Assembly: GCA_002293685.1 (NCBI GenBank)
Contig: DBDS01000006.1
Coordinates: 180,909 to 244,908, forward strand
Source: Patescibacteria group bacterium UBA926
Lineage (GTDB): Bacteria; Patescibacteriota; Doudnabacteria; UBA920
DNA length: 64,000 nucleotides
Reading direction: 5' to 3'
Positions 1 through 64,000 of the stretch are shown one piece after another. Each line of letters begins with the position of its first letter. Position 1 is the stretch's first letter. The position numbers were made by a program, and so were the translations under genes. Under the pieces are notes generated by a model. It did no database searches. It had not been told where the DNA came from and saw only the letters and a program-made list of their open reading frames with translations.

Positions 1-645
1 CAGTACATGTTTAGCAACAAAGAGATTGTGGATGCTGTTGTTAAAATCAAAGATAAAATCATTCCAATCGATTCTAAATTTTCTCTTGAGAACTATAACC
101 GTTTAACAGAAGCCACTGATCCATCCGAGAAACTTCGACTCGAAAAAGCTTTCCTCAACGATTTGAAGCTTCGTATTACCGAAACTGCAAAGTATATTCG
201 TCCAGAAGAGGGAACAATGGAGTTTGCGTTCATGTTTATTCCACACGAAGCTATTTACTACGACTTACTTATTAACAAAGTTGGGGCGGTTTCTGAAGAT
301 ACCGAAAACTTAATCCAACGCGCCGCTGGAAAATACAAAGTAATTATTGTCTCACCAACTTCATTTTTGGCGTACTTACAAACTGTTCTTCAGGGATTGA
401 AGGCTATGCAAATTGAAGAGTCTGCGAAGCAGATTAAGGTAAATGTAGAGAACCTTCAAAAGCATTTAAAATCTTACGAAGAATATCACACCAAAATGGG
501 AACCACTTTGGGAACTGTAGTTAATCACTACAACGCTTCAACAAAGGAATTCGTAAAAGTCGACAAAGACATTATGCGAATCACAGGCGATTCAGTGTTA
601 GATGAAATCGCACTGCTAGATAAACCAGATATAAAACAAGACTAA
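1..645 (+). CDS. rmuC: DNA recombination protein RmuC, C-terminal portion (5' end lies outside window)
   Basis: ORF open to window edge; EFAFMFIPHEAIYYDLL and downstream region resemble RmuC C-terminal domain. Confidence 0.5.
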   Translation, partial: QYMFSNKEIVDAVVKIKDKIIPIDSKFSLENYNRLTEATDPSEKLRLEKAFLNDLKLRITETAKYIRPEEGTMEFAFMFIPHEAIYYDLLINKVGAVSEDTENLIQRAAGKYKVIIVSPTSFLAYLQTVLQGLKAMQIEESAKQIKVNVENLQKHLKSYEEYHTKMGTTLGTVVNHYNASTKEFVKVDKDIMRITGDSVLDEIALLDKPDIKQD

Positions 646-667
646 TTCATTCTTAACGAAAATAACT

Positions 668-1213
668 ATGTCTATAAGAAATCCAGACCAGCGCATCGGC
701 GTGTTCGTCGATGTGCAAAATCTATATTACAGCGCGAGAAATATTTACAACTCGCGTATCAACTTCAACGCTGTATTAGAAGAAGCTGTCGCAGGACGCA
801 AACTAATTCGCGCGATTGCATACGTCGTTAAAGCCGACATGCCTGAAGAGCAATCTTTTTTCGATGCTCTAGAAAAAGCTGGCTTTGAAGTGAAAGCAAA
901 GGATTTACAAACCTTCGCCGGAGGTAGTCAAAAAGGGGATTGGGACGTCGGCATCGCTATGGATATCATCAAGCAGATGAACAAGCTCGATGTAGTCGTT
1001 CTGGCTAGTGGTGATGGCGACTTCGCGCCGCTGTTAGAATATCTCCAAATGACCGGCCAGTTAACCGAAACTGTGGCTTTTGGTAAATCCACGAGCAGTA
1101 AGATTAAAGAGCTAACCGATTACTTTATCGATTTAGATGAAAACCCAAAGTTATTCTTAAGGCCTATTCGTGGCGGCAAAGCTGGTTCTCGTTCGCGAGG
1201 TAACAAGAAATAA
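668..1213 (+). CDS. NYN/LabA-like (PIN-fold) domain protein
   Basis: RIGVFVDVQNLYYSAR...LASGDGDFAPLLEYLQ pattern typical of NYN/LabA (DUF88) proteins. Confidence 0.65.
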   Translation: MSIRNPDQRIGVFVDVQNLYYSARNIYNSRINFNAVLEEAVAGRKLIRAIAYVVKADMPEEQSFFDALEKAGFEVKAKDLQTFAGGSQKGDWDVGIAMDIIKQMNKLDVVVLASGDGDFAPLLEYLQMTGQLTETVAFGKSTSSKIKELTDYFIDLDENPKLFLRPIRGGKAGSRSRGNKK

Positions 1214-1219
1214 CAGAAT

Positions 1220-1277
1220 CCCTGGAAACCCGGAGGGTTATCCGGGGTCCAGACCCCGGTTCTTCGGCCGGGGATAC
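1220..1277. repeat. repeat family C (..CCCGGARGSYYAAGGGYTATCCGGGGTC.AGA..CCCGG..GGGGATAC), copy 1
   Basis: shares core with 35211-35269 and 36941-37007. Confidence 0.55.
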
Positions 1278-1282
1278 ATATT

Positions 1283-1726
1283 ATGAAAATAGTAATAGAT
1301 ACAAATGTTATCATCGATGGAATTAAAGATGATTACTCATACGAAAAACAGATTCTTGACGCAGTGATTTCAGGGGAAATTGAAGCTTACGCAAATCACG
1401 GAACTTTGAGTGAGAATAAACTCATCATGAAGCAACTCATTAATGATCCAAACTACGCCGAGGAAATCAATAACTTGTTCGCGCAAATCAACATGGTGCA
1501 AAACCGTCGGCAAATAAATATTGTCCGCGACCCTGAAGATAATAAAATTTTAGAAAGCGCTGTTGAATCAAAGGCGGACTACTTAGTAACCCGCGATAAC
1601 GATTTACTCTCGCTAGGAAAGTACGAAGATATTCAAATAGTAAATCCATCTCAGTTCTGGGTGAGATACAAAGACGAGAGCAATGACACTTGGAAAGAAT
1701 GGGCAGGATTCTTTGCTGGAAAATAA
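1283..1726 (+). CDS. PIN-domain nuclease, putative toxin-like (TIGR00305-type)
   Basis: MKIVIDTNVII start and VTRDNDLL near C-terminus typical of PIN family. Confidence 0.55.
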   Translation: MKIVIDTNVIIDGIKDDYSYEKQILDAVISGEIEAYANHGTLSENKLIMKQLINDPNYAEEINNLFAQINMVQNRRQINIVRDPEDNKILESAVESKADYLVTRDNDLLSLGKYEDIQIVNPSQFWVRYKDESNDTWKEWAGFFAGK

Positions 1727-1728
1727 AA

Positions 1729-1752
1729 AAGCGAGTGGAAGCACTCGCTAAT
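1729..1752. terminator. hairpin terminator between convergent PIN gene and minus-strand small gene
   Basis: agcgagtg gaag cactcgct flanked by A/T runs. Confidence 0.45.
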
Positions 1753-1777
1753 ATCAACTGAACTTGTCTTAACCTGC

Positions 1778-2050
1778 TCAACGTTCAATTTTTGTGTAAG
1801 AAATTACAAAAGAAATGGTCCCGTCCAATTCATAAGTTCCGCCGACAGCCTCCCCTAACACAAAACTATCAGCTCCATCAGGAACAGTTACATGATCAAA
1901 ATAAATTTCCTGAGGCTCATCACCTTCACCAGCAGGGAGCTCAATAAGTGTTGGTAACTCAACTAGGAATGCTCTAACCTCTCCATTTTGAAACTCACCA
2001 TCAATACCGAACTTACCAGGCTCATTCGCTGGAATTAGTCTCTTCAACAT
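1778..2050 (-). CDS. hypothetical small acidic protein
   Basis: ORF with AGGAGG RBS 8 nt upstream of ATG at 2048-2050; no recognisable family. Confidence 0.35.
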   Translation of the reverse strand: MLKRLIPANEPGKFGIDGEFQNGEVRAFLVELPTLIELPAGEGDEPQEIYFDHVTVPDGADSFVLGEAVGGTYELDGTISFVISYTKIER

Positions 2051-2107
2051 AATTTTTCCTCCTAACTTCATACTAAAGGTAGCTTATTATAAAATTTTTA
2101 CTAAACT

Positions 2108-5107
2108 ATGTCAACTCTTCTCGAAAATTTAAATAAAGAGCAGCTCGAGGCGGTCACCCATAAGGATGGTCCGCTTTTGATTATTGCTGGTGCGGGTACT
2201 GGAAAGACCACGGTCATCACGCGTCGGATTGCATACATTCTCGAGCAAGAACTGGCTAAGCCTGAGGAAATTCTTGCTCTAACTTTTACTGATAAAGCGG
2301 CAGGTGAAATGGAAGAACGAGTCGATCAGTTACTCCCGCTAGGTAGTTATGATTTATGGATTTCGACATTCCATAGTTTTTGCGAACGAATTCTAAAACA
2401 ACATGGCTTACATATCGGTTTACCTAACGACTTTAAATTATTAGATAAGACCAAACAGTGGGTTTTTCTGCACAACAATTTTTCTAAATTTGAACTGGAT
2501 TACTACAAACCACTGGGCAATCCAAATAAGTTTATTGATGCGCTGATAGATCATTTTTCAAAGTGTAAAGACGAACTAATTACTCCTGAAGATTACGCAC
2601 TCCATGCAAAAAAACTTCTTGAAAAGAAAAACCCAGACGAAGACGAACAAATGGAAGCGGCTCGGGTTAACGAAATTGCAAAAGCATACCAAACTTATCA
2701 GCAGCTTATGCTTGATAACGGGTATTTGGATTTCGCCGACTTAATTTGGTACACAATTGAATTACTAAAACGTCGTCCAAACATTCGCAAACTGTACCAA
2801 CAGCAGTTTAAGTTTGTGATGGTTGATGAATTTCAAGATACAAACCTTGCACAGTACGAATTGATTAAGTTACTTACTGATAGTGTCATCCTGAGCACAG
2901 CGAAGGATCCCAAAAGTGATTCTTCGGCTTCGCCTCAGAATGACGTCAAACGAAAATCAGTGAAAGATATTGGTCCCAATTTAGTAGTAGTAGGCGACGA
3001 CGACCAGTCAATTTATAAATTCCGCGGTGCTTCTGTTTCGAATATACTCAAGCTCAAAACTGACTATCCAAGCCTAAAAGAACTAACTCTAATCGATAAT
3101 TACAGAAGCAGTCAGCCAATCTTGGACTTGGCTTATAACTTTATTCAAGCTAATAATCCAAATCGTCTCGAACCGAAGTTGGGGATAAATAAACGCTTAA
3201 AAGGTCATAATAAAGCCAAAAGTACTATCACAGTAATTGAAGGGAAAGATTTAAACGAGGAGCTGAACTTAGTTGTTGATAAAATTTTAGACCTCAAAGA
3301 TGCTCATCCAAACTCAAGCTGGAATGATTTTGCAATTCTCATTCGCGCTAACAACACAGCAGGTGAAGTAATTCCTGTCCTCGAAGCTAAACAAATTCCA
3401 TACAGCTTCGTTGCCAACAAAGGCTTGTATAAAAAGCCACTTATTGCGGATATAATTTCTTATTTAAAATTGCTCGATAATTACCACGAATCGGACGCAC
3501 TTTATAGAGTTCTAAATTTCCCCAAATTTAAGTTACCCGCGCTCGAACTAGCTCACTTAACACAATTTACCAAACGTAAAGCTCACTCACTTTATCAAGC
3601 TATGCACGAACAGGAAGCCCTTGCTGAACTTACTGAAGATTCGAGAAACATAATAGGACTGTTACTCAAATTTCTAGAGGAGCATGCTAAATTATCCACC
3701 GAAAAATCCGCAATTGAATTTTTCGTGCAGATGGTTTCTGACTTAGGAATTGACCAAATACTCATCAAAGAAACTTTAGAAAATGCTCAAAATCGAGAAA
3801 TGCTTGAACAGTTCTACAAACGTATCGAAACTTACACACAAGAAAATGATGATAGAACCATGAGAGGTTTCATGAATTACCTCAAGCTCGAGCAAAATGC
3901 AGGGGAAGAGGGTACAATCAAATTCGATCCGAATAGTGGTCCCGAATCACTCAAAATAATGACAATTCATAGCGCTAAAGGCTTAGAATTCGAATACGTA
4001 TTTTTGGTTAGTATGGTTGACCAAAAATTTCCTTCGCGGTCACATAAAGATGCCATAGAAATCCCTGAACCATTAATCAAAGATATATTGCCAGAAGGTG
4101 ACTTTCATCTTCAGGAAGAACGAAGATTATTTTACGTTGCGGTGACGCGTGCCAAAACTCACTTGTATCTTTCTTGGGCATTGGATTATGGCGGAGCTCG
4201 TTCAAAGAAACCATCTCTGTTCTTAACTGAGACTGGTTTGGTGCCTACTGAAAACGCCCACAAAGCGACGGGTAAGGTTGTATTTACTAAATCAAAGACT
4301 AAAGCCAAGCAAGTTGTCTACAAACAATTGCCAGACAAATTTTCGTTTAGTCAGCTGTCCACATTCCAAAAGTGCCCGCTCGAATACAAATATGCTTATT
4401 ATCTAAGACTACCTATGCCGGGCAGCCATTATCTTAGTTTTGGCTCAACCATACACGCAGTTCTGGAAAGATATCTGCAAGCTTACCAATTTAGCCTCGA
4501 AACCTCTAAATTAGAAATTGCAGAACTGAAAACTGATAGAAAATTACCTCCACAAAACTTATTAAATGATTTATTTGAATCTGAATGGATTGATGATTGG
4601 TATAAAAGTCATGAACAAAAAGAGCAATATCGAGCTCGGGGTTTAAGTATTCTGAAAACTTTTTACAAAGCAACTTCGGAGAATATTCCGAAACCAAAAC
4701 TCATCGAACAACCATTTTCATTAAAACTAGGGAACAAGCAACAATACTTATTTAATGGAAAAATAGACCGTGCTGATTCTATGGATTCAGGGTTAATGAT
4801 TATTGATTATAAAACTTCTGAAAAAGTTCCATCCCGCACAGACACTAATGATGTGAATCAGCTACGAATTTACCAGTTGGCCTGTGAAGAATTCTTTCAT
4901 GAAAAGGTTGCAGGATTACAATATTGGTACCTTGTGCCAAACGAAACAGTGGCGGTTAAACTAGCAACACCTGAAGAACTTCAAAAATTAAAGCAAAGTT
5001 TAACTGATACAATAGAACAAATCAGAGACACTGTAAAATACGACCGATTTGCAGAGCTTCATAAGAAATCCAAAAAGCATGATTGTAATTACCTAGATTT
5101 GATATAA
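2108..5107 (+). CDS. UvrD/PcrA-like ATP-dependent DNA helicase fused to C-terminal PD-(D/E)XK (RecB/AddB-like) nuclease domain
   Basis: Walker A GAGTGKTT, motif II DEFQD, motif III VGDDDQSIYKFRGA, motif VI VAVTRAK; C-terminal DYKTS nuclease core with Cys residues. Confidence 0.8.
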   Translation: MSTLLENLNKEQLEAVTHKDGPLLIIAGAGTGKTTVITRRIAYILEQELAKPEEILALTFTDKAAGEMEERVDQLLPLGSYDLWISTFHSFCERILKQHGLHIGLPNDFKLLDKTKQWVFLHNNFSKFELDYYKPLGNPNKFIDALIDHFSKCKDELITPEDYALHAKKLLEKKNPDEDEQMEAARVNEIAKAYQTYQQLMLDNGYLDFADLIWYTIELLKRRPNIRKLYQQQFKFVMVDEFQDTNLAQYELIKLLTDSVILSTAKDPKSDSSASPQNDVKRKSVKDIGPNLVVVGDDDQSIYKFRGASVSNILKLKTDYPSLKELTLIDNYRSSQPILDLAYNFIQANNPNRLEPKLGINKRLKGHNKAKSTITVIEGKDLNEELNLVVDKILDLKDAHPNSSWNDFAILIRANNTAGEVIPVLEAKQIPYSFVANKGLYKKPLIADIISYLKLLDNYHESDALYRVLNFPKFKLPALELAHLTQFTKRKAHSLYQAMHEQEALAELTEDSRNIIGLLLKFLEEHAKLSTEKSAIEFFVQMVSDLGIDQILIKETLENAQNREMLEQFYKRIETYTQENDDRTMRGFMNYLKLEQNAGEEGTIKFDPNSGPESLKIMTIHSAKGLEFEYVFLVSMVDQKFPSRSHKDAIEIPEPLIKDILPEGDFHLQEERRLFYVAVTRAKTHLYLSWALDYGGARSKKPSLFLTETGLVPTENAHKATGKVVFTKSKTKAKQVVYKQLPDKFSFSQLSTFQKCPLEYKYAYYLRLPMPGSHYLSFGSTIHAVLERYLQAYQFSLETSKLEIAELKTDRKLPPQNLLNDLFESEWIDDWYKSHEQKEQYRARGLSILKTFYKATSENIPKPKLIEQPFSLKLGNKQQYLFNGKIDRADSMDSGLMIIDYKTSEKVPSRTDTNDVNQLRIYQLACEEFFHEKVAGLQYWYLVPNETVAVKLATPEELQKLKQSLTDTIEQIRDTVKYDRFAELHKKSKKHDCNYLDLI
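2885..2944. repeat. GC-rich palindromic repeat unit pair (GTCATCCTGAGC..GAAGGATC / GATTCTTCGG..CAGAATGAC) inserted in-frame in helicase CDS
   Basis: 60 nt = 20 codons; the two arms are an imperfect inverted repeat, separated by 7 nt; same family as intergenic copies. Confidence 0.6.
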
Positions 5108-5230
5108 TAGTTTTAGTAAGTAGCTAGAAATAAGTAGTAAGTAAAGGGTGCTTGTTTAGAACGATTCTCTAGGTTACATTCTACTATTTACCTCTTACTC
5201 TCTACTTCTTACTATTTACTATTTATTCAT

Positions 5231-5890
5231 ATGATCCCAGGATTTGATTTACCAGAATTAGTTCGTGCCGTCGGATACGTTGGTCTCTTTGGCATAGTCT
5301 TCGCTGAAACCGGTCTCTTAATAGGTTTTTTCCTCCCTGGGGACAGTCTATTATTCACAGCAGGTATTCTGGCTGGTCAAGGCTACCTAAATATTTACAC
5401 TACATTATTGGTCCTAATCTCTGCGGCAATCATCGGTGATAGTGTTGGTTACGCAATTGGTAAAAAGCTGGGCCCTAAAGTGTTCAAAAAAGAAAACTCA
5501 ATTCTGTTCAACAAAAAGCACATTGATAAAGCTCAGGCATATTTCGACAAGTACGGTGCGATGACAATAGTAATTGCTCGATTCGTGCCAATTGTTAGGA
5601 CTTTTGCACCAACCCTCGCTGGTGTAGGTAAAATGAATTACGGAAAGTTTTTGTTTTATAACATCAGTGGTGGTTTATTTTGGGTTTTATCAGTTACTTT
5701 ACTCGGATATTATCTCGGCATCAAAGTTGCAAATATCGAAGCGTTCATTATCCCGGGAATTATCATAATCGTACTAATTTCTATTTCACCTTACATATAT
5801 AAATTCTTAACAAACCCAAATATAAGAGAAGCATTAAAAAATCACTTAGTACAAATTTATCGAAAAGTTTGGCCAGTAAAACTTCCATAA
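5231..5890 (+). CDS. DedA/SNARE-associated family membrane protein
   Basis: GLFGIVFAETGLLIGFFLPGDSLLF signature, multi-TM. Confidence 0.7.
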   Translation: MIPGFDLPELVRAVGYVGLFGIVFAETGLLIGFFLPGDSLLFTAGILAGQGYLNIYTTLLVLISAAIIGDSVGYAIGKKLGPKVFKKENSILFNKKHIDKAQAYFDKYGAMTIVIARFVPIVRTFAPTLAGVGKMNYGKFLFYNISGGLFWVLSVTLLGYYLGIKVANIEAFIIPGIIIIVLISISPYIYKFLTNPNIREALKNHLVQIYRKVWPVKLP

Positions 5891-5892
5891 CT

Positions 5893-6285
5893 ATGGCAAA
5901 GAACGCAAAACAATTTGAAGAACGTCCGTGGGGGAATTTCTCGGTATTGAGTGAGCTTTCATATGAGGGTAATAATCGAGATGTTATTATTAAAAGATTA
6001 GAAATTCTACCTGGAAAGCGAATTTCTTACCAACAACACAAGCTTCGTCACGAACACTGGTTCGCAATATCTGGAAGTGGTTTTGCAATCATCAATGATG
6101 AAAAGATTGAGTTAAAAGCAGGAGAGAGCGTACAAATTAACATAGGCGATAAACATCGTATAGATAATAGACAAGGCACTGAACCATTAGTAATAATTGA
6201 AATCACTACAGGAGAATTCGATGAATACGACAATGAACGCCTTGAAGATGATTTCAATCGCGACTCAAATTGGAGAAATGAATAG
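5893..6285 (+). CDS. cupin domain protein (mannose-6-phosphate isomerase type II C-terminal-like)
   Basis: ERPWGNF...HWFAISG...GDKHRIDN cupin motifs; ATG at 5893 preferred over overlapping TTG at 5869. Confidence 0.5.
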   Translation: MAKNAKQFEERPWGNFSVLSELSYEGNNRDVIIKRLEILPGKRISYQQHKLRHEHWFAISGSGFAIINDEKIELKAGESVQINIGDKHRIDNRQGTEPLVIIEITTGEFDEYDNERLEDDFNRDSNWRNE

Positions 6286-6322
6286 GTTTGTGTTATAATT
6301 AACAAACCTAATTACCAAAGCA

Positions 6323-6697
6323 GTGCTCCACGCTACCACAAAAAAATACCTCTTGCCCTTGATATTCGGCAGCTCGGTAGCAACAGCTGGCTTAGTTTTG
6401 GTTCTTGCATTCGTTGACCCTTACACGTCTGGATGGATAGGACACTTCTTTCTCTATTGCACATTATTTTTGGCAACTACCGGTATCGCAACAACTATAA
6501 CATTGCTTTTACGACAGAGCTTCTTTCCAGGAATTTATGCGGAACTTTTCCGTGTGAGCTTAAGACAAGGGGTATTGGTGGCAATCTTGTTAAGTGGTCT
6601 TGTCTTTCTTGAAGCACAAAATTTTCTTTACTGGTGGGTAGGGCTTACATTCGCACTATTCTTAATAGCCATTGAATCATTCTTTTCGGCAAACTAA
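6323..6697 (+). CDS. hypothetical integral membrane protein
   Basis: four predicted hydrophobic helices; no family recognised. Confidence 0.35.
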   Translation: MLHATTKKYLLPLIFGSSVATAGLVLVLAFVDPYTSGWIGHFFLYCTLFLATTGIATTITLLLRQSFFPGIYAELFRVSLRQGVLVAILLSGLVFLEAQNFLYWWVGLTFALFLIAIESFFSAN

Positions 6698-6715
6698 ATC
6701 TGAAATTATAAACAA

Positions 6716-8089
6716 ATGACAACTCCTCCAGAGTCAAAAACTTTCTACAACGTAATGCCTGAAGTCACTAACGGACCTGTTATAAAACCAAAGGTAGCAA
6801 CCCCGCTACCACCAACCCCTCAAGCTAAAATCTCTATCCCTCAAGCACCTTCCGCTAAAAAGAATGGCAAGAAAATTTTTCTGTTTATCGTCTTAGGAAT
6901 AATTATTCTCGGAGCTATAGGTGCGGGAATCTATTTCTTAATAGCTAAATCACCAGACCAATCTGCAAATACCGAAAATACTATTTCTGACACCACACCA
7001 GAAGTACCACCTATAGCCGATGTATCAACTCCTGCAGATTGGCTGTTGAAATATTTTGGCAATGAAACTTGTACGGAACTAGTTGTTTGCGGTGATAAAT
7101 CTGATCCAGACCGTGATGGCCTTGACAACTACTCTGAATTTATCAGTGGAACTGACCCAAATAATCCCGATACAGATGGTGATGGAATTGCCGACGGTGA
7201 CGAAGTAAATATTTTTAATACCGACCCATTACTTTCTAGAACTTTTAGAACGGGTGAGTATTCAGATTTAGAATTTATAAAAGGTGGTTACGATATCACC
7301 ACTAACGAACCTTACACCAGTCAAAAGTTAATAGAAATTAAATCTAAAATTCAACAATTCGGTTTACATCAACCAACTTTATCTTCGCTTGGCCCTCTCA
7401 GTTTCCAACTTTATGAATTTACAGATCCAAACCAACCCACACTACCTGCGGATTTAGACATGACTCCTGAAGCAAAATTAGATAGAGATAGCCAACGCCA
7501 GAGCACTATAAAAAAAATTGGTGGGGCTTTACTTAAATACAAAGATGATAAAAAATCCTATCCACCGACTGATGATTTTATTGTGATGTCCGATATGGTT
7601 CGTTCTTATAACACAGTCGCTACAAACTACAATGACCCCATTGATATTCAACCGTACAAATACGGTTACCAGTCTATCAACAATAATACTGAATTCACAT
7701 TAACTTACTACAGCGAAACTCAAAATCAATTGATTAAGTACTCTCAGAAAAACGCCGAGGACGACGCAGCAAAGGAAAATACTAAAGCTTTTGATGATCA
7801 AAGAAAACTAGATTTGGAGCGCATGCAGGAAGCATTGCTAGTGTGGTCAACGGTTCAATTAGACCCAGCTAGTGATAAAGAATTTGTATTCCCAACAGTT
7901 CAGGGACTAAAAGCTGAACTTGTACCACGTTACATGACCACCATTCCAACTGACCCAGTCACAAAGCAGGATTATCAGTATGAAGTTGGGCCTAACTTTG
8001 ATACTTTTACGATCCGGGCGGCATTGCAAAATCCAGAAGCTGGAACAACTGGTTACATGTGCAATCAGACTGAATGTAGAAATTACTAA
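6716..8089 (+). CDS. exported/membrane-anchored protein with thrombospondin type-3-like calcium-binding repeats
   Basis: N-terminal TM helix; DPDRDGLDNYSEFISGTDPNNPDTDGDGIADGDE repeats. Confidence 0.45.
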   Translation: MTTPPESKTFYNVMPEVTNGPVIKPKVATPLPPTPQAKISIPQAPSAKKNGKKIFLFIVLGIIILGAIGAGIYFLIAKSPDQSANTENTISDTTPEVPPIADVSTPADWLLKYFGNETCTELVVCGDKSDPDRDGLDNYSEFISGTDPNNPDTDGDGIADGDEVNIFNTDPLLSRTFRTGEYSDLEFIKGGYDITTNEPYTSQKLIEIKSKIQQFGLHQPTLSSLGPLSFQLYEFTDPNQPTLPADLDMTPEAKLDRDSQRQSTIKKIGGALLKYKDDKKSYPPTDDFIVMSDMVRSYNTVATNYNDPIDIQPYKYGYQSINNNTEFTLTYYSETQNQLIKYSQKNAEDDAAKENTKAFDDQRKLDLERMQEALLVWSTVQLDPASDKEFVFPTVQGLKAELVPRYMTTIPTDPVTKQDYQYEVGPNFDTFTIRAALQNPEAGTTGYMCNQTECRNY

Positions 8090-8101
8090 TAACTTAATTT
8101 T

Positions 8102-8500
8102 ATGTTGAACTTTTTAAAAAATCTGTTCGGAGCTTCGAAACCTAACAGCAAAATAATTGCGGCGAAAGTTACAAAAATAGAAAAGCATCCTAACGCGGAC
8201 CGTCTCCGCGTTATTAGTTTAACCGATGGGGTAAAGATTATTGAACCGGTTGTTTGTGGTGCGTTCAATTTCGAAGTAGGGGACATCGTTGCATTAGCTC
8301 TGCCTGGCGCGACTATTGCCCAGAACATTCATTCAGAAGAGCATGAATCGTTTGTATTAAGTACAGCCAAGATCCGCGGCATAGAAAGTCAGGGAATGAT
8401 TTGCGCTGAATTTGAACTCGGACTAACCAATACTCCAGGCGATAAACCCGAAATTATGATATTGCCACCAGACACAAAACTTGGTAAAATGGTTGTCTAA
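8102..8500 (+). CDS. stand-alone tRNA-binding domain protein (homolog of PheT N-terminal B1 domain / CsaA-Myf fold)
   Basis: KHPNADRLRVI...GMICAEFELG matches PheT N-terminal tRNA-binding domain. Confidence 0.6.
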   Translation: MLNFLKNLFGASKPNSKIIAAKVTKIEKHPNADRLRVISLTDGVKIIEPVVCGAFNFEVGDIVALALPGATIAQNIHSEEHESFVLSTAKIRGIESQGMICAEFELGLTNTPGDKPEIMILPPDTKLGKMVV

Positions 8501-8501
8501 T

Positions 8502-9641
8502 ATGTCACATTTAATTATTCCCTCAGACGAAGAAAACCGTCTTAAAATTGAACTCGATAAACGAACCGACGCAGAAGCTGGCCGCATCCGTAGGTATTTA
8601 GAGATGGAGGATCTGTCTCGTGCAGAGTCAGGGCCGCTTCGTGAACTAATCGACAGAATCACAAGTCTTCCACAGTTCAACGATTTTGATATTATTCAAA
8701 TTCCTGAAATCGTTCCGGCGAGCGAAAGCTTTGATTTGTTCAATTTTCCGGCAGACCATCCAGCACGCAGCAAAAGTGATACTTATTACGTAGACGAAGA
8801 AAATATTCTTCGCACTCACACCACCGTGATGTGGTACTACTACTTCGCCCAAGAAGAGATTCGTACCAAAATCGCCGAGAACAAACCGTTAGGTGTTTTG
8901 TCTTACGGAAAAGTTTACCGTAAAGATGAAATTGACCGTAATCACATGAACATCTTCCATCAAGTTGATGGTTTGTACTTACATCCAACAAGCGAAAAAA
9001 CTATCACTCAAGATGACTTGAAAGATATTTTAGTTAATGTTGTGAAAGCTGCTTTCGGTGAAGATATCAAATATCGATTCAACGATGACAATTTCCCTTA
9101 CACGCATTCATCCCTCGAAATGGAAGTAGACAAAGACGGGAAATGGGTAGAAGTGCTTGGCGCAGGTTTAGTACAACCAGGCGTTTTAGAAAAACTGAAC
9201 GTTGATCCTAATCAATACAATGGTTGGGCGTTTGGTTTCGGCTTAGAGCGCTTAGCGATTATTGGCATGGAGCTTCCAGATATTCGTTTACTATGGAGTA
9301 AAGATGAACGCGTAATCAAACAACTCAAACTCGGTCAGAAATATGTTGAAGTAAGTAAGTACCCACCAATTGTCCGTGATATTTCCTTTATTGTTGATAA
9401 AACTTTTGAACCGAACAATTATTTCGACTTAATTCGCGATATCGGCGGCGACCTTGTAGAGGAAGTAGAACTACTTGATAAGTACGAAAACGCAGAAAAG
9501 TTTGGCGCCGACAAAGTTTCATACACTTACCGAATCACTTATCGTTCAACTGAACGAACCTTAGAAACCTCAGAAGTAGACCCACTGCAAGACGAAGTTT
9601 ACAAACAAACAGCTGAACAATTTAACGCGGAGTTGCGCTAA
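8502..9641 (+). CDS. pheS: phenylalanine--tRNA ligase alpha subunit with C-terminal FDX-ACB anticodon-binding domain
   Basis: FNFPADHPAR, RTHTT, FHQVDGLYL, GFGLERLAI class II motifs; C-terminal YPPIVRDISFIVD...VSYTYRITYRS matches PheT C-terminal FDX-ACB domain. Confidence 0.8.
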   Translation: MSHLIIPSDEENRLKIELDKRTDAEAGRIRRYLEMEDLSRAESGPLRELIDRITSLPQFNDFDIIQIPEIVPASESFDLFNFPADHPARSKSDTYYVDEENILRTHTTVMWYYYFAQEEIRTKIAENKPLGVLSYGKVYRKDEIDRNHMNIFHQVDGLYLHPTSEKTITQDDLKDILVNVVKAAFGEDIKYRFNDDNFPYTHSSLEMEVDKDGKWVEVLGAGLVQPGVLEKLNVDPNQYNGWAFGFGLERLAIIGMELPDIRLLWSKDERVIKQLKLGQKYVEVSKYPPIVRDISFIVDKTFEPNNYFDLIRDIGGDLVEEVELLDKYENAEKFGADKVSYTYRITYRSTERTLETSEVDPLQDEVYKQTAEQFNAELR

Positions 9642-9688
9642 TTTTTATACAGAGTATAATTACTTTAACCCATTATTAAAGAGAAAAA

Positions 9689-10321
9689 ATGAATCAGAAG
9701 AAGTTAATCACTGTTTTATCTATTGCTATCCTCGCACTCATAGTAGTGGGTTATACTTATTGGAATAATTCCAACAATAACAAGCTAGCAGAGCAGTCAC
9801 TTACGGATATATTTCCGAATAGTAATACAGTGGACAATAACAGCGCTCCTCTAAAATCATTGAACACAAACACTCAACAATCCTCCAACTCAAACCCAGC
9901 CCAAAGAGACGAGACCGCTAGCTGGAAAATTTATACTAGCTCTCAATATGGATACACAATCAAGTATCCAGAAAACTTCTCCATACAAACAGGCAGTAGC
10001 GGTCCCGGAGGTACAATCTTTACATTGGCTATTAACTCTGAACCTGTTAATACAGAAGGCGCGGGTCAGTCAAAATATCTTTGGATCGGGGTTGAGCCAA
10101 AACGCACATTATCACAATGTGAAAACTCAGAAGGCAAAATCACTATTGATGGCTACTCGGTGGAAAAATGCATCGAGCAAGGTTCATTCTTTGGACAAGG
10201 CAAAGGCATGCTAGCTAGTATCAATCACGGTAATTACTCTTATTTTTTTAGCGCAGACTACTACGACAAAAATAGTGCCACTGTAGACAAAATTATCGCT
10301 ACTTTCAGATTCATAAAATAA
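9689..10321 (+). CDS. hypothetical exported protein
   Basis: N-terminal signal/anchor helix, Asn/Ser-rich linker. Confidence 0.4.
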   Translation: MNQKKLITVLSIAILALIVVGYTYWNNSNNNKLAEQSLTDIFPNSNTVDNNSAPLKSLNTNTQQSSNSNPAQRDETASWKIYTSSQYGYTIKYPENFSIQTGSSGPGGTIFTLAINSEPVNTEGAGQSKYLWIGVEPKRTLSQCENSEGKITIDGYSVEKCIEQGSFFGQGKGMLASINHGNYSYFFSADYYDKNSATVDKIIATFRFIK

Positions 10322-10338
10322 ATCTAATTCCATACTGA

Positions 10339-10365
10339 AACCCGCTAAAACAAGCGGGTTTTTCT
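10339..10365 (+). terminator. rho-independent terminator
   Basis: aaacccgct aaaacaa gcgggttttt. Confidence 0.65.
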
Positions 10366-10455
10366 GTGTAAAAGTAGTGGTTTAGTAAGGAATAATTTGC
10401 TATAATTTAGGTAGTTATTTAGCCACTATTTTGGCTAATTTTTAAGTAAATTCAG

Positions 10456-12600
<2,145 letters not shown>

Positions 12601-12616
12601 GCTATGAAAAATAAAG

Positions 12617-12646
12617 ATCGGAAGCGATTTATACCGCTTCCGATTA
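12617..12646. terminator. hairpin between gyrB (+) and convergent minus gene; T-run on minus side
   Basis: atcggaagcg atttatacc gcttccgat. Confidence 0.45.
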
Positions 12647-12659
12647 TACAACATGAGCA

Positions 12660-13031
12660 TTAGCAAACTGAAATATGCAAAAGATGGTCTATTGGCTCTC
12701 CATCTTCCAAAGCATCCTTGCTGACAGGAGAGGTACTAACAAGTATTCTATCAAGTAGTCTATTACCGAACAAACTGTTCAACTGTAGTACAAAAAAATT
12801 GTTTTGAGCCTGTACCTTCCTTGTCTCAATAATTAGCCCATTTACAAACTTTGCTCGAGCATCCCCTTTCATCTTATCCAAAAAGCGGATCAGTTCTGAA
12901 GAAAAAGTAATTATTTTAACAATACCACCACCGGGCGTGTAGTACAGCCCCTCTTGATACTGCTCTGATAAATCCGTTGCAGTTTCTTCAAAAGTAAACC
13001 CATGTAAACCCTCAAAATTCCTATAATCCAT
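12660..13031 (-). CDS. hypothetical protein
   Basis: ORF only. Confidence 0.3.
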   Translation of the reverse strand: MDYRNFEGLHGFTFEETATDLSEQYQEGLYYTPGGGIVKIITFSSELIRFLDKMKGDARAKFVNGLIIETRKVQAQNNFFVLQLNSLFGNRLLDRILVSTSPVSKDALEDGEPIDHLLHISVC

Positions 13032-13260
13032 GTTAACAATGAACCTCCTTTAAATTCAAAATCTAACCAAAATTTACTCAAATAATTATACATTGTCAAC
13101 CAATTGACTTATATGTCTAAATAAAGTATTATTTATTCAAAGCCCCGAAGCGGGTTTTAAAAAAGCTTCAGATTACTTTAAAATCTGGCTTAATTAAAGG
13201 GAATATGACAAATTAGATCCCGCACTCGCTATGCCCGTTCGGGATGAATGCATACATAAT

Positions 13261-13443
13261 ATGAATAAAGTTATTCAATTTTTTAAAGAAGTTAAAGCAG
13301 AATTATGGAAGGTAGTTTGGCCAAGTCGCCGCGACGCAATCCGTTACACTATCACTATCCTTGTCTTTTCTTTAGTAGTCGCTGCCATTCTTGGTGCCGC
13401 TGACTTTGGATTATTAAAAGGCTTCGAGGCCTTGATTAACTAA
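13261..13443 (+). CDS. secE: preprotein translocase subunit SecE
   Basis: FFKEVKAELWKVVWPSRRD + single TM; position before nusG. Confidence 0.7.
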   Translation: MNKVIQFFKEVKAELWKVVWPSRRDAIRYTITILVFSLVVAAILGAADFGLLKGFEALIN

Positions 13444-13444
13444 T

Positions 13445-13990
13445 ATGAGTAAACAGCAAGTAACGGGTGAGCGTCATTGGTACGTTCTTCATACATATAG
13501 TGGTTATGAAGATAGCGTGGCGATCAACCTTAAACAGCGTATCGAAAACTTAAACATGCAGGACAAAATCTTCGACGCGATTGTACCGAAAGAAAAGAAG
13601 ATTAAAATCCGCGATGGAAAACGTTCAACTGTTGAAGAGAAAATCTTCCCAGGTTACGTGCTCGTCAACATGATCGTAACCGACGACTCTTGGTATGTTG
13701 TTCGTAACACACCAAACGTAACAGGTTTCGTAGGAAGCGGAACTATTCCAACTCCTGTGTCAGAAGAAGAATGGTCATTCCTTAACAAGCGCATGGGCGC
13801 TGATGAACCAAAGTTCAAAGTCGACTTCGAAGTTGGCGAACTCGTTCAGATTACCGACGGTCCTTTCAAGGACTATGAAGGTAAGATTGGTGAAATCGAC
13901 CAAGCTAAAGGTAAAGTAAAAGTATTCGTAACTATTTTCGGTCGCGAAACTCCTGTCGAACTAGATTTCTTACAAGTTAAAAAAGTTTAA
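13445..13990 (+). CDS. nusG: transcription termination/antitermination factor NusG
   Basis: NGN domain WYVLHTYSGYE and KOW GELVQITDGPFKDYEGKI. Confidence 0.85.
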   Translation: MSKQQVTGERHWYVLHTYSGYEDSVAINLKQRIENLNMQDKIFDAIVPKEKKIKIRDGKRSTVEEKIFPGYVLVNMIVTDDSWYVVRNTPNVTGFVGSGTIPTPVSEEEWSFLNKRMGADEPKFKVDFEVGELVQITDGPFKDYEGKIGEIDQAKGKVKVFVTIFGRETPVELDFLQVKKV

Positions 13991-14037
13991 AATTACCAAT
14001 TACGAATTGAGCGAATGTACTAATTCGAAATATCAAT

Positions 14038-14104
14038 GTCATTCTGACCCCGCACTTGATGCGGGGGAAGAATCCCATAGATCCTTCACTGCGTTCAGGG
14101 TGAC
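14038..14104. repeat. hairpin repeat, GTCATYCTGA...GAAGRATC family
   Basis: gtcattctgaccccgca..gcgggggaagaatc + gatccttcactgcgttcagggtgac. Confidence 0.55.
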
Positions 14105-14178
14105 ACAACAATTAATAAGTAGTCGGTTCCGGTTAAGACTTGGAATCTCGCCGCTAATAACGGTTACTACTCAACACA

Positions 14179-14604
14179 ATGGCAAAAAAAGTCAAATCAA
14201 TGGTGAAGCTTCAGCTTCCCGCTGGTAAAGCAACTCCAGCACCTCCTGTAGGTACTGCACTTGGACCGCATGGTATCAACATCGCGGACTTTACCAAAGC
14301 ATTCAACGAGCAAACCGCTCCAATGGGCGACACAATTGTTCCAGTTGAAATGACTATCTATGAAGATCGGTCATTCACATTTATTCTAAAAACTCCTCCG
14401 GCATCTGTACTTGTCCGCAAGGCAGCTGGTCTGGCTAAAGGATCGAGCAATCCTCTTACAACCAAAGTAGGAAAGATTACATCGGCTCAACTCCGTGAAA
14501 TCGCTGAGACCAAGATGCCTGATCTTAACGCTGTAGACATAGAAGCCGCTGAACAGATTATTCGTGGAACAGCGAGAAGCATGGGTATCGAAATTAAGGA
14601 TTAG
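14179..14604 (+). CDS. rplK: 50S ribosomal protein L11
   Basis: [14 protein letters not shown], classic L11. Confidence 0.9.
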
Positions 14605-14759
14605 GTGCTACAACTTCCATATTTGGGCAATTCTTTGTCGTAACGCTTACGTTTGCGCTCACCGTAACTTTTATTACGCTTCGCGCAATCCGCGCGTTAC
14701 TCATCGAACTTGCCTCAAATCTGAAAGTTGTTTCAGTCAAGTCATTAAGTATCAAAACT

Positions 14760-15101
14760 ATGAATCTAAGTTGGATCAAAAAAGTGTACCTATATTTGGT
14801 ATCACTTATCTCACTAGTCATTCTAGTAATTGCGAGTATAATTCTAATCAACCTAGCTTTGAAAACTTGGGTTTTTCCAAAAGCTGATATGAATTACTAC
14901 ACAGCATACTGTCCGAGTATCGTCGAGAGAGCTCCAGATGGTGAAGAAATTTCTCAACCGCGGGAGTGTACAGACGAACAGTACGCAAAAGACCAACGCT
15001 CTGCCCAAAAACAACGCGACGCGTCTCAAGCTCTAGCCATGATTCTTGTAGCAAGTCCAGTATTCTATTATCACTGGAAGCTCGCTCGCAAAGAAGCTTA
15101 A
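14760..15101 (+). CDS. small two-TM membrane protein inserted between rplK and rplA
   Basis: hydrophobic N- and C-terminal helices; ORF only. Confidence 0.4.
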   Translation: MNLSWIKKVYLYLVSLISLVILVIASIILINLALKTWVFPKADMNYYTAYCPSIVERAPDGEEISQPRECTDEQYAKDQRSAQKQRDASQALAMILVASPVFYYHWKLARKEA

Positions 15102-15109
15102 TCGACGAA

Positions 15110-15163
15110 GTCGTCCCGGCAGCCACAAGACTTGCCTTGCAAATCGCGGGCTAGCCGGTATCT
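15110..15163. repeat. repeat GTCRTCCCGGCAGCCACAAG...GCGGGCTAGCCGGKATC, copy 1
   Basis: near-identical to 23122-23165. Confidence 0.6.
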
Positions 15164-15253
15164 AAATAATAGATCCCTGCTTTCGCAGGGATTACTACCA
15201 TTAATAAGTGGGACCCTGAGCTCAGCCGAAGGGGCAGACCACTAAAGGAATTT

Positions 15254-15934
15254 ATGAAAGTATCAAAACGTATTAAGAGTAACCTCGAAGCAATCGAGAA
15301 AGACCGCGTCTACACCGCAGAAGAAGCAATTGATTTAGTAAAGAAGACAGCTACCACCAAGTTTACAGGTTCTGTAGAAGTTCATCTTAAAACTGCAATC
15401 GATGCTAAAAAAACTGATCAAGCGATTCGTGGCGCAGTAACCCTGCCTCACGGTACAGGTAAGACTAAGAAAATTGCGGCATTCGTAACTGAAGGTAAAG
15501 AAGCTGAAGCAAAAGCAGCTGGTGCTGAAATCGTTGGTGGTGAAGAATTGATTAAGAAAATCAAAGAAACCGAAAAAACTGATTTCGATGTAGCGGTTGC
15601 CGAACCAGCAATGATGCCGAAGTTAGCGACTATCGCTAAAATTCTTGGAACTCGTGGCATAATGCCAAATCCAAAAACTGGTACAGTGTCCGAAAATATC
15701 ACTACAGCAATTGCAGAAATTGCTGGTGGTAAAGTAAACTTCAAAAACGATAACTCTGGAAACGTTCATCAAGTCATTGGTAAGACCGATTTTGATAACA
15801 CCAAAATTTTGGAAAACTTAAAGAAGTTTATGGAAGCGCTTCATGCGTCAAAGCCAAGTGCGGTGAAAAAGAATTTCATCACAACAGCGACCATGAATGC
15901 AACAATGGGACCAGGAATTCGATTCAAGATTTAA
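15254..15934 (+). CDS. rplA: 50S ribosomal protein L1
   Basis: classic L1 sequence. Confidence 0.9.
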   Translation: MKVSKRIKSNLEAIEKDRVYTAEEAIDLVKKTATTKFTGSVEVHLKTAIDAKKTDQAIRGAVTLPHGTGKTKKIAAFVTEGKEAEAKAAGAEIVGGEELIKKIKETEKTDFDVAVAEPAMMPKLATIAKILGTRGIMPNPKTGTVSENITTAIAEIAGGKVNFKNDNSGNVHQVIGKTDFDNTKILENLKKFMEALHASKPSAVKKNFITTATMNATMGPGIRFKI

Positions 15935-15935
15935 G

Positions 15936-15965
15936 AAAAAGCAGCTCCAAATGGAGCTGTTTTTA
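15936..15965 (+). terminator. rho-independent terminator after rplA
   Basis: gcagctcca aat ggagctg ttttt. Confidence 0.7.
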
Positions 15966-16025
15966 ATTTGCCACAACCCAAAATTGTTAGGTATACTGAG
16001 TCAAAACTGATAAGGAGGAAATGAG

Positions 16026-16694
16026 ATGTCGAACTCTATAGCCATTGAATTTTCAATGTCCTTGTTATCAAACAAGGACCGATCTAATTGTATAGAAAAG
16101 ATACGGGACCCAAGCGAGAAGACAGATTTCGAACTCGCTAAACTCACAGGAAAAGGAGATATGTTGGCATTTGAAGTCCTCTACCTCCGCCATCATGGTC
16201 GGGTTTACAGTATTTGCTTGAAAATGCTTCACAATGTTCACGAGGCAGAGGATCTAACTCAAGAAGTGTTTATCCAAGTAAAGAGAAAAGCCTCTACATT
16301 CAGAGGTGATGCTCAATTCACTACTTGGCTTCATCGCCTAACTGTCAATCAAGTTTTGATGTACTTCCGGAAAGGTCAAGTTAAGTTCGAAAAACTTACC
16401 TCCCAAGGTCAACTACCTGTCGACAATTCACCGGAAGCCATTCATGCTCGTAAGAACTTCATCGATGAGAGAATGGCTTTAGTAGCGGCTGTGGGAAAAT
16501 TACCCGATGGTTATCGAAATGTGTTCATACTTCATGACATCGAAGGATTCGAGCATAATGAAGTGGCAAGGATTTTAGGCTGCTCTGAAGGTACTTCAAA
16601 GTCACAGCTCTTCAAAGCACGGCTATCCTTAAGAAAGCTACTTCGAAGGAAAGCGAATCCGAGAGTTTACAAGATTTGTCACAGCGCGCCGTAG
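16026..16694 (+). CDS. RNA polymerase sigma-70 factor, ECF subfamily
   Basis: region 2 [10 protein letters not shown]...[11 protein letters not shown] and region 4 [32 protein letters not shown]; GGAGG RBS. Confidence 0.7.
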
Positions 16695-16745
16695 ATTACT
16701 CTTCGGCGCCTCTCTCACCAATAGATGGTCATTGTAGTAACGAAT

Positions 16746-16773
16746 CTGCCGCCAATAAACTGGCGGTTTTTTT
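16746..16773 (+). terminator. rho-independent terminator after ECF sigma gene
   Basis: ccgcc aataaact ggcgg ttttttt. Confidence 0.65.
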
Positions 16774-16896
16774 AGTAAATTTTCCCTCATTTTTCGATTA
16801 ATTGATAATGCTATCCTGTCACTATTCCCATATCTGACAGGGTTTACCAAGCCAGTCACATATAGTAATATGAAAAAAGATTAACAAATATATTCT

Positions 16897-17487
16897 ATGA
16901 TATTATCCGATTCAGACATCCAAAAAGCCCTTAAAACAGGGTCGATCACAGTTGAGCCATTATTCCCTGGAGCAATTCAACCAGCCAGCGTAGACCTTCA
17001 CTTAGGAGCAGATTTTCTAGTTTTCGACGCCTCACATTATGCTTATATCGACCCGGCCCAACCAATCGATGACATGATGAAACCTGTTAGTATCAATGAC
17101 GAAAAACAGTTTATTTTACACCCAGGCGAGTTCGCTTTGGGTTTAACTTACGAGGTTGTCGGTGTTTCAGATTCGATGGTTGGTCGGTTGGAAGGGAAGT
17201 CTTCTTTGGGGCGTATCGGACTTATCATTCATGCCACTGCTGGATATTTAGATCCAGGTAATAAATTAAAAATGACATTAGAGCTTCACAACATTTCCGG
17301 CTTGCCTATTAAACTCTATTACAAAATGCCGATTGCGCAACTTTCATTTTCACCGCTCTCAAGCAAAGCAGATGTTCCTTACGGCGCTAACAAAATCGGA
17401 AGTAAGTACTACGGTGCAACCAAACCACAAGCTTCTCAGTATTTCAAAAACTTTCAGAATAATAACGCTTGGATGAAATTTGAATAA
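16897..17487 (+). CDS. dcd: dCTP deaminase
   Basis: MILSDSDI start, dUTPase-like fold motifs. Confidence 0.75.
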   Translation: MILSDSDIQKALKTGSITVEPLFPGAIQPASVDLHLGADFLVFDASHYAYIDPAQPIDDMMKPVSINDEKQFILHPGEFALGLTYEVVGVSDSMVGRLEGKSSLGRIGLIIHATAGYLDPGNKLKMTLELHNISGLPIKLYYKMPIAQLSFSPLSSKADVPYGANKIGSKYYGATKPQASQYFKNFQNNNAWMKFE

Positions 17488-17531
17488 AACCAAACCAACA
17501 GAACCATCAGTTAATCAGAAATAATAGAAAT

Positions 17532-18245
17532 ATGGCAATTTGGAATCGAACTAAGCCAGAACCAGTAATTCAACCAGGAAAGTTTATCGTCATTGAAGGA
17601 ACCGACGGCACTGGCAAAACCACTCAAGTCAAGCTCTTAGGAGAAACTCTTTCAAATTATAATTATGATGGAGTGATTTTTGACTTTCCACAATACACAA
17701 ATGTGTCGAGCGCACTTTTGGATAACTATTTGAAAGGGGCTTATGGTAAACTTGATCCGGAAGCGGCTTCAATTCTATATGCTGTAGACAGATTCGACGC
17801 AAGTTTTTCAGTGCGCGAGCATCTATCCGAAGGTAGGGTAGTGCTTGCTAATCGATATGTAAGCTCGAATGCTGGACACCAAGGTGCAAAAATTTTCGAC
17901 GCTCAAGATAGAATCAAATTTTTCAAATGGTTGGATCATTTGGAATACACTACATTTAATATTCCGCGTCCAGATTTAACAATAATTTTGCACTTACCAG
18001 TAGAGATGTCGATTGAGCTTATTAAGAAAGGTCATGAAGCTAAGGGTACTCGTCCCGATTTACACGACCAAGACATTGAACATCTTGAACGCGCTGAGCA
18101 AGTCTATTTAGAAATCGCAGAACTGTTTCCTAACACGAAGTTAGTAGAGTGTTCCGAAGACGGCCGCTTACTTTCCCCGCAAGAGATTCATTCCAAAGTT
18201 TGGGAATTAGTCCGTAGAATCGTTCTTAAAAATAATACTTTTTAA
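17532..18245 (+). CDS. tmk: thymidylate kinase
   Basis: KFIVIEGTDGTGKTTQ P-loop. Confidence 0.75.
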   Translation: MAIWNRTKPEPVIQPGKFIVIEGTDGTGKTTQVKLLGETLSNYNYDGVIFDFPQYTNVSSALLDNYLKGAYGKLDPEAASILYAVDRFDASFSVREHLSEGRVVLANRYVSSNAGHQGAKIFDAQDRIKFFKWLDHLEYTTFNIPRPDLTIILHLPVEMSIELIKKGHEAKGTRPDLHDQDIEHLERAEQVYLEIAELFPNTKLVECSEDGRLLSPQEIHSKVWELVRRIVLKNNTF

Positions 18246-18276
18246 AAACCAGTCGAAATAAAGAAAGGAAATAAAA

Positions 18277-19140
18277 ATGAAACAATACCAAGACGCTCTA
18301 AAGCAGATTCAAGCAGAAGGCATAAGCCATGATGACAGAACTAAAGTTGGGACAACTTCACTGTTTGGAGAAGTCCAAATGACTTTTGATATCAGTGAAA
18401 AATTTCCAATCTTAACTACAAAGAAAGTTCCGCTCAGATGGATTTTCGAAGAGCTGATGTGGTTCCTAAGAGGGGATACGGACAATCAATCCTTAGAGGC
18501 GACTGGTGTAACAATCTGGAAAGAATGGGCGACCGAAGAACAAACAGCCCGTTTTGGGCGATCTAAGGGCGACCTAGGTCCAATCTACGGATACACTTGG
18601 CGAAACTTTGGCGGAAAATATCCAGAAAAAAATGGGTTCGACCAAATCGCTCGCTTAATGAAAGACCTAAAAGAAAATCCTAACTCTCGAAGACACATAG
18701 TTTCAGGTTGGGATCCTGCCGAAGCAGATAATGTCGCACTACCACCATGTCATACTTTGTTTCAATTCAAAGTTGATGCAATCGGTGGAGAACAACACTT
18801 ATCTTGTAAACTCTACCAGCGTAGTGCCGACTTTTTCCTCGGCGTTCCTTTTAACATTTCTTCATATTCGCTACTAACTTACATGGTTGCTCACGTAATG
18901 GGAATGAAGCCTCGAAAGTTCGTTCACACTTTTGGCGACGCGCACATCTACAGCAATCACGAAGACGCAGTAAAGGAACTACTTTCCCGTGAGCCCAAAG
19001 AACTTCCAACTTTGAAATTCATCAACGCCGATCACTTAATCGGAAAAGGTGTTGAAGGACTTCTTGGTTTCAAATGGGAAAATATCGAATTGACCGGCTA
19101 TGAACCCTACGGTAAAATTGAAGCTCCAGTAGCAGTTTAG
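18277..19140 (+). CDS. thyA: thymidylate synthase
   Basis: LPPCHTLFQF active-site Cys motif. Confidence 0.9.
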   Translation: MKQYQDALKQIQAEGISHDDRTKVGTTSLFGEVQMTFDISEKFPILTTKKVPLRWIFEELMWFLRGDTDNQSLEATGVTIWKEWATEEQTARFGRSKGDLGPIYGYTWRNFGGKYPEKNGFDQIARLMKDLKENPNSRRHIVSGWDPAEADNVALPPCHTLFQFKVDAIGGEQHLSCKLYQRSADFFLGVPFNISSYSLLTYMVAHVMGMKPRKFVHTFGDAHIYSNHEDAVKELLSREPKELPTLKFINADHLIGKGVEGLLGFKWENIELTGYEPYGKIEAPVAV

Positions 19141-19149
19141 GAGGTCAAA

Positions 19150-19668
19150 ATGATTACAATCATCGCCGCCATTTCGCGGAATAACGTCATTGGGGTAGAT
19201 GAAAAAATTCCCTGGGAAATTCCCGCCGACCTACAACACTTCAAAGACTTAACTAAGGGTAATGTTTGCGTCATGGGTCGGGCTACTTGGGAATCTATTC
19301 CGGAACAGTTTCGGCCACTCTCAAACAGGCTCAATATTGTCCTCACTTCAAACCCTAACTACTCTCTGCCTGAAGGTGCCCTGAAAGCCAAAGATGAAAT
19401 CACTGCTATTCATTTAGCCGAGAAGACGTCATTTGCGGGGAGAGATATTTACTTCATTGGAGGGGAGAGCGTTTACAAAAACGCAATTAAGTTAGCCGAT
19501 GTTCTGGAAATCACCCACGTCGATATTGATGTTGACGAATCGCAGCATGAAATTGTCCGACGATTCCCAGAGATCGACCTGTCGATTTGGAAACCAAGTA
19601 CAGCTCAATGGCAAGAGCAAAACGGTTTCCGATTCAAAATGATCACCTACACACGCCTCGTCCGGTAA
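19150..19668 (+). CDS. folA: dihydrofolate reductase
   Basis: MITIIAAISRNNVIG, VMGRATWESI. Confidence 0.8.
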   Translation: MITIIAAISRNNVIGVDEKIPWEIPADLQHFKDLTKGNVCVMGRATWESIPEQFRPLSNRLNIVLTSNPNYSLPEGALKAKDEITAIHLAEKTSFAGRDIYFIGGESVYKNAIKLADVLEITHVDIDVDESQHEIVRRFPEIDLSIWKPSTAQWQEQNGFRFKMITYTRLVR

Positions 19669-19688
19669 TGACGAGGCTCTTTTTTTTA
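19654..19688 (+). terminator. rho-independent terminator after folA
   Basis: gcctcgtc cggtaat gacgaggc tctttttttt. Confidence 0.75.
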
Positions 19689-19703
19689 GGTATAATCTAG
19701 CTT

Positions 19704-20795
19704 ATGAAAGAACTCATTAATCGTCTCAACAAACTCTCCGAAGAGTCCAAAAGTCTAACAGGCAAATTAAATCTTGAGCAAAAGCAGCAAAAAATTCTTG
19801 AACTTGAAGATGCGATGCAGGTCAAAGATTTTTGGAACGATGCAGAACAAGCTCAGAGTATTTCCCAACAACACAGCGACCTCAGCACATTCGTCGATTT
19901 TTGGAAGAACCTCGAAACTAAAATCACCGAACTGACCGAGCTGATAAATTCTAATACTGACCATTCCGAAGAAACAAAAGCGTATCTAGAGCAACAAGTT
20001 AGAGAGTTAGAAACCGCTTATCAGCAAAATAGACTCCTAGTGATGATGTCCGGCAAATACGACAGTCATAATGCAATCTTTTCCATTCACGCTGGTGCAG
20101 GCGGAACCGATGCTCAAGACTGGGCGGAGATGTTACTCAGGCAATACTTAAGATTCTGTGAGCGCAAGAATTTAAAGACCGAAATTATCGACCAAAGCCG
20201 CGGCAGTGAAGCGGGGATTAAGTCTGTGACAGTTCATGTGACTGGTGAATTTGCTTATGGATTACTTAAAAGCGAGGCCGGCGTGCATCGCTTGGTTCGC
20301 CAATCTCCATTTAATCCTGCACACACCCGCGAAACCTCATTTGCTTTACTAGAACTTGTTCCAGAGTTACATGAAAAGGAAGCAATCACGCTCGATCCAA
20401 AAGATATCGAAATTGAGGCTAATACTTCATCTGGTGCTGGTGGGCAAAGTGTAAACACAACATATAGTGCTATCAGGATTACTCATAAACCGACTGGTAT
20501 ACGAGTCAGTATTCAAAACGAGCGCAGTCAACATCAAAACAAAGAATTGGCTATGAAGATTTTGCTTGGTAAGTTGCAAGCGCTTGAAAATGAAAAACTC
20601 GCTGAAGAAAAAAAAGAACTCCGCGGGGAGTTCAAGTCAGCAGAGTGGGGGAATCAGATTCGCTCTTATGTTTTGCACCCATACAAAATGGTGAAGGACC
20701 ATCGAACAGAGTATGAAGAAACTGATCCGGATAGTGTTTTGGATGGCAACCTAGATGCGTTTGTAGAAAAATATTTAGAGAGTCAGATAAAATAA
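19704..20795 (+). CDS. prfB: peptide chain release factor 2 (uninterrupted, no +1 frameshift site)
   Basis: SPF motif and SGAGGQSVN (GGQ). Confidence 0.85.
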   Translation: MKELINRLNKLSEESKSLTGKLNLEQKQQKILELEDAMQVKDFWNDAEQAQSISQQHSDLSTFVDFWKNLETKITELTELINSNTDHSEETKAYLEQQVRELETAYQQNRLLVMMSGKYDSHNAIFSIHAGAGGTDAQDWAEMLLRQYLRFCERKNLKTEIIDQSRGSEAGIKSVTVHVTGEFAYGLLKSEAGVHRLVRQSPFNPAHTRETSFALLELVPELHEKEAITLDPKDIEIEANTSSGAGGQSVNTTYSAIRITHKPTGIRVSIQNERSQHQNKELAMKILLGKLQALENEKLAEEKKELRGEFKSAEWGNQIRSYVLHPYKMVKDHRTEYEETDPDSVLDGNLDAFVEKYLESQIK

Positions 20796-20797
20796 AT

Positions 20798-20824
20798 CCG
20801 CACTCCAATTTAATTGAAGTGCGG
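20798..20824 (-). terminator. hairpin terminator serving minus-strand gene (T-run on minus side), possibly also prfB
   Basis: ccgcact ccaatttaattga agtgcgg. Confidence 0.45.
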
Positions 20825-20833
20825 GGCGATCAC

Positions 20834-21288
20834 CTAGCGGTGACTGTGGCCACGTTGGTTCTCAAGAAACACGAGCAGCTCCGGGTCAATAACCCTTTTA
20901 TCTGGCCGGCCGAAAATTTCGAACCACAGCCTTTGGGTCTCAGGTTTCAAAAGATCCTCCAAGTAAAGTAAATCGTCATGCTCCCCAAAATCATGTTGAA
21001 ACTCGATTCGCCGTGAGAACGGAACAAGTACCTTCTCCGCAAATGTTGTGTATGCGAACACGGTTCCGATTTCCGGAATCCACGACTCGTTCAGAACACA
21101 CACCACATGAGACAACACGAGCGTTGATTCACCTTGATTGGTGAAGAACTCATATGCCTTCTGTGGGGAACTGAAGCTTCGAACGTTTTGAAAGCCAAAG
21201 TGGTTTCGTAATCTCTCCTCCAGAATTTCTTCTCCTGGATAGTCGATGCCACTTCCCACAAAGGCGCAAACACGCGTACCTTTAATCA
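20834..21288 (-). CDS. hypothetical protein (151 aa form)
   Basis: GGAGGA RBS upstream of ATG at 21286-21288; longer 208-aa form has no RBS. Confidence 0.35.
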
Positions 21289-21434
21289 TTTTGTTAGTTC
21301 CTCCTCTAACTTTGTAACCGGGAGCCGCCGGCGCGGTTGCAGATTCATCTGCTTTTTGATTTTCTGTATTATACAACATTTTTAAGAACTTGGCAACCCC
21401 TAAAATCATAAGATATGTGGTATAATTATTTAGC

Positions 21435-22112
21435 ATGATTGAATTCAAAAAAGTTACCAAATACTATAACAACCATAAGGCACTCAACAATATAAACCTC
21501 CATGTTAAGCAGGGAGAGTTTATTTCGTTAGTAGGCATGAGCGGGGCAGGGAAGTCCACGATGCTCAAGCTTTTGGTTGGTGAAGAACAACTGGACGACG
21601 GAAGCATCCTTATCGACGATATCGATATGACTAAAATCCGTAAATCGGATTTGCCATACTTACGACGCAAAATTGGAGTTGTCTTTCAAGATATTAAACT
21701 TTTACCTAAACGAACCGCGTTTGAAAACGTTGCTTTCGCGATGGAAGTATCTGGTCACACCAAAGAACAAATCAACAAAGATGTACCGCGCATTCTAGAA
21801 CTTGTAGGCCTAACTCACAAAACTCACAACTTCCCACATGAAATGAGCGGTGGAGAAAAACAGCGTGTTGCCATTGCGCGTAGTTTGGCTCATCGGCCGG
21901 TTTTGCTTTTGGCAGATGAACCTACCGGCAACTTAGACGAAATCAACGCAGCCGAAGTAATCGACTTACTACTTAAAATCAACGAACTAGGAACAACAGT
22001 ACTTCTCGCAACTCACGCCTCCGACCTAGTAAACAAAATCAAGAAACGCGTAATCACAATTGAAGGCGGACAGATTACAATGGAACAAGAAAAAGGTAAG
22101 TACAAATTATAA
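21435..22112 (+). CDS. ftsE: cell division ATP-binding protein FtsE
   Basis: ABC ATPase motifs GMSGAGKST, LSGGEKQR, LLLADEPTGNLD. Confidence 0.85.
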   Translation: MIEFKKVTKYYNNHKALNNINLHVKQGEFISLVGMSGAGKSTMLKLLVGEEQLDDGSILIDDIDMTKIRKSDLPYLRRKIGVVFQDIKLLPKRTAFENVAFAMEVSGHTKEQINKDVPRILELVGLTHKTHNFPHEMSGGEKQRVAIARSLAHRPVLLLADEPTGNLDEINAAEVIDLLLKINELGTTVLLATHASDLVNKIKKRVITIEGGQITMEQEKGKYKL

Positions 22113-22115
22113 ACC

Positions 22116-23033
22116 ATGAAATTTTTCATCTCACTGCTACGAATTATAAAAAGCGGAGTAATGAACCTGCGCCGAAACATTTGGTTGGCAGCAGCTTCAA
22201 CTTTGATCATGACCATCACATTGATTATTCTCTCTGTGATGACGTTGCTATTTATAATTACTAGTTACAGTGTTCAATCAATTCAAGAACGAGTAGATAT
22301 TAGTACTTACTTCAAAAGTGATGTTTCAGAAGCGCGAATTTTAGTTATTCGTGATGAACTTCAGGGAGATTCAAGAATTGCAAGTGTAAATTATGTCTCT
22401 AGCGCAGAAGCAAGACAAAACTTTGAGGAGAATAATCGAGACGACCAACTAATCATTGATTCGCTCAACGAACTTACAGACAATCCATTTCCTTCTACAT
22501 TACAAATCAAAGCCAACAATCTAGAAGACTATCCAGCAATCGCTAATATGTTAGAAGAAAGCAGTTACCGAGATTTAATTCAAGAAATCAACTTTGAAGA
22601 TAACCGCATAATTATTGAAAGATTAAATTCACTTCTAACTTTCATTATCACTTTTGGGCTAATCCTCATGGTTGTATTCTGTTTGATTGCAATTTTGGTG
22701 ATTTTCAATACTATTGCGCTTACCATTTATAATCGCAGGGAAGAGGTTGAAATCATGCGTCTGGTTGGTGCGACCAATTGGTACATCCGTGGTCCGTTCT
22801 TAGTAGAAGCTTTAACATATAGCGTAATTGCAGCCATTATAACTAGTGCCTTAATCTTGCCAATTTACTTCCAAATGCTTCCAAAAATCAGCAATTATCT
22901 AACTCCGGGAGCTAATATTTTCTCTGGAGATATTAAGATATTCTTGGGTGTGATCGTAGTTCAGCTAATAATCGCCTTTATCTTAAGCGCTATTTCCAGC
23001 TTATTAGCTATGCGCAAATATCTTCGCATTTAA
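22116..23033 (+). CDS. ftsX: cell division permease FtsX
   Basis: TM-loop-3TM topology downstream of ftsE. Confidence 0.75.
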   Translation: MKFFISLLRIIKSGVMNLRRNIWLAAASTLIMTITLIILSVMTLLFIITSYSVQSIQERVDISTYFKSDVSEARILVIRDELQGDSRIASVNYVSSAEARQNFEENNRDDQLIIDSLNELTDNPFPSTLQIKANNLEDYPAIANMLEESSYRDLIQEINFEDNRIIIERLNSLLTFIITFGLILMVVFCLIAILVIFNTIALTIYNRREEVEIMRLVGATNWYIRGPFLVEALTYSVIAAIITSALILPIYFQMLPKISNYLTPGANIFSGDIKIFLGVIVVQLIIAFILSAISSLLAMRKYLRI

Positions 23034-23086
23034 GCCAATTATCCACTTGCAGAATAGAACCAGTGGTATATAATTAGAAAGAGCCA

Positions 23087-23116
23087 AAACTCTCATGATG
23101 AGGGTTTTTATTTTTT
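23087..23116 (+). terminator. terminator after ftsX
   Basis: aaactctcat g atgagggttt ttatttttt (two G-U wobbles in stem). Confidence 0.45.
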
Positions 23117-23121
23117 AATCT

Positions 23122-23165
23122 GTCATCCCGGCAGCCACAAGCGAAGCGCGGGCTAGCCGGGATCC
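23122..23165. repeat. repeat GTCATCCCGGCAGCCACAAG...GCGGGCTAGCCGGGATC, copy 2
   Basis: near-identical to 15110-15163; upstream of rplI. Confidence 0.6.
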
Positions 23166-23172
23166 ATTATTT

Positions 23173-23619
23173 ATGAAAGTCATTCTAATAAAAGATGTGC
23201 CGAAAATTGGTAGAAGAGGCGAAGTGAAAGAAGTTAGTGCCGGCTACGCCACCAATTTTCTAATCAAACAAGGATTGGCGAAAGCTGCAACAGTGGAAGC
23301 TCAAACCAAACTTGCTAGTGAGCAGCGTGAAAAAACAGCTAAACAAATTAAGGAGCGAGAGCAGGCCGAACGATACAAAAAGGAATTAGAGACTAGAACC
23401 TTTACTATCAAAGTTAAAACAGGAGACAAGGGACAAATTTTTAGCGGTGTGAATGAAAAAGATATTATTCGAGCCATCTTCCAGAAGACCAAAATTTCTT
23501 TAGAGAAGAAACAAATCACAGCACATCACGCTATCAAGCAACTCGGCCAACATACAATTGTCGTTAAACTGCATTCGGGATTATCTGCCCAAACCAAAAT
23601 TAATATAGAAAGTCTGTAA
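23173..23619 (+). CDS. rplI: 50S ribosomal protein L9
   Basis: [21 protein letters not shown]. Confidence 0.85.
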
Positions 23620-25313
23620 TGTCATACCACATTAAAACACGTAAAGCTAAAAAACTTCACACTAAATTTATTTTCGTTTCCGGAGGTGTCATCTCCGGAG
23701 TAGGGAAGGGTGTGACAACCTCGACAATCGCTGCACTTCTTCAATCCCGCGGCTACATTGTTGCACCTGTAAAATGCGATGCCTACCTGAACGTCGATGC
23801 CGGCACAATTCGACCCCAAGAGCACGGCGAAGTTTTTGTCACCGACGATGGAATGGAAACCGATCAAGACTTAGGAAATTACGAACGTTTTCTAAACACC
23901 GATTTATCTAAAGCAAACTACGTCACTAACGGTCAGCTGTATCAAACAATCATTCAAAAGGAACGTAATTTTGAATACGACGGCGAAGATGTGGAGGTTG
24001 CACTTCATGTGCCAGAAGAAATAATCAATCGATTAGAGCAAGCAGCGAAAGCTCGCAAAGCTGACTTTGTAATCTGTGAAATTGGTGGTACGGTTGGGGA
24101 ATATCAGAATATTTTGTTTATCGAAGCGAATCGAATCATGAAGTACCGTCATGGCCGCGACACCGCTCACGTTCATGTTGGTTATTTACCAACTCCGCCT
24201 AGCATAGGTGAAATGAAATCGAAGCCTGTCCAAAATTCTGTGAAGCAATTGATTTCTTCTGGAATTCAACCCGATTTTTTGATTGCCCGAGCCGAAACTA
24301 AGCTCGACGACCGTCGCAAGCAAACACTTGCCTGGACAACTAACATTCCTGTGGAAAACATTATTTCTGCACCAAATGTTGATAGCATTTACCGTGTACC
24401 GGCCAACTTTGATAAAGAAGGATTAACCGATCAATTACTCAGGCATTTCGAACTGCCTTCAAAAAAGCGTGATTTAAAGAACTGGAAAAAGTTCGCTGAA
24501 AAGATTACTCGAATTGAAAACTCAGATAAAGTGATTAACATTGCCGTTGTTGGTAAGTATTTTGAAACCGGTGACCACAAACTTTCTGATGTCTATGTTT
24601 CTGTGATTGAAGCATTAAAGCATGGCGGCTGGGCAAATAACGCCAAAGTAAATCTTGAATGGGTTTCAAGTGCGACCATCGAGAAACAGGGTGCTAAAAA
24701 GATTTTGTCCGGTTACGACGGAATTTGTGTGCCGGGTGGTTTCGGTAGTCGGGGAGTGGAAGGAATTATCTCAGCAATTGAATACGCGCGCAAACAAAAA
24801 ATCCCTTATTTGGGATTGTGTTATGGAATGCAATTAGCAACTATCGAATTCGCACGCAATGTTTGTCGATTACGAACAGCTCATACAACGGAAGTAGAGA
24901 AAGAAGCTCGTCATCCAATTATTCACATTATGCCCGATCAAGAGAAGATGCTTCTTAACCGAGAATACGGCGCTACGATGAGACTTGGTGCGTGGGATTG
25001 TTTAGTCACACGCGGAACCAAGGCAGAAAAAGCTTACTTGCGCGGCGGTTGGCTCAAAGCTAAAGGTGCTGCCAAAATTTCCGAACGTCATCGTCATCGT
25101 TACGAATTTAATAATGAGTATCGAGAAAAGTTAGAAAACGCAGGACTAGTAATTTCTGGGGCTACCCCAGATGGTCAACTTGTTGAAATCATCGAGCTGA
25201 AAGATCATCCGTTTTTCATCGCAACCCAATTTCATCCAGAATTTAAATCTCGACCCCTAGAACCGCATCCTTTATTCACAGAATTTGTCCGTGCAGTTAT
25301 AAAAAGAAAATAA
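23619..25313 (+). CDS. pyrG: CTP synthase
   Basis: KFIFVSGGVISGVGKG and GATase GLCYGMQ; start overlaps rplI stop (TAATG). Confidence 0.9.
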   Translation: MSYHIKTRKAKKLHTKFIFVSGGVISGVGKGVTTSTIAALLQSRGYIVAPVKCDAYLNVDAGTIRPQEHGEVFVTDDGMETDQDLGNYERFLNTDLSKANYVTNGQLYQTIIQKERNFEYDGEDVEVALHVPEEIINRLEQAAKARKADFVICEIGGTVGEYQNILFIEANRIMKYRHGRDTAHVHVGYLPTPPSIGEMKSKPVQNSVKQLISSGIQPDFLIARAETKLDDRRKQTLAWTTNIPVENIISAPNVDSIYRVPANFDKEGLTDQLLRHFELPSKKRDLKNWKKFAEKITRIENSDKVINIAVVGKYFETGDHKLSDVYVSVIEALKHGGWANNAKVNLEWVSSATIEKQGAKKILSGYDGICVPGGFGSRGVEGIISAIEYARKQKIPYLGLCYGMQLATIEFARNVCRLRTAHTTEVEKEARHPIIHIMPDQEKMLLNREYGATMRLGAWDCLVTRGTKAEKAYLRGGWLKAKGAAKISERHRHRYEFNNEYREKLENAGLVISGATPDGQLVEIIELKDHPFFIATQFHPEFKSRPLEPHPLFTEFVRAVIKRK

Positions 25314-25321
25314 ATATCAAA

Positions 25322-25351
25322 AAACCGCCCGATAAATCGAGGCGGTCTTTT
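25322..25351. terminator. bidirectional terminator between pyrG (+) and rpmA (-)
   Basis: aaaaaccgcc cgataaatcga ggcggt cttttt. Confidence 0.65.
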
Positions 25352-25360
25352 TATTTGTGG

Positions 25361-25681
25361 TTAAGCTGCTACTTTAGCAGGAGCTTTTGATTCTACTTTT
25401 GCAGTTACAGGCTCTACACTTACTACACGAGTGCTACGTAGGTTGCCATGAAACTTTCGAACCAATTTATTCTGGAACTTTACAACTCCATCGATTAAAG
25501 AGTAGAGAGTAGAGTCGCCAGCGGTTTTAACATTTTTTCCAGCATGGAATTTATTACCATGTTGACGAACGATGATTTCACCTTTTTGGACACGTTGGTC
25601 ACCAAAGATTTTTACACCAAGTCGTTTTGATACGGAGTCGCGCCCCAGGGCGGTTGAGCCTCCAGCTTTCTTATGAGCCAT
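25361..25681 (-). CDS. rpmA: 50S ribosomal protein L27 (with C-terminal extension)
   Basis: [16 protein letters not shown]. Confidence 0.9.
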
Positions 25682-25986
25682 AGCCTTATCGTATATCTCC
25701 GCATGTAGATTGCACAGAACTCAATCTGCCGTTCTTCACACAAAGTTAATTATCTATATTAAATGAGCGACTCGATAATTGGACTAGCAGAAAACTGTTC
25801 AATTAGTGAGTTGCCTAAAAGATAATGGTTTCTCGGTTGCGGCGAATTCGAGGAGCCAGTGAGCAACGAGCGAAGCGTACTTATAGGTACGCAGAGCGAG
25901 TAGCGGAGCTGGTGACAAAGAAGTCGCCCAAAGCTGTACGGAAGTCCGGACTTGTTCCGGACAGTAGTACAGCGACCGAGGAAGCA

Positions 25987-27276
25987 TTACAACTTTTCAA
26001 AAATGATAATCTCCCTGGCGACGATCTGGTCCTTCCGATCGTATATTGCCGTCGCTCGATCCGTGAGCTTTAAAAACGGCAGACTTTCGGCCAGATTGTT
26101 TGGGATCAAATCTACCAAATTATAGCCGATATCCTTAATAAAGTCAAGGTTTTCCAGCTGAATATAGCTGTCACCCTTCTTGTAAGCAGGGAGGCACATT
26201 ACAACTTTAGCCCCTTTTGATAAAAACTTTACGTAGTCTTGAAAGGCCTTTGTATATAATTGTGTTAGCTGCTCGAAGTTTGCCTTAATTTCGGCAGGGG
26301 AGGGGAATTCGCCATAGATCGGACCAAGATATCCTTCTGTGACAATTCCTGAAACCTGTGGAAAAGCTCCGACTTGTTTGAGATGCTCGATAACTTTAGA
26401 AACTTCTGCGACATCGGAAGTCTCGACATGATACTTGCCCTTAGAAATTTTATAACGGTTTCGGAACCATTCCAAGTTCTTTTCGCTGCCAGCGATTGCA
26501 ACTGGGTTGATATCTGTACCGAGCATTTTATAACCTTGAAGAACTCCTTCTTGAATAATCGTGCCGATACCACAAAATGGGTCGAGGAGGATTTCGTTAG
26601 GCTTCGCTCCAGCAAAGTTAACCATCATTTGAGCAACCTTTGGCGGAATCATGCCTTGCTTATCGTCACGGACAGGACGCTGATAATCACGACGGCCGTA
26701 ATCTTCAAAATCTTGAACCGATAATGTTTTGGCAACATATAACTTAGTCGGAGAGGCGAGTACACAAATCTCTGCTCCTTTAGTGAGTAAGTTGTTATGA
26801 GTGACGACAACCGAAGCAAGGGTCAAGCTATTGAACTGAGGAAGGACCAATCGAATACTGGCGCCAGCTTCTTGCATAGCGCGCTTAATAAACATACCCA
26901 AACGTTTCGGTTCACCGAAAGCACTCAATTCTGGGTCGAGTAAATAAACGCTAATCCCGAATTGAATCTTCCCTTTGAGGTTGTGTAAAAAGTCACGCTT
27001 CAGTTTACTAGGCTTAAAATAATTCTGCAGGGCAAAATTAATATAATCAGTTTCTTTTTTCTTTACCTCGTCTAAGACTTTAAGAATCTTAACGACTCCG
27101 CCCAGCTCCCGTTGAATCTTTTGAACTTCGAGTTGCTCATCGGTTTCGACGATTAATACCTCGTGCGAGATATCGACTATCTTCACTGTCCAACCGTGAT
27201 TTTGAAAATAAAAAAACAGCTCGGCTAAAGAGAGCGTGTAAACTCGACCTAACACAAATGCGTATCGATATGTCAT
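25987..27276 (-). CDS. putative RNA (tRNA/rRNA) N-methyltransferase with N-terminal ferredoxin/THUMP-like domain
   Basis: SAM-binding LLDPFCGIGTI motif; start at MTYRY chosen, upstream 26 codons are GC-rich and atypical. Confidence 0.5.
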   Translation of the reverse strand: MTYRYAFVLGRVYTLSLAELFFYFQNHGWTVKIVDISHEVLIVETDEQLEVQKIQRELGGVVKILKVLDEVKKKETDYINFALQNYFKPSKLKRDFLHNLKGKIQFGISVYLLDPELSAFGEPKRLGMFIKRAMQEAGASIRLVLPQFNSLTLASVVVTHNNLLTKGAEICVLASPTKLYVAKTLSVQDFEDYGRRDYQRPVRDDKQGMIPPKVAQMMVNFAGAKPNEILLDPFCGIGTIIQEGVLQGYKMLGTDINPVAIAGSEKNLEWFRNRYKISKGKYHVETSDVAEVSKVIEHLKQVGAFPQVSGIVTEGYLGPIYGEFPSPAEIKANFEQLTQLYTKAFQDYVKFLSKGAKVVMCLPAYKKGDSYIQLENLDFIKDIGYNLVDLIPNNLAESLPFLKLTDRATAIYDRKDQIVAREIIIFEKL

Positions 27277-27383
27277 GTTTATAGTGCCGGACTTGACCCC
27301 GTCTCGCCGGTGGCGAGTCGTGGAAGGCCGGTATTCGCCACCTAACGGAGGCATTCATTAATAATTAACCCTCAAAAAATTGT

Positions 27384-27737
27384 ATGAATAAACTTATGGA
27401 AACACACAAACCAAAATTAAAGATTCTAGCTTTAGTTTGTTTAGTTCAACTTGGAAGTTTTGGCGCCGGATTGTACAGCGGTCATACGTACTGGCCGAAG
27501 CAATCGGTGCAAGTAGCTTTGCCTAATTATACCACGGAGAATGTGAAAGCTCCAAAACCTACTGCGCCGACTAATACCACGCAGCCAACACCAAACACAG
27601 AATGTAATATCAAAGGAAGTAAAAGCAGGTTGTACCATTTACCAGGTGGTGCGTTCTATGATCGAACCAACCCGCAAGTTTGCTTTGAAACCGAAGCCGA
27701 AGCGCAGGCAGCTGGATACACTAAATCAAGTCGATAA
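27384..27737 (+). CDS. hypothetical secreted protein with C-terminal Cys...YHLPGGAFYDRT...C motif
   Basis: signal peptide-like N-terminus; conserved-looking C-terminal module. Confidence 0.4.
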   Translation: MNKLMETHKPKLKILALVCLVQLGSFGAGLYSGHTYWPKQSVQVALPNYTTENVKAPKPTAPTNTTQPTPNTECNIKGSKSRLYHLPGGAFYDRTNPQVCFETEAEAQAAGYTKSSR

Positions 27738-27745
27738 AAAAAGAC

Positions 27746-27772
27746 CGCTACCAATAAATTGGCAGCGGTAAA
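27746..27772 (-). terminator. terminator for minus-strand gene 27787-28141
   Basis: ccgctacc aataaatt ggcagcgg with A-run on plus side = T-run on minus. Confidence 0.5.
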
Positions 27773-27786
27773 TACAGAAGTTTCAC

Positions 27787-28141
27787 TTAGCATTCACACA
27801 TAACTCGTCCGCGCCCCTTCCTATTTCCTGGGCTATATTTAGCCCAAATCTCGGTCCAGCGAACATCGATGTTGGGATTCAATCTCAGAAGAGCGTCAAA
27901 GTTCTCTTGAGTGCTAGCAACCTTTCCCTTGACGAAGTAACTTGTCCGTCCATAACGACAGACCTCTTCGACCACAATCGTCAGCTTAATCTTCTTTGAA
28001 TGATCAGTGTCATTCCTTAGGGTTAAGGGAAACAGTCTACGCTTACCGTCAGGTAATGTATCAAATAAACACAATTCCAATTCGCGAAGATTACCCCCAT
28101 GGGTAATCTCAACCTCAGCATACTTTTTAAACCAACCCATA
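27787..28141 (-). CDS. hypothetical protein
   Basis: GGAGGAG RBS before MGWFKK. Confidence 0.35.
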
Positions 28142-28304
28142 TTCTCCTCCAATATCGGATTTTTGCCTCGTGTTAAGTGTTGGTACACTCTGACCTGTCA
28201 AAGCAGGCGACCTAGAATACACTAGGAATTTCCTCAATTACTTGAGATGCAAATTATATCATAATATTGCATAATTGTCAATTGAATGATAAACTAAGTG
28301 CAAT

Positions 28305-29534
28305 ATGAAATCAAAGATCTACTTAGACAACGCAGCCTCAACGAAACCTGCTAAGGCCGTTTTAGACGCTATGAAGCCCTACCTAAAGGGATATTTTGGC
28401 AATCCTAGCAGTTTACACGAACTTGGAGTTTCTTCTAGACAGGCGATTGATGGCGCAAGAGAACAGGTCGCGGGAGTGTTGAATAGCCGACCTTCAGAAA
28501 TAATTTTTACCGGCGGGGGAACAGAGAGTATCAATCTAGCAATTTTTGGTGTCGCCAAGGCCTATCTAAAGCAGCACAAGAAGCCTGGTCGAATTATTGT
28601 TTCCAAAATCGAACACGAAGCGGTTTTAGAATCTGTAAAAGCTTTAGAAGCCGATGGTTGGAAAATTGATTTCCTTCAGGTAGATAAACTTGGATTCGTG
28701 AACCCGAAAGATTTATCAAAACTAATCAAACCAGACACTGCGTTAGTGTCAGTTATGTATGCCAATAATGAAGTTGGTACCATCCAACCTCTTGTACAAC
28801 TTGGCAGTGTAATAGCTGGAGTGAACCGTAACCGCAGATTAAAGAAGTTATCTAATGTGGTTTTTCACACTGATGCGTGTCAGGCTGGAGGCAATCTAGA
28901 ATTAGATGTTCAGAAACTGAAAGTTGATTTACTCACTCTCAACGGAAGCAAGATTAACGGACCGAAAGGTGCGGGAATTCTTTTTGTTCGAACTGGAACT
29001 AAGATTGAACCATTGATTTATGGTGGGGGACAAGAGCGGGGACTACGAAGCGGAACAGAGAATACTCCGGCGATTATCGGCTTCGCGACTGCTCTTCAAC
29101 TTGCGCAAAAAAATCGTTTGAAGAATGTAAAAACTTTGCACAGCCTGCAAACTTTTTTAGAAACCAATCTTAAGAAAATTTCTGGAGTCACCATAAACGG
29201 TCCAAAGAATTCTAAACTTATTCAAGACGAATTTAATTTTGGACTCCTTAAGTTACCGGGCACAATCAACTTTTCGGTTAAGAATACTGAAGGCGAATCA
29301 CTGATGCTGTATTTAGACGCAGCTGGATTTGCTGTGGCAACTGGGAGTGCATGCACAACAGGTTCAGAAGATCCTTCACACGTGCTATTAGCGATGGGAG
29401 TTGAACCTGTATTGGCCAAGTCGACAATTAGACTCAGTTTAGGTTATGATGTAACCAAAGCAAACCTTTCGAAGTTAACCACCGTTTTATCTAAGACGGT
29501 CGACATGCTGAAAAAAACAAAACAAGAAATCTAA
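28305..29534 (+). CDS. cysteine desulfurase (class V aminotransferase, NifS/IscS-like)
   Basis: PLP-Lys region HTDACQAGG...NGSKINGPKG and catalytic loop GSACTTG. Confidence 0.8.
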   Translation: MKSKIYLDNAASTKPAKAVLDAMKPYLKGYFGNPSSLHELGVSSRQAIDGAREQVAGVLNSRPSEIIFTGGGTESINLAIFGVAKAYLKQHKKPGRIIVSKIEHEAVLESVKALEADGWKIDFLQVDKLGFVNPKDLSKLIKPDTALVSVMYANNEVGTIQPLVQLGSVIAGVNRNRRLKKLSNVVFHTDACQAGGNLELDVQKLKVDLLTLNGSKINGPKGAGILFVRTGTKIEPLIYGGGQERGLRSGTENTPAIIGFATALQLAQKNRLKNVKTLHSLQTFLETNLKKISGVTINGPKNSKLIQDEFNFGLLKLPGTINFSVKNTEGESLMLYLDAAGFAVATGSACTTGSEDPSHVLLAMGVEPVLAKSTIRLSLGYDVTKANLSKLTTVLSKTVDMLKKTKQEI

Positions 29535-29558
29535 ACACTTTACAGGAGGTAAAAATTA

Positions 29559-29765
29559 ATGCAAAGAAAACCAGGCGAAACCCCTGAACAACTAAGGCAA
29601 AGAATTCATGAAATTTATCCCGATCTAACTGAAGTCGAAACAGAAGTTATGCTGGTAGGCTTAATCGGTACGAGGATCGACCAACATGGACGCATCTTAG
29701 GCCCTAAACTTACTCATCATTATGACGAGGATGCAAACCCTGTAAAAGGTACTAAGGTACCTTAA
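29559..29765 (+). CDS. hypothetical small protein
   Basis: AGGAGG RBS; ORF only. Confidence 0.3.
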   Translation: MQRKPGETPEQLRQRIHEIYPDLTEVETEVMLVGLIGTRIDQHGRILGPKLTHHYDEDANPVKGTKVP

Positions 29766-30007
29766 CCTACGTAGTAAAGATCTAAATTGATTCTTTGCTA
29801 CTTTTTTTATATGACGACCGTCAATCAAATAACAAGTATCCTTAAGTGGAGAGTGTATAATAATCAGAAGTAGAATTATATGTAGGTCAGGGCAATATAA
29901 TGAAAAGAGATAGAGAATAACGCAAAATTCAAATCATACTACGGACATTGAACAATATACATAGGGGAGCATGTGTTTTGAGATTAACACCGTGTCGCAC
30001 AATGTAT

Positions 30008-30155
30008 GTTCTACGACATGCACATGCATGTCGTAGAACATCCGTCATATTTTGCGACAAATTTTTTGTCGCAAAATATGACAATCATCGCGCCGCTCAA
30101 TTTCATGACTATCACTTCCACCGTCTATGCATCAGGAAATAAATTCCTGATGCAT
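30008..30155. repeat. three consecutive perfect inverted repeats (13-bp, 15-bp and 12-bp stems) in a convergent intergenic region
   Basis: gttctacgacatg/catgtcgtagaac; atattttgcgacaaa/tttgtcgcaaaatat; atgcatcaggaa/ttcctgatgcat. Confidence 0.7.
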
Positions 30156-30226
30156 GGACTTAAACTCAACTTATAAATATTCTAAGGTAGTGCTCTCCCC
30201 TCCTTATAGGTAGGGGATTCGCAAAT

Positions 30227-30261
30227 CAAAAAAACCGCCCAAGGCGGTTTTGAATTTTCAC
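30227..30261. terminator. bidirectional terminator
   Basis: aaaaaaaccgcc caa ggcggttttgaatttt. Confidence 0.65.
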
Positions 30262-30282
30262 GACACTTTCTCCCCTCTTAAA

Positions 30283-31281
30283 CTAAAAACATTTTCCTTG
30301 CTCTTTAGGATGACATGAAAAGTGCATATAATCTTTCAAGCTTCTCCACTCTCCACCCCAACCAAAGCCTGCAGCTTTAAAAGTTCTAACAACTGTACCA
30401 TTAATGGGTAAAGATAATAGATCACACCCCGTAGACGGGCAAGGTCTCCAATAGTCACCAACTCGTTTATTTCCTTTTATATAATAATTTTGTTTCCAGT
30501 TAATATCAAAGGTTAATCCGAATGAATGAGTTGATAACTTAGAGCTACCCACTGCTTGTCTCCAAGTAAAACTTCCCAGATCATTAATTGGTGGCTTTTC
30601 TGGACTATCATAAATTTGCTGAAACACAGCTTTTACTTTCTGCTCCAGACATCGCTGAACTGTTACATTATACTGTGTTGGAGATTTTGTATTACCAGAA
30701 AGTTTCCAAGCAGGTACAGAAAAAGTTACCATGTTGGCACGGGCTTCTGACTCAGAAGCAAAGGTACTTTTACAACCACTACTACTAGGCATATCAGCGC
30801 TATCATAGAAATCACCTGCTAAACAACCAGAACCAAAACCCACCTCTTCACAACCTGGGATGGGTTCTGCGTCAAAAATCGGTGGCTGGATCGGTTTAAA
30901 AGCGACGAGCGACGGATTAATAAAGTACAATAACATATAGCTTCCGCCCAGTATCGCAATACCAACTAAAGAGTTCATCAAAATTGATTTGGCTTTTCCT
31001 TTGCCAGTCTCCCCGCTTGTAATATATAAATAACCAGCCAAGACCAAGAAGAAAACCAAGACCAACGCACCGGCACTTAAACTAAATCGGTAAAGTCGAT
31101 TTATACATCGCTCTAAATCTTTTCCATCAGCCGGTTCACTCGGTGTGCACAAATAATCTTTCAAACTCGAATCAACGCCACTATAAGTTGGCAGTGCATT
31201 TGTCTCTTGTGCAAATACAAAAACAGGGTTGAGCGCAACCAAGACAAATCCGATTATAACCAGTATCTTTATAAACTTCAT
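30283..31281 (-). CDS. exported protein: conserved N-terminal signal-peptide + double-TM Cys module fused to peptidase M15 (VanY/LAS-like) domain
   Basis: STHSFGLTFDI (SxHxxGxAxD) and DYMHF (DxxH) zinc motifs; N-terminal module paralogous to 32527-33654. Confidence 0.6.
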   Translation of the reverse strand: MKFIKILVIIGFVLVALNPVFVFAQETNALPTYSGVDSSLKDYLCTPSEPADGKDLERCINRLYRFSLSAGALVLVFFLVLAGYLYITSGETGKGKAKSILMNSLVGIAILGGSYMLLYFINPSLVAFKPIQPPIFDAEPIPGCEEVGFGSGCLAGDFYDSADMPSSSGCKSTFASESEARANMVTFSVPAWKLSGNTKSPTQYNVTVQRCLEQKVKAVFQQIYDSPEKPPINDLGSFTWRQAVGSSKLSTHSFGLTFDINWKQNYYIKGNKRVGDYWRPCPSTGCDLLSLPINGTVVRTFKAAGFGWGGEWRSLKDYMHFSCHPKEQGKCF

Positions 31282-32024
31282 TTAGCTAATTCAGTTTCAA
31301 TAACTTGCTGGTAAGTTTCCCACGGGAGTACGCCTTCAAACTTAAGACCATTTATAAATACTGTAGGTGTCGAGCCAACTCCGTAATTCACTCCTTGATT
31401 AGTCAAGTCTTCTACAATTGGTTTATTTATCCTAGCATCAAAGCATTCAGAAAAAGAGGTCGCATTAAGTCCAGTATTTTGAGCAATCTGTTTTAAAGAT
31501 GTGTCACTCAAGGGATTATCAGTTTCAGAAGCTTGGGCTACAAACAAAGCGTCATGGTACTCCCAAAATTTTCCTTGCGCGCTGGAGCACATCGCAGCTT
31601 CAGCTGCCTTGAAAGACTCTTCGCCCAAGAAAGCGAAGTCCCAAAACGCAAACTTAATTTTCCCGGTGTCAATGTATTCAGATTTCAATTTAGAAAAAAT
31701 ATCAAAGTGCCACTGCGCGCAATATGGACATTGATAGTCAGCAAATTCTATTACCGTTACTTTCGCATCATCACTTCCAAGCCTCGGTACACTTTCTGGA
31801 ATTTGAATATCGATCGGTGAATTAATCCCCTGCTCTTGCAAACCTGAGCCAGCAAACTGAGTACCTTGTTTAGATATTTCATTAGCTATTAACCAGCCAG
31901 CGCCCAAGATAGCCATGCCGATTAACCAGGCTGCGATTAAAATAGTGACTATCCAGGGCATTAAGTTCTGCTGTTTTTTAGCCTGATTTCCAGCTTCAGC
32001 TTCTAATTCATTCTGTTCCGTCAT
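31278..32024 (-). CDS. membrane-anchored DsbA-like thiol:disulfide oxidoreductase
   Basis: TM anchor then thioredoxin fold with CPYC active site. Confidence 0.7.
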   Translation of the reverse strand: MTEQNELEAEAGNQAKKQQNLMPWIVTILIAAWLIGMAILGAGWLIANEISKQGTQFAGSGLQEQGINSPIDIQIPESVPRLGSDDAKVTVIEFADYQCPYCAQWHFDIFSKLKSEYIDTGKIKFAFWDFAFLGEESFKAAEAAMCSSAQGKFWEYHDALFVAQASETDNPLSDTSLKQIAQNTGLNATSFSECFDARINKPIVEDLTNQGVNYGVGSTPTVFINGLKFEGVLPWETYQQVIETELAK

Positions 32025-32542
32025 AAATCTCCAATATTTACTGCGCCTGGACAGGTACTTAAACCATAATTAATCTCACCACCAGGCCTAAATTCATCAG
32101 CTATTTCCGTTTGTGTATAGACCTCAATAGGAAGTTTACAAATTTCCGAGCCTGCTCCTAAAAGATTCCCCAAAACCTGTTCAGCTTTAGCTCTAGATCC
32201 AGAATACGGCTGTGACAATAAAATAACCTCAATAAAATCACCCTGTATTACATATGAAATTGAAAATTCTGTTGCTGAGTGCAATACCATAACCTCTTCA
32301 TCTTGACGAATTATATTCTCGAAAATATTATTTATTCTAACTGGTCCAGATGAAGTATTCCATACGATTCCAGAATCACTTTGCTCCTTCACATCTGCAC
32401 CTTCAAAATTTGCAACCTGAAGTGACCCTACGGTGGAGGTACTTCTAAAAAACAAATAAACCAATATCAACACAACTGAAAGACTCAGAATTATCGCTCC
32501 TATTAGAATATATTTTTTTTCTATGATCATGATGATGGACAA
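32021..32542 (-). CDS. hypothetical membrane-anchored protein
   Basis: N-terminal TM; ORF only. Confidence 0.35.
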   Translation of the reverse strand: MSIIMIIEKKYILIGAIILSLSVVLILVYLFFRSTSTVGSLQVANFEGADVKEQSDSGIVWNTSSGPVRINNIFENIIRQDEEVMVLHSATEFSISYVIQGDFIEVILLSQPYSGSRAKAEQVLGNLLGAGSEICKLPIEVYTQTEIADEFRPGGEINYGLSTCPGAVNIGDL

Positions 32543-33654
32543 GCCTTAAATTCATTATACCAACGCGAGACAGTCACAACATAGTTACGAGTCTGCATGT
32601 AACCATTAATATTGGTTGAGCATACAGTCTTAGAACTATTAGTAAAAGGGCATTCCCACACTCTGAGACCCGAACAAATCGAACTCGGACCCTGGCTCTT
32701 TCTACCAGGTCCAGCATTGTATGCTGAGATAACGTATTTCGTGGAAGAATTCACAGCTGTATTTCGTAGTAGAGTCGCTAAATATTTTGTACCGCAATCA
32801 ATATTTTTCACCCCGTCAGTTTGCCAGCCAGATTGGCATCCAATTGACCTAGCTGTCTCCGTCTTAATCTGCATCAAACCATGACAACACCCAGTCCAGC
32901 TGGTAATTACTTCTCTCCAACCACTTTCTTTTTGAATTATGGCTTTAATCAAAGCCTGGTCCACACCATATCGTTGTGAAGCAGCGCTGATTGCTGCCTG
33001 ATATCTGGACTCTATTGCGCACTTCGCTCTAGTGCTTGCCAACTTGTCATCTCCTAAACTACAACTAACACCATTACCCTGAATCATTTGTCCAGAAGCT
33101 ACATTCACATTTCCTGTACTCACTTGCCCCGCACTTGGTCCAGTCGAAATAATACACCTTGCACTAAAGCCAATGGCTTCACAGCTCGGTAAATCCTGCG
33201 TGCTAAAAATCGGCGGTTGAATTGGTCGAATTTGAGTGAGCGTTGGGTTTATAAAGTTCAGCAACACAAAACTTCCAAGCAAGATTCCCATTCCAGTCAC
33301 AGCAGAAAGCAAAATATTTTTCGCCTTCCCCTTCCCCGCTTCCCCACTTGTAATATACAAATATCCTGCTAAAACTAAAAAGAAAATTAACGCGATAGCC
33401 CCGGCTGAGATTCCGAATCGATATAATCTACCGACACAATCTAGGAGATCTGTCCCCTGCCCTTTTGGGGTACACAAAAATGCTTCTATGCTTTCATCAA
33501 CACCGGAATATGTTGGCAAAGCAGTTGGTGCATCTGTTGGTTGCAATGGTCCGTGATTATCTGCCAACGCCATTGGCGCTAAAAAACCCGCTGCTATTGT
33601 GAGAAATACTGCAGTTAAGAATAAAGCACGGGCTTTTAGAATTATTGAGTACAT
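32527..33654 (-). CDS. exported protein: same N-terminal signal-peptide + double-TM Cys module fused to lytic transglycosylase (SLT) domain
   Basis: AIIQKESGW...GLMQI...AYNAGPG SLT motifs; N-terminal 150 aa paralogous to 30283-31281. Confidence 0.6.
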   Translation of the reverse strand: MYSIILKARALFLTAVFLTIAAGFLAPMALADNHGPLQPTDAPTALPTYSGVDESIEAFLCTPKGQGTDLLDCVGRLYRFGISAGAIALIFFLVLAGYLYITSGEAGKGKAKNILLSAVTGMGILLGSFVLLNFINPTLTQIRPIQPPIFSTQDLPSCEAIGFSARCIISTGPSAGQVSTGNVNVASGQMIQGNGVSCSLGDDKLASTRAKCAIESRYQAAISAASQRYGVDQALIKAIIQKESGWREVITSWTGCCHGLMQIKTETARSIGCQSGWQTDGVKNIDCGTKYLATLLRNTAVNSSTKYVISAYNAGPGRKSQGPSSICSGLRVWECPFTNSSKTVCSTNINGYMQTRNYVVTVSRWYNEFKACPSS

Positions 33655-33721
33655 TTTGTTTTTGATTTCATTTGCAGAATTTCGGCACAGTATTTTGTTG
33701 GTCGAACGAGGAAGTGCTGCA

Positions 33722-35053
33722 TTACCTACTCAAGAAGTTCATCGGATTATATGTTACTCCAGATGGTACAGAATACGGTCCATAAACAGCCGAATGCTGA
33801 CCTGGGGTTACAGAATAACCGTTACAATCAAATACCGTGAAGTGAAGATGGTAACCACGTTCTGGTCCATAAAGCAAGCGAGTTGTGTTTCCGGTGTTAC
33901 CCTCGTAACCAACTAAGTCGCCACGCTTCACACTTTGACCACCGGCAACTTTGATGGTTCGCATATGAGCATACAACGTTATTACACATCTATCTGCTCC
34001 AGAACTAGATTTAATGTTATGACGAATCGTACACCAATTTCCGTAAGCCGCTTCACCTGTATCACACTTTGCCACAGTTCCATCTGCTGCTGCATAAATC
34101 GGTTTTCCCGCAGGGGCGGCTATATCGATACCGTTGTGGAAATTATAACCAAGCGCTCGAAAACCAGTGTTACCATAACCTTGCGTTAATACACCATCCA
34201 TTGGCCATCCCATCACACCTTTATTAACCGAAATTGTAGTATTACCAGCTTTTGCGCGAGCAGCTGCATCGAGCGAATCAATTTCTTCCATGATTTTATT
34301 TTGCTCATTACGGCTCGCAGACAATAACCGCTGATAATTTCCTTCGACTCCTTTAGTTTCCGCTAATAAGCGTTCTTTATTCTGACGCTCTGACTCTAAA
34401 CTTGTTTGAGTGATACTCAACTCTTCCTTAAGTGACTCTAATTTAGCAAGTGAAACTTTTAAGTCCTGTTGTTGAATAACTAACTTTTCCTTAATCTCCT
34501 TAATTCGAGACATTAATGTATAAACCTGATCATTAACACTGCGGACGTATTGAATTTGGTCTAAGAAACTTGAAAAGTCGTCCGTTCCCAAACTGATTTG
34601 AAGAAAAGTATTATTTTCTAACTTAGACATTTGAACAATCAGCTGCGCTAAAATTTTTCGGTTTTCATCGATTTCTTTTTCACGACGTTCAATCTGAATT
34701 TCTAACTCATTGATTTGAAGAGAGGTATCTTCACGCTGAGTATCATTTGCTTCAATTTGCAATTCCAATGAACGAATTTGATTATCATAAATCTTCATTT
34801 CGTTCTGCAAGCTGGCGGCTTGGTTTCGAGTCTGACTGATTTGAGTTTGATAAGAATTAATCTGGCTTTGAATCTGTTGCAATCTTAAATCTAAACGAGC
34901 GCGGTCGTTATTTTGAGCTTGAACAATGCTTGTAGATTGAGTATTGAAAAAATAAAAAACAGCTAGTCCTAAGACAGCTAAAAGACCCGCAAAAACAGCG
35001 GATATAATAACAATTCGTTTGATAATGTTTGTTTCAAATAAAGGTTTATCCAT
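33722..35053 (-). CDS. peptidase M23 (LytM-type) with N-terminal TM and long coiled coil (EnvC-like)
   Basis: HNGIDIAAPAG...HLHF M23 motifs; heptad-rich central region. Confidence 0.75.
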   Translation of the reverse strand: MDKPLFETNIIKRIVIISAVFAGLLAVLGLAVFYFFNTQSTSIVQAQNNDRARLDLRLQQIQSQINSYQTQISQTRNQAASLQNEMKIYDNQIRSLELQIEANDTQREDTSLQINELEIQIERREKEIDENRKILAQLIVQMSKLENNTFLQISLGTDDFSSFLDQIQYVRSVNDQVYTLMSRIKEIKEKLVIQQQDLKVSLAKLESLKEELSITQTSLESERQNKERLLAETKGVEGNYQRLLSASRNEQNKIMEEIDSLDAAARAKAGNTTISVNKGVMGWPMDGVLTQGYGNTGFRALGYNFHNGIDIAAPAGKPIYAAADGTVAKCDTGEAAYGNWCTIRHNIKSSSGADRCVITLYAHMRTIKVAGGQSVKRGDLVGYEGNTGNTTRLLYGPERGYHLHFTVFDCNGYSVTPGQHSAVYGPYSVPSGVTYNPMNFLSR

Positions 35054-35091
35054 CTACCTAATTATACCATAAAATTTCGCTATTTTTTGAG

Positions 35092-35123
35092 AAAAAAGCC
35101 CTCAAAAATATGAGGGCTTTTTC
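35092..35123. terminator. bidirectional terminator downstream of gltX (-)
   Basis: aaaaaagccctca aaaatat gagggcttttt. Confidence 0.7.
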
Positions 35124-35140
35124 TTATATGAAATGTAATT

Positions 35141-35269
35141 CTCGGACCGAGCGAAGTCCACCAAAATCTCGTTTAGATTTTGGGCGTACGGAGCGAGAAT
35201 GAGTTAAAAGTATCCCCAGAAGCCCGAAGGGCTATCCGGGGTCTAGATCCCGAGGCCCCACCAGGGATT
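35141..35269. repeat. repeat cluster: core D copy (cgaagtccaccaaaatctcgtttagattttgggcg) followed by family C copy 2
   Basis: sequence similarity to 43117-43172 and 1220-1277. Confidence 0.5.
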
Positions 35270-35334
35270 ACTTACAAACTATGCCGTCGTAGATCCCGGA
35301 CAATCCTCACTGCGTTCGGATTTCCAGGAATTCT

Positions 35335-36849
35335 TTAGCTAAGCTTATCAATAGCGGTTTGAATTCGAGAAATAACATTGCTCAACCCCCCATTTTTGTA
35401 CAAAGCAGAGATAAGTTCAAACGGGCTTGGGCTTCTTTCCAAACCTGATAATGACACGCGAAGTGGCCAAAGCACAGAGCCTGTATCATACTGATTTTCA
35501 GCAATCCATGCTTTGAGTTTTTCTTCGACTATAGTTGTCTGAAAATCGGTTTCGGAGAGAGTGTTAAGAAATTCAATCACAGCTGAAAGCTTTTGTTTAG
35601 CATCTGCACTATCTGCTTTTTTCCAAACCAAGATTGATGCATCATACTCTGGTTGTGAAAAATAAAAACTGGCATGTTCAACAATTTGTGACAAAACTTT
35701 CAAACGCTCTTTTTCAATCTCAATTACTGCTAACAAAAACTCGTTAGGATAGTCGGCAATTTTTACTCCGCCTTGTTCTAAGAATGGTGATACAAGATTC
35801 AAAAGATTTTCATTGTCTAACTCACGCAAATACATCCCGTTCATCCAATTCAATTTTTCAATATCAAACACAGCGCCAGACTTGTTAACTTTTTCTAAAT
35901 CAAATTGTTGAATAAGCTCTTCTTTGGTAAATATTTCTTGCTCAGTTTTGGGATTCCAGCCAAGTAAAGCAACAAAGTTTAGTAGCGCTTCCGGTAAATA
36001 ACCTTTTGCCAAAAAATCTTCAACAGTCACATCACCCTGTCGTTTTGATAATTTAGTTTTATCAGGGTTTAAAATCAGTGGTAAATGTGCGAAGTTTGGT
36101 GCTTCCCATCCAAAAGCTTGAAACAACAAGATATGTTTTGGTGTTGAAGGTATCCATTCCTCTCCGCGAATGACATGAGAAATTTCCATAAAGTGATCAT
36201 CCACCACAACTGCCAAATGATAAGTTGGGAAACCATCACTTTTAAGAAGAACCTGGTCGTCAAGTAATTCATGATCGTAACTAATCTCGCCATAAACTAA
36301 ATCCTTCACAACTGTTTTACCTTCTTCAGGAATCACTTGGCGGACGACAGGTTGTTTTCCTACAGATTCAAATTCATTTAATTTTGCTTCGATGTCTTCA
36401 TCAGATAACTTTCGACAGAGCTTATCATACATAGGTGGCTTCTTTAGCGCAGTTTGTTCTGTGCGTAATTCGGCTAAACGTTCTGCACTACAGAAACAAT
36501 AATAAGCCTTTTTCTGTGCAATGAGTTCTTTGACTTGAGTGTGGTATAAATTTAATCTTTGTGATTGAATATACGGACCAAACTCCCCCGCTTGTGCAAC
36601 TTCTCCGTCTTTTAGAACAACGCCTTCATCGAATTCAATCCCAACTTTACTCATCACTGAAATCATATTTTCTATTGCTCCTTCGACTTTTCTAGATTGA
36701 TCCGTGTCTTCAACTCGAAGGACACTCACTCCCCCGTTATGCTTAGCAAATAAATATGAAAACAGCGCTGTGCGAATACTTCCAATATGCACCTCACCTG
36801 TGGGGCTAGGAGCAAAGCGTGTGCGGACTTGTTGTGATGGATTATTCAT
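35335..36849 (-). CDS. gltX: glutamate--tRNA ligase
   Basis: RFAPSPTGEVHIGS (HIGH) and KLSKR. Confidence 0.85.
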   Translation of the reverse strand: MNNPSQQVRTRFAPSPTGEVHIGSIRTALFSYLFAKHNGGVSVLRVEDTDQSRKVEGAIENMISVMSKVGIEFDEGVVLKDGEVAQAGEFGPYIQSQRLNLYHTQVKELIAQKKAYYCFCSAERLAELRTEQTALKKPPMYDKLCRKLSDEDIEAKLNEFESVGKQPVVRQVIPEEGKTVVKDLVYGEISYDHELLDDQVLLKSDGFPTYHLAVVVDDHFMEISHVIRGEEWIPSTPKHILLFQAFGWEAPNFAHLPLILNPDKTKLSKRQGDVTVEDFLAKGYLPEALLNFVALLGWNPKTEQEIFTKEELIQQFDLEKVNKSGAVFDIEKLNWMNGMYLRELDNENLLNLVSPFLEQGGVKIADYPNEFLLAVIEIEKERLKVLSQIVEHASFYFSQPEYDASILVWKKADSADAKQKLSAVIEFLNTLSETDFQTTIVEEKLKAWIAENQYDTGSVLWPLRVSLSGLERSPSPFELISALYKNGGLSNVISRIQTAIDKLS

Positions 36850-36940
36850 AACTAAAATATACTATATTTATGCGGATTTTTCAAGGAATTTTTGTCATTC
36901 CTAAAAAGTATTCCTGGACGGCTGAAGTGTTTCAAGGTAA

Positions 36941-37007
36941 GCATTCCCGGAAGCCCAAAGGGCTATCCGGGATCTGTGGTTGAGACCCCGGCCTTCGTCG
37001 GGGATAC
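36941..37007. repeat. repeat family C, copy 3
   Basis: tcccggaagcccaaagggctatccgggatctg..gaccccggccttcgtcggggatac. Confidence 0.55.
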
Positions 37008-37053
37008 TGTGCTTCGACCGGAATTCTTCTGTACGTTCAGGATAACAAAGTGA

Positions 37054-38373
37054 CTATGCGGATTTTTTAAGGTATTCAGACAGCTCTTTTAAAACGTTTT
37101 CGGCGTGATGCTTACGTTCGGGTGCAATTCGCTGCAGCACATCTTTAACTGAAAGCCATTCATATTCTTCAAACTCACGACCATCTACTACTATCTCGGA
37201 ATTATCACCAAAGAATCTAAACAGTACGGTTTGTTGAGTTTGTCCATTGTAAGGTCGTTGATTAAAGACAACAGGTCGATTACCATGCAGCCATTCATAA
37301 GAATTTAAAAAGTTAGAAGTTAACAGTGGCTTTACGGAAGTGATTCCAGTTTCTTCTTCAAGTTCTCTTGCAGCTGCAGAAAGCAACTCTTCACCTTCGT
37401 CAATTCCGCCTTGAGGGAACTGCCAATAATTATCTAAGAATACTCGGCTTTGGCCATTCTTTGGTGGCGCGACAATTCGTTTAAACAACAAAATTTTATT
37501 ATCTTCATTCACTACAACAGCTACAGCGTTCGAACGAAACGGATACGATTTAAACACTTTGTAACGAATGAGTGAAACTATCAATCCGATTGTCGCTCGA
37601 TAAATTCGTGGGACCCGACGCGGCTGAGTGAATAATCGAAACAACCATTCGAGCCCAATCCTTCGTACAAACTTTGGCGGACGAAGCTTATTACCTGCTG
37701 CATAATCAAAAGTACCTCCAACACCCATAGCCATTTTCACAGGCAAATCTTTTAAGTGCTCTGCTATCCAACGCTCTTGTTTAATATTACCGTAGCCAAC
37801 AAATAGCATATCAGGCGAAACTTCTGCGATATCTACTTTAACACTCTGATCGTCAATTTTTTTATTTGAGACACCAGCAATTTTGAGTTTTGGATATTTT
37901 ATCTTTAGTAACTCGGCTGTTTTCTGAGCAGAATCACTCCAGTCATTTAATAGAAAGACTGAGAAGTTTTCTTTCTCGGCAAGTGCGCATAAATCAAAAA
38001 ACACCTCTGCTCCCACAATTTTTTCGGGGATATTTTGGTATAAGTAACTTGGAGTTAATAAAATTCGTGCGCCAGTTATAATCGCACCAAACCATGCTTC
38101 AACGATTTTTCCATAGTGAGATTTCGCTGCAAGAGGTTTGCTTAAAAAGCGTTCGGCCCAAAAAATTCCAATCCCATCAGCAATAGCAATATCCGCTTTG
38201 GCTAATAAGTCACGTACTTCCCCACTTCTCAAAGCGGCGTATAAAAATTCAGAGTAAGGTGTGGTGACAAAAGTTTGTTCATCACTAGAGACTCGTCGTT
38301 TTACCTCAGCCAAAAATTCCGCTTTGGAAATAGCGGAAATTTTGATCGGACCAATTGTAATTGGTTTATACAT
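37054..38373 (-). CDS. WecB/TagA/CpsF-family glycosyltransferase fused to C-terminal NUDIX hydrolase
   Basis: GLEWLFRLFTQPRR TagA signature; Nudix box GGIDEGEELLSAAARELEEETGI. Confidence 0.6.
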   Translation of the reverse strand: MYKPITIGPIKISAISKAEFLAEVKRRVSSDEQTFVTTPYSEFLYAALRSGEVRDLLAKADIAIADGIGIFWAERFLSKPLAAKSHYGKIVEAWFGAIITGARILLTPSYLYQNIPEKIVGAEVFFDLCALAEKENFSVFLLNDWSDSAQKTAELLKIKYPKLKIAGVSNKKIDDQSVKVDIAEVSPDMLFVGYGNIKQERWIAEHLKDLPVKMAMGVGGTFDYAAGNKLRPPKFVRRIGLEWLFRLFTQPRRVPRIYRATIGLIVSLIRYKVFKSYPFRSNAVAVVVNEDNKILLFKRIVAPPKNGQSRVFLDNYWQFPQGGIDEGEELLSAAARELEEETGITSVKPLLTSNFLNSYEWLHGNRPVVFNQRPYNGQTQQTVLFRFFGDNSEIVVDGREFEEYEWLSVKDVLQRIAPERKHHAENVLKELSEYLKKSA

Positions 38374-39220
38374 TTTTTTCTAAACACTCATTAAATGAAC
38401 TAACCTGATTATTATATGAATTGACCAGAGATTTTGTGGATTCAATTAGACTATTGAGTTCGTTGGCCAATTCATTATATTCCTGTACAGCTTCATTATA
38501 TGCCTGCCGCGATGAATATTGATTTCTATCAACTTGTTGCTTTTTAGTCTGTAATTCTGCTTCAAGTCGAGCTATCCTATCTCGATTTCCATCGATGCGA
38601 ATCTTTAGGTTAGGCTCTGGAGTTGGACAGTTGGATAACGGTGAACCGAATTCCTGAACAGCCATCCAAACTTCTTTGCCTTCAAACATCCCTTTACCAA
38701 CCGCAACGCCAATCTCATTAAATTTAATATCCAAAATATTTGCACGATGACCTGGGCTATCCATCCAAGCCTGAACTAATATTTCATCATTGCGATAATT
38801 ACCTAAAGCTAAGTTTTCACCCACTACCAAGAAATCATAACCCGCGGCTTTAATTACATCGGCTGGAGTCTTCCCATCTGGAGATTCATGTTCAAAATAC
38901 TGTTGACGAAACATATCATCTAATTTTGCCTTAGCAGCCAAATTCAATTTTTCATTTGTACGAAGTGGAACAAGACCATTTTGTTCGCGTTGCTTATTCG
39001 TCTCTACGACCACACCTTCTTGGGTTAAATCACTTAGAGCTGCCTCAAGCGGTCCAAGTAATGGACCTGGTAGTGATTCAGGCAAATTAACCTTGGATAA
39101 TAACCCTGCAAACTGATTATCACTTTTAATCCACTCAACAGCTCGTTGAGGCATGCCTTCCATTACAGCAACCAGCAAAAACCCCCCTAATAATATCCCT
39201 GCAAACAATTTATTCTTCAT
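38366..39220 (-). CDS. CAP/SCP (YkwD-like) domain secreted protein with C-terminal coiled coil
   Basis: DSPGHRANILDIKFNEIGVA motif; start at MKNK (ATG 39218-39220). Confidence 0.55.
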   Translation of the reverse strand: MKNKLFAGILLGGFLLVAVMEGMPQRAVEWIKSDNQFAGLLSKVNLPESLPGPLLGPLEAALSDLTQEGVVVETNKQREQNGLVPLRTNEKLNLAAKAKLDDMFRQQYFEHESPDGKTPADVIKAAGYDFLVVGENLALGNYRNDEILVQAWMDSPGHRANILDIKFNEIGVAVGKGMFEGKEVWMAVQEFGSPLSNCPTPEPNLKIRIDGNRDRIARLEAELQTKKQQVDRNQYSSRQAYNEAVQEYNELANELNSLIESTKSLVNSYNNQVSSFNECLEKNV

Positions 39221-39278
39221 AATCAACAGTATAGCAAAATATGTAGATTTTTCTAGTAATTTTCGATATAATGCCCTC

Positions 39279-39551
39279 ATGGATTCGCTCAAAAACCTCA
39301 CCGATAAGAAGCGTTTTCCGGCCAAACGAAACCCTAAGCTTCACTCTGCCAATCATGTACTGGCCGATGAACTCGCCGCAAAACTTAACGACCCGAAGCA
39401 TTTCGGTTTCTATTTACGAATGGCAGGTACTATTCCCCATCCTGTACTGCAAAGATTAGCTGGTCAAGTTTTAGAAAATCCGAAAGTGGATAACAAAGGG
39501 CGACTATTCGCTTACTTAATTAAAAAATATAACGAAGAGTCCAAAAAGTAA
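39279..39551 (+). CDS. hypothetical small protein
   Basis: ORF only; longer form would overlap CAP gene. Confidence 0.25.
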   Translation: MDSLKNLTDKKRFPAKRNPKLHSANHVLADELAAKLNDPKHFGFYLRMAGTIPHPVLQRLAGQVLENPKVDNKGRLFAYLIKKYNEESKK

Positions 39552-39647
39552 CCCCACTAATTACAAATCAAATTGATGTACGAAATCGAAATGTTTGATT
39601 TGTGAGTTTCTACTATTCGTTAAATTCGTAATTCGTAATAATTTCAA

Positions 39648-40142
39648 ATGATTTTACCAATCTCCAAACTCCCCGTAAAAGTTTTGCGCAAACCAGTTGT
39701 AAATGTGGAACTGCCTGCAGACAAAAAAATGCTCCGCTTAATCAAAGATATGATTGCTACATGTAAGGCTGCCGACGGTGTTGGGCTCGCTGCTCCGCAA
39801 ATCGGTCAGAATTTAAATCTGGCAATTATTTATTTAGAAGAAGCTGGATTACCAGCATTCCCCATCATCAATCCCGTGATAATTAAAACTTCCAAGGAGA
39901 CGACAGAAATGGAGGAAGGTTGTCTATCGACTCCTGGTCTTTTTGGTAAGGTGAAACGTCCAAAAAAAATCACTATTGAAGCGTATAACGTGGAAGGTGA
40001 AAAATTTACGATCACTGATGACACTTTTTTAGCGCGCGTTATTCAACATGAAATTGATCATTTAAAAAATACTCTCATCATTGATAAATTTGAAGAAATC
40101 ACTACTGGAAAAGAATTGCTTAAAAAATATCAGGACAAATAA
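39648..40142 (+). CDS. def: peptide deformylase
   Basis: GVGLAAPQIG, EGCLS, HEIDHL motifs. Confidence 0.85.
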   Translation: MILPISKLPVKVLRKPVVNVELPADKKMLRLIKDMIATCKAADGVGLAAPQIGQNLNLAIIYLEEAGLPAFPIINPVIIKTSKETTEMEEGCLSTPGLFGKVKRPKKITIEAYNVEGEKFTITDDTFLARVIQHEIDHLKNTLIIDKFEEITTGKELLKKYQDK

Positions 40143-40148
40143 TTCATT

Positions 40149-40676
40149 ATGAAGCTCATTAAAGATCTATTAGTTTTTCATATTGAAACAACAGGTCCCG
40201 ACCCAGAACGTGATCATATTATTCAAATTGCGGCTGTATTGCTCGACAAGGATAGTTTGCTTGAGAAAAATTTTCAAAATTCATTTGTGAAAGTTAGTTT
40301 CTTAGATGGCACGATTCAAAAACACTCAGAACAACTTGGAATAAGTTTTGATGAATTGAGACAGAGTCCAAAGATCACAGAAGCTATTAAGGATTTCATT
40401 AATACATTTGGTTTCGAGCCACTTCTTGCAACAAACTCCACAGCAAGTTTGTTATTCCTGCGTAATGCTTTCAAAAAAAGCCTACAACCATTTAAGTATG
40501 ATAAACACGTCCTCGATGTTTGGTCGCTCAGTTACATTTATGCCCTGCATATCGGTATCAAAAAAATTCCATCGCTTACCACTTTAGCGGATCACTTTAA
40601 TCTCCCAACAGCAAAAACTGGCCTAGATAAAGCTCGTCTAACTGCTCAAATTTTACGAAAAATCATTAATGGATAA
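40149..40676 (+). CDS. DnaQ-like DEDD 3'-5' exonuclease homolog, catalytic residues degenerate (FHIETTG)
   Basis: Exo I motif has His in place of first Asp; Exo II/III acidic and His residues not found. Confidence 0.5.
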   Translation: MKLIKDLLVFHIETTGPDPERDHIIQIAAVLLDKDSLLEKNFQNSFVKVSFLDGTIQKHSEQLGISFDELRQSPKITEAIKDFINTFGFEPLLATNSTASLLFLRNAFKKSLQPFKYDKHVLDVWSLSYIYALHIGIKKIPSLTTLADHFNLPTAKTGLDKARLTAQILRKIING

Positions 40677-40678
40677 TT

Positions 40679-41242
40679 ATGTTTAATAAAGACTTGTTAA
40701 TAATCGACGTAGAAGCAACGGGTGTTGATTATCAGAAACACGAATTAATAGAGCTGGCAGCTGTATTAATCGACAAAAAGACACTAAAAGAAAAGAAGTT
40801 TTTTTCTTCATTTATTAAACCTAAACACTGGAGTCGCCGTGATCCTGAAGCAATGGCGGTAAATAATATCTCTCGAGAGGAACTAAAATCAGCCCCAGAA
40901 TTAAAATCTGTTCTAAAAAAGTTCGAAAAAACTTTCGGTACGAACGTGATTCTCTCCCCTTACGGAACGATCATGGATACAGCAATGCTTCGCTTGGCAT
41001 ACAAACAATGCAAAATGCCATATAGATTCGATTATCATGTGTTTGATATTTGGCCACTCTGCTATGTATACATGGCAAGAAAAAAGTTACTTACCAATCG
41101 TAAACGTTTTTCCGGATTCTCCTTAGATGACCTCGCGAAGCATCTCAAACTCAATGTCCCAACCAATCGCCACACTGCACTAGCAGACTGCAGATTGCAA
41201 GCTGATGTTTTGCGCAAATTAATGAAAAGTTTTAAAGTCTAA
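40679..41242 (+). CDS. DnaQ-like DEDD 3'-5' exonuclease (intact motifs)
   Basis: IIDVEATG (Exo I), IMDTAML (Exo II), HTALAD (Exo III). Confidence 0.6.
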   Translation: MFNKDLLIIDVEATGVDYQKHELIELAAVLIDKKTLKEKKFFSSFIKPKHWSRRDPEAMAVNNISREELKSAPELKSVLKKFEKTFGTNVILSPYGTIMDTAMLRLAYKQCKMPYRFDYHVFDIWPLCYVYMARKKLLTNRKRFSGFSLDDLAKHLKLNVPTNRHTALADCRLQADVLRKLMKSFKV

Positions 41243-41258
41243 GAATTAAACTAAGTCT

Positions 41259-42176
41259 GTGAAAATAATATTTTTTGGAACTTCTGAAATTGGCAGACCA
41301 ATTTTACAAAAGCTAATTGAAAAGCACGAAGTGCTTGCAGTTATTACTTCTCCCGATAAACCTGTTGGTCGAAAACAAATTCTCACACCGAGCCCAATTG
41401 CAACTCTGGCAGAAGAAAACAATCTAACTACCATCAAGCCTGAGAAAGTGAAAAATAATTCTGAATTTATCGAAACCCTTAGGGATTTTGACGCAGATAT
41501 TTTTATTGTTGTCTCTTACGGAAAAATTTTGCCTCTTGAACTTCTATCAATTCCTCCTCTAAAAACTATCAATGTCCACTTTTCATTGCTTCCAAGATAT
41601 CGTGGACCAGCTCCGGTTCAGTTTGCGCTACTTAATGGCGAAACTAAAACTGGTTCAACAATTTTTATATTAGATGAATTAGTTGATCATGGTCCAATTT
41701 TAGGAACAGTGGAGCTAGATATTTTACCAGATGACACTAACCCTACTCTACAGCATAGACTTGCTGAATCCTCATCTGATTTACTTTTAGATATACTCCC
41801 AAAATATCAATCAGGTGTAATCACTCCACAAGAACAAAATCACGAACTCGCAACTCCCACAAAAATAATTTCTAAAGACGACGGTCGTATTGATTGGAAA
41901 GAAACGGCCAAGCAGATACATAATAAATGGCGAGCATATCAACCATGGCCTGGAATTTATACAGAATGGGATGGTAAACTGCTAAAAATTATTGAATGCG
42001 CAGTAAACGACGAGTCGACTACATTTCCAGTCGGCACAACCCAAGATGATCTGGTATCTTGTGGCGACAACACAACCCTTAAGCTAATTACTGTTCAGCT
42101 AGAAGGAAAAAACTCTTCCCCTATAAAAGATTTCCTTAACGGACATCCTAAATTTAAATCAACTCAACTAATATAA
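41259..42176 (+). CDS. fmt: methionyl-tRNA formyltransferase (GTG start)
   Basis: NVHFSLLPRYRGPAPVQ formyltransferase motif. Confidence 0.85.
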   Translation: MKIIFFGTSEIGRPILQKLIEKHEVLAVITSPDKPVGRKQILTPSPIATLAEENNLTTIKPEKVKNNSEFIETLRDFDADIFIVVSYGKILPLELLSIPPLKTINVHFSLLPRYRGPAPVQFALLNGETKTGSTIFILDELVDHGPILGTVELDILPDDTNPTLQHRLAESSSDLLLDILPKYQSGVITPQEQNHELATPTKIISKDDGRIDWKETAKQIHNKWRAYQPWPGIYTEWDGKLLKIIECAVNDESTTFPVGTTQDDLVSCGDNTTLKLITVQLEGKNSSPIKDFLNGHPKFKSTQLI

Positions 42177-42181
42177 ACCTT

Positions 42182-43078
42182 ATGTGGATTGCCTTAGCCC
42201 TGCTTGCACCATTACTCTGGGCTGCTTCAAACATCTTCGACAAATATGCGCTTAGCAAGCTTTCTAAAGGCTCTTACGAGTTTATCTTTTTAGGATCACT
42301 TGCAAGCTTCCTGATTATTTTCCTGACGATTCCAATTTTTGGTTTAGAAAAAATTGGTGTGGTTGCTTTGTGGGCAATTCTATCAGGAGTGTCATTGCAA
42401 TTTTCATATCTCTTCTATTCGTATGCACTAGAAGAAGAAGATGCGTCCTATGTAATCCCTCTCTACATAACTTACGCGGTTGTAGTTTTACTCTTAGGAC
42501 CTTTGTTTGGTGAAAGTATAACCACACATCAATATATTTCGTTTGCGATCGTATTTATCGGTGCATTAATATTATCTCAAGTCAAATTATCGTTAAGTAT
42601 TCATAAATATAGAAAAGGTGCATTATGGATGATTCCTGCAATCATACTGTTAAGCTTCTATACTCTATTTTTTCATAACTCTCTCCAATACCTAACTTTT
42701 ACAGATGCATTTATTTATACTGAAATCGGGTTTGCCCTATCAGGGGTATCTCTCTTAATTGTTCCGAAATGGCGAAAAGAGATTCTCTCAGGAATCAAAG
42801 AAGCCAGTTTGAAAAAAATGAAGTTCTTCCTGCTGAACGATGTTGTGGATCTATCTGGTCATTTACTATTTCAATACGCACTATTTATAGCTCCAAGCGC
42901 TAGCTTGATTGCTGTTATCGGTGGTGTTCAACCATTCTATGTACTAGTTCTTGGCTTATTCTTCACTTTCTTATTCCCACAAATCGTTTCAGAGAAAGTC
43001 ACAAAGCAAGAAATTACACAAAAGCTAATTGGTACAGTAATAATACTATTTGGAATTATCTATCTGAATCTATTTTAA
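42182..43078 (+). CDS. EamA/DMT-superfamily transporter
   Basis: 10 TM helices, two EamA-like halves. Confidence 0.6.
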   Translation: MWIALALLAPLLWAASNIFDKYALSKLSKGSYEFIFLGSLASFLIIFLTIPIFGLEKIGVVALWAILSGVSLQFSYLFYSYALEEEDASYVIPLYITYAVVVLLLGPLFGESITTHQYISFAIVFIGALILSQVKLSLSIHKYRKGALWMIPAIILLSFYTLFFHNSLQYLTFTDAFIYTEIGFALSGVSLLIVPKWRKEILSGIKEASLKKMKFFLLNDVVDLSGHLLFQYALFIAPSASLIAVIGGVQPFYVLVLGLFFTFLFPQIVSEKVTKQEITQKLIGTVIILFGIIYLNLF

Positions 43079-43109
43079 TAATGCCGACATTAACAAAACC
43101 ATTTCCTCT

Positions 43110-43212
43110 GTCATTCTGAACGAAGTCCTTCTAAATCTTGTAGAGATTTTGTGCGGACTTAGTGAAGAATCTCAACATAGATCCTTCGGTTGCTTCGCTC
43201 TCTCAGGATGAC
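43110..43212. repeat. composite MITE-like element (GTCATTCTGA arm + CGAAGTCC..AAATCTTGTAGAGATTT core + GATCC..CAGGATGAC arm)
   Basis: inverted terminal arms and internal hairpin; core shared with 35141-35203 and 58945-58995. Confidence 0.55.
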
Positions 43213-43289
43213 AGTGCTTAAAAACGCTTGCTAGGGATGACATACTCTCAACTCAACTATAAAACCGTCCCCTTAAGGACGGTTTTATA

Positions 43290-44165
43290 TTATTGCCTTG
43301 CTCTTATGTGATCGGCAAAAGTCTTGCTGAACACAACTTCACCCGAAGGTTGTTTATGCAAGAAGTAGTAAAAGTCTGACTTAATTGGTTTAAGGGCGGC
43401 CTGGATACTTCCAAGCGATGGTGATCCAATTGGACCAGGCGGTAAGCCAGCAAACTTGTAAGTATTATAAGGCGAATCAATTTCTGTATCACGCAAACTT
43501 ACACCAGGAGTATTTTTTCCAGTGATATAGTTTACTGTCGCATCACTTTCTAGACCTTGACCAATCATCAACCGGTTATAGAAAACGCCGGCAATTAATC
43601 CGCGCTCTTCAGCTAGAGGCATTGGTCCGCCTCCCCCACCTTCTCGCTCAATAATTGATGCTAGAGTAATTACATCATATAAAGACATTCCACTAATACC
43701 ATCACCACCAGCGGGTTCCAAATTTTCGAAAGAAGGAATTACAAAATCATTTCCCGCAGATTCAACTCCTATATTGGTCACCCGTCTAGAAAAATTTTCT
43801 AACATTTTATCGATGACCTGTACGGGCGTTGAGCCTTTTGCGAATCGGTATGTATCGGGAAAAAGATAACCTTCAAGACTAGTTCCTTGTGGTTTTTGAA
43901 CTAATGGGTATTTAGTAGAATCATAAGCTTCGGCAGCACTAACAAAATCGTCTGCTGAAAACATTTCGGCTTCTTCAAACTTTGCCCCCATCTGAGCTAT
44001 TGTCCAACCTTCAATGATAGTAACCTGTATCTCCTCAGCTTTTTGCTGCATAGCAACAATTCGACGCTGTTGCTCTGCTCTATAATCCTGAACCTGCCTA
44101 TAAATTACCACGCCAATAATTATAAAGATTATTAGTATGATAAATGGCCAATATTTTCTTATCAT
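43290..44165 (-). CDS. mltG: endolytic murein transglycosylase MltG/YceG family
   Basis: GLESDATVNY...GLPPGPIGSP signature. Confidence 0.75.
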   Translation of the reverse strand: MIRKYWPFIILIIFIIIGVVIYRQVQDYRAEQQRRIVAMQQKAEEIQVTIIEGWTIAQMGAKFEEAEMFSADDFVSAAEAYDSTKYPLVQKPQGTSLEGYLFPDTYRFAKGSTPVQVIDKMLENFSRRVTNIGVESAGNDFVIPSFENLEPAGGDGISGMSLYDVITLASIIEREGGGGGPMPLAEERGLIAGVFYNRLMIGQGLESDATVNYITGKNTPGVSLRDTEIDSPYNTYKFAGLPPGPIGSPSLGSIQAALKPIKSDFYYFLHKQPSGEVVFSKTFADHIRARQ

Positions 44166-44237
44166 TTCTAAAGTATACCATTGAGTAAATAAAAAATCTC
44201 CCTACCCTTTCGGATAAGGAGATTTTGAAAACTAAAG

Positions 44238-44930
44238 TTAATCTCTGGAAGACATTCCCGATTCCACATGGTCGAGCACCTTGCGAGCGTGGTCTTTTCC
44301 ACCCAAACCAAAGGCCAAACCACCGGCAATTGCCAACATAGCAATTACAGCTCTGAACAAGTCTTGCAAAAAAGTTTGCGCAATTTGAAGTTCAGATAAC
44401 GCAGCAATGATTGCAAAAATCATAATTGCCCAGCGAGTAAGAGAACCTAACATATTTGCTGTGGCAAAACCACCAGCCTTAACAGTCCCCTTCACTACAT
44501 CGCCAAGGAAGTTTGCAGCAAGCATACCAAGTAAAATTATCACCATAGCGATAATTACATGACCTGCATAGCCCATTACATCGTTGTAGAAGAAATTGGT
44601 GATTGTGCTAAGCCCCATAATATCCGCTGCAGCAATGATGCTAGCTAAGATAAAGAACCATTTCACAATCCATTGAACAATACCTGAAACACGAATGGAT
44701 CGACCACTTCGTTCTGAAAGACGTTTCAGACCAAGTTGATCTCCTAAACCATCGATACCAATTGATATCAACGCTCGCTTCAATAAATTGCCCAAAAACA
44801 TACCAACAATCCAACCAAGCAATAATACAATTATTGCGGCTAGAATATTTGGTAAGAACTGAATTGCCCGATCATAGAGATTATAAACGGAATCCTGCAC
44901 CACGATTGGGTAATCGTTATAATAATTCAT
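44238..44930 (-). CDS. membrane protein with conserved-TM-helix repeats (mechanosensitive-channel-like)
   Basis: multiple TM helices; ATG at 44928-44930. Confidence 0.35.
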   Translation of the reverse strand: MNYYNDYPIVVQDSVYNLYDRAIQFLPNILAAIIVLLLGWIVGMFLGNLLKRALISIGIDGLGDQLGLKRLSERSGRSIRVSGIVQWIVKWFFILASIIAAADIMGLSTITNFFYNDVMGYAGHVIIAMVIILLGMLAANFLGDVVKGTVKAGGFATANMLGSLTRWAIMIFAIIAALSELQIAQTFLQDLFRAVIAMLAIAGGLAFGLGGKDHARKVLDHVESGMSSRD

Positions 44931-45037
44931 GATTAATCCTTTCTTTAGATTGATTTGATTACAAATCAATCCTGATTTAGCCTCCGGCCATCGACCTTAA
45001 ACCGGAATAAAAAATAATAAAAAGCAATAAGAAATTT

Positions 45038-45481
45038 CTATTGCTCTCCATAAATAACGATATTAAAATCACGCTTGCGACCACCATCACATTCAACAAA
45101 GAAAATACTTTGTTTCTTCCCGAGCAACAGCTTACCGTTTTGAATAGGAACGGTTTCACTACTACCCAACAAGAATGATTTTACATGAGAATGCCCGTTA
45201 CTGCGTTCGTTTACTTCTACCTCAGTGCGGGTTTCAAACAAATCATGGCCATAGCTTTCTTCTAAGGGCACAGTCCGATACAACATTTTCATAATGTCTT
45301 GCATCAGCATGGGTTCATTATGAGTTAGTCTTACACTTGCGGTTGTGTGAGGATTATAGATCACTGCCAAACCATTTTGTTGACCTGAAGTCGCGACAGC
45401 TTCAGCAACAAAACTCGTAACATCTATGAGCTCAAATTGTTTTTTAGAAGTCACTTCAATTGTTTTAAAGAAAGTTGACAT
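45038..45481 (-). CDS. YjbQ/UPF0047 family protein
   Basis: TASVRLTHNE...GHSHVKS...DGGRKR pattern. Confidence 0.7.
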   Translation of the reverse strand: MSTFFKTIEVTSKKQFELIDVTSFVAEAVATSGQQNGLAVIYNPHTTASVRLTHNEPMLMQDIMKMLYRTVPLEESYGHDLFETRTEVEVNERSNGHSHVKSFLLGSSETVPIQNGKLLLGKKQSIFFVECDGGRKRDFNIVIYGEQ

Positions 45482-45575
45482 CGAATAAGCCGTTTGTTTC
45501 TATTTCTAGGTTATCCCCAGATTGTTTTATTGATTACCTATATTATACCATTATTTGGAGTAAATATATGTGAAA

Positions 45576-46967
45576 TCAGGCTTCAGAATTTGCTAAATCA
45601 ACCGTAGTAGCGCCTATTTTGCTCTTAATTGGGAGGGAAAATGCAAAGGTGGAGCCTTTGCCAATTCCAGGGCTTTCGGCCCAAATCCGGCCATTGTGCT
45701 GCTCTACAATGACCTTCGCAACGTACATTCCCAAGCCTAGGCCTGTGGCGTGAGTCGCCGAATCAGAACCTCTTGAATATTTCTTAAACAAAGCTTCTTG
45801 AGTCTCTTTGTCCATCCCCTTTCCAGTATCTTTAACTTTCACCGTAATATTCTCAGCATCGTGCTCTACCATCACTTCAATGTCACCTTGCTTAGAATAT
45901 TTAATAGCGTTATCGATCATGTTGTTTATCACTTGGCGGATTTTTTCGCCATCCATCATAATGTTAGGCAAAGTTTCGCTAGGCGGACGATAAGCAATGT
46001 GTTGCTTGTGCATTTGAGCAAGTGGTTCGAGTTGCTCAACCAATGCAGTTACCATCGGCACAATGTTTGCATCTTGAAAGAAGAATTCCAACTTCCCACG
46101 TTCAATGCGTGATGCGTTTAGCAAATCATCGATGGTAGAAATTTGCGCTTCGTTAGTAACGTTTGTTCTCGCCAATGCGGCTCGAAGCTCTTCAGATAAC
46201 TCGCCAAAGTCCCCCGATAAAATTGCACCAAGATACCACTTAATTGTGGCTGGTGGCGTGCGCAACTGATGACTAGCAATCGAAATAAATTCCGCACGCG
46301 CTTTATCGAGAGCTTTTAGTTGTTCGTTGGCGATTTTTAACTTGTCATAAACTAAGGCTTTATCTAAAGCAACAGCTACTACATCAGCCAGGCTGCTTAT
46401 TGCCTCTTGTTCGAAATCACTTAGCGTGTCATAGCCTCGATTTAAACCAAACATTAACAGACCAATAAGTTCGTCCTGAGTTACAAGAGGATAAATTAGA
46501 ACTGTATCAATATGCCCTTTGATATCTAATTCTTTTAACTTTGATGGCTCAACCCATTCACTAAACAAATCTTGAAAACTTTTTGCAGTTAACCACTTTT
46601 TATCAGATATCACTTCATTCAATACGGCATTCTTTGAAGCATCAAAAGATTGTGTTTTATCCCAAGCAATTCCTTCTGCATTGACAGCGTCAGCAAAACG
46701 CTCGGACATTGAAAAAGGCTGTGGTGTAATCTGTTTAGTTTCCCCAACAACAATGAATATCCCAACCATCTCCATATTTAAATCAACCCGGACGGTGTCC
46801 GAAATCTTTTCGGAAAGTTTATCCGGGTCTAAAGTGAGTAAGCTTATCTGATACAGCTTACGAAGCAGTGAAAGAGTTTTATTGATTACGGCAAGTTCTA
46901 AGCTATGCTTATAGATTTGCTCATTCAACTGCTGCAAATTTGGTTCACTTGCAGCTGTGTTAGCCAT
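45576..46967 (-). CDS. sensor histidine kinase (GAF-like N-terminal region, HisKA, HATPase_c); no adjacent response regulator
   Basis: H-box SIASHQLRTP, N/G boxes DNAIKYS, DTGKGMD, GLGLGMY. Confidence 0.8.
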   Translation of the reverse strand: MANTAASEPNLQQLNEQIYKHSLELAVINKTLSLLRKLYQISLLTLDPDKLSEKISDTVRVDLNMEMVGIFIVVGETKQITPQPFSMSERFADAVNAEGIAWDKTQSFDASKNAVLNEVISDKKWLTAKSFQDLFSEWVEPSKLKELDIKGHIDTVLIYPLVTQDELIGLLMFGLNRGYDTLSDFEQEAISSLADVVAVALDKALVYDKLKIANEQLKALDKARAEFISIASHQLRTPPATIKWYLGAILSGDFGELSEELRAALARTNVTNEAQISTIDDLLNASRIERGKLEFFFQDANIVPMVTALVEQLEPLAQMHKQHIAYRPPSETLPNIMMDGEKIRQVINNMIDNAIKYSKQGDIEVMVEHDAENITVKVKDTGKGMDKETQEALFKKYSRGSDSATHATGLGLGMYVAKVIVEQHNGRIWAESPGIGKGSTFAFSLPIKSKIGATTVDLANSEA

Positions 46968-46983
46968 TTTTTATTTTTTTAAA

Positions 46984-47289
46984 CTATCTTAAATTTGAAG
47001 GGATATCGTTTGCAGGAAGCTCAGCCAACAAATCTTGAACAGCATCTTTACAAACTTCTCTAGAAACCTGTCCGAAAAGACGAGAATACTGTTCGACTAA
47101 TCGGTTAAGCACTTCTTTTGAATCCCCTTCAAAAGTAACTTGCTCGTTGTTTGCGTCAGAAATATTGAACCCGACAACTTTCTTAGCTTCTTGCCATGCG
47201 ACTGGACCAATAACAAGCTCTTGCTCTTTGATTATTCTCAAAGAGATTTGAGTGAATACTGCTAATTCATCTTGAGTAGTAGTTGTCAT
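46984..47289 (-). CDS. hypothetical protein
   Basis: ORF only. Confidence 0.3.
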   Translation of the reverse strand: MTTTTQDELAVFTQISLRIIKEQELVIGPVAWQEAKKVVGFNISDANNEQVTFEGDSKEVLNRLVEQYSRLFGQVSREVCKDAVQDLLAELPANDIPSNLR

Positions 47290-47293
47290 ATAT

Positions 47294-48121
47294 TTAAGAT
47301 TTTTGAATCTTATAGTAAATATTGCCGATTGAGAATATAGCTAGGGTCATTAAGTACAGTGAGAGCATGAAAACATAATCGTTGAAACCACCAACGTACC
47401 ACGTTTCATTATTTACTTGGTAAGAGAACTGGAAATCTGATATGAACTGGACTGTAAGTGCGGCGATCAATAAAATAATCGGTTTTCTCATTAACCCACC
47501 CAATGAGTTATTAGAAATAAATAGAGTAAATAAAGCTATTGATATATAAATGACTTGACCAATTTGCCAACCAAAATCCAAGAATATTAACAAAGGTGTG
47601 CTATCAGTGAAATCATATTCGCGTAATAGGATTAAATATGAACCCAATAATGCAACAAATGGAATTAATATTGCAACAAATTTATTAATAAATGATTGAG
47701 AACTAAATTGCACACCCAAAACTTTAGCAAGTTGATATGCTCCTAAAATATATAACAAAACACTAACATAAAAGAAAACATCCCCAATTGATGGATATGG
47801 AACTTCAATACCTAATATATAAATGTAGTAATTATATAATAATGTACCTATAAATTGGGCCAATAAACCTGAAGACAAAGAGAAAATAGCCATACCAAAT
47901 TTACTCTTAAGACCGCCCCATAATTTAGCGTAATAAAGTCCTGCGATTCCACCAAATAAAGGGAACAAAATCAAAAGATTTGTAAACAGATCATTTTCTA
48001 TACCTTCGGTTAAAAACCGAAGGTAAATTGACAACCACCATAAACTTAAGGCTATAAAGAGTATGGTCGCGACCATAAATCCCTTACTTTCCTTAAATTG
48101 TTCCAAAAAATATTGTCTCAT
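47294..48121 (-). CDS. hypothetical polytopic membrane protein
   Basis: 7-8 hydrophobic helices. Confidence 0.4.
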   Translation of the reverse strand: MRQYFLEQFKESKGFMVATILFIALSLWWLSIYLRFLTEGIENDLFTNLLILFPLFGGIAGLYYAKLWGGLKSKFGMAIFSLSSGLLAQFIGTLLYNYYIYILGIEVPYPSIGDVFFYVSVLLYILGAYQLAKVLGVQFSSQSFINKFVAILIPFVALLGSYLILLREYDFTDSTPLLIFLDFGWQIGQVIYISIALFTLFISNNSLGGLMRKPIILLIAALTVQFISDFQFSYQVNNETWYVGGFNDYVFMLSLYLMTLAIFSIGNIYYKIQKS

Positions 48122-48227
48122 AAATTACATACTATATATTAATATATATCATAAAAATTTCCTTTCTACAATTTTACAAGAAGTATCCACATAATTAGAA
48201 CGAAATTTAATGGAAGGTTGATCGAAA

Positions 48228-48905
48228 TTATTTTCTTATGATTGGTGCAACAATGGTTTTGTGTTTCCAGTAAATACAATCCTTTGGAGGATTAACTGCG
48301 CAAACTTTGAACTTTATGTCTTTGAAACCAGCCTTCTTTAATAACGCTTTATGCTCAGCAGAGATTGTTTTAGGTTCATCAGAAAAATAAGTAAAGACAC
48401 CATCGTCTTTTAATAATCTATGTGCTTCTTTAAAGAATGGGAAGAATTGAAAGAATTCTACTTCCTTGTCCAACGGACATGAATCAAAGAGAATACCATC
48501 AAAACTTTTATCGGGGAGGTTTTTTGTAACATCTTCCCAGAAACCTTTTAAGATTTTTAGTCTTTCGCTTTTAATCGCTGCTGGAAATTTCTTCTTTGCT
48601 GAAGCTATTACCAATGGGTGGCATTCAACAACAACGTGTGATTTCATTTTTTTAACACTTTGAATAAATCCAGCTGAAATCCCCATACCAAATCCAACTT
48701 CTAAAACAGAACCGCCTTTTGAAGTCGCTATAGTTGCCAACTCTTTCATATAGGGCTTTTCCCAGTCCTGCATAATCTGATTAACTAACTTTTTATTTCC
48801 CTTATTAAAATGCATCACCAACTCTTTTTTGTTGAAATCTAAGACAGTTTTTAGATACTTATCTTTAACTTTTTTTGAATACTTCCCAACAGTTTTGCTT
48901 ATCAT
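48228..48905 (-). CDS. guanidinoacetate N-methyltransferase-like (RMT2 family) SAM-dependent methyltransferase
   Basis: WEKPYMKELATIATSKGGSVLEVGFGMGISAG and downstream region closely follow the GAMT pattern WETPYM...SKGGRVLEVGFGMAIAA. Confidence 0.6.
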   Translation of the reverse strand: MISKTVGKYSKKVKDKYLKTVLDFNKKELVMHFNKGNKKLVNQIMQDWEKPYMKELATIATSKGGSVLEVGFGMGISAGFIQSVKKMKSHVVVECHPLVIASAKKKFPAAIKSERLKILKGFWEDVTKNLPDKSFDGILFDSCPLDKEVEFFQFFPFFKEAHRLLKDDGVFTYFSDEPKTISAEHKALLKKAGFKDIKFKVCAVNPPKDCIYWKHKTIVAPIIRK

Positions 48906-48934
48906 GTTTATACTAAAATTAATTATTATTAGAA

Positions 48935-49327
48935 TTATATCAAATTATGGTCCGGATATTTGGTACCCCTTATCACAAAATTCACTTCTAAGTCCTTAAG
49001 GTCAAACAGGTCAATAAAATATCGCTTAATCTTTTCTTGATCTAAACCATTCTGGCATGTATATACATCTGCACTAATAAATCCACGCTTCGGGAATGTA
49101 TGGATACTAATATGACTCTCGGCTATAATAACAAAACCACTCCAGCCACCTGGGTCTTTTAAGTCATTTTCTGGAGCAAATACCACCAAAGGTTCGATTA
49201 AGGCATTCATGCCCAACTCTTTTGGTAACTCATTTAACAATCTCTTAACTAAAGCTTCGTCATTAAGTAATTCTGCACTCCCCCCATATCCATCAAGGGT
49301 GAGATGTTCTCCAAAATGCTGACTCAT
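48935..49327 (-). CDS. speH: S-adenosylmethionine decarboxylase proenzyme, pyruvoyl-dependent (class 1b, SpeH-like)
   Basis: AESHISIHTFP self-cleavage motif; 130 aa. Confidence 0.7.
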   Translation of the reverse strand: MSQHFGEHLTLDGYGGSAELLNDEALVKRLLNELPKELGMNALIEPLVVFAPENDLKDPGGWSGFVIIAESHISIHTFPKRGFISADVYTCQNGLDQEKIKRYFIDLFDLKDLEVNFVIRGTKYPDHNLI

Positions 49328-49404
49328 AATATGTGAAAATTATGTGAATATCTAAGTACCTTAATTATAGCAGATTGGTCCGAAATCAAAGTAAATACTA
49401 AGTT

Positions 49405-50109
49405 TTATAACTCATCTGCGAAACTTTCCCAGATAGCTGTGGAAAATTTATCATCCTGGGTTTCTATGTGATTTTGAAGAAGTAAAGCAAAATGGTCTAA
49501 GCTCACTGCTTCCAATCCTTCAATTAACCCATCAGCACTTTTCGCATTCATCCTCAAACCGTTTCCAATTTTATCTACAGACTGGTGATGAGCACAATTC
49601 ACAGGCTTCTCACCTTCTCCAGTCATATCAGCTAACCGCGTACCACTTTCCACAATCATTTTATTACCATGATAAGTAGACACGTTATCGTAACTTGAAC
49701 CCTCTGGAACCATATGACCTTCAACGTGCTGAATTAAACTTCCACCCAACACAACATTCACCAACTGCATTCCTCTGCAAATTCCAAGCAGAGGTTTTTT
49801 ATCGGTCATCACCATTTTAATAATTTTCGTTTCAAGCAAATCACGAAGTGGATTTGTCACTTTCGTTTCAGGAACAGCCTCTTGTGAATACATCTTTGGA
49901 TTTATATCCGAACCCCCGGCCAATAGCACACCATCACACTGATGATATAATCTCGTCACCATCTCCTCACTGAACAAAACTGAACACAACAACGGCATCA
50001 CTCCCCGCTCAGTCAATTTTTTCACATACGTTTGATACAAAAAATCAATTTGCTGAACTTTCGCCCCCGCATCAACTTTGTACGGCAAGATAACTAATAC
50101 TTTTTTCAT
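49405..50109 (-). CDS. gamma-glutamyl-amine hydrolase, PuuD/peptidase C26 family (class I GATase-like)
   Basis: LLAGGSDINP, LLGICRGMQ, AHHQSV motifs. Confidence 0.7.
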   Translation of the reverse strand: MKKVLVILPYKVDAGAKVQQIDFLYQTYVKKLTERGVMPLLCSVLFSEEMVTRLYHQCDGVLLAGGSDINPKMYSQEAVPETKVTNPLRDLLETKIIKMVMTDKKPLLGICRGMQLVNVVLGGSLIQHVEGHMVPEGSSYDNVSTYHGNKMIVESGTRLADMTGEGEKPVNCAHHQSVDKIGNGLRMNAKSADGLIEGLEAVSLDHFALLLQNHIETQDDKFSTAIWESFADEL

Positions 50110-50159
50110 AAATTTGAATTTAATAAATTTGGAAAGGGGTAGATTGTACCCCTTTCACA

Positions 50160-50951
50160 CTAAACAGTTCGCACAAATTGCAAACTTAGCCGAATAAGAG
50201 CGTCCTGGCAAAGCTGATGACACCTAGCCGCGAACTTTTGAATCTTCTCATAATCAGCAGTTGAACCGCCCATTCGGAACTCAATAGTTCCATGAACAGT
50301 AATGCGAATCAACTGCCAATTCTTGCGCGGGTCTTTGTCGAAGCCTTTCTCCAAAGCGTCCTCATAAAACGCTCCAACAGACTCATAAGGTTTAGGAATG
50401 TAATCAGGCGCCATCGTCTGATAAATCCGAAGCCTCTCACCGTTACTATTATTGATGCACTCACACAAATCTTCCCACTCAGGAATGACTTTGTTGTATA
50501 CCAATAGCGCTGTTTCGAGATCTGGCATACCAACATGAACATGTGTACCAGCGACTCGACAAGCTGCCAACAAAGTTTCTCTTGGCATATCTTTGACAAT
50601 GCGCTGATATCTGCCCGTGGGGTCATTGTAAACCGACAGATCCATATCCTCACCGGCGACTTCCATGAATGAATCATAGATTTCCAGCTCAGCTAATGCT
50701 TTAGTAATTTCTCTATCGTTTTCACGGAGAGCATCTACAAGAGCATACAGCCTGACCGGCCCTACCCGATCCTCTAGCTGACAACCAGAAAGTTCGTAAC
50801 CAAACCTTCCATCAGTTGGTAAAATCTTCAGAACTCTTTCCGTTTCAGGAATTGGTTCTCCAAGAATATTTACCAAAAACCTCTCGCGTTCAACTCCGAT
50901 ATTTAGAACCTTATCGGGATTGAACTTAAACAACTGCTTGAACTTTTTCAT
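50160..50951 (-). CDS. carboxylate-amine ligase, GCS2 (YbdK) family
   Basis: IGVERERF, GTHVHVG, GTIEFR motifs. Confidence 0.7.
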   Translation of the reverse strand: MKKFKQLFKFNPDKVLNIGVERERFLVNILGEPIPETERVLKILPTDGRFGYELSGCQLEDRVGPVRLYALVDALRENDREITKALAELEIYDSFMEVAGEDMDLSVYNDPTGRYQRIVKDMPRETLLAACRVAGTHVHVGMPDLETALLVYNKVIPEWEDLCECINNSNGERLRIYQTMAPDYIPKPYESVGAFYEDALEKGFDKDPRKNWQLIRITVHGTIEFRMGGSTADYEKIQKFAARCHQLCQDALIRLSLQFVRTV

Positions 50952-51347
50952 ATTTCCTCCTAACTTTTTTGTTTTCTAGGCCACGACGATGAATTCACCG
51001 AGGCCATGAAAAACAAAAAAGCTCCTCATCTTTGTAAACAGAATAATACTGTTTACAAGGACGAAAAGCTTTGCTTTCGTGGTGCCACCTTGTTTTGCCA
51101 TGTGATTAAACATGACCTCGGCCCTTACTCCAAAATGGATATAAAGAATCTTTTGTTTACGGGAGATTAATCCCCGTACCGCCACATCTCACAAATTGAG
51201 TAGCAGAGGTCGCCGCGTTCTTCTGAACTATCTTGACCCAACCCCGTTTTGGTTTTGCAACCTGACGGGATCAAGATATCGGTTTTAGAATTGTGCCTAT
51301 ACAATAATCGATTTTTAGTTTGATGTCAAGGGAGATTATTTGTATGA

Positions 51348-51884
51348 TCAATTGTCCCTAATCATCGCTATCAGCTCCATAGCCTTCTCCACAGCCTCTT
51401 TAGCATTTACAGCTGGTTCAACCATTAGGCGGTTTCGATCATCAAAGTATTTTCCAGCCATTTTATCTGCCCAACCACCAGTACCAGTTACAGCCACAAT
51501 AGGAATGTTCGCCTGATATGCTATCGCCATTTCAGTAAGGGTACCACTACCACCATTGATTGCTATGATAGCGTCGCAAGAAAGTACGAGGTTCAGCTCT
51601 CTGCCACCTCCACGCTCCATACCACTTACGATGATGATATCGACATTTTCTTCGACTATATCCTTACCTTTTCCGTAAGTAACTCCTACGGTAGTCCCAC
51701 CAGCTTTCTTAGCTCCCCTACACGCCGCAGTAGATAAAGAGTCAAAATCCTTTTCCGCACCAAAAAACAGCACAGCTCCTTGTTGAGCAACTTCATAGCC
51801 CACCTCCTCAGCTATTGCTTCAAATTCTTTTGAGTAGTTCAAATCACTGCAACTACCCATCACACCTATTTGAATTGTTTTCAT
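51348..51884 (-). CDS. LOG/TIGR00725-family Rossmann-fold nucleotide-binding protein
   Basis: INGGSGTLTE (GGxGTxxE) motif. Confidence 0.5.
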   Translation of the reverse strand: MKTIQIGVMGSCSDLNYSKEFEAIAEEVGYEVAQQGAVLFFGAEKDFDSLSTAACRGAKKAGGTTVGVTYGKGKDIVEENVDIIIVSGMERGGGRELNLVLSCDAIIAINGGSGTLTEMAIAYQANIPIVAVTGTGGWADKMAGKYFDDRNRLMVEPAVNAKEAVEKAMELIAMIRDN

Positions 51885-52114
51885 AATAATTATTTAGTTA
51901 AACTGTTAAATCTGTTCCCGTAATCTAATATAATTATTTATACTAAACTTCTTTAAAACTTCGCTATTTCATATAATGTACTTGAATAGATTTTATTCAT
52001 ACTGTTATTCTACTTTTAGTTTGAGAAAAAATCTACTGCACTATGACAAATTTTAACAACAAATAAAAAAGGTGTCGGGGACACCTTTTAATTTATGGTA
52101 GGTCAAGTGCATGA

Positions 52115-52579
52115 TCAATGCACGTCTGATATTTCACAATGCATTTGATTAATGGAAATTTCATCACCCACCTCTTTTCCCAAGCATGCTTGAGCAAGTG
52201 GGGCAGCGACTGAAATACTTACTACCTTAACCCCATCAATAGTAATCTCTTCACCCCCAGAACTAGTAACCAAGTAATACATCTTTCGCTTCTTGGTTAG
52301 TATGTCTGTGAGCTCAAATACCGCTCCTAGATAAACTTTATCCTGAGAATTTGCTTGCAATCTACCTAGCGACGAAATCACCTCGCGCAAATCACCTAAC
52401 TGTCGACTTTGAGCCAAAGCTAGATTACTAAGCGAAAATTTATTAGTATCAGAATGACTCACATTCGCACCCGGAGAATCCCACGCCCGCTTTTTATTGC
52501 CTTCGATGGACTCAGTAATAGAGCTTAGTATCTCCTTATACCGTTCCAAAAATTTAGACCTGACAGTTTCTTTATCCAT
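52115..52579 (-). CDS. GreA/GreB C-terminal (FKBP-like) domain protein, Rnk-like
   Basis: C-terminal ...ITIDGVKVVSISVAAPLAQACLGKEVGDEISI matches Gre C-domain; AGGAGG RBS before MDKETV. Confidence 0.4.
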   Translation of the reverse strand: MDKETVRSKFLERYKEILSSITESIEGNKKRAWDSPGANVSHSDTNKFSLSNLALAQSRQLGDLREVISSLGRLQANSQDKVYLGAVFELTDILTKKRKMYYLVTSSGGEEITIDGVKVVSISVAAPLAQACLGKEVGDEISINQMHCEISDVH

Positions 52580-52590
52580 ATTTCCTCCTA

Positions 52591-53676
52591 TCAAAGCACG
52601 GAATCTTCTAACTTCAACCTTTCGGTTTTGGTTTTCAGTAGAAGATATTCTAAAATTTCCAGATCATAACCACCGCTTCCCACAGAATTCGTGGGCCTTA
52701 TTGCCATATTTTCCTTTGCTATTTTCAAATGAGGCTGGCGGAATTTCTCCATCCCTAGGAGAATCGACACCAATCCCTTGATAGAGTTCTGAGCAATAGG
52801 GTTTTCCAAGGACGAACACCTTGAAACTTGCAAAGCAATTGATGGCCTAACCATTATTTTACCAATGCGATTCCTGTACGCTTTTGGTAAATATTGCGTA
52901 CTTTCGTTCCAATAGCGAACATAGCTGATCTCATTACAATCTACGCCCCACAATATGAGATCCATAAGACATATAGGCATCTGAGCACCTCCAGGAGCAA
53001 AGTACTTCTTACCCCCGATTATCTTTGGCTCAAAAAAAGGTCGCAATGAATGAGTAAAAACCTCTGGAGAGATCTGCTTTCTCACTACGACTATATTTTT
53101 AACCATTTCTGAAAAATGATTTACGACTTCTTCACAAATGTTTGCATATTCGGGGTCTAGTAAGTCAAGTGACTGCAGAATCTCGAGCCCTGCTATGCAT
53201 ACTGGTAAATGACGCATTCCACTCACAAAAGAGTCTATAAATATCCTTTCTTCAGAATACATTGTAAAACGTCTCTGATTTTCACCTTTGGGATTTCTTG
53301 GCCCGTAGGTATAGACAGTATCAACTGGTAGCTCACGTGTAACTTCCCCAAGTTTTAACAAGACAGGCTCGAGCAGTGGAATGCTAGCAATTTTTACACC
53401 CCAACGATTAAGGGATGAGGCTAACATGCTCAAATCCCTGGTAACAGCCATGGCTGGTAACGCACTCATGGAAATGATGTTTTGGTATCCTACACTTGAG
53501 AAAGTCTTATCAAGTAGATTTAACATCTTAGAGGTGTCACCCGTTTGACTCAAGAAAGGAAATTCATTCATAAAACCCTTATCCCAGCCCAACGGATCAA
53601 GTTCAGCCACTGTTGCATCAATAAGATTCGAAAGTTTATACACGGAATACTCCGAACTCTCTTTAATAATATTCAT
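52591..53676 (-). CDS. indoleamine 2,3-dioxygenase-like (IDO/PrnB fold) heme enzyme
   Basis: FAPGGAQMPICLMDLILWGV ~ IDO [21 protein letters not shown]; proximal-His-like RQPHLKI; C-terminal GSGGYDLEILEYL ~ GTGGTDLMNFL. Confidence 0.5.
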   Translation of the reverse strand: MNIIKESSEYSVYKLSNLIDATVAELDPLGWDKGFMNEFPFLSQTGDTSKMLNLLDKTFSSVGYQNIISMSALPAMAVTRDLSMLASSLNRWGVKIASIPLLEPVLLKLGEVTRELPVDTVYTYGPRNPKGENQRRFTMYSEERIFIDSFVSGMRHLPVCIAGLEILQSLDLLDPEYANICEEVVNHFSEMVKNIVVVRKQISPEVFTHSLRPFFEPKIIGGKKYFAPGGAQMPICLMDLILWGVDCNEISYVRYWNESTQYLPKAYRNRIGKIMVRPSIALQVSRCSSLENPIAQNSIKGLVSILLGMEKFRQPHLKIAKENMAIRPTNSVGSGGYDLEILEYLLLKTKTERLKLEDSVL

Positions 53677-53822
53677 AATTCCTCCTTCAATTCTATTCCT
53701 GGATTAAATCAACCGCAGGTTACGACCCCAGACCAAATCTAGAGGCAAAATCTATGGTAGATTTTTTTAACTCTTTATATCTGCTAAAATATATTCATAA
53801 TTTAATAACATAATTTAATAGC

Positions 53823-54371
53823 ATGGAAATTTACTTAGTCACAAAAAATCAAGGAAAGCTGATGGCGGCTCAAAAAGTTTTTAAAGACTCTAATATTAAA
53901 CTTCTCCCTGTTGAAAAAGATTACCCAGAAATTCAAGCCAACTCCTCCATCCAAATTGCTGAACATACAAGTATACAGGTCTCCGCTGAACTTGGAAAGC
54001 CAGCACTAAGGGAAGATCATAGTATTTGCCTATACGCCCTGAATGGATTACCAGGACCTTTTATGAGCTATTTTGGAGAGAAGATGTCTGATAAGGATTT
54101 ATTAAATCTTTTTAAGAATCAACAGAATCGAACTGGGTATTTTGAGGTTGCAACTGTATTAGCTTTTCCCGATGGTAAAACCATCAACTCAATATTTAAA
54201 GTAAATTTTACTCTAAGCGAACAGAGTAAGGGAGAACTACAAAGCGGATGGAATAGGATTATTATGCTTGAAGGAGAAACAAGAACCCTAGCTGAGTACC
54301 CAGAATCTGAAAGGCTACATATATGGGAACAAGGATATAAATCCATTGCAAATCAATTAGGGAGAGCCTAA
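53823..54371 (+). CDS. Ham1/RdgB-family non-canonical purine NTP pyrophosphatase homolog (divergent)
   Basis: LVTKNQGKL, REDHSICLYALNGLPGPF, ATVLAFPDG motifs. Confidence 0.55.
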   Translation: MEIYLVTKNQGKLMAAQKVFKDSNIKLLPVEKDYPEIQANSSIQIAEHTSIQVSAELGKPALREDHSICLYALNGLPGPFMSYFGEKMSDKDLLNLFKNQQNRTGYFEVATVLAFPDGKTINSIFKVNFTLSEQSKGELQSGWNRIIMLEGETRTLAEYPESERLHIWEQGYKSIANQLGRA

Positions 54372-55031
54372 TCTAATAAAGACACCGCGCAGAACATCAC
54401 GTGCGCCCTCACTGGTTTTTGAGCTATACTCATGTACTTGACCATTGGGTTCAATTTTGTTTTTCTGTAATAATTCCAATACCTGCTGATATGTAAGTAA
54501 TATCATCGGGAGTCCTAAGTTATTAAAATAAATAGGTCCGTTCAGTGCTTTTTTTAATTTACTCTCACCTCCATTTGCTACAAAAATATTTAAACACAAA
54601 AAGCCACCATGTTTCAGAATTCTAGATATTTCTGAAATTCCATTTTCTAAAATTTGTATAGAATTTCCATTATGCAATACCCCGCTTGCTATAACTACAT
54701 CAAATTGTGAATTTTTATAAGGGACATTTTGAAAGTCAGCTTTAATCACCCTATTTTCCGTATATCGATCACTAAACCCAAATGTACTGAATTTTTTTCT
54801 TGTCGCATTAACCATCTCAGTATGATAATCGCAAGCATAGACATCGAACCCCAGCTTTAAAGATAGCTCGGAGTTTCTTCCCGCACCACTTCCTAAGTCT
54901 AATAACTTAAGATTAAATGGATCTTTAAAGCCCCGCAAAAAATCTTCCCAGTATTTAGGATGGGGATAATTCTCAAACTCATTTACCACATGCAGATCAT
55001 TCCAATAATCCGACTGGGTCATAGTCTTCAT
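54357..55031 (-). CDS. class I SAM-dependent methyltransferase
   Basis: LLDLGSGAGRNS motif I. Confidence 0.65.
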   Translation of the reverse strand: MKTMTQSDYWNDLHVVNEFENYPHPKYWEDFLRGFKDPFNLKLLDLGSGAGRNSELSLKLGFDVYACDYHTEMVNATRKKFSTFGFSDRYTENRVIKADFQNVPYKNSQFDVVIASGVLHNGNSIQILENGISEISRILKHGGFLCLNIFVANGGESKLKKALNGPIYFNNLGLPMILLTYQQVLELLQKNKIEPNGQVHEYSSKTSEGARDVLRGVFIRLGSP

Positions 55032-55041
55032 GGTTAATAAA

Positions 55042-56115
55042 TTATAGTTTACTTAATACTCTATACCCTCGATTATGAACCTTCGTGATAATGCAATCTA
55101 ATCCAGCTTTGGAAAATTCCTTAATACACTTCTTCTCATCACTTGTTATTGCAAAAAAAGCTGGTCCTACACTAGACAATGATAATGTATATACCTTGGG
55201 GTCCAAAAAGAGCTTCTTAATTCTCCGTGCAATACCTACCACAAGAGGATAAGCAAATGAGCAATTTTCTATGCTCCCATACAAAAACCTATAATTATAG
55301 ATAACTTTCGAGGCTGATTTCAGATCTCCGACTAACATCGCAGGGAGTGTGAAATGAATAAGCTGGTAGGCGACTTGCGTCCCCCATTTTTTTCCAGTTT
55401 CAATAAATTTTTTTATATTCTTTACTTCTTGCTTAATGAGTTCAGTAGAATCTCTTGGATTATAGTTTCTGGGAATCCCTATTACCACTTTCAAATCCTT
55501 TGAAATATTCATCTTAGCTATAATCTTGCTTTCCCCCGATATAACTATAAACCCAGCCTTAACTAGTGATGCGGCGGCGGCACCTCCAATGCACTGAACA
55601 TGTTGTAGCTCCGTAGAATTTCCATCAATTTCTTCTCCATGATTCTGAGCTAAATATAAAATTAAATCTGAATTCTTAATTGGCTTGCCATATATTTCAT
55701 TTATGGCAATAGCAATAGACGAAATCAACCCACTGCTAGAACCGAAACCGTAATGATTAAGGTTAACCTCTTCTTTAATGCTAATATCAAAACCATTCTT
55801 AGTATTTAAAGCTCTTTTCATCAACCTAGCTGCATGGACCGCTAACTGAGGCCTCGAACATCCGGGTAATACATTAATCCTAGAATCCTTTCGTATCCTA
55901 ACTAGAACTATTCGGTAAAGCTGTATTGGGAATACGATTTCTCCCGGGGTGTAAATTTTTGAATCATTAATTGCTATTAGTGAAGGATCTAAAGCCATAG
56001 CATTTAATCTGTACGGACATTTTATCACTACGCTTGAGTACGCAGGTCTAACCCTACCAACTACCATCTTTGGTGAGTTAAGAATCGTTCCAATCTTAAA
56101 TTTGGGAGATTTCAT
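55042..56115 (-). CDS. GHMP kinase family protein
   Basis: HYGFGSSSGLISSIAIA (GHMP motif II). Confidence 0.55.
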   Translation of the reverse strand: MKSPKFKIGTILNSPKMVVGRVRPAYSSVVIKCPYRLNAMALDPSLIAINDSKIYTPGEIVFPIQLYRIVLVRIRKDSRINVLPGCSRPQLAVHAARLMKRALNTKNGFDISIKEEVNLNHYGFGSSSGLISSIAIAINEIYGKPIKNSDLILYLAQNHGEEIDGNSTELQHVQCIGGAAAASLVKAGFIVISGESKIIAKMNISKDLKVVIGIPRNYNPRDSTELIKQEVKNIKKFIETGKKWGTQVAYQLIHFTLPAMLVGDLKSASKVIYNYRFLYGSIENCSFAYPLVVGIARRIKKLFLDPKVYTLSLSSVGPAFFAITSDEKKCIKEFSKAGLDCIITKVHNRGYRVLSKL

Positions 56116-56629
56116 GGCGGGCCTTTACTTTGTTAATAGATTGAATAAAAATCACAGCTCTAGATACAGTTTTTTCTACCTCCCCTTCTAAGTTTGAGCA
56201 GATTAGCAATGGAATTTCTAATTGTTCAGACAAGCGATAAGCTTCATTTCTAGACCGCTTTAAGTCTAATTGTAAACTTGCCAGTTCAGTAAATCTTTTT
56301 TTCTTCTTGTCTGCTTTCAGTCTTTTTAACAAATGCTCGAGTGGTGGATCAAGTAAAATTAGTGCTTTTGTCCTTTCATTAGTATAATTCGTAGCTCTGT
56401 TTGGATTTTCAAACTCTAAATGCTCATCAATGAGCACCAAACCATTTGTATTATCCAATATCTCATACATAGCAAAGTCAGCCAGCGCCTTCTCTTGATA
56501 CTGACGAAATAACTCACTGTAGGTGATAGTCCTGCAATCCAGATCTTTGATTGAACCAATCATGGATAATAGAGTAGTCTTACCGCTCCCACTGACACCC
56601 GCAACCTTCACCGTCCAAAAATTTCCCAT
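56096..56629 (-). CDS. P-loop NTPase / small-molecule kinase-like protein
   Basis: VAGVSGSGKTTL Walker A; overlaps downstream GHMP gene start. Confidence 0.5.
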   Translation of the reverse strand: MGNFWTVKVAGVSGSGKTTLLSMIGSIKDLDCRTITYSELFRQYQEKALADFAMYEILDNTNGLVLIDEHLEFENPNRATNYTNERTKALILLDPPLEHLLKRLKADKKKKRFTELASLQLDLKRSRNEAYRLSEQLEIPLLICSNLEGEVEKTVSRAVIFIQSINKVKARHEISQI

Positions 56630-56812
56630 ATAAATGGTTTAATTTAAAGTTAAATAAAATATACAAATACATTATCCATGTTGTCAATAGTTGACAACAA
56701 AGAAAATTGTTGCTAAAAATTAATAACAAGAGAGGTTGTTTGAAACCCTCAATTTCTCAGTATATTTACTATTTTATTTGTTTTTTAGTTATATTTCATT
56801 AACAGTGGAAAA

Positions 56813-57577
56813 ATGAACGAACTTGAACAACAGCTTCAGAAAATCGGTCTATCTGATAAAGAAGCCAAGCTATATCTTGCACTACTTAGTGCTGGCCCTG
56901 TAACCGCTAGAGAAGTCGCGCATTTAGCCAAAATTAACCGTAGTACTACATACGTTATTTTAGAATCGTTGGTTAAAAAAGGCCTAGTCAGTAGTATAGA
57001 ACAAAACAAAATCCGAAAATATTCTTCAGTGAGCCCTGAGCGTCTACTTTCACATATAGAAGACCAGATTAGAGAATATACGAGTATGGTTGGTCAAGTG
57101 AATTCAATGCTACCTCAGTTAAAAAGCATCTACACAGGAATCGGCCCTAAACCCAAGATTCAGTACTTTGAAGAAGCTGAGGGAATAAAAACAGTTTACG
57201 AAGACACTTTAACCTCAAATGAAACCATCCGAGCATTCGCGTCTATTGATGATATGCATGAAGCTTTAGGTGAGTACTTCCCTGCCTACTATCATCGCCG
57301 AGCAGCAAAGAAGATTCATATCAAATCTATTCACCCCGACACTACAGCATCGAGAGAGAGAATGAAGCATAACAAAAAGGAAGCTCGCGAAGGATTGTTA
57401 ATACCTCAGGACAAGTTTGGTTTTACTCCTGAAATTAATATCTACAATGACAAAATTGCATTTATGTCACTGACAGAAAAGCATGCGATGGTAATTGAGA
57501 GTAAAGAGTTAGCCGACGCCCTCCGTAAAATTTTTGATTTAGCATGGATTGGTGCGAAATCAATCAGTAAGAAGTAA
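56813..57577 (+). CDS. TrmB-family transcriptional regulator
   Basis: N-terminal wHTH LSDKEAKLYLALLSAGPVTAREVA...RSTTYVILESLVKKGLV. Confidence 0.65.
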   Translation: MNELEQQLQKIGLSDKEAKLYLALLSAGPVTAREVAHLAKINRSTTYVILESLVKKGLVSSIEQNKIRKYSSVSPERLLSHIEDQIREYTSMVGQVNSMLPQLKSIYTGIGPKPKIQYFEEAEGIKTVYEDTLTSNETIRAFASIDDMHEALGEYFPAYYHRRAAKKIHIKSIHPDTTASRERMKHNKKEAREGLLIPQDKFGFTPEINIYNDKIAFMSLTEKHAMVIESKELADALRKIFDLAWIGAKSISKK

Positions 57578-57586
57578 ATCCATATC

Positions 57587-58396
57587 ATGTCACAGACACC
57601 ATTTAAAAAACTTGATAATCATTGGGGCCAAAAGTTTAATGCTTTTATCAAAGATGAAAGCACTAATATAAGTGGGACCATCAAAGACCGGAGAAATAAA
57701 CACATAATCTCCCGTGCTCAAGCTCTCCACGTCGATAAGTTGGTTATTATTACCTCAGGTAATAACGGATATAGCCTTGGGAATTTAGCAAGAAAAAGCA
57801 ATATTAAAATAGTTTCCATTATCGATAAAAATCGACCGCAGAAAGTCAAAAAAGAACTACTTCAGGTTTGCTATGACGTTATCGAACTTAATCTACACAG
57901 CAAATATCTCCTACCCGAAGATACAGTTAGATATGCCCGTGAAAATGATCAGGAGGTGATTTGGGACGTTACAAATGGCTATGAGGAAGGCTATGAAGAT
58001 GTGATTAAAGAAATCTATGCCAAAATCACCCCAGATTATATAGTAGTCCCTATCGGCAGCGGTGGAATTTTTTTCGCTTTTGCAGAAAAAACCGAACAAC
58101 TCAAACTGCCAACTAAAATCATTGGGGTCGATCTACAGCATAAAGCCTATAGCTTCGCAGATAAATTATATAACCCTTGGCCTTCTCCTTACGAGAAAAG
58201 TATCGAAAATTTCCGCCTTAACGGTCATAAAATAATTAGTCTTTCTGACACTGAAATCAAGCAAACTTATAACAAGTTTAAAAAACATATTGATTGTGAG
58301 CCTTCTGCCAGTGTCGTATTCGCCGCCCCAGATAAGTTCAAATTTGAACCAGCTGACAAAGTGGTATTTCTAAACACAGGAAAAGGCCTAATTTAA
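57587..58396 (+). CDS. fold-type II PLP-dependent enzyme (Trp-synthase-beta/cysteine-synthase/threonine-synthase superfamily)
   Basis: ESTNISGTIKDRRN (SFKDRG-like PLP-Lys motif), glycine loop GSGGIF. Confidence 0.5.
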   Translation: MSQTPFKKLDNHWGQKFNAFIKDESTNISGTIKDRRNKHIISRAQALHVDKLVIITSGNNGYSLGNLARKSNIKIVSIIDKNRPQKVKKELLQVCYDVIELNLHSKYLLPEDTVRYARENDQEVIWDVTNGYEEGYEDVIKEIYAKITPDYIVVPIGSGGIFFAFAEKTEQLKLPTKIIGVDLQHKAYSFADKLYNPWPSPYEKSIENFRLNGHKIISLSDTEIKQTYNKFKKHIDCEPSASVVFAAPDKFKFEPADKVVFLNTGKGLI

Positions 58397-58446
58397 ACTA
58401 AAGGCAGATTATTGTGCTATAATATAGCCAGAAATATTGGAGCACT

Positions 58447-58899
58447 ATGCCCCCAGAAACAGAACTCAAAACTATCGTAATAGTTGAGGACGATGTTGCG
58501 ATGCGGGAAATTGTCACCCATAAGCTTTCGGCCAGCGGTTTCGTTGTCAAAGAAGCTGAGGATGGTAAAGCCGGCATCGATCTTATCGTGGAAACCAAGC
58601 CTAGCTTGGTATTGTTAGATTTAATGCTTCCCGAGGTTGATGGCTTCGCGGTTTTGGAAACCATCCGTAAACATAAAGATCCAGAAATAGCTAACACTCC
58701 AATCATCATTTTATCCAACCTTTGGAGCAATAAAGATATCCTCAAAACCAAAGCGCTTCACGTTCAAGCATATTTAGTTAAAGCCTACTTTACCACCGAG
58801 GAAATCTTGAAGAAAGTACAAGAAGTCCTCGCTAATCCAGAAAAATTTGCCGAGTTGTCTGTAAATAATCAATCTGGCGGTCCGCCGATAAATCAATAA
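58447..58899 (+). CDS. single-domain response regulator (CheY-like receiver)
   Basis: IVEDD...LLDLMLP...K receiver residues. Confidence 0.7.
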   Translation: MPPETELKTIVIVEDDVAMREIVTHKLSASGFVVKEAEDGKAGIDLIVETKPSLVLLDLMLPEVDGFAVLETIRKHKDPEIANTPIIILSNLWSNKDILKTKALHVQAYLVKAYFTTEEILKKVQEVLANPEKFAELSVNNQSGGPPINQ

Positions 58900-58916
58900 A
58901 CTTCTTCTAATATATA

Positions 58917-59026
58917 GATCCCCTCTTCTCCTCGCTTCGTCAACACAAAATCTCTACAAGATTTAGACGGACTTCGCTCTCAGACCAGAGATGACATCAG
59001 AGATCCTTCGCTACGCTCAGGATGAC
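58917..59026. repeat. composite MITE-like element, inverted copy of the 43110-43212 type
   Basis: cacaaaatctctacaagatttag is reverse complement of core at 43127-43149; ends atgtcatcctgagcgtagcgaaggatc (rc). Confidence 0.55.
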
Positions 59027-59093
59027 ATAATTCTTTGACTATAGTGACAAAACAAAATCCCAGCATGTGCTGGGATTTATTTTAAATAAAAAT

Positions 59094-59172
59094 CACCTCG
59101 TTGCAGAACTCATGGATCCCCGGTCGGTCGCTTCGCGACCACCGAGGATGACATCTGTACGAGGTGATAGTT
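59094..59172 (-). terminator. long hairpin terminator of hup with repeat unit in the loop
   Basis: atcacctcg...cgaggtgat outer stem, T-run on minus strand. Confidence 0.45.
59115..59152. repeat. hairpin repeat unit embedded in the loop of the hup terminator hairpin
   Basis: gatccccggtcggtcgcttcgcgaccaccgaggatgac. Confidence 0.5.
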
Positions 59173-59173
59173 T

Positions 59174-59446
59174 TTAAAGGATAGCGTCCTTTGCAGCTTT
59201 TGCTACAGTGAACTTTACTACAGTCTTAGCAGGAATAGAAATAGATTCACCTGTTGCTGGGTTGCGACCCATGCGAGCATCACGGTGCTTCTTTTTTAAC
59301 TTACCAAGGCCAGGAATTGAAAATTCGCCAGCAGATTTGGTTTCTTTGTAAGCCAATTCAACCATGGCTTCCATGAATTCTACTACTTCTTTTTTTGTCT
59401 TGCCGGTTTTTTCGGCTAAGTGTTGTAAAACTTCTGACTTAGTCAT
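59174..59446 (-). CDS. hup: DNA-binding protein HU
   Basis: classic HU/IHF sequence with RNPATGE arm. Confidence 0.85.
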   Translation of the reverse strand: MTKSEVLQHLAEKTGKTKKEVVEFMEAMVELAYKETKSAGEFSIPGLGKLKKKHRDARMGRNPATGESISIPAKTVVKFTVAKAAKDAIL

Positions 59447-59721
59447 TGTTTTTCCTTAAATCTCCGTAGAGATATTTAATTGCTATCCCAAGACTCTAAT
59501 CTAAGAGTTGAGGTTATACAATTATCGTATACAAAAAACCTCGAAAAAACAAGGGTTTTTTGAACTTTCGTCAAGGGTTTATTAGGAAAAGTGAATATAA
59601 ATATTTTAGCGTTAGAAAAACTGGCTTATTGTTGAGGAAATTATACTTTATCCCCTATTTTATCGGAACTTTAAAATTTCTTAATTGGGACTTCATCGCA
59701 CTGTGAAATGATTAAATAAGT

Positions 59722-59792
59722 GGGCCCGATCCGGTGATAACACTAGGGTCGACACCTAAGTGTTGGCGGTTCAACCCCGCTCGGGTCCACCA
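59722..59792 (+). other. tRNA-like element: 7-bp acceptor-like stem, T-arm-like hairpin (GGCGG TTCAACC CCGCT), ACCA 3' end, but no D or anticodon arm
   Basis: gggcccg pairs with cgggtcc; T-loop-like TTCAACC; 8-bp hairpin with CTAA loop replaces D/anticodon arms. Confidence 0.3.
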
Positions 59793-59866
59793 GATTGACA
59801 TGCGTACGTTTAAATGCTAAGTTTGAAATGTCGATCCTAGTGTTATTTGTCCCGAACCGGACAAAG

Positions 59867-59899
59867 CAAAAAGAACCCTCTACCGAGGGTTCTTTTTAT
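59867..59899. terminator. terminator hairpin
   Basis: aaaaagaaccctc taccg agggttctttttatt. Confidence 0.65.
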
Positions 59900-60033
59900 T
59901 AAGCACGATATTTAAAATTAAGTAATTTAATCGAAAACCCCGCAAGCGGGGTTTTCTCGGAGCCATAATGGCACTTTAGATATTTTAGGATATCGATTAT
60001 ATGTCTAGTTGTCAAGATGGCGATCTATCACAA

Positions 60034-60642
60034 CTATTCAGGTTTCAATTCGGCTTTCACAATGTATCTTTGCAGTGCCGTACCAATTGGATACGACGTC
60101 TGTAATGTTAGAATCTTTTTCCCTTTGGTATCTTGATCTAATAAATATGTGGCAGTATTCTCTGCTACAAACTTTTCGTAAACTATATATTTGAATTGCT
60201 CTGCTCTTTCGTTGGTAACAATAATCTCGGCACCAATTTCAACTTTTGGGAGCAATGCAAACACAGTTTTATAATCTCCTTTTGCAAATGCATAATCGGA
60301 AGAGTGGCCAAAGATATATGTGTTCCCGACCACACCTACAGGAGCTGTTCCCGGGTAAAGCACTACACCTCTCTGCAAGGCAGGTTGGAAGATTTCCTCC
60401 CCTACTCCATCAATGAATATAATCGGCGCGCGAATGTCTAATGTTGGAATATATAACTCATTGGCCTCCGAAACAATCTTCATTTCATCTCGTCGAATTT
60501 CTCTCTGAACCTCAGTTACGAATATTCGGTTTATATAATATCTAACTTGTTGATTAAAGTAATCAAAATTTAATAACACAAAACCAATCACCAATATACC
60601 GATAATGCCGAGAAGGATTTTTAAAATTTTACTTGGGACCAT
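60034..60642 (-). CDS. sortase-family protein with Ser in place of the catalytic Cys (TLQTSYP)
   Basis: N-terminal TM, sortase beta-barrel motifs LYIPTLDI, GNTYIFGH, LTLQTSYP, downstream conserved Arg; codon TCG confirmed on minus strand. Confidence 0.6.
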   Translation of the reverse strand: MVPSKILKILLGIIGILVIGFVLLNFDYFNQQVRYYINRIFVTEVQREIRRDEMKIVSEANELYIPTLDIRAPIIFIDGVGEEIFQPALQRGVVLYPGTAPVGVVGNTYIFGHSSDYAFAKGDYKTVFALLPKVEIGAEIIVTNERAEQFKYIVYEKFVAENTATYLLDQDTKGKKILTLQTSYPIGTALQRYIVKAELKPE

Positions 60643-60694
60643 ATATTTGTATTTATATTATATCACCTATTATTGCGGATCATGTGAGACCAAA

Positions 60695-60731
60695 AGAAAA
60701 GAACCCTATTCTTTCGAACAGGGTTCTTTTA
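60695..60731 (-). terminator. terminator downstream of LPXTG protein gene
   Basis: agaaccct attctttcgaac agggttctttt. Confidence 0.6.
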
Positions 60732-60737
60732 GATATT

Positions 60738-63700
60738 CTAGTCAGCTTTAGCGATTGAAAGTTTTGGAAGAATAATAATTCCCAAAATTGCAATGAAGCT
60801 AAATACTATTGATAACGGAGTTCCAGTTCTTGGAAGAGTTGTAACTTCTCCTAGAACTTGAGGATTCTCGTATGGAAGACCAGTAGAATCACCAGCTACA
60901 CGACCTTCATCTGGATTTGGAATTCGTGTTCCAGAGGAGCCACCGCCACCCGGGTTTCCACCACGGTCAGTTGGGTAGTTACCGAAATCTAGACCAGAGA
61001 CAGTGTAAACAATTTCAGCATGAGCAGTCTTGATTAAGCCATCCCAGAAACTAACATCTTCACCACTAGGGACTAGCTCAACCAAACCGTTTACTGCACC
61101 GGGACATGTTTCAAAAGGAACGCCCAAAGCTACAATGTACTCATTAGGAGCAGGAACTGGTTCTGTGATTTCCCAACCAGACTGCAAAACTTCACGAACA
61201 GTATGACAACCGGCTGGAAGGTTTAGAAGTTCATAATTTCCATTCACATCACTAGCACCAGATGGTTCTTCACCATCCAAAGAATCGTTGTTGTTTAAGT
61301 CGATGTATGCGATCCAGTTTTCGAGACCTAGATCAGGATCCTCGACATCATAATCACCATCATTATTTACATCATGGTAGATAGCACCCCTAATATTGTA
61401 ACCGTTTGGTTCAGTTGGGGTATCATCCTCACTGTTAACAAAATTGTATGGACCTTTGATGCCGTCAATTTGTTTATCTAAGGTCACCGAATGAAAACCT
61501 TCTGGAGAAACCTGAGTCCAACCGCTTTGATTTACTTCACGAACTTGGTAAGTACCAGTCGGTAAGTTAGCAAAAAAGTAGTTGCCTTCTGAATCTGTTA
61601 CGTCATAAGGTTCGCCATCATCTAGCGCGCCATTTTGATTCAAATCAACATAGATTGTCCAGCCAGAAGCATTGGCTTCTGTGTTTTGAACTTGCTTCTG
61701 TCCATAAATTCCATTACCACAAGTCGGCAATCCATCTTTCTTAATCAACCCGAGAATGAAGCCAATTAACTTTCCAAACTTAGAATCATACTTAAAGTCT
61801 TTTACAGTACATACCGGGTAGTTTCCAAAATCTTTATTCTTATGGTTCTTACCTGCGTCTAGAGTGTGAACAATGGTATTTGGAGCGCTTTGCATCCAAC
61901 CAGTTTTATGTTCTTCAGCAATTACTAACTCGCCTTCTAAGCCAGTGATATCAAATTCGTATTGACCCCAAATATTTGTATAATCAACATCAAGAATTTC
62001 ATAAATAGTAACTTCTAGTTCACCTGTATTGTTTGAACCAAAGGTGTCGTAAATCTGGAAGTCAGCTGGAGTTCCATCACCTGTGATTGTTGTCCAATAA
62101 GTGTGAGCAGAATTATACATTCCCCAATTTGGTGAAGAACCATCGATTTGAAGATCTAAGAGAGTTGGGCCGTAAACTTCATAGTTCTGAACTAAGTCAG
62201 TCCAGTAACCACTACTATTACGTTCTGAGTACTGAGCATCTGCTTCTATTCCATCACCGGCATCAAATGTACCAGTAACCTTCACCATGTAATCAACTGT
62301 GCTTGTTAAAGCACTAGAGCTCACTACTGGAGTATTCAAGGCAGTAACGTCAAAAGTTTCGACTTGCTTCATTAGATAAATCTTCCAGTTCCAGATTCCG
62401 TGTTCGAAGATTCCATTCTTTTTGCCGTTCTTGTTTAAATCTTTGTATTTCATACCAGAAACTTTAAATTCTGGTTCATTACAAAGCACAAGACTGACCT
62501 GAACTCCATCTACATCATAACCGTCAGTAGCATTATTGAATTTAGAGCTTGTCTTATCAGAAACATCTGTAAGTTTGATGTACTTGGCGTACTGAACAGC
62601 ACCCATTTCAACATTACGTTGTGTCTGGAAGTAGTCACCCAAATCTGTCCAAGGACCCGCCATAGACATAGCTACTTTAACATTCACCTTCTCAGGATAA
62701 TTTGCATCGGAAGGGCTACCAAAGCTTGTTTCAACAAGTTTAATATCTGTACCAGGAACATTTTGGAAGACTCCACCGAAAGATAGAATGATGCTTCCAC
62801 CGAATCCAAGGGATACAAAGTTAAGAGTATCGTTATCTTCTGCTTCGCCAAGAGCTTTGGTAGGGTCGCTACGTTCAGCTAACACAGGAGTCACTACTGG
62901 ATTCTTTTGATTTCCCTGTTTAAATTCATGATAAGCAGTAGCCCAAGCAGGACCATCTTTACAAGGCTCTGGTTCGCAAGCAGTTGTACACTTGTTTACT
63001 AAGGTGAATTTGGTGGTCTGAGCATTTACTTCTTTTTCACCGGCACCAGAGACATATTCCCAACCTTCCTTCATGATTTCATCTAAGTAGTAATCACCAA
63101 AAGGAACATTCTTAATAGTTACACAACCGTTCTCACCAGTTGTTCCCTTATAGATTGGAAAAATATCTACGGTTAGGAAACCAGAATTATCGCCGTAGTA
63201 GCTATCTAAAATCCTGAAGTCAATTTCATCACCGGCTATTAAAGTCTTGCTGGATGAATATTTATGGTTTACTAAATTCAACGGACCCCAGTTTGGATTC
63301 ACTCCGTCTACTTGAATTCCTAAGTAACCAGCCCATTCACCTGGCAAAGAATTTACATTGATCCAAGGGTTCTCGGCTGTCGCACCGAATTCTCCTGGTT
63401 CACGCTTTGTATAACCAGCATCACTGATGTCACCTGAACTTCCCGGTCGATAAACGTAAGTTCCGCTTGCTTCCAAAACATAATCACCAGCAGGTAACAC
63501 ATCAGAAGAATAAATAGTTCCATCCGGGTAAACCTTAACTGAATCAACTTCTTCACCCTTCAAGAATACTTCCCAACCTGGTAGAGGTTGCTGGGTTTTA
63601 TAATCAATCTTACATACTTCAATATCGGTCGCACAGTCTTCTTTAACAGAAACGTCATCTAAGAAACCGCCGAAAGAATCTCCAGGACCCACATCTTCAA

Positions 63701-63881
63701 ACTGGACTCGTGTTGTGGTCGAGCTTGCGATAAAGCTAAATGTGTATTCTGTCCAAACTGTTGCATCACCAGAATTCGGGATCGCTGTGGAATTCACAGT
63801 AACATCAAGATCACCTGCAGTTACTTTAATTGCATTGTTTGCAGCAACCTGACCTGGACGTGGGGATGCAGCGAAAGTCAA
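60738..63881 (-). CDS. large cell-surface protein with Cna-B/SdrD-B-like repeats and C-terminal LPRTG sorting signal (TTG start, N-terminus uncertain)
   Basis: C-terminal LPRTG + hydrophobic helix + KLSIAKAD tail; repeated GxYxV-E...GW modules. Confidence 0.6.
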   Translation of the reverse strand: MTFAASPRPGQVAANNAIKVTAGDLDVTVNSTAIPNSGDATVWTEYTFSFIASSTTTRVQFEDVGPGDSFGGFLDDVSVKEDCATDIEVCKIDYKTQQPLPGWEVFLKGEEVDSVKVYPDGTIYSSDVLPAGDYVLEASGTYVYRPGSSGDISDAGYTKREPGEFGATAENPWINVNSLPGEWAGYLGIQVDGVNPNWGPLNLVNHKYSSSKTLIAGDEIDFRILDSYYGDNSGFLTVDIFPIYKGTTGENGCVTIKNVPFGDYYLDEIMKEGWEYVSGAGEKEVNAQTTKFTLVNKCTTACEPEPCKDGPAWATAYHEFKQGNQKNPVVTPVLAERSDPTKALGEAEDNDTLNFVSLGFGGSIILSFGGVFQNVPGTDIKLVETSFGSPSDANYPEKVNVKVAMSMAGPWTDLGDYFQTQRNVEMGAVQYAKYIKLTDVSDKTSSKFNNATDGYDVDGVQVSLVLCNEPEFKVSGMKYKDLNKNGKKNGIFEHGIWNWKIYLMKQVETFDVTALNTPVVSSSALTSTVDYMVKVTGTFDAGDGIEADAQYSERNSSGYWTDLVQNYEVYGPTLLDLQIDGSSPNWGMYNSAHTYWTTITGDGTPADFQIYDTFGSNNTGELEVTIYEILDVDYTNIWGQYEFDITGLEGELVIAEEHKTGWMQSAPNTIVHTLDAGKNHKNKDFGNYPVCTVKDFKYDSKFGKLIGFILGLIKKDGLPTCGNGIYGQKQVQNTEANASGWTIYVDLNQNGALDDGEPYDVTDSEGNYFFANLPTGTYQVREVNQSGWTQVSPEGFHSVTLDKQIDGIKGPYNFVNSEDDTPTEPNGYNIRGAIYHDVNNDGDYDVEDPDLGLENWIAYIDLNNNDSLDGEEPSGASDVNGNYELLNLPAGCHTVREVLQSGWEITEPVPAPNEYIVALGVPFETCPGAVNGLVELVPSGEDVSFWDGLIKTAHAEIVYTVSGLDFGNYPTDRGGNPGGGGSSGTRIPNPDEGRVAGDSTGLPYENPQVLGEVTTLPRTGTPLSIVFSFIAILGIIILPKLSIAKAD

Positions 63882-64000
63882 AGTGTACTTCTTTCCGGCA
63901 GTTGTTGGAATATCTTGGTATAACTTTATTGATGCGTCTTCACCACTCTGTTTGATAGTTGGACCTTCCCAATCTGAATCTAATTCGGTGTACTAAGAAC

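Follow-up and report, generated by a model that had tools for sequence, protein, structure and literature searches.

An inverted REP-like palindromic dimer in frame within a UvrD/PcrA-like helicase gene of Candidatus Doudnabacteria

CGTC/TGTC-tagged REPs form a superfamily that includes the dRS3 repeats of Neisseria (CGTC-1), and RPE-6 and RPE-4 of Rickettsia conorii have been placed in CGTC-1 and CGTC-4, respectively (Di Nocera, De Gregorio and Rocco 2013, BMC Genomics 14:522, PMC3733652). The tag of CGTC REPs is often TGTC or CCTC, the stem has 8-9 bp and begins with the pairs A-T and T-A, the loop has 4-5 nt, and a 3-nt unpaired tail with the consensus CCA follows. They are mostly found as inverted dimers with a variable spacer and no linked transposase. 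Most of them are intergenic, and the occasional intragenic dimers encode 20-30 aa. Enrichment was observed in UvrD/Rep, RecBCD and UvrABC genes, and a mutator effect of REPs in repair genes was speculated. CGTC repeats were reported in 5 phyla, none of them CPR (all PMC3733652). Other comparable systems are the Rickettsia palindromic elements (RPEs; Ogata et al. 2000 Science 290:347, as summarised in PMC10969869), the REPINs and BIMEs, which are mobilised by RAYT transposases (Bertels and Rainey 2011, PMC3116915; Nunvar et al. 2010, PMC2817692), and the MITEs with in-frame fusions, namely ERIC, Correia/NEMIS and pneumococcal BOX (PMC10969869).

The DNA analyzed here, referred to as the window, is a stretch of 64 kb from the roughly 0.85-Mb genome of Patescibacteria group bacterium UBA926. 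An earlier note on this sequence had described a palindromic repeat inserted in frame between motifs II and III of a helicase gene. The features of this locus are the following.

2108-5107, plus strand: host gene, encoding a 999-aa SF1 UvrD/PcrA-like helicase with a C-terminal PD-(D/E)XK nuclease; the ORF is intact (ORF list, translation)
2825-2842, plus strand: helicase motif II, DEFQDT, residues 240-245, 5' of the insert (translation)
2885-2944, plus strand: whole inverted dimer, 60 nt, translated as VILSTAKDPKSDSSASPQND; not in empty-site orthologs, e.g. L004 10790-10807
2884-2909, plus strand: left REP-like unit with tag T-GTC, stem ATCCTGAGC/GCGAAGGAT containing two G.A mismatches, and loop ACA
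2910-2917, no strand: spacer of 8 nt, CCAAAAGT, between the inverted units; the loop of the long hairpin (sequence, fold)
2918-2945, minus strand: right REP-like unit, a 27-nt variant reading C-GTCATTCTGAGGCGAAGCCGAAGAATC on the minus strand, with a CGTC tag and a GCGAAGC mini-hairpin core
2945-2971, plus strand: additional 27 nt, VKRKSVKDI, within the same lineage-specific 87-nt insertion; in the window and L001, not in L004
2993-3007, plus strand: helicase motif III core, GDDDQ, residues 296-300, 3' of the insert (translation)

The host protein matches the Pfam families UvrD-helicase (residues 8-321, 1e-79), UvrD_C (328-691, 6e-54) and PDDEXK_1 (745-978, 8e-29). With N- and C-terminal UvrD domains, motifs I-VI and the C-terminal PDDEXK_1, it has the composition of a UvrD/PcrA-type SF1A helicase. 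Its top PDB matches are PcrA, UvrD and Rep structures, and PcrA 1pjr is matched at E = 1e-93. The orthologs are labelled Candidatus Doudnabacteria by the source databases, and residues D240-N246 and G296-S301 are invariant in their alignment (A1). Re-reading of the sequence gave the 60 nt at 2885-2944 just as the earlier note had quoted them, and translation of 2108-5107 confirmed their position. The segment encodes VILSTAKDPKSDSSASPQND in frame between DEFQDT and VVVGDDDQSIYKFRGA, as in RPE-type insertions, with the ORF intact, all motifs present and the site compatible with the fold. Structure modelling had been proposed as a check, and in the AlphaFold model the insert lies in a disordered loop (pLDDT < 50 at residues 260-287) between helix 247-257 and strand 291-297. 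At the insert point PcrA has only 2 residues, seen as a gap in the alignment. Moreover, all six insertion hot spots of the family fall in coil regions.

As read from its sequence, 2885-2944 is a dimer in which a TGTC-tagged and a CGTC-tagged REP-like unit stand in inverted orientation on either side of the 8-nt spacer. The left unit (2885-2909) shows 0 mismatches to the consensus GTCATYCTGAGCNNAGCGAAGRATC, is detected by nhmmer at E = 3.5e-9 and folds alone as a small DNA hairpin. The right unit is supported by a pattern match, by an nhmmer match at 2944-2918 and by the DNA fold. Its centre is 2 nt longer, and in the frame that results from this shift the TGA of ...TCAGAATGAC does not act as a stop codon. 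Folded as RNA, the 60 nt form one long hairpin of -26.3 kcal/mol (z = -3.7), equalled by 1 of 200 shuffles; as DNA the values are -10.6 kcal/mol and z = -2.8. The element had been called GC-rich, and with ~50% G+C it does exceed the 38-40% of the surrounding DNA, although not strongly. Likewise, the size of 60 nt and 20 codons given for it is correct for the dimer itself, whereas the insert relative to empty-site orthologs is 87 nt (29 codons, 2885-2971). The 27 nt past the dimer, 67% identical between the window and L001, may have come in with the original insertion or may stem from an expansion that is older.

Several other identities were considered for the hairpin. No Rfam model matched anywhere in the window at gathering thresholds. 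At E <= 10, only sub-threshold SmY and RybB were returned for the window element, and only generic long-hairpin matches, mostly to miRNA-precursor models, for a canonical dimer from L056. A likeness by eye to the hammerhead core (CUGA...GAA) was rejected as the U7-G8-A9 positions are missing, in agreement with Rfam. An intrinsic terminator was also rejected: no terminator-like site was found in 2700-3150, and the hairpin is followed by GTCAAACG.

By anatomy, the window unit fits the CGTC/TGTC-tagged REP superfamily. T2884 gives the left unit a TGTC tag, and G2945 on the plus strand gives the right, minus-strand unit a CGTC tag. The stem ATCCTGAGC/GCGAAGGAT has 9 positions, with 7 Watson-Crick and 2 G.A pairs, and begins with A-T and T-A. 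Inverted dimers with a variable spacer and no linked transposase, a short tail, mostly intergenic copies, intragenic dimers and a repair-gene location are shared as well. In contrast to the described 4-5 nt, the loop of the window subfamily is of the 3-nt GNA type in a GCGNAGC mini-hairpin; in the window left unit it is ACA, with 3 nt, or 5 nt when the closing C-G pair is taken as part of it. Other differences are the two G.A mismatches of the stem, a subfamily tail that is mostly CTN instead of CCA (the window left unit is followed by CCC-A), and a CPR bacterium as host. Since loop and tail differ and the subfamily, CTGAGCGNAGCGAAG, is absent from the supplementary tables of PMC3733652, superfamily membership rests on anatomy and not on homology of sequence.

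The likeness to Rickettsia elements suggested in the earlier note is, as an analogy, closer than that note could know, for the unit shares the anatomy of the superfamily containing RPE-4 and RPE-6 (PMC3733652). RPEs too are palindromic repeats in frame in genes of functional proteins, translated (as presumed here) and located in surface loops, in small genomes of host-dependent bacteria with no obvious transposase. However, RPE-1-type elements are ~100-150 bp long and specific to Rickettsia, whereas the window element has 60 nt and an arm common to many phyla. Nearly half of the copies are intragenic in some Rickettsia families, compared to 1 of 6 loci in the window. With REPINs and BIMEs, the element shares two inverted REP units that form one long hairpin with the spacer, a conserved 5' head adjoining an imperfect palindrome, a presumed action as single-stranded DNA, and the GCGNAGC apex present in several enterobacterial REPs (table in PMC2817692). 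Such a GCGNAGC core is an extraordinarily stable DNA mini-hairpin (PMC13037366). Unlike them, its head is (T/C)GTC(AT), not GTAG (or GTGG), and no RAYT gene was seen in the 64 kb searched; CGTC REPs have been described as devoid of one. Also, RAYT-associated REPs vary by species (table in PMC2817692), whereas the window arm is nearly identical across phyla. MITEs with in-frame fusions are likewise small, non-autonomous elements with inverted ends that are sometimes intragenic and translated. The window element differs from them in that it has no parent insertion sequence and its 'terminal repeats' are each a complete REP unit able to fold on its own. Target-site duplications were not found either: comparison with the empty site shows no direct repeat on the two sides of 2885-2944 or of 2885-2971, and the search at other copies was negative as well.

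The census of copies covers the window. Besides the helicase copy, it holds three family elements and two single related units, all of them intergenic.

14038-14104, plus strand: dimer, left unit with a nested hairpin (CCCCGCACTTGATGCGGGG), between ORFs 13445-13990 and 14179-14604
43110-43212, plus strand: dimer, left unit with a 44-nt nested palindromic module, between convergent ORFs
58917-59026, minus strand: canonical unit 59002-59026, then a second direct unit with the same nested module as 43110-43212
23122-23164, plus strand: single unit of a sister subfamily, GTCATCCCGG...CCGGGATC
59115-59152, minus strand: single unit of a sister subfamily, GTCATCCTCGG...CCGGGGATC

The helicase is thus the only tagged gene in the window. 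The left 25-mer recurs at 59002-59026 on the minus strand with 2 mismatches (0 expected by chance), and the generic unit GTCATYCY...RGRATC occurs 8 times in the window against 0.17 expected. An HMM built from 153 arms of other phyla matched at 2884-2910, 2944-2918, 14037/14105, 43108/43214 and 59027-59000. Therefore, the helicase copy and the three loci that had been noted for their shared ends, 14038-14104, 43110-43212 and 58917-59026, are real members of one family, and the search for further copies finds the same arms between genes. For 10456-10512, also said to share sequence, a 13-mer, GGCTTCGCCTCAG, does recur at 10479-10491 (0.04 expected); the locus is otherwise a different palindrome. 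A sliding-MFE scan and pattern scans of the window revealed no further intragenic copies. They replaced a sliding G+C scan, which was nonspecific and missed even the helicase element.

Comparison of 119 orthologs reveals the state before insertion. A linker of 7 aa is found in 48 of them, reading LLTGDGNNLVVVGDDDQ in the nearest outgroup clade, and in orthologs ~75% identical the site is empty, the window being longer there by 87 nt, of which 60 make up the dimer and 27 follow it. The insert is restricted to the window's own clade (P0001, P0123 and P0003, with a remnant in P0002), so the lineage-specific insert expected in the earlier note is present. A homologous peptide in distant orthologs, which would have pointed to chance similarity, is absent; these have no insert or different palindromes. 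The orthologous insert of L001 has the same length of 87 nt and is 65% identical. It has 7 mismatches to the consensus, as against 0 in the window at the 23 specified positions, and its palindrome is decayed (-17.9 vs -28.6 kcal/mol). In L002, half of the palindrome is deleted and a shortened remnant is left. The NJ tree nests the window clade within a short-linker clade, from which a single gain follows. At the three codon positions, identity amounts to 0.66/0.62/0.69 for the insert, as compared to 0.84/0.91/0.48 for the gene as a whole; the insert lacks a codon-position pattern, so that selection does not act on the peptide.

Insertions at this linker have been recurrent. Expanded motif II-III linkers exist in 38 of the 119 orthologs and require at least 22 state changes; several of these linkers contain GTCAT...ATGAC palindromes of independent origin that are read in other frames. 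In other Doudnabacteria, insertions are also seen in two further loops of the helicase. Palindromes occupy two sites in L006 and in L007, one family is present twice in L008, where it is read in a different frame, the same subfamily is found in L129 in the HSERSEES frame, and L005 has an unrelated palindrome. Sister copies in relatives fit the dRS3 core ATTCCC-N8-GGGAAT, exactly at L005 20484 and nearly at L006 7363. All inserts that were read as DNA in intact helicase genes are 3n in length and free of stops, in a protein database that admits intact ORFs only.

The family is not confined to one lineage, and its 25-nt arm spans many phyla. Contigs with the 25-nt consensus of the left unit number at least 120 among genomes, representing more than 15 phyla, and at least 120 among viruses. 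Of 153 arms, 126 are preceded by T and 19 by C, the loop is GNA in 137, and T follows GRATC in 120, the tail in other phyla being mostly C-T-N. The third stem pair (Y6-R22) is Watson-Crick in 148, covarying as C-G or T-A, and the flanks tend to extend the palindrome, as T...A. By a strict pattern, 54 of the 153 arms have a partner within 170 nt, with a median spacer of 34 nt. Fifteen of these 54 dimers combine one C-G and one T-A unit, indicating that pairing within the unit is kept and pairing between units is sacrificed. The lengths of the 54 dimers by remainder modulo three are 16/20/18. No bias toward 3n exists, and therefore the in-frame state is a survivor effect. Among long ORFs containing the arm in 120 loci, only L060 is convincing; the others are mostly spurious in high-GC DNA or lie 5' of the true start (L080, L081). 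When all ORFs of at least 100 aa in the 120 loci were clustered, no protein family recurred within ~4 kb of the arm as a candidate mobilizing enzyme; by eye, the recurring neighbors are common housekeeping families such as SDR, histidine kinases and ABC ATPases. BLASTN with a canonical dimer as query found nothing at E <= 0.01 among annotated phages and plasmids, which says little, as an exact 25-nt match is borderline at those database sizes. Searching the literature for the arm sequence returned only chance primer matches.

These findings make it very probable that an inverted REP dimer of CGTC/TGTC anatomy was inserted, together with 27 nt, into the motif II-III loop and persists there as a tolerated passenger. 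As judged from the alignment and the tree, the dimer and the 27 nt entered the loop once the clade that keeps the 7-residue linker had split off, in a common ancestor that the window organism shares with its two closest known relatives. The gene stayed intact, the insert being 3n and stop-free, and the 27-nt right unit dodges the TGA of the canonical unit. By the same comparison, this linker and two other loops were entered independently in other Doudnabacteria. Each unit follows a plan of a T/C-GTC tag, a 9-position stem starting with A-T and T-A, a tiny GNA-type loop and a short tail. It would act as a single-stranded DNA hairpin and may have been spread by a putative trans-acting enzyme. 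The insert is probably translated as a hydrophilic, disordered surface loop of 29 residues that the enzyme tolerates, and would be a passenger, not a functional module. The 0 mismatches, against 7 in L001, are unexpected for a purely neutral passenger and hint at conversion, constraint or a renewed insertion. Gene conversion from other copies, or constraint at the nucleotide level, may keep the window copy canonical.

For the history alone, it is possible, though not the likelier course, that the 60-nt palindrome was recently renewed, be it by gene conversion from another copy in the genome or by a second insertion into what was left of the first. The mismatch counts contrast with saturated synonymous divergence, and the many near-identical units in the genome are possible donors. 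Additionally, in the MAG assembly L130 the head of the element is the exact point at which the helicase is fused to unrelated DNA, from upstream of rplV, as if recombination or the assembler treats copies as interchangeable. However, the window and L001 share the 87-nt total length and the 27-nt tail, which argues for one event and evolution in place, and no donor that combines the rare ACA loop with a 27-nt right unit was found in the 64 kb searched.

We consider it unlikely that the element was exapted, its hairpin or peptide having gained a function as a ribosome pause between subdomains, an RNase site for helicase dosage or an activity-modulating loop, the last of which would agree with the mutator effect on which Di Nocera et al. 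speculated. The unchanged specified positions and the strong RNA hairpin would agree with this, as would the 65% identity of the insert between two genomes whose third codon positions are 48-52% identical. REPs also recur in repair genes and are sometimes found with these as the sole tagged genes of a genome (PMC3733652), as the helicase is in the window. On the other side, the insert has no codon-position pattern, the loop is predicted to be disordered, a terminator-like T run is lacking, and most orthologs have no insert. The decay in L001 and the half deletion in L002 mean that close relatives do without the palindrome, and gene conversion explains the canonical state equally well.

An assembly artefact, in which a metagenome assembler collapsed repeats and spliced the palindrome into the helicase contig, is very improbable. 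Repeats of this family do break or chimerize assemblies, as in L130, and P0124 begins just past the element. The identical protein, however, is found on 8 contigs (NCBI, JGI, ENA, Logan) and, in a second strain, on an 851-kb contig, a diverged orthologous copy occupies the same codon in an independent JGI sample, and the reading frame is intact. Equally improbable is an intervening sequence (mini-intron, protein-splicing or translational-bypass element) removed to leave a mature helicase without the insert. CPR bacteria are known for insertions in rRNA genes, and the hairpin formed by the insert is stable. Neither threshold gave an Rfam match to an intron or ribozyme, intein-like features are absent, and the insert has only 20-29 residues. 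Moreover, the inserts in intact genes are all 3n and stop-free although genome dimers show no 3n bias, and removal at the RNA level would not need this filter, with the reservation that the protein database admits intact ORFs only. That a naturally variable, low-complexity linker (0 to 57 residues among orthologs, many long versions having no recognizable repeat) looks palindromic by chance or convergence is virtually inconceivable and was refuted by the 25-mer match, the cross-phylum arm and the HMM and pattern matches, given a pattern of 21 fixed and 2 two-fold degenerate positions expected ~1e-8 times in 64 kb by our own arithmetic and matched by no shuffle, a second inverted unit, the hairpin z-score and the same units in intergenic DNA.

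Beyond the passenger reading, a wider proposal, which we regard as rather improbable, starts from one REP unit with the near-fixed 25-nt sequence GTCATYCTGAGCGNAGCGAAGRATC in more than 15 bacterial phyla and many uncultivated viral contigs. If this were true, an unrecognized agent would cross phylum boundaries and hold the arm sequence constant. Candidates would be an enzyme acting on single-strand DNA that is carried by phages or widely transferred in some other way, or else a host protein of universal occurrence. Units that insert and decay again and again would then be a main source of loop expansions in CPR housekeeping proteins, and the recurrent insertions in the repair helicase would reflect targeting or selection beyond tolerance.

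In-frame palindromic insertion is already known from Rickettsia and other bacteria, and the window case is a clear new example that adds no new principle. It does add a new host phylum, Candidatus Doudnabacteria, for a known kind of element; our literature searches found no report of REP-type repeats in this phylum and nothing relevant on MITEs or palindromic elements in CPR. Translated arms, such as VILSEAKDL, HSERSEES, ILRFAQDD and SLRMT, mark repeat DNA and not homology in annotation, and the repeats of the family also cause assembly chimeras. The locus is a clean case of selfish palindromic DNA inside an essential-type gene in Candidatus Doudnabacteria (CPR/Patescibacteria), and it extends the published pattern of REPs in UvrD/RecB-type repair genes. 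In quantity, it adds one loop expanded in about a third of the orthologs by recurrent changes of state, with two further loops affected. A series is preserved in one gene, from the empty site to a fresh copy, a decayed copy and a half-deleted remnant. This suggests that insertion of a palindrome followed by its decay is an ordinary route to disordered linkers in these proteins.

The open reading frame at 2108-5107 (999 codons) encodes a UvrD/PcrA-type SF1 helicase with a C-terminal PD-(D/E)XK nuclease (Pfam E = 1e-79, 6e-54 and 8e-29; E = 1e-93 against the PcrA structure 1pjr). Its nearest database relatives are labelled Candidatus Doudnabacteria or Patescibacteria by their sources, and the gene order RmuC, NYN, PIN, helicase, VTT, with PheS and GyrB farther along, is kept in relatives. 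An earlier note, made from the sequence alone, had described an in-frame palindromic repeat in this gene. The sequence it quoted for 2885-2944 was read identically here, GTCATCCTGAGCACAGCGAAGGATC-CCAAAAGT-GATTCTTCGGCTTCGCCTCAGAATGAC, and the peptide VILSTAKDPKSDSSASPQND is encoded in frame between DEFQDT (motif II) and VVVGDDDQSIYKFRGA (motif III). As RNA, the segment folds into a single long hairpin (-26.3 kcal/mol, z = -3.7), and as DNA its fold reaches -10.6 kcal/mol (z = -2.8); no terminator-like site was found 3' of the hairpin. The element is a heterodimer of two inverted REP-like units, one C-G unit and one T-A unit. The right unit is a 27-nt variant, whose two extra bases shift the frame off the TGA in ...TCAGAATGAC.

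Repeat units of the helicase copy and single units in the window
2884-2909, + strand: left unit of the helicase copy
2918-2945, - strand: right unit of the helicase copy
23122-23164: intergenic single unit of a sister subfamily
59115-59152: intergenic single unit of a sister subfamily

Comparison with the empty site indicates what was inserted. The linker between ...AQYELIKLL and VVVGDDDQ most often has 7 residues (48/119 orthologs). The ortholog alignment shows a lineage-specific insert at this position: the nearest outgroup clade (~75% identical, 977 aa) has a 7-residue linker reading LLTGDGNNLVVVGDDDQ, and in the related locus L004 the site is empty at the DNA level (10790-10807). The palindrome itself measures 60 nt, as had been stated, but the total extra DNA relative to the empty site is 87 nt, since a further 27 nt (2945-2971, VKRKSVKDI) follow it. 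In the neighbor-joining tree of the proteins, the order (P0002,(P0003,(P0001,P0123))) is nested inside the clade with 7-residue linkers, implying a single gain in the common ancestor of these four. The insert has decayed in sister lineages. The L001 ortholog (82% amino-acid identity) bears an insert of equal length at the same codon with a decayed palindrome; against the consensus, its left arm shows 7 mismatches and that of the window 0, and its linker segment, folded with a few flanking codons, reaches -17.9 versus -28.6 kcal/mol. The L002 ortholog (84% identity) retains a shortened remnant, CTGAGC...CTCAGGAT, of +57 nt. An assembly artefact is ruled out, because a second strain (851-kb contig) has the identical insert, as do 8 contigs drawn from four repositories.

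As a separate observation, in a MAG of the same species (L130 4064-4160; GCA_003446815.1, DMCB01000095.1), the helicase from the element onward is fused to the region upstream of rplV. The two are joined inside the first bases of the element head (GTTATCCTGAGC...), which yields a truncated 762-aa 'hypothetical protein', HAG27691.1. Either the assembler made a chimera at the repeat, or copies have truly recombined.

The element entered a tolerant loop, and the frame was retained. Structure modelling, which the earlier note had proposed as a check, predicts the insert to be a low-confidence coil loop: in an AlphaFold model (mean pLDDT 80), residues 260-287 are coil with pLDDT < 50, flanked by a helix (247-257) and a strand (291-297). 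Opposite query residues 259-289, just two PcrA residues are aligned. Identity between the window and L001 at the three codon positions is 0.84/0.91/0.48 over the whole gene and 0.66/0.62/0.69 in the insert; the insert peptide is therefore without purifying selection. By our own arithmetic, a canonical arm in the window against 7 changes in the L001 arm has a chance of (1/2)^7, ~0.008, assuming a canonical ancestor and equal rates. This asymmetry suggests that the window copy was converted by other copies, was re-inserted or is constrained at the nucleotide level.

The same loops have been hit repeatedly. Expanded linkers of 14-57 residues are found in 38/119 orthologs, and parsimony on the neighbor-joining tree gives at least 22 linker changes from a short-linker root. 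Wherever the DNA was fetched (L005, L006, L007, L008 and L129), the expansions are in-frame palindromes.

Palindromes in the helicase linker of relatives
L006 7676-7819: GTCATCCCGA...CGGAATGAC
L007 10784-10912: GTCATTCCGG...GGGATGAC
L008 1174-1311: CGTCATTCTGAGG...GCGATGACG, read in another frame
L129 10838-10954: same CTGAGCGAAGCGAAGAATC subfamily, translated HSERSEES
L005 10787-10867: unrelated GGGTGAGGG type

Two more sites in the helicase carry such elements, at P0011 positions 181 (L006, L008) and 345 (L007), and the L008 gene holds two copies of one family. All of the indel hot spots of the helicase (6/6) fall in predicted coil regions of the model.

Other housekeeping genes in the genomes of Doudnabacteria relatives also bear translated palindromes. 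On a related contig, atpG (ATP synthase gamma subunit; L129 960-1085) has a 42-residue in-frame insert of GC-rich hairpins, folding at -51.5 kcal/mol over 126 nt, and a smaller insert is present in aspS (AspRS; L008 ~11200-11247). Dimers also lie directly upstream of pheS and gyrB (L008 5880-6002; L002 17613-17704). The L008 PheS gene call runs ~31 residues into the repeat, probably owing to a mis-called start codon. In a Bacteroidales MAG, an NtrC-type sigma-54 activator with receiver, AAA+, lid and Fis-type HTH domains (L060 1615-2997) holds an entire in-frame CGTC-tagged dimer between its AAA+ lid and its HTH (2764-2838; VILSEAKNL...DSSANGLRMTG), and the linker joining receiver and AAA+ has a single unit in decayed form (2048-2075). 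In-frame colonisation by this arm subfamily is thus not confined to CPR.

Within the window, the left 25-mer of the helicase copy occurs a second time at 59002-59026 (- strand) with 2 mismatches (0 expected by chance), and the generic unit GTCATYCY...RGRATC is found 8 times versus 0.17 expected. An HMM of arms from unrelated organisms recovers the helicase copy and all three of the loci 14038-14104, 43110-43212 and 58917-59026, which the earlier note had counted as kin. Its link to 10456-10512 holds in part: the shared 13-mer is real (10479-10491), but the rest of the locus is a different palindrome. Every window copy except the helicase one is intergenic.

Palindromes apparently insert into one another's loops. 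An inner module of ~45-50 nt (GAGCGAAGTCC...AAATCT..AGATTT...GGACTT) is seen at 43120-43165, 58929-58979 and 35149-35197; at two of these loci it is nested where a REP unit has its loop, and at the third it is solitary. A different nested hairpin lies at 14048-14066, and the Acidobacteriota dimers themselves sit within an outer palindrome (ACAGGCTGCGGAAAAAC...). Additionally, a second intergenic family (...ATCCCCAGAAGCCCGAAGGGCTATCCGGGGTC...) has three copies, 1211-1258, 35205-35252 and 36939-36975, whose strong hairpins reach -28 to -37 kcal/mol per 70 nt. The strongest hairpin of the window (29991-30060, -38.3 kcal/mol), which contains a near-perfect 17-bp palindrome ATGTTCTACGACATGCA/TGCATGTCGTAGAACAT, is intergenic, at a GC-skew change and a switch in gene orientation from mostly + to mostly -; a role as terminus-type or recombination site is possible.

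The 25-nt arm pattern GTCATYCTGAGCNNAGCGAAGRATC is present on at least 120 contigs of the species-representative genome collection (L009-L128) and on at least 120 viral contigs in IMG/VR (including L131-L210). Among the matches listed, hosts include Acidobacteriota, Chloroflexota, Nitrospirota, Bacteroidota, Clostridia, Planctomycetota, Verrucomicrobiota and Omnitrophota, together with Gemmatimonadota, Saccharibacteria, Gracilibacteria, Desulfovibrio and Coxiellaceae; over the more than 15 bacterial phyla among these matches, the arm is near-invariant. A typical copy runs arm, T, spacer of variable length, inverse arm, A. Within the unit, Watson-Crick pairing of position 6 (Y) with position 22 (R) is seen in 148/153 arms, and a C-G unit is combined with a T-A unit in 15/54 dimers, keeping intra-unit pairing and losing inter-unit pairing. 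It can be seen from this covariation and the mixed dimers that what is conserved is the small hairpin of the unit rather than the long one. In 137/153 arms the apex reads GC-GNA-GC; the GCGNAGC type is the extraordinarily stable DNA mini-hairpin of Hirao and colleagues (PMC13037366), also found on several enterobacterial REPs (table in PMC2817692). Dimer lengths modulo three in the genome scan are 16/20/18, without bias to multiples of three; that genic copies are in frame and free of stops is a survivor effect. Neither a protein family recurring within ~4 kb of the arm in 120 loci nor an Rfam match was found. Many copies (L041, L042, L044, L057, L094, L101, L118, L026, L014, L127) are preceded on the 5' side by a partial duplication in tandem, X-GTCATCCTGAGC-X-GTCATCCTGAGCG..., X standing for 7-10 nt taken from the local sequence. 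Such an arrangement resembles the footprint of an insertion or copying mechanism, and its mirror image may exist 3' of 43212 (GGATGAC-N21-GGGATGAC).

Two superfamilies of REPs, one tagged GTAG and the other CGTC, were distinguished by Di Nocera, De Gregorio and Rocco (2013, PMC3733652). According to that study, the CGTC class has a tag that is often TGTC, 8-9 bp stems nearly always opening with complementary A and T residues, a loop of 4-5 nt and a 3-nt tail, and occurs mainly as dimers without an associated transposase. Its intragenic copies, mainly dimers encoding 20-30 residues, are notably common in replication and repair genes (UvrABC complex, UvrD/Rep helicase, RecBCD, DNA polymerase I), such a gene being sometimes the sole CGTC-tagged gene of a genome; CGTC-1 is Neisseria dRS3, and CGTC-1 and CGTC-4 are Rickettsia RPE-6 and RPE-4 (PMC3733652). 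The window element fits this class by its tags (TGTC and CGTC), its stem, its occurrence as a dimer, the absence of a linked gene and the type of gene hit, and differs from it in its 3-nt loop and its tail; its subfamily is absent from the tables of PMC3733652. This fit supports the analogy to Rickettsia palindromic elements and sharpens it: the element behaves like an RPE (PMC10969869) and is built like a REP dimer. It lacks the GTAG head by which REPIN/RAYT systems are defined, as well as a target-site duplication of MITE type. Sister units in relatives (L005 20484-20555, reading GTCATTCCCGCGAAGGCGGGAATCC, and L006 7363-7428) match the Neisseria dRS3 core ATTCCC-N8-GGGAAT, the former exactly and the latter nearly, showing that CGTC-1-type units are also present in CPR genomes.

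The repeat reported in the earlier note is real and was rightly interpreted. The insert would be translated, the unit would work as a single-strand DNA hairpin, and a putative agent would mobilise it in trans. A published source for the arm sequence GTCATYCTGAGCNNAGCGAAGRATC was not found in the literature search, nor was an earlier report of such repeats in the host phylum, Doudnabacteria. What is noteworthy is that the same loops have been colonised repeatedly, and that one 25-nt arm is spread across phyla.

What the first reader, a model, noticed from the sequence alone, without database searches (positions are those of the whole stretch)
8102..9641. Dismantled PheRS: a stand-alone PheT-B1 tRNA-binding domain protein plus PheS fused to the FDX-ACB anticodon-binding domain, with no full pheT
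The 132-aa ORF matches only the N-terminal tRNA-binding (Myf/EMAP) domain of PheT. The PheS ORF carries an extra ~95-aa C-terminal domain matching the PheT C-terminal FDX-ACB anticodon-binding domain. The next gene is unrelated. This mirrors the monomeric mitochondrial-type PheRS (catalytic plus ACB domain, no editing B3/B4 domain) rather than the bacterial (alpha-beta)2 enzyme. It implies loss of Tyr-tRNAPhe editing.
Basis: partly seen in the sequence, partly recalled or inferred. Interest (0 to 1): 0.55.

Follow-up and report, generated by a model that had tools for sequence, protein, structure and literature searches.

The report
Single-chain mitochondrial-type PheRS in CPR bacteria
This ultra-small (CPR/Patescibacteria) bacterium carries, where related bacteria keep the usual two-subunit phenylalanyl-tRNA synthetase genes, a one-chain enzyme built like the mitochondrial one plus a small separate tRNA-binding protein, which bears on where the mitochondrial enzyme came from and suggests these bacteria have no PheRS proofreading domain.

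Summary
ORF1 (8102-8500, 132 aa) is a stand-alone OB-fold tRNA-binding domain. One base after its stop, ORF2 (true start ATG 8502, 379 aa) is a PheS-type catalytic core fused to an FDX-ACB anticodon-binding domain. Its best matches by sequence and by predicted structure are human mitochondrial PheRS.

Both genes are under strong purifying selection. The fusion enzyme occurs in at least 158 species-level Patescibacteria genomes. ORF1 accompanies it only in the Doudnabacteria-like subclade.

No B3/4, B5 or B6-7 part of PheT is found in the window or in about 85 related loci. The pair sits directly upstream of gyrB-secE-nusG-rplK. In a related Paceibacteria bin that slot holds canonical pheS-pheT. 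One Paceibacteria bin with canonical pheST, whose whole gene table could be read, has no fusion enzyme.

I conclude that this is the housekeeping PheRS and that it replaced pheST. Absence of pheT from this particular genome could not be checked directly. No paper describing it was found. NCBI labels the enzyme "hypothetical protein"; JGI labels the two genes "alpha chain" and "beta chain".

The parts
8102..8500 (+). ORF1: 132-aa stand-alone tRNA-binding OB-fold protein, like the B2 domain of PheT and like YtpR. The stop codon TAA lies at 8498-8500.
   Evidence: Pfam tRNA_bind 5.5e-15. NCBIfam pheT_bact positions 40-149, 101.5 bits; YtpR 78.3 bits, below its cutoff of 100. AF2 model pLDDT 87.7; best PDB match is the B2 domain of P. 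aeruginosa PheT (4P71_A, rmsd 1.7 A over 115 columns), then YtpR-type 3BU2. 714 homologues; the top 120 are all 129-186 aa stand-alone proteins. dN/dS 0.05.
8102..8155 (+). N-terminal tail of ORF1: a conserved short motif M-x-N-F-L-K-x-L-F followed by a linker of variable length. It is predicted to be disordered. It may be a docking peptide or a relic of the PheT N-terminus (inference).
   Evidence: Alignment A2 shows the motif conserved while the linker varies by 0 to about 25 residues. pLDDT is below 50 for residues 1-3 and 6-13.
8156..8488 (+). OB-fold tRNA_bind domain of ORF1 (residues 19-129).
   Evidence: Pfam coordinates. The PheT profile HMM hits positions 40-145.
8502..9641 (+). ORF2: 379-aa single-chain PheRS of the mitochondrial type (PheRS-M). 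Its ATG lies 1 nt after the ORF1 stop.
   Evidence: Homologues are 379 aa; sequence read. PDB best hits are human mitochondrial PheRS, E 1e-60. AF2 pLDDT 91.3, TM 0.75 to 3CMQ/5MGH. NCBIfam pheS_mito 244.5 (cutoff 258.35), SrmL 251.7 (cutoff 300), pheS 178.4 (cutoff 237.45). dN/dS 0.026.
8607..9323 (+). Class IIc catalytic core (tRNA-synt_2d) with motifs 1-3. These include HPAR, RTHTT, GKVYRKDEIDRNHMNIFHQ, FPYTHSS and GWAFGFGLERL.
   Evidence: Pfam 4e-57. Invariant columns in alignment A1 include H86, R89, R104, H106, T108, R140, F152-H153-Q154, F198-P199-Y200-T201, G241-W242-A243-F244-G245 and E249-R250. 37.8% identity to E. coli PheS residues 100-327.
9324..9353 (+). Junction between the PheS-type C-terminus (DIRLLWSKDERVIKQL) and the start of the B8-type domain (KYPPIVRDISF). 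Human mitochondrial PheRS has the same junction layout.
   Evidence: Residue-by-residue alignment with 5MGU: 'DIRLFWCEDERFLKQF...SKYPAVINDISF'.
9354..9638 (+). FDX-ACB (PheT B8-type) anticodon-binding domain.
   Evidence: Pfam FDX-ACB 1.2e-24, profile 1-94 of 94. pheT_bact positions 690-798. PheT profile HMM positions 687-791, 1.3e-13.
10522..12600 (+). gyrB, the first synteny anchor downstream of the pair.
   Evidence: Pfam. gyrB adjoins the fusion enzyme in L001, L004 and L005 and in several of the more distant Parcubacteria loci inspected. In bin PMX.50, gyrB directly follows canonical pheS-pheT.
13231..14604 (+). secE (13231-13443), nusG (13445-13990) and rplK (14179-14604): further synteny anchors. 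dcd follows at 16897-17487.
   Evidence: The order gyrB-secE-nusG-rplK-dcd is the same in PMX.50.

Best explanation
ORF2 is the cell's housekeeping phenylalanyl-tRNA synthetase, built on the single-chain mitochondrial plan (PheRS-M).

How it is built and works:
- A PheS-type class IIc catalytic core activates Phe and transfers it to tRNA-Phe.
- A directly fused FDX-ACB domain, the equivalent of the C-terminal B8 domain of PheT, reads the GAA anticodon.
- By analogy with human mitochondrial PheRS, the ACB domain probably swings from a closed to an open position when tRNA binds.
- There is no beta subunit. There is therefore no B3/B4 editing site, and accuracy rests on the active-site pocket.

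In this lineage the enzyme took the place of canonical pheS-pheT at the same chromosomal position, upstream of gyrB-secE-nusG-rplK.

ORF1 is co-transcribed and translationally coupled with ORF2, with a 1-nt spacer. It is a free-standing copy of the PheT B2-type OB fold. Most likely it works in trans as a tRNA-binding helper for the minimal enzyme. It might be tethered through its conserved N-terminal peptide.

Shown here: domain make-up, fold, conservation, distribution and synteny.
Inferred: Phe specificity, monomeric state, sole-PheRS status in this genome, absence of editing, and any ORF1-ORF2 contact.
For: Domains and fold:
- tRNA-synt_2d plus a complete FDX-ACB domain.
- Best PDB sequence hits are human mitochondrial PheRS, E 1e-60.
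- The AF2 model (pLDDT 91.3) superposes over its full length on closed-state mitochondrial PheRS 3CMQ/5MGH, TM 0.75. The open-state 3TUP gives 0.58.

Active site:
- Motif 1-3 residues are invariant, as are the pocket positions that align with E. coli T251 and A294 (T201 and A243 here).

A real and constrained gene:
- dN/dS 0.026 for ORF2 and 0.05 for ORF1.
- The top 120 homologues are 67-99% identical.
- 158 relatives were found among GTDB species genomes. By record title, all but one of the 80 kept are Patescibacteria or unclassified bacteria (Doudna-, Yanofsky-, Giovannoni-, Nomura-, Zambryski-, Lipton- and Vogelbacteria); L029 is titled Candidatus Binatia.

No rest of PheT nearby:
- tblastn and a PheT profile HMM find only B2 and B8 in the window and in about 85 loci.

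Replacement in situ:
- Window order is ORF1, ORF2, gyrB, secE, nusG, rplK ... dcd.
- The order around the pair is the same in the 851-kb contig L001 and in the complete genome CP064996.1.
- Paceibacteria bin PMX.50 has pheS, pheT, gyrB, secE, nusG, rplK, dcd (PMC9763046 supplement).

Either/or pattern:
- The full 866-gene table of bin PMX_810_sub has one canonical pheS and one B2-less pheT. It has no second PF01409 or PF03147 protein and no PF01588 protein (PMC10936435 Table S2).

Common origin with the mitochondrial enzyme:
- In NJ trees of the catalytic domain alone, all fusion enzymes group apart from three canonical PheS in 100 of 100 bootstraps.
- The junction layout is shared with the human enzyme.

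ORF1:
- B2-like fold.
- 1-nt spacer to ORF2.
- An ORF1 homologue lies directly upstream of the enzyme in 25 of 80 species loci, all in the closest clade.
- 43 contig lengths are shared between the top-120 homologue lists of the two proteins.
Against: - Absence of a canonical pheS/pheT elsewhere in this genome, or in the complete relative CP064996.1, was not tested. No tool here reads a whole genome, and my attempt through the protein index failed.
- ORF2 scores just below the curated cutoff of the mitochondrial PheRS model (244.5 against 258.35). It scores similarly on the 'mystery ligase' SrmL model (251.7 against 300), so curated models do not assign it.
- The pheST-gyrB adjacency rests on one bin.
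- The either/or pattern rests on one fully read bin, plus one bin whose table is only partly stored.
- 53 of 80 species loci have the enzyme without an adjacent ORF1. ORF1 is therefore not required for the enzyme in general and may be a generic tRNA-binding protein.
- In E. coli PheRS the B2 domain is dispensable for aminoacylation and contributes to editing (Roy and Ibba 2006; title as listed in the references of PMC5370408). That function has no obvious place in an enzyme without an editing domain.
- The phylogeny uses NJ and only three canonical PheS outgroups, none from CPR.
Confidence: 0.72

Rival explanations
1. ORF2 is an accessory paralogue with another or unknown job, like the NCBIfam 'PheS-related mystery ligase SrmL'. 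The genome would still carry canonical pheS-pheT elsewhere for translation.
For: ORF2 scores 251.7 bits on the SrmL model over nearly its whole length, and falls below the cutoffs of both PheRS models. A fusion protein also occurs in an Oligoflexia MAG, in a non-housekeeping context. That is a lineage expected from general knowledge to have normal pheST; this was not checked. Whole-genome absence of pheT was not tested.
Against: ORF2 is below the SrmL cutoff of 300. It occupies the pheS-pheT slot of the conserved gyrB-secE-nusG-rplK cluster. The fully tabulated Paceibacteria bin with canonical pheST has no such protein. dN/dS is 0.026 and identity stays at 60-89% across 80 species-level genomes, as expected for an essential synthetase. 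The Phe-pocket and motif residues are invariant.
Confidence: 0.1
2. ORF1 is not a PheRS component. It would be a general tRNA-binding or chaperone protein of the YtpR/Trbp111/CsaA kind that merely happens to lie upstream of the synthetase in one subclade.
For: The YtpR model gives 78 bits and the YtpR-type structure 3BU2 is the best PDB sequence hit. A deposited integrative model pairs B. subtilis YtpR with GatB rather than PheRS (9A77). Most Parcubacteria with the fusion enzyme have no adjacent ORF1. The N-terminal region of the enzyme looks the same with or without ORF1.
Against: The best profile match is the PheT B2 region (101.5 bits, against 78 for YtpR) and the best structural match is PheT B2 at rmsd 1.7 A. 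It lacks the N-terminal YtpR domain (alignment to YtpR profile positions 71-183 only). The 1-nt coupling to ORF2 is kept wherever ORF1 exists. Trbp111-type dimeric proteins match less well (TM 0.56).
Confidence: 0.3
3. The fusion enzyme was not built in CPR bacteria. It came in by horizontal transfer, from a eukaryote (FARS2-like gene) or through a huge phage, and later displaced pheST.
For: Fusion enzymes of about 350 aa sit on phage-like contigs of 160 kb and 341 kb. They cluster with eukaryotic mitochondrial enzymes in the NJ tree. A single-gene PheRS is easy to transfer. The distribution inside Parcubacteria is patchy: some lineages keep pheST.
Against: The CPR and other bacterial sequences form their own clade (92 of 100 bootstraps) and are not nested inside eukaryotes. 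The gene sits precisely in the pheS-pheT slot, which is expected for in-place remodelling and not for a random insertion. The enzyme spans several Patescibacteria classes, including a code-25 lineage.
Confidence: 0.3
4. The pair is an assembly or gene-calling artefact, for example a frameshifted or truncated pheST.
For: None beyond the unusual architecture.
Against: The same two intact ORFs occur on independent contigs from NCBI, JGI, ENA and Logan, including an 851-kb contig and a closed 943-kb genome. Both show strong purifying selection. The structure models are confident.
Confidence: 0.01

Closest known systems
Mitochondrial monomeric PheRS (human FARS2, yeast MSF1; NCBIfam TIGR00469 pheS_mito; 'PheRS-M' of AARS Online, PMC11580382; PDB 3CMQ closed, 3TUP open with tRNA)
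   Same: Same two-module plan: a PheS-type catalytic core followed directly by an FDX-ACB domain. Same junction layout. No N-terminal coiled coil and no beta subunit or editing domain. The model superposes over its full length (TM 0.75) and these are the best sequence hits. The catalytic domains group together against canonical PheS.
   Different: Encoded in a bacterial chromosome in a housekeeping operon, with no transit peptide. It lacks the eukaryotic insertion that splits the HMMER alignment into two stretches. It scores below the TIGR00469 cutoff. It forms a separate bacterial clade. In this subclade it is accompanied by a stand-alone B2-type protein, for which I know of no mitochondrial counterpart (own knowledge; not tested).
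Canonical bacterial (alpha-beta)2 PheRS, PheS/PheT (TIGR00468/TIGR00472; PDB 3PCO, 1PYS, 7DAW)
   Same: The catalytic core is 37.8% identical to E. coli PheS residues 100-327. ORF1 corresponds to PheT B2 and the C-terminal domain of ORF2 corresponds to PheT B8. The chromosomal slot is the same as pheS-pheT in bin PMX.50.
   Different: No PheS N-terminal domain: there is no PF02912 hit. No B1, B3/4 (editing), B5 or B6-7. The heterotetramer architecture and the editing site are therefore absent.
B2-less PheT of many CPR bacteria (noted in PMC5370408; PMX_810_sub_00194 and PMX.50_00317 in the Kuroda/Nakajima supplements)
   Same: Same radiation and the same trend towards trimming PheRS. Those beta subunits have B3/4, CLM, B5 and FDX-ACB but no tRNA_bind domain.
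   Different: Those lineages keep two subunits and the editing domain. Here everything of PheT except B8 (fused) and a free B2-like protein is gone.
SrmL, 'PheS-related mystery ligase' (NCBIfam NF051887)
   Same: ORF2 aligns to profile positions 13-347 of 349 with 251.7 bits. SrmL apparently has the same catalytic-plus-C-terminal-domain length class.
   Different: Below the curated cutoff of 300. The function of SrmL is unknown by its own name. ORF2 sits in a housekeeping slot and keeps all PheRS motifs. I could not obtain SrmL sequences or their context.
Free-standing tRNA-binding OB-fold proteins: YtpR (NF045760, PDB 3BU2), Trbp111/CsaA (PDB 3ERS, 8VTZ), Arc1p/EMAP II C-terminal domains
   Same: Same OB fold (PF01588). 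These set the precedent for trans-acting tRNA-binding cofactors of synthetases (the roles of Arc1p and Trbp111 are from general knowledge).
   Different: ORF1 lacks the N-terminal domain of YtpR. It matches Trbp111 and MetRS-C less well (TM 0.56) than PheT B2 (0.69-0.73). It has its own conserved N-terminal peptide and is coupled to a PheRS gene.

Membership tests
Mitochondrial-type monomeric PheRS (PheRS-M / TIGR00469) | Class IIc PheS-type catalytic core with motifs 1, 2 and 3 | tested here: met
   PF01409 4e-57. Motif residues are invariant across 51 homologues.
Mitochondrial-type monomeric PheRS (PheRS-M / TIGR00469) | FDX-ACB (B8-type) anticodon-binding domain fused to the C-terminus of the catalytic chain | tested here: met
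   PF03147 1.2e-24, profile 1-94 of 94. pheT_bact positions 690-798. PheT HMM positions 687-791.
Mitochondrial-type monomeric PheRS (PheRS-M / TIGR00469) | Whole-protein score above the curated TIGR00469 cutoff (258.35 bits) | tested here: not met
   244.5 bits. A 63%-identical relative, P0241, passes with 264.3. The model was built on eukaryotic sequences (own knowledge).
Mitochondrial-type monomeric PheRS (PheRS-M / TIGR00469) | Full-length fold equal to solved mitochondrial PheRS | tested here: met
   AF2 model pLDDT 91.3. Foldseek top six hits are human mitochondrial PheRS, TM 0.74-0.75, E about 1e-33.
Mitochondrial-type monomeric PheRS (PheRS-M / TIGR00469) | Catalytic domain shares ancestry with FARS2 rather than arising from an independent fusion | tested here: met
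   NJ on 204 catalytic-domain columns: fusion enzymes are monophyletic against three canonical PheS in 100 of 100 bootstraps. The outgroup is small and includes no CPR PheS.
Mitochondrial-type monomeric PheRS (PheRS-M / TIGR00469) | Works without a beta subunit: no pheT in the genome and a monomeric enzyme | tested here: inconclusive
   No PheT core in the window or in about 85 loci. The pair lies in the pheST slot. The whole genome could not be read, and the oligomeric state is not testable here.
Mitochondrial-type monomeric PheRS (PheRS-M / TIGR00469) | Charges tRNA-Phe with Phe and has no editing activity | not testable with these tools
   Needs an enzyme assay.
Canonical bacterial PheS (TIGR00468) | Score above cutoff (237.45) and an N-terminal Phe_tRNA-synt_N coiled-coil domain | tested here: not met
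   178.4 bits. No PF02912 hit. Only about 40 residues precede the core.
Canonical bacterial PheT (TIGR00472) | B1-B8 multidomain chain including B3/4 and B5, with a score above 402.65 | tested here: not met
   ORF1 scores 101.5 bits on profile positions 40-149 only. The ORF2 C-terminus scores 77.9 bits on positions 690-798 only.
SrmL (NF051887) | Score above the curated cutoff of 300 | tested here: not met
   251.7 bits.
YtpR family (NF045760) | Score above cutoff 100 and a two-domain protein of about 185-200 aa | tested here: not met
   78.3 bits, aligned to profile positions 71-183 only. ORF1 is 132 aa.
Trbp111/CsaA dimeric tRNA-binding proteins | Best structural match and a dimer interface | tested here: inconclusive
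   TM 0.56 to 3ERS and 8VTZ, against 0.69-0.73 to PheT B2. Dimerisation was not tested.

The most novel reading that the evidence does not exclude
The single-chain PheRS was invented in Patescibacteria. An in-place deletion or fusion inside a pheS-pheT operon next to gyrB joined the PheS core to the last domain of PheT. The mitochondrial FARS2 lineage and the copies on huge phages would then descend from that bacterial invention. On this reading, mitochondrial PheRS is neither a eukaryotic chimera nor an alphaproteobacterial inheritance, and it may have moved on phages.
Probability: 0.2. Interest if true: 0.85.

Novelty: new variant of a known kind. Interest (0 to 1): 0.62.

Why it matters
1. 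Monomeric PheRS is generally presented as an organellar form; AARS Online's family table gives only human FARS2 and its structure 3CMQ as the example (PMC11580382). Here it appears as the likely housekeeping enzyme of a large bacterial radiation. It forms a bacterial clade beside the eukaryotic enzymes. That makes the unresolved origin of mitochondrial PheRS directly testable.

2. It implies cellular translation systems with no PheRS editing domain, so with no cis-editing of Tyr- or meta-Tyr-tRNA-Phe. This bears on how much proofreading a minimal cell needs.

3. Annotation consequences. In the four named NCBI records among the hits the enzyme is called 'hypothetical protein'. JGI/KEGG-style pipelines call ORF2 'alpha chain' and the 132-aa ORF1 'beta chain'. 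Metabolic reconstructions therefore look normal while the real architecture is missed. Marker-gene sets that use the pheS/pheT models would probably undercount these genomes (inference).

4. A 379-aa single-chain bacterial PheRS, and the 348-354-aa copies on huge phages, could be useful compact parts for engineering orthogonal translation.

Tried and rejected
- Whole-genome search for pheT was not possible. The single genome-contig scan went on mapping the distribution of ORF2.
- I tried to surface full-length PheTs that share a B2 domain with ORF1. The query was an artificial chimera: ORF1 plus E. coli PheT residues 151-795 with every fourth residue conservatively changed to break shared 5-mers. 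The output was flooded by gammaproteobacterial PheT and said nothing about CPR. Its only use was to supply sequences for a PheT profile HMM.
- The two canonical PheS representatives nearest to ORF2 (P0389, P0375) lie on contigs under 2 kb. One is followed by an ordinary PheT N-terminus that does not look CPR-like, so they gave no CPR PheT.
- A scan of viral contigs with the phage-borne enzyme P0259 found no relatives.
- Ten literature searches found no paper describing a bacterial or CPR single-chain PheRS. The library lacks most subscription journals, so this is not proof of novelty.
- The supplements of PMC12281837 and PMC9530719 held nothing useful.
- No tRNA gene lies in the window, so tRNA-Phe identity elements could not be examined.
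- Promoter and terminator scans were at background level for promoters and showed no terminator between ORF1 and ORF2.
- The idea that the N-terminal peptide of ORF1 (MLNFLKNLF) is a relic of the universal PheT N-terminus (compare MNTALSWIKAYV in L088) rests on a motif too short to test. I keep it only as a suggestion.
Full report
**1. What is in the sequence**

- The region lies in a run of co-directional, tightly packed + strand genes.
- ORF1 (8102-8500, 132 aa) ends with TAA at 8498-8500. An ATG follows at 8502.
- The ORF listing extends ORF2 back to a TTG at 8481 (386 aa). Nearly all of the close homologues are 379 aa and cover 98% of the query. The real gene is therefore most likely 8502-9641, 379 aa, separated from ORF1 by one base.
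- No terminator-like site lies between the two genes.
- Window GC is about 40%. Gene content includes GyrB, SecE, NusG, L11, L1, RF1, ThyA, DHFR, Tmk, CTP synthase, FtsE/X, GluRS, Fmt and several pilin-like or cell-wall hydrolase genes. The closest relatives carry NCBI titles such as Candidatus Doudnabacteria and Patescibacteria group. Together these place the window in a CPR/Patescibacteria chromosome.

**2. Domain identity**

ORF1:
- It is a tRNA_bind OB fold (PF01588, 5.5e-15).
- Against NCBIfam it aligns best to positions 40-149 of the 798-position bacterial PheT model (101.5 bits). The YtpR model follows at 78.3 bits, below its cutoff.
- The AF2 model (pLDDT 87.7) matches PheT B2 domains best: 4P71_A at rmsd 1.7 A, TM 0.73. 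YtpR-type 3BU2 comes next. Dimeric Trbp111 and MetRS-C proteins match less well at TM about 0.56.

ORF2:
- It carries tRNA-synt_2d (4e-57) and a complete FDX-ACB domain (1.2e-24, profile 1-94 of 94).
- There is no PheS N-terminal coiled-coil domain.
- It falls between three curated models and reaches none of their cutoffs: SrmL 251.7 of 300, pheS_mito 244.5 of 258.35, pheS 178.4 of 237.45.
- Against the PDB, human mitochondrial PheRS is best (E 1e-60). Bacterial PheS follows at 6e-43. PheT chains match only the last roughly 100 residues.
- The AF2 model (pLDDT 91.3, pTM 0.84) superposes over its full length on the closed form of human mitochondrial PheRS (TM 0.74-0.75). It fits the tRNA-bound open form less well (TM 0.58), as expected if only the relative position of the two domains differs.
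- The join between the modules has the same layout as the human enzyme. The PheS-type C-terminus DIRLLWSKDERVIKQL is followed by a short linker and then KYPPIVRDISF. The human sequence reads DIRLFWCEDERFLKQF...SKYPAVINDISF.

**3. Are they real, functional genes?**

- Compared with the 96%-identical relative on an 851-kb contig, dN/dS is 0.052 for ORF1 and 0.026 for ORF2. More distant comparisons are saturated at synonymous sites but give equally low ratios where a ratio could be computed.
- Across 51 homologues the class II motifs are invariant: HPAR, RTHTT, the motif-2 R and FHQ, and the motif-3 GWAFG..ER.
- The two pocket positions that align with E. coli PheS T251 and A294 are also invariant (FPYT and GWA).
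- This is what one expects of a working PheRS rather than a diverged paralogue.

**4. Distribution**

- The enzyme has thousands of homologues. The top 120 are 67-99% identical.
- A scan of one genome per GTDB species found 158 relatives. The best 80 are 60-89% identical. Their NCBI titles include Doudna-, Yanofsky-, Giovannoni-, Nomura-, Zambryski-, Lipton- and Vogelbacteria, Paceibacteria/Minisyncoccia and 'Patescibacteria group'.
- ORF1 has about 700 homologues. The top 120 are all 129-186 aa stand-alone proteins.
- Forty-three contig lengths are shared between the two top-120 lists.
- Within the 80 species loci, an ORF1 homologue lies directly upstream of the enzyme in 25. Fifty-three loci with enough upstream sequence have none within 3 kb, and two cannot be judged.
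- The 25 loci are those closest to the window. ORF1 is therefore a clade-specific companion, not a universal partner.
- The N-terminal 45 residues of the enzyme look the same with and without ORF1.

**5. Is there a pheT?**

- In the window, tblastn with E. coli PheT hits only ORF1 (PheT residues 45-154). The profile HMM in the next point adds the ORF2 C-terminus.
- A profile HMM built from 40 PheT sequences was run on six-frame translations of the window and about 85 related loci. It finds only profile positions 40-145 and 687-791. Nothing matches 170-680.
- I could not read a whole genome.
- Two supplementary gene tables gave indirect but strong evidence.
  - In bin PMX.50 (Paceibacteria, 32-520/UBA5633 lineage) the consecutive genes 00316-00322 are pheS, pheT (B3/4, CLM, B5, FDX-ACB; no tRNA_bind), gyrB, secE, nusG, rplK and dcd (PMC9763046).
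  - The window has ORF1, ORF2, a 210-aa ORF, gyrB, a 123-aa ORF on the minus strand, secE, nusG, rplK, DUF5671, rplA, a sigma factor and dcd.
  - The 851-kb contig and the closed genome CP064996.1 have the same order around the pair.
  - The ORF1-ORF2 pair therefore sits in the pheS-pheT slot.
  - The table for bin PMX_810_sub is stored in full (866 genes). It has exactly one PF01409 protein (canonical pheS), one PF03147 protein (B2-less pheT) and no PF01588 protein (PMC10936435 Table S2). A canonical-type relative thus lacks the fusion enzyme.
- Together these results point to replacement, not addition.

**6. Relationship to the mitochondrial enzyme**

- The 150 best 50%-identity cluster representatives fall into two NJ clades when only the catalytic domain is used.
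- Clade A, 92 of 100 bootstraps:
  - the CPR sequences;
  - an Oligoflexia MAG protein;
  - a protein whose gene has 13 in-frame TGA codons at conserved glycine positions, that is, from a code-25 CPR lineage.
- Clade B, 63 of 100 bootstraps:
  - proteins from the eukaryotes Salpingoeca, Irineochytrium and Blumeria; the Blumeria protein is named a mitochondrial Phe-tRNA ligase by its sources;
  - 348-354-aa proteins on contigs of 160 kb and 341 kb that look like huge phages.
- All fusion enzymes group apart from E. coli PheS and two other canonical PheS in 100 of 100 bootstraps.
- With the shared junction, this supports a single origin for the fusion.
- Limits: NJ only, three outgroups, and no CPR canonical PheS available.
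- The direction (CPR to eukaryotes, the reverse, or via phages) is open. The syntenic position favours in-place remodelling of pheS-pheT in CPR. I give that about 0.2 as a full scenario that also includes descent of FARS2 from it.

**7. Mechanism proposed**

Shown:
- a single chain with a complete PheRS active-site signature and a complete anticodon-binding domain, in a fold equal to mitochondrial PheRS;
- no editing domain nearby;
- a coupled B2-type OB-fold gene.

Inferred from the solved human enzyme (PDB 3CMQ, 3TUP; Klipcan et al. 2008, as cited in PMC11580382):
- the enzyme acts as a monomer;
- the ACB domain rotates away from the core to admit tRNA-Phe and reads the anticodon;
- fidelity depends on the synthetic site only.

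ORF1 most likely binds tRNA in trans and raises the affinity or positioning of tRNA-Phe for a minimal enzyme. That enzyme has lost the alpha coiled coil and most of beta, which help hold the tRNA in the heterotetramer.

- Its conserved N-terminal peptide on a linker of variable length is the kind of feature that tethers a domain to a partner.
- This step is speculative. B2 is dispensable for aminoacylation in E. coli and linked to editing (Roy and Ibba 2006; title as listed in the references of PMC5370408).
- Most Parcubacteria manage without an adjacent ORF1.

**8. Known or new?**

- The kind of enzyme is well known from mitochondria.
- I found no paper in the searchable library that reports it in bacteria or CPR.
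- One paper notes only that many CPR PheT lack B2 (PMC5370408).
- Public annotation hides it. The four named NCBI records among the hits, three CPR-clade proteins and the Oligoflexia protein, call the enzyme 'hypothetical protein'. JGI calls ORF2 'alpha chain' and ORF1 'beta chain'.
- The existence of the NCBIfam model 'PheS-related mystery ligase SrmL' shows that curators have met related bacterial proteins without assigning a function.
- I classify the finding as a new variant of a known kind: a bacterial, apparently housekeeping, mitochondrial-type PheRS that displaced pheST in place, here with a free B2-like companion.

**9. Verdict**

- Observation: confirmed.
- Interpretation: supported, with corrections (B2 not B1; genes abut; ORF1 is clade-specific) and one untested link (genome-wide absence of pheT).
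- Interest: 0.62.

Noticed in passing
L006 (Logan SRR32456865_22369, 160,460 bp) gene 8001-9065; L091 (ENA ERZ19027398 scaffold_19, 340,874 bp) gene 7001-8047: Compact single-chain PheRS genes (354 and 348 aa, catalytic core plus FDX-ACB; the two scanned, P0259 and P0255 (P0397's cluster representative), pass the TIGR00469 cutoff) sit on large contigs that look like huge phages. Genes there are tightly packed and mostly without Pfam hits. Those with hits include PhageMetallopep, an SNF2 helicase, DNMK and dCMP deaminase. In both contigs a PcfJ-like gene lies nearby (directly upstream in L091, about 5 kb downstream in L006). In the NJ tree these proteins group with eukaryotic mitochondrial PheRS.
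   Followed up: partly
L090 6001-7371 (Logan SRR2107213_219042): The gene for fusion enzyme P0247 has 13 in-frame TGA codons. Where compared by eye (four sites), they fall at conserved glycine positions, for example in the motif-3 GWAFGxG. The host therefore uses genetic code 25 (Gracilibacteria/Absconditabacteria). The stored protein was translated with TGA as Trp (table 4).
   Followed up: yes
window 9689-10321 (+): A 210-aa ORF with an N-terminal membrane or signal segment and no Pfam match lies between the synthetase and gyrB. It is absent from the 96%-identical relative L001, which has a 166-bp spacer there. CP064996.1 has a different 145-aa gene at this spot. The spot is variable.
   Followed up: partly
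window 8102-8155 (ORF1 residues 1-18) and alignment A2: A conserved N-terminal peptide M-x-N-F-L-K-x-L-F is followed by a low-complexity linker that varies by 0 to about 25 residues between species. It is predicted to be disordered. It loosely resembles the universal PheT N-terminus (M..S.W[IL]K.[YF]V).
   Followed up: partly
L007 8001-9245 (Oligoflexia MAG GCA_019694465.1, MBX7144632.1): A 414-aa catalytic-plus-FDX-ACB protein, 43% identical to ORF2, occurs outside CPR in a non-housekeeping neighbourhood with no tRNA_bind neighbour. NCBI calls it 'hypothetical protein'. It may be an accessory copy or an SrmL-like case.
   Followed up: partly
protein P0246 (398 aa, JGI/ENA contigs up to 45.6 kb): This member of the bacterial clade has a PheS-type core (residues 35-271). 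Its C-terminal roughly 127 residues match no Pfam family, FDX-ACB included. It may carry a different C-terminal module.
   Followed up: no
PMC10936435 Table S2 (PMX_810_sub_00194); PMC9763046 supplement file 2 (PMX.50_00317): Canonical PheT of these Paceibacteria has B3/4, CLM, B5 and FDX-ACB but no tRNA_bind (B2) domain. PMX_810_sub has no PF01588 protein anywhere in its 866 genes. B2 is therefore lost altogether in some relatives, while it survives as a separate gene in the window's clade.
   Followed up: partly
window 52591-53676 (-): A 361-aa protein matches PrnB (monodechloroaminopyrrolnitrin synthase, PF08933, 3e-25), a haem enzyme related to tryptophan dioxygenases. This is unexpected in a genome with such reduced metabolism.
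   Followed up: no
window 6716-8089 (+): A 457-aa protein with an N-terminal membrane segment, a bacterial TSP3 calcium-binding repeat and a weak type II secretion pseudopilin G match. It is the conserved upstream neighbour of ORF1 in L001, L004 and L005. In PMX.50 a predicted pilin-like protein (00312) is the last gene listed before pheS (rows 00313-00315 are absent from the table).
   Followed up: no
window about 29,500-30,300: Nearly all long ORFs are on the + strand before about 29.5 kb and mostly on the - strand from about 30.3 kb to the end, with a + strand block at about 39.6-43.1 kb. From there GC skew drops from about 0 to between -0.1 and -0.2. This looks like a convergence point of transcription and replication, possibly a terminus-like region.
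   Followed up: no
window 8191-8213: A perfect 9-bp inverted repeat (TAACGCGGA...TCCGCGTTA) lies inside ORF1, in the codons for the most conserved motif (NADRLRVI). The terminator scan reported it on both strands. It is probably a coincidence of coding constraints.
   Followed up: no
L008-L087 record titles: Many species-representative MAGs carrying this enzyme are titled 'uncultured Candidatus Saccharibacteria bacterium', and one 'Candidatus Binatia'. Their enzyme and synteny match the Doudnabacteria and Parcubacteria genomes. The titles look like generic or wrong taxonomic labels.
   Followed up: no

Follow-up and report, generated by a model that had tools for sequence, protein, structure and literature searches.

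Exchangeable peptidoglycan-cutting heads on VirB2-like pilin modules in a Patescibacteria operon

Why does a bacterium carry two different peptidoglycan hydrolases on the same pilin-like membrane module, and whose wall do they cut? The question is raised by five consecutive minus-strand genes at positions 30283-35053 of a 64-kb stretch of DNA, here called the window, from an ultrasmall Patescibacteria bacterium of the class Doudnabacteria. A sequence-only reading had assigned them to an M15 peptidase fusion, a DsbA-like oxidoreductase, a small membrane protein, an SLT fusion and an M23 peptidase, and both the ORFs and their Pfam domains match this description. In the direction of transcription, the M23 gene (33722-35053; 443 aa; Peptidase_M23, E = 2e-23) comes first. 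It is followed by fusion 1 (32527-33654; 375 aa), a small membrane-anchored protein (32021-32530; 169 aa from its ATG) for which Pfam gives no family, the DsbA-like oxidoreductase (31278-32024; 248 aa; Thioredoxin_4, E = 8.7e-38; DSBA, E = 2.3e-16) and fusion 2 (30283-31281; 332 aa). A 4-nt ATGA overlap is present at each junction from fusion 1 through the small protein and DsbA to fusion 2. An intrinsic-terminator-like hairpin on the same strand (30231-30251; 9-bp stem with 5 GC pairs, T-rich tail) lies 32 nt past the fusion-2 stop codon and marks the operon end. Overlaps and hairpin together indicate that fusion 1, the small protein, DsbA and fusion 2 form a translationally coupled operon.

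Fusion 1 consists of a signal peptide with predicted cleavage after ALA at residue 31, a pilin-like N-module (33145-33522; residues 45-170), a Gly/Ser linker and an SLT lytic transglycosylase head (32695-32991; residues 222-320; Pfam SLT, E = 9.4e-18). Fusion 2 has predicted cleavage after VFA at residue 24, an N-module (30817-31197; residues 29-155), a linker and a VanY/LAS-type head (30316-30549; residues 245-322; Peptidase_M15_4, E = 2e-17). As the earlier reading held, the two proteins are paralogous only at their N-termini: 76 of 127 aligned residues are identical (60%; E = 2e-52), and nothing significant was found beyond this region. Exactly two copies of the module were detected in the window by tblastn. 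In fusion 1, its elements are a Cys loop in the ectodomain (LCTP...C), a first transmembrane (TM) helix, a basic loop (SGEAGKGKAK), a second TM helix, NP..L, PIQPPIF and a second Cys loop (C..GF...C). The motifs quoted in that reading are all present, and most of them (ALPTYSGVD, LCTP, RLYRF, GYLYITSGE.GKGKAK, PIQPPIF, C..GF...C) are invariant or nearly so across relatives.

The module had been called novel and, at the same time, likened to VirB2/TrbC-type pilins. The likeness was borne out, and the novelty was not, because the family already exists as PF18895 (T4SS_pilin, VirB2-like). Fusion 2 matches it with 24.8 bits (E = 2.3e-5) and fusion 1 with 18.2 bits (E = 2.6e-3), both significant but under the curated gathering score of 26.6 bits. 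Among 124 relatives, 71 match PF18895 at E <= 1e-3 (best E = 9.8e-28) and six match TrbC/VirB2; a precomputed PF18895 match also exists for the close homolog P0004. The layout typical of PF18895, in which a cleavable signal peptide precedes a pair of hydrophobic helices linked by a short positively charged loop, is present in the sequence; the AlphaFold model features a helix-loop-helix hairpin (pLDDT ~90) whose helices span positions 38-71 and 74-104 in the modelled segment. Foldseek, which had been suggested as a check, and a PDB sequence search did not distinguish this hairpin from any other hairpin. We conclude that the N-module is probably a divergent branch of PF18895 and not a new fold family.

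Known PF18895 pilins, such as those of the essential six-gene array SEML1_0014-0019 of Southlakia epibionticum, share with the fusions the signal peptide, the two helices with a short basic loop and similarity at the HMM level; they also come from the same phylum and from VirB4-positive genomes. They are, however, stand-alone proteins of 100-185 aa, mostly arranged in arrays close to virB4, with about 25% mutual identity, the average reported for Patescibacteria pilin arrays (PMC12102498). In the fusions, the module makes up the N-terminal third of an enzyme, carries extra conserved Cys loops and the PIQPPIF segment, and lay close to virB4 in none of the loci seen. With 332 and 375 aa in the window and 300-800 aa, enzyme domains included, in relatives, the fusions fall outside the size of stand-alone pilins (~100-185 aa). 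A stand-alone 179-aa form of the module holds the same position in locus L025. Orthologous modules are 55-70% identical across species. The module is widely conserved in relatives and not the private anchor of one genome.

The heads carried by this module are diverse and form about 10 clusters. In relatives, Pfam assigns them to SLT, Peptidase_M15, M23, C39_2, M15_4, VanY, GDSL, Amidase_2 and CHAP. One further type has no Pfam match and resembles the Hedgehog/LAS fold, and another contains an invariant lysozyme-like motif (ES...G..Q). In the window, the SLT head of fusion 1 contains 10 Cys as well as the QKES, GLMQI and AYNAG motifs, including the catalytic Glu. DsbA has an N-terminal TM helix and the CPYC motif expected of a thioredoxin-fold CxxC protein. 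Its proposed fit to Cys-rich partners is supported by its distribution: it is present in all 10 loci whose fusion-1 head is Cys-rich (10-12 Cys) and in none of the nine with a 2-Cys head. The small protein is predicted to have an N-in TM anchor at its N-terminus and two conserved Cys in its ectodomain, which may be beta-rich according to a low-confidence model. Across 19 loci, its family corresponds to the type of the fusion-1 head without exception. The glycan-cutting head thus travels with a cognate small membrane protein and, if Cys-rich, also with DsbA; the small protein is proposed to act on the fusion-1 head as its partner or inhibitor.

How these heads are inherited became apparent from about 45 syntenic related loci. 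Between the window and the conspecific sister strain GCA_022842405.1 (locus L001), flanking DNA is 96-98% identical, with 89-98% for the flanks of the first of two variable cassettes. Blastn found no nucleotide similarity across a first variable cassette (32075-33117, minus strand), which spans the fusion-1 head and most of the small-protein gene; a second cassette (30259-30831, minus strand) covers the fusion-2 head. At the protein level, M23 is 99.5-100%, DsbA 98% and the N-modules 92-97% identical, whereas the heads of both fusions are unrelated (23-28%, with 28% for fusion 1) and the small proteins share 34%. The fusion-2 head is of the M15_4 type in the window and of the Hedgehog/LAS type in the sister strain. 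Between species, two loci (L028 and L015) have SLT heads with 82-85% identity to that of the window, although their M23 is only 70% and their DsbA 49-59% identical to the window proteins. Mapped onto the M23 tree, head types prove polyphyletic; the N-module tree groups sequences by gene position and by species rather than by the head they carry. N-modules are therefore vertically inherited, position-specific scaffolds whose heads are exchanged as cassettes, both among strains and from one species to another. This cassette behaviour appears to be previously undescribed. No relative was found among 2.9 million viral contigs searched, which indicates that the system is not phage-borne.

A conserved N-terminal region with variable C-terminal domains among close strains, cassettes that move horizontally and a downstream gene varying in step with the fusion-1 head type (19 of 19 loci) are also what one would see if this were a classical polymorphic toxin-immunity system directed at competitors, with the N-module for delivery, the heads as wall-degrading toxins and the small protein as immunity factor. 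T6SS Tae/Tge effectors with their Tai/Tgi partners and Xanthomonadales X-T4SS effectors (XAC2609 with its inhibitor XAC2610) resemble the fusions in their conserved N-part and swappable enzymatic C-domains, and such systems also feature a co-varying downstream envelope-protein gene and horizontally moving cassettes. The carrier in the fusions is, however, a membrane-integral pilin hairpin and not a soluble recognition domain (XVIPCD, PAAR, LXG or Rhs); a partner gene exists only for glycosidase heads, and the site is core and chromosomal with few alleles. About 10 head families contrast with the dozens typical of toxin-immunity systems, and the gene is core in its lineage, not accessory. Neither orphan heads nor orphan immunity genes were found within the window, and no such genes were noticed on the maps of related loci. 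Fusion 2 has no adjacent partner gene, and neither does fusion 3 of related loci, so that both lack an immunity candidate. All heads target peptidoglycan, with no nuclease, deaminase or pore-former among them, and the chief cellular partner of an obligate epibiont is its host. We therefore consider a toxin-immunity system very unlikely.

The M23 gene, which precedes the operon, points to a different role. In its product, an N-terminal TM helix precedes about 220 aa of coiled coil, and the M23 domain (residues 305-413) contains intact HxxxD (HNGID) and HxH (HLH) motifs. In about 30 distant loci, M23 homologs lie directly behind ftsE-ftsX; in the window, ftsE and ftsX (21435-23033) are 10 kb from the M23 gene. 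The architecture of TM helix, coiled coil and hydrolase and the ftsE-ftsX-M23 operons of other Patescibacteria are those of FtsEX-EnvC/PcsB/CwlO hydrolases, although the catalytic motifs are intact, unlike in E. coli EnvC. The M23 protein is an FtsEX/EnvC-PcsB-type division hydrolase, and its gene probably stands outside the variable system. The fusions themselves have no counterpart in known FtsEX systems.

Since the adjoining M23 enzyme is of the division type, a role of the fusions in the cell's own wall is plausible. On this account, the main rival to our own, they would be housekeeping autolysins, a lytic transglycosylase and an endopeptidase working with the FtsEX-M23 enzyme; the hairpin would be a mere anchor, exapted from a VirB2-like module, and the small protein a regulator or inhibitor of the transglycosylase. 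Their place right behind the M23 gene is kept in nearly all loci with M23 identity of at least 42%, and every close relative of the N-module was located after gltX-M23. Essentially every genome with such an M23 locus has at least one fusion, which is core-gene behaviour. The 20-kb neighbourhood is housekeeping DNA, syntenic throughout, with T4SS genes absent nearby. Strong conservation of the N-module would be expected for a partner of conserved machinery, and, by geometry, an enzyme tethered to the membrane by a short linker should reach only the producer's wall. Adjacency to M23 is nevertheless weak evidence of a functional link, because synteny extends over the entire 20-kb region whatever its genes do. 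A plain anchor would need neither the invariant Cys-loop ectodomain nor the GY.Y...GE..K.KAK hairpin. A defined step of wall metabolism should keep its chemistry, yet in single-fusion loci the same position holds either a peptidase or a glycosidase head, which argues against one fixed step. The transfer of heads between species (82-85% identity, against 49-70% for flanking proteins) also speaks against autolysins. What counts most against a plain housekeeping set is the replacement of both heads by unrelated families between strains whose M23 and DsbA proteins are near-identical; such differences suggest a wall-breaching toolkit. Overall, we judge the autolysin account somewhat unlikely. The sequence-only reading, which had suggested a dedicated envelope-remodelling or wall-attacking apparatus as a possibility and had named a standard division or cell-wall operon in close relatives as a finding that would count against it, stands in part. 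M23 homologs behind ftsE-ftsX in distant relatives go some way towards that finding.

If the pilin-like module points to secretion, T4SS genes might be expected close by, and that reading had called for a search of VirB4, VirD4 and VirB6. None of the three was found in the window or within 6-10 kb of about 45 related loci, nor was prgI or any other T4SS gene. In this sample, the fusion genes do not lie inside a T4SS cluster, as VirB1-type genes would. The window is 99.97% identical to GCA_003446815.1, a Doudnabacteria genome listed as VirB4-positive in Table S1 of a recent survey, according to which virB4 neighbourhoods of Patescibacteria rarely hold VirB1 homologs (PMC12102498). In S. epibionticum, which also has six stand-alone PF18895 pilins, the essential T4SS cluster encodes a lysozyme-like protein and an M15B-like peptidase beside VirB4 (Wang 2023, Table S2). 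The enzyme classes next to VirB4 there are those fused to the pilin module here, an argument of the Rosetta-stone type.

These observations would fit VirB1 equivalents directed at the wall of the producer itself. Docked by the pilin module where the T4SS assembles, the enzymes would clear peptidoglycan for the channel or pilus, as PrgK of pCF10, TraG of pIP501 and CwlT of ICEBs1 do in Gram-positive conjugation. Like the fusions, those hydrolases and SEML1_0006/0007 are membrane-anchored and combine glycan-cutting (SLT or lysozyme-like) with peptide-cutting domains, and a glycosidase paired with a peptidase mirrors both the two-domain Gram-positive enzymes and the SEML1_0006/0007 pair beside VirB4. 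In PrgK, TraG and CwlT, opening peptidoglycan serves a secretion machine, a role that for the fusions is a proposal; those known enzymes have a plain TM anchor, both activities on one chain and genes within the T4SS cluster. The fusions, in contrast, have a pilin-like anchor, activities on separate paralogous scaffolds, exchangeable heads and a location far from T4SS genes. An unchanging own wall would moreover give no motive for head swaps between conspecifics or between species, and we regard this explanation as quite improbable.

We tentatively favour, at somewhat less than even chances, a reading in which the fusions are wall-cutting enzymes guided by their pilin modules and directed outward, with a cognate inhibitor. 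As predicted from their domains, the operon encodes two extracytoplasmic peptidoglycan hydrolases on VirB2-type (PF18895) modules, the SLT head for glycan and the VanY/M15 LAS-type head, by expectation, for the peptide part. The signal peptide would be cleaved, leaving the Cys-loop ectodomain outside and two TM helices joined by the short basic loop on the cytoplasmic side; because the chain re-emerges after the second TM helix in this predicted topology, the enzyme head would lie outside on a flexible linker. Through the pilin module, the enzymes could then reach the type IV secretion and pilus machinery of the cell, either within the membrane pool of pilins or as minor filament subunits. There they would open a path through peptidoglycan where the cell touches its host bacterium, in effect joining a VirB1 function to a VirB2-like carrier. 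Head swapping would fit the enzymes to differing target walls. The small protein would shield the producer's own glycan strands as a cognate inhibitor, and such a guard may be dispensable for peptidase heads, provided that these act specifically on foreign peptide cross-links. The M23 neighbour would be a separate, FtsEX-type division hydrolase. Several points weigh against this reading. F and T pili are tightly packed, and a bulky C-terminal domain on every subunit would be hard to fit. The N-module, with 55-70% identity between orthologs and 60% between the two paralogs, is far more conserved than the described Patescibacteria pilin arrays (25% on average; PMC12102498). T4SS genes are absent from the surroundings of the loci studied, the window proteins score below the PF18895 gathering threshold, the hairpin looks like any other in structure and PDB sequence searches, the adjoining M23 enzyme is of the division type, and fusion 2 has no partner gene beside it.

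A bolder version, which we hold to be unlikely, makes the fusions minor or tip subunits of the episymbiont's T4SS-type pilus, bearing exchangeable peptidoglycan-cutting warheads that drill the host wall. If true, strains would exchange cassettes made up of a warhead, its cognate inhibitor and a folding catalyst, and host range would depend on the cassette carried. Such a filament would be the first conjugative-type pilus armed with enzymes, and the Patescibacteria T4SS, which is essential but unexplained, would gain a concrete function.

For the small protein, the start at the ATG (32530) follows the annotation in the 99.97% identical public contig; an upstream TTG would give 173 aa (32021-32542).

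The gene cluster under study lies on the minus strand at 30283-35053, where the five co-oriented open reading frames described by the sequence-only reading are present exactly as stated. The most upstream encodes a 443-aa protein in which a transmembrane helix and a long coiled coil precede a Peptidase_M23 domain (Pfam, E 2e-23). The M23 gene is positioned 67 nt upstream of four genes, which encode a 375-aa protein with an SLT domain (Pfam, E 9e-18; fusion 1), a small protein, a 248-aa oxidoreductase (DsbA) and a 332-aa protein with a C-terminal Peptidase_M15_4 domain (Pfam, E 2e-17; fusion 2). DsbA matches Thioredoxin_4 and DSBA in Pfam, contains a CPYC motif and has an N-terminal transmembrane helix. 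The small protein also has an N-terminal transmembrane helix and belongs to no Pfam family; its 173-aa reading frame is annotated as 169 aa, from the ATG at 32530, on a 99.97% identical public contig. Fusion 1 and the small-protein gene, the small-protein gene and DsbA, and DsbA and fusion 2 each overlap by ATGA, and a terminator-like hairpin follows fusion 2; the four genes are therefore translationally coupled in one operon. As had also been claimed, the two fusions are alike solely across their N-terminal module, which spans 127 aa (60% identity, E 2e-52) and occurs in exactly two copies in the window. Both fusion proteins of the operon are exported peptidoglycan hydrolases that are anchored by a hairpin and built on a VirB2-like scaffold. 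At about 29600-30300, gene orientation converges, from the plus strand on the left to the minus strand on the right, and the GC skew falls from near 0 to about -0.16. The end of the variable hydrolase operon coincides exactly with this switch point, a possible replication terminus.

Both N-terminal modules match the Pfam family PF18895 (T4SS_pilin), with E values of 2.3e-5 and 2.6e-3, which are significant although both matches score under the gathering threshold. Word-indexed homolog searches gave just 4, 8 and 3 hits, and an exhaustive search of 1.84 billion representatives was required; in it, the module profile matched 12,709 proteins at E<=1e-3, of which 83 reached E<=1e-30. Among the best 150 of the 12,709 matches, nearly all are 300-800 aa long and carry the module at the N terminus. 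PF18895 is matched by 71 of 124 relatives of the module (best E 9.8e-28), and TrbC/VirB2 by 6 of the 124. The proposed likeness to VirB2/TrbC pilins is thus supported at the level of sequence families, while the proposed novelty of the module is not: it appears to be a divergent, unusually well-conserved branch of the already known PF18895.

Read from its sequence, the module starts with a signal peptide and an ectodomain containing a conserved Cys pair (LCTP...C), followed by transmembrane helix 1. A basic loop (GE.GKGKAK), transmembrane helix 2, the segment NP..L..PIQPPIF and a second Cys pair, predicted to lie outside, complete it. By the positive-inside rule, the basic loop would be cytoplasmic. 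The AlphaFold model features a short helix and then a long helix-turn-helix hairpin (pLDDT about 90). A two-helix hairpin is not discriminating, and structure searches establish no more than a "helical hairpin": Foldseek found no match to the model in the PDB with E<=0.001, and the module profile gave chance matches only, to farnesyl diphosphate synthase, among PDB sequences. The module has neither a class III signal nor a prepilin-peptidase motif, and a type IV pilus pilin was rejected on this ground. A holin/SAR-endolysin system was rejected for want of a phage context, and a phage origin because no relative was found in 2.9 million viral contigs. One hit, P0093, was set aside as a spurious repetitive match with 18 repeats. 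A more distant relative, locus L025, encodes a stand-alone 179-aa pilin without an enzyme head (10001-10540) directly after M23, followed by a 336-aa pilin fusion; this may be an ancestral form of the scaffold or one that has degenerated. In the 767-aa metagenomic protein P0010, the pilin module occupies an internal position (aa 282-406) and follows a secreted N-terminal domain of ~250 aa to which no family is assigned; therefore, either end of the hairpin can bear extracellular domains.

To follow the C-terminal enzyme domains, or heads, we compared the window with its sister strain GCA_022842405.1 (locus L001). Flanking DNA is 96-98% identical, M23 99.5-100%, DsbA 98% and the N-terminal modules 92-97%, but two stretches cannot be aligned: window 32075-33117, which spans the fusion-1 head plus the small-protein gene, and window 30259-30831, the fusion-2 head. 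In the sister strain, the SLT and M15_4 heads of the window are replaced by lysozyme-like and Hedgehog/LAS heads. Across species, the SLT head of the window is 82-85% identical to the heads of loci L028 and L015, whose M23 (70%) and DsbA (49-59%) are far more diverged; its similarity to transglycosylases of plasmids, of the MltC type and of phage tape-measure proteins is generic (30-42%). The heads fall into about 10 clusters and are polyphyletic on the M23 tree, and clustering of the N-terminal modules follows gene position and species, not the head. Where a locus has a single fusion, its head can be a peptidase or a glycosidase. From these comparisons and trees, it follows that the scaffold is vertically inherited and that the heads are cassettes, moved through recombination within the linker.

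The small protein and DsbA vary with the head of fusion 1. In 19 of 19 loci, the family of the small protein corresponds to the type of fusion-1 head, over several independent switches on the tree. DsbA is present in all 10 loci with a fusion-1 head of 10-12 cysteines and in none of the 9 with a two-cysteine SLT head. The transferable unit is thus the head plus its small partner, with DsbA where needed. For the glycosidase head, the co-varying partner is this small envelope protein, which may act as its inhibitor. A toxin-immunity system aimed at competitors is one way to read such pairs, and a very unlikely one in our judgment; the window contains neither orphan heads nor orphan small-protein genes.

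The repertoire of heads among the relatives is broad (Pfam): SLT (11), Peptidase_M15 (8), M23 (7), C39_2 (6) and M15_4 (4), with VanY and GDSL (3 each) and Amidase_2, CHAP and SLT_3 (2 each) being rarer. The commonest head without a Pfam family (cluster 0, on fusion 2) is found at L001:9962-10858 and in about 23 other loci, and sometimes precedes a second domain of about 200 aa. It has a conserved H...D...H pattern, and in the PDB its profile matches the N-domain of Sonic hedgehog (E 2.7e-5), a domain of the Hh/LAS zinc-peptidase fold, which identifies it as a putative bacterial Hedgehog/LAS-type zinc peptidase domain. Another Pfam-less head (cluster 2) has an ES...G..Q motif that does not vary and is characteristic of lysozyme-like enzymes; a comparison of its profile with the PDB gave nothing significant. 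In some loci a third fusion has a GDSL/SGNH esterase head (L004:12065-13195 and L020:12218-13378), which might act as a lipase or remove O-acetyl groups from peptidoglycan; the scaffold accordingly carries more than glycosidases and peptidases. All identifiable heads are of peptidoglycan-directed types or of hydrolase classes that could plausibly act on the wall (GDSL, C39-like).

Related loci comprised 22 from a scan with one genome per species and further ones from protein look-ups and an M23 metagenome scan; the latter, whose closest strains were at most 70% identical, widened the breadth and added no strain-level alleles. Loci whose M23 ortholog reaches about 42% identity or more share the gene order CAP - WecG/NUDIX - GltX - M23 - [pilin fusion] - ... 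- NifS, with one to three fusions per locus. The left edge of this block in all relatives is a secreted CAP/SCP-domain protein with a C-terminal coiled coil (38366-39325, minus strand, in the window). In the inner clade, the first fusion precedes a small protein of 146-181 aa, and DsbA is variably present. In about 30 distant Patescibacteria loci (L076-L108), an M23 homolog directly follows ftsE-ftsX without a pilin gene behind it, so the M23 protein of the window is an FtsEX-partner division hydrolase. Here ftsE/ftsX lie at 21435-23033, 10 kb from M23: in this lineage M23 has relocated to follow gltX and has been joined by the pilin fusions, which are specific to the lineage.

This constant position beside a division hydrolase bears on the possibility that the fusions are autolysins of the producer's own wall. 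The high conservation of the N-terminal module and the total lack of genetic linkage to T4SS genes, none of which lie within 6-10 kb of any related locus with an M23 ortholog at least about 42% identical, likewise give this reading weight; the three together are the strongest evidence against outward-directed wall cutting. However, the whole 20-kb neighbourhood is syntenic whatever the function of its genes, and adjacency is accordingly weaker evidence that the genes are functionally linked. Heads swapped between conspecific strains and across species would also be unexpected for a fixed step of wall metabolism, and we regard own-wall autolysins as somewhat unlikely. If the fusions are autolysins, a pilin fold has been reused as a conserved division-autolysin scaffold with unusually fast head turnover.

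Patescibacteria represent a large part of bacterial diversity, and those in cultivation attach to host cells. To our knowledge, how they breach the host wall is not known. Both the T4SS and the VirB2-like pilins of the phylum proved essential in the sole species tested, and their function has been described as "completely unknown" (PMC11665869). Pilins homologous to the scaffold are essential for epibiotic growth of Southlakia epibionticum (PMC10633639), whose essential T4SS cluster has, next to VirB4 and six stand-alone PF18895 pilins, genes for an M15B-like peptidase and a lysozyme-like protein. Window positions 22021-39435 are 99.97% identical to DMCB01000003.1 of GCA_003446815.1, a 0.61-Mb genome of the GTDB class Doudnabacteria (Patescibacteria) that contains VirB4 (PMC12102498, Table S1). 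We tentatively favour outward-directed, pilin-guided wall cutting because of this VirB4 and the homology to essential pilins, because the lysozyme-like and M15B-like activities of the S. epibionticum cluster are those fused here, and because head exchange is expected for a variable target. This reading presumes a link between the fusions and the T4SS. In the window itself, a search for VirB4, VirD4 and VirB6 found no gene of matching size or domains.

The two most relevant surveys, PMC12102498 and PMC12857230, describe patescibacterial VirB2-like pilins as small proteins that stand alone, and VirB1 homologs as genes of their own that are seldom linked; the passages of both that contain fusion-related terms make no mention of pilin-hydrolase fusions. 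Our full-text literature search, whose coverage lay outside subscription journals, found none either. The fusions may account for the apparent lack of VirB1 homologs near virB4 in Patescibacteria. We consider it improbable that they act like VirB1 on the wall of the producer itself. T4SS pilins, T4SS-associated wall hydrolases and polymorphic effector-partner cassettes are kinds already known; the exchangeable heads are an observation new here. A widespread family in which a pilin module is fused to wall hydrolases ties patescibacterial pilins directly to wall breaching and provides testable candidates for this step. The cassettes of head, partner and DsbA, variable among near-identical strains, offer a natural host-specificity marker in metagenomes and supply presumed enzyme-inhibitor pairs for characterisation.

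The 64-kb window contains no tRNA genes and no Rfam RNA families at the gathering threshold, and its remaining genes are housekeeping. Two further proteins are likely epibiont surface proteins or adhesins: one of 1047 aa that contains SpaA and CarboxypepD_reg-type Ig-like repeats (60738-63881, minus strand) and one of 457 aa that contains a bacterial TSP3 repeat (6716-8089, plus strand).
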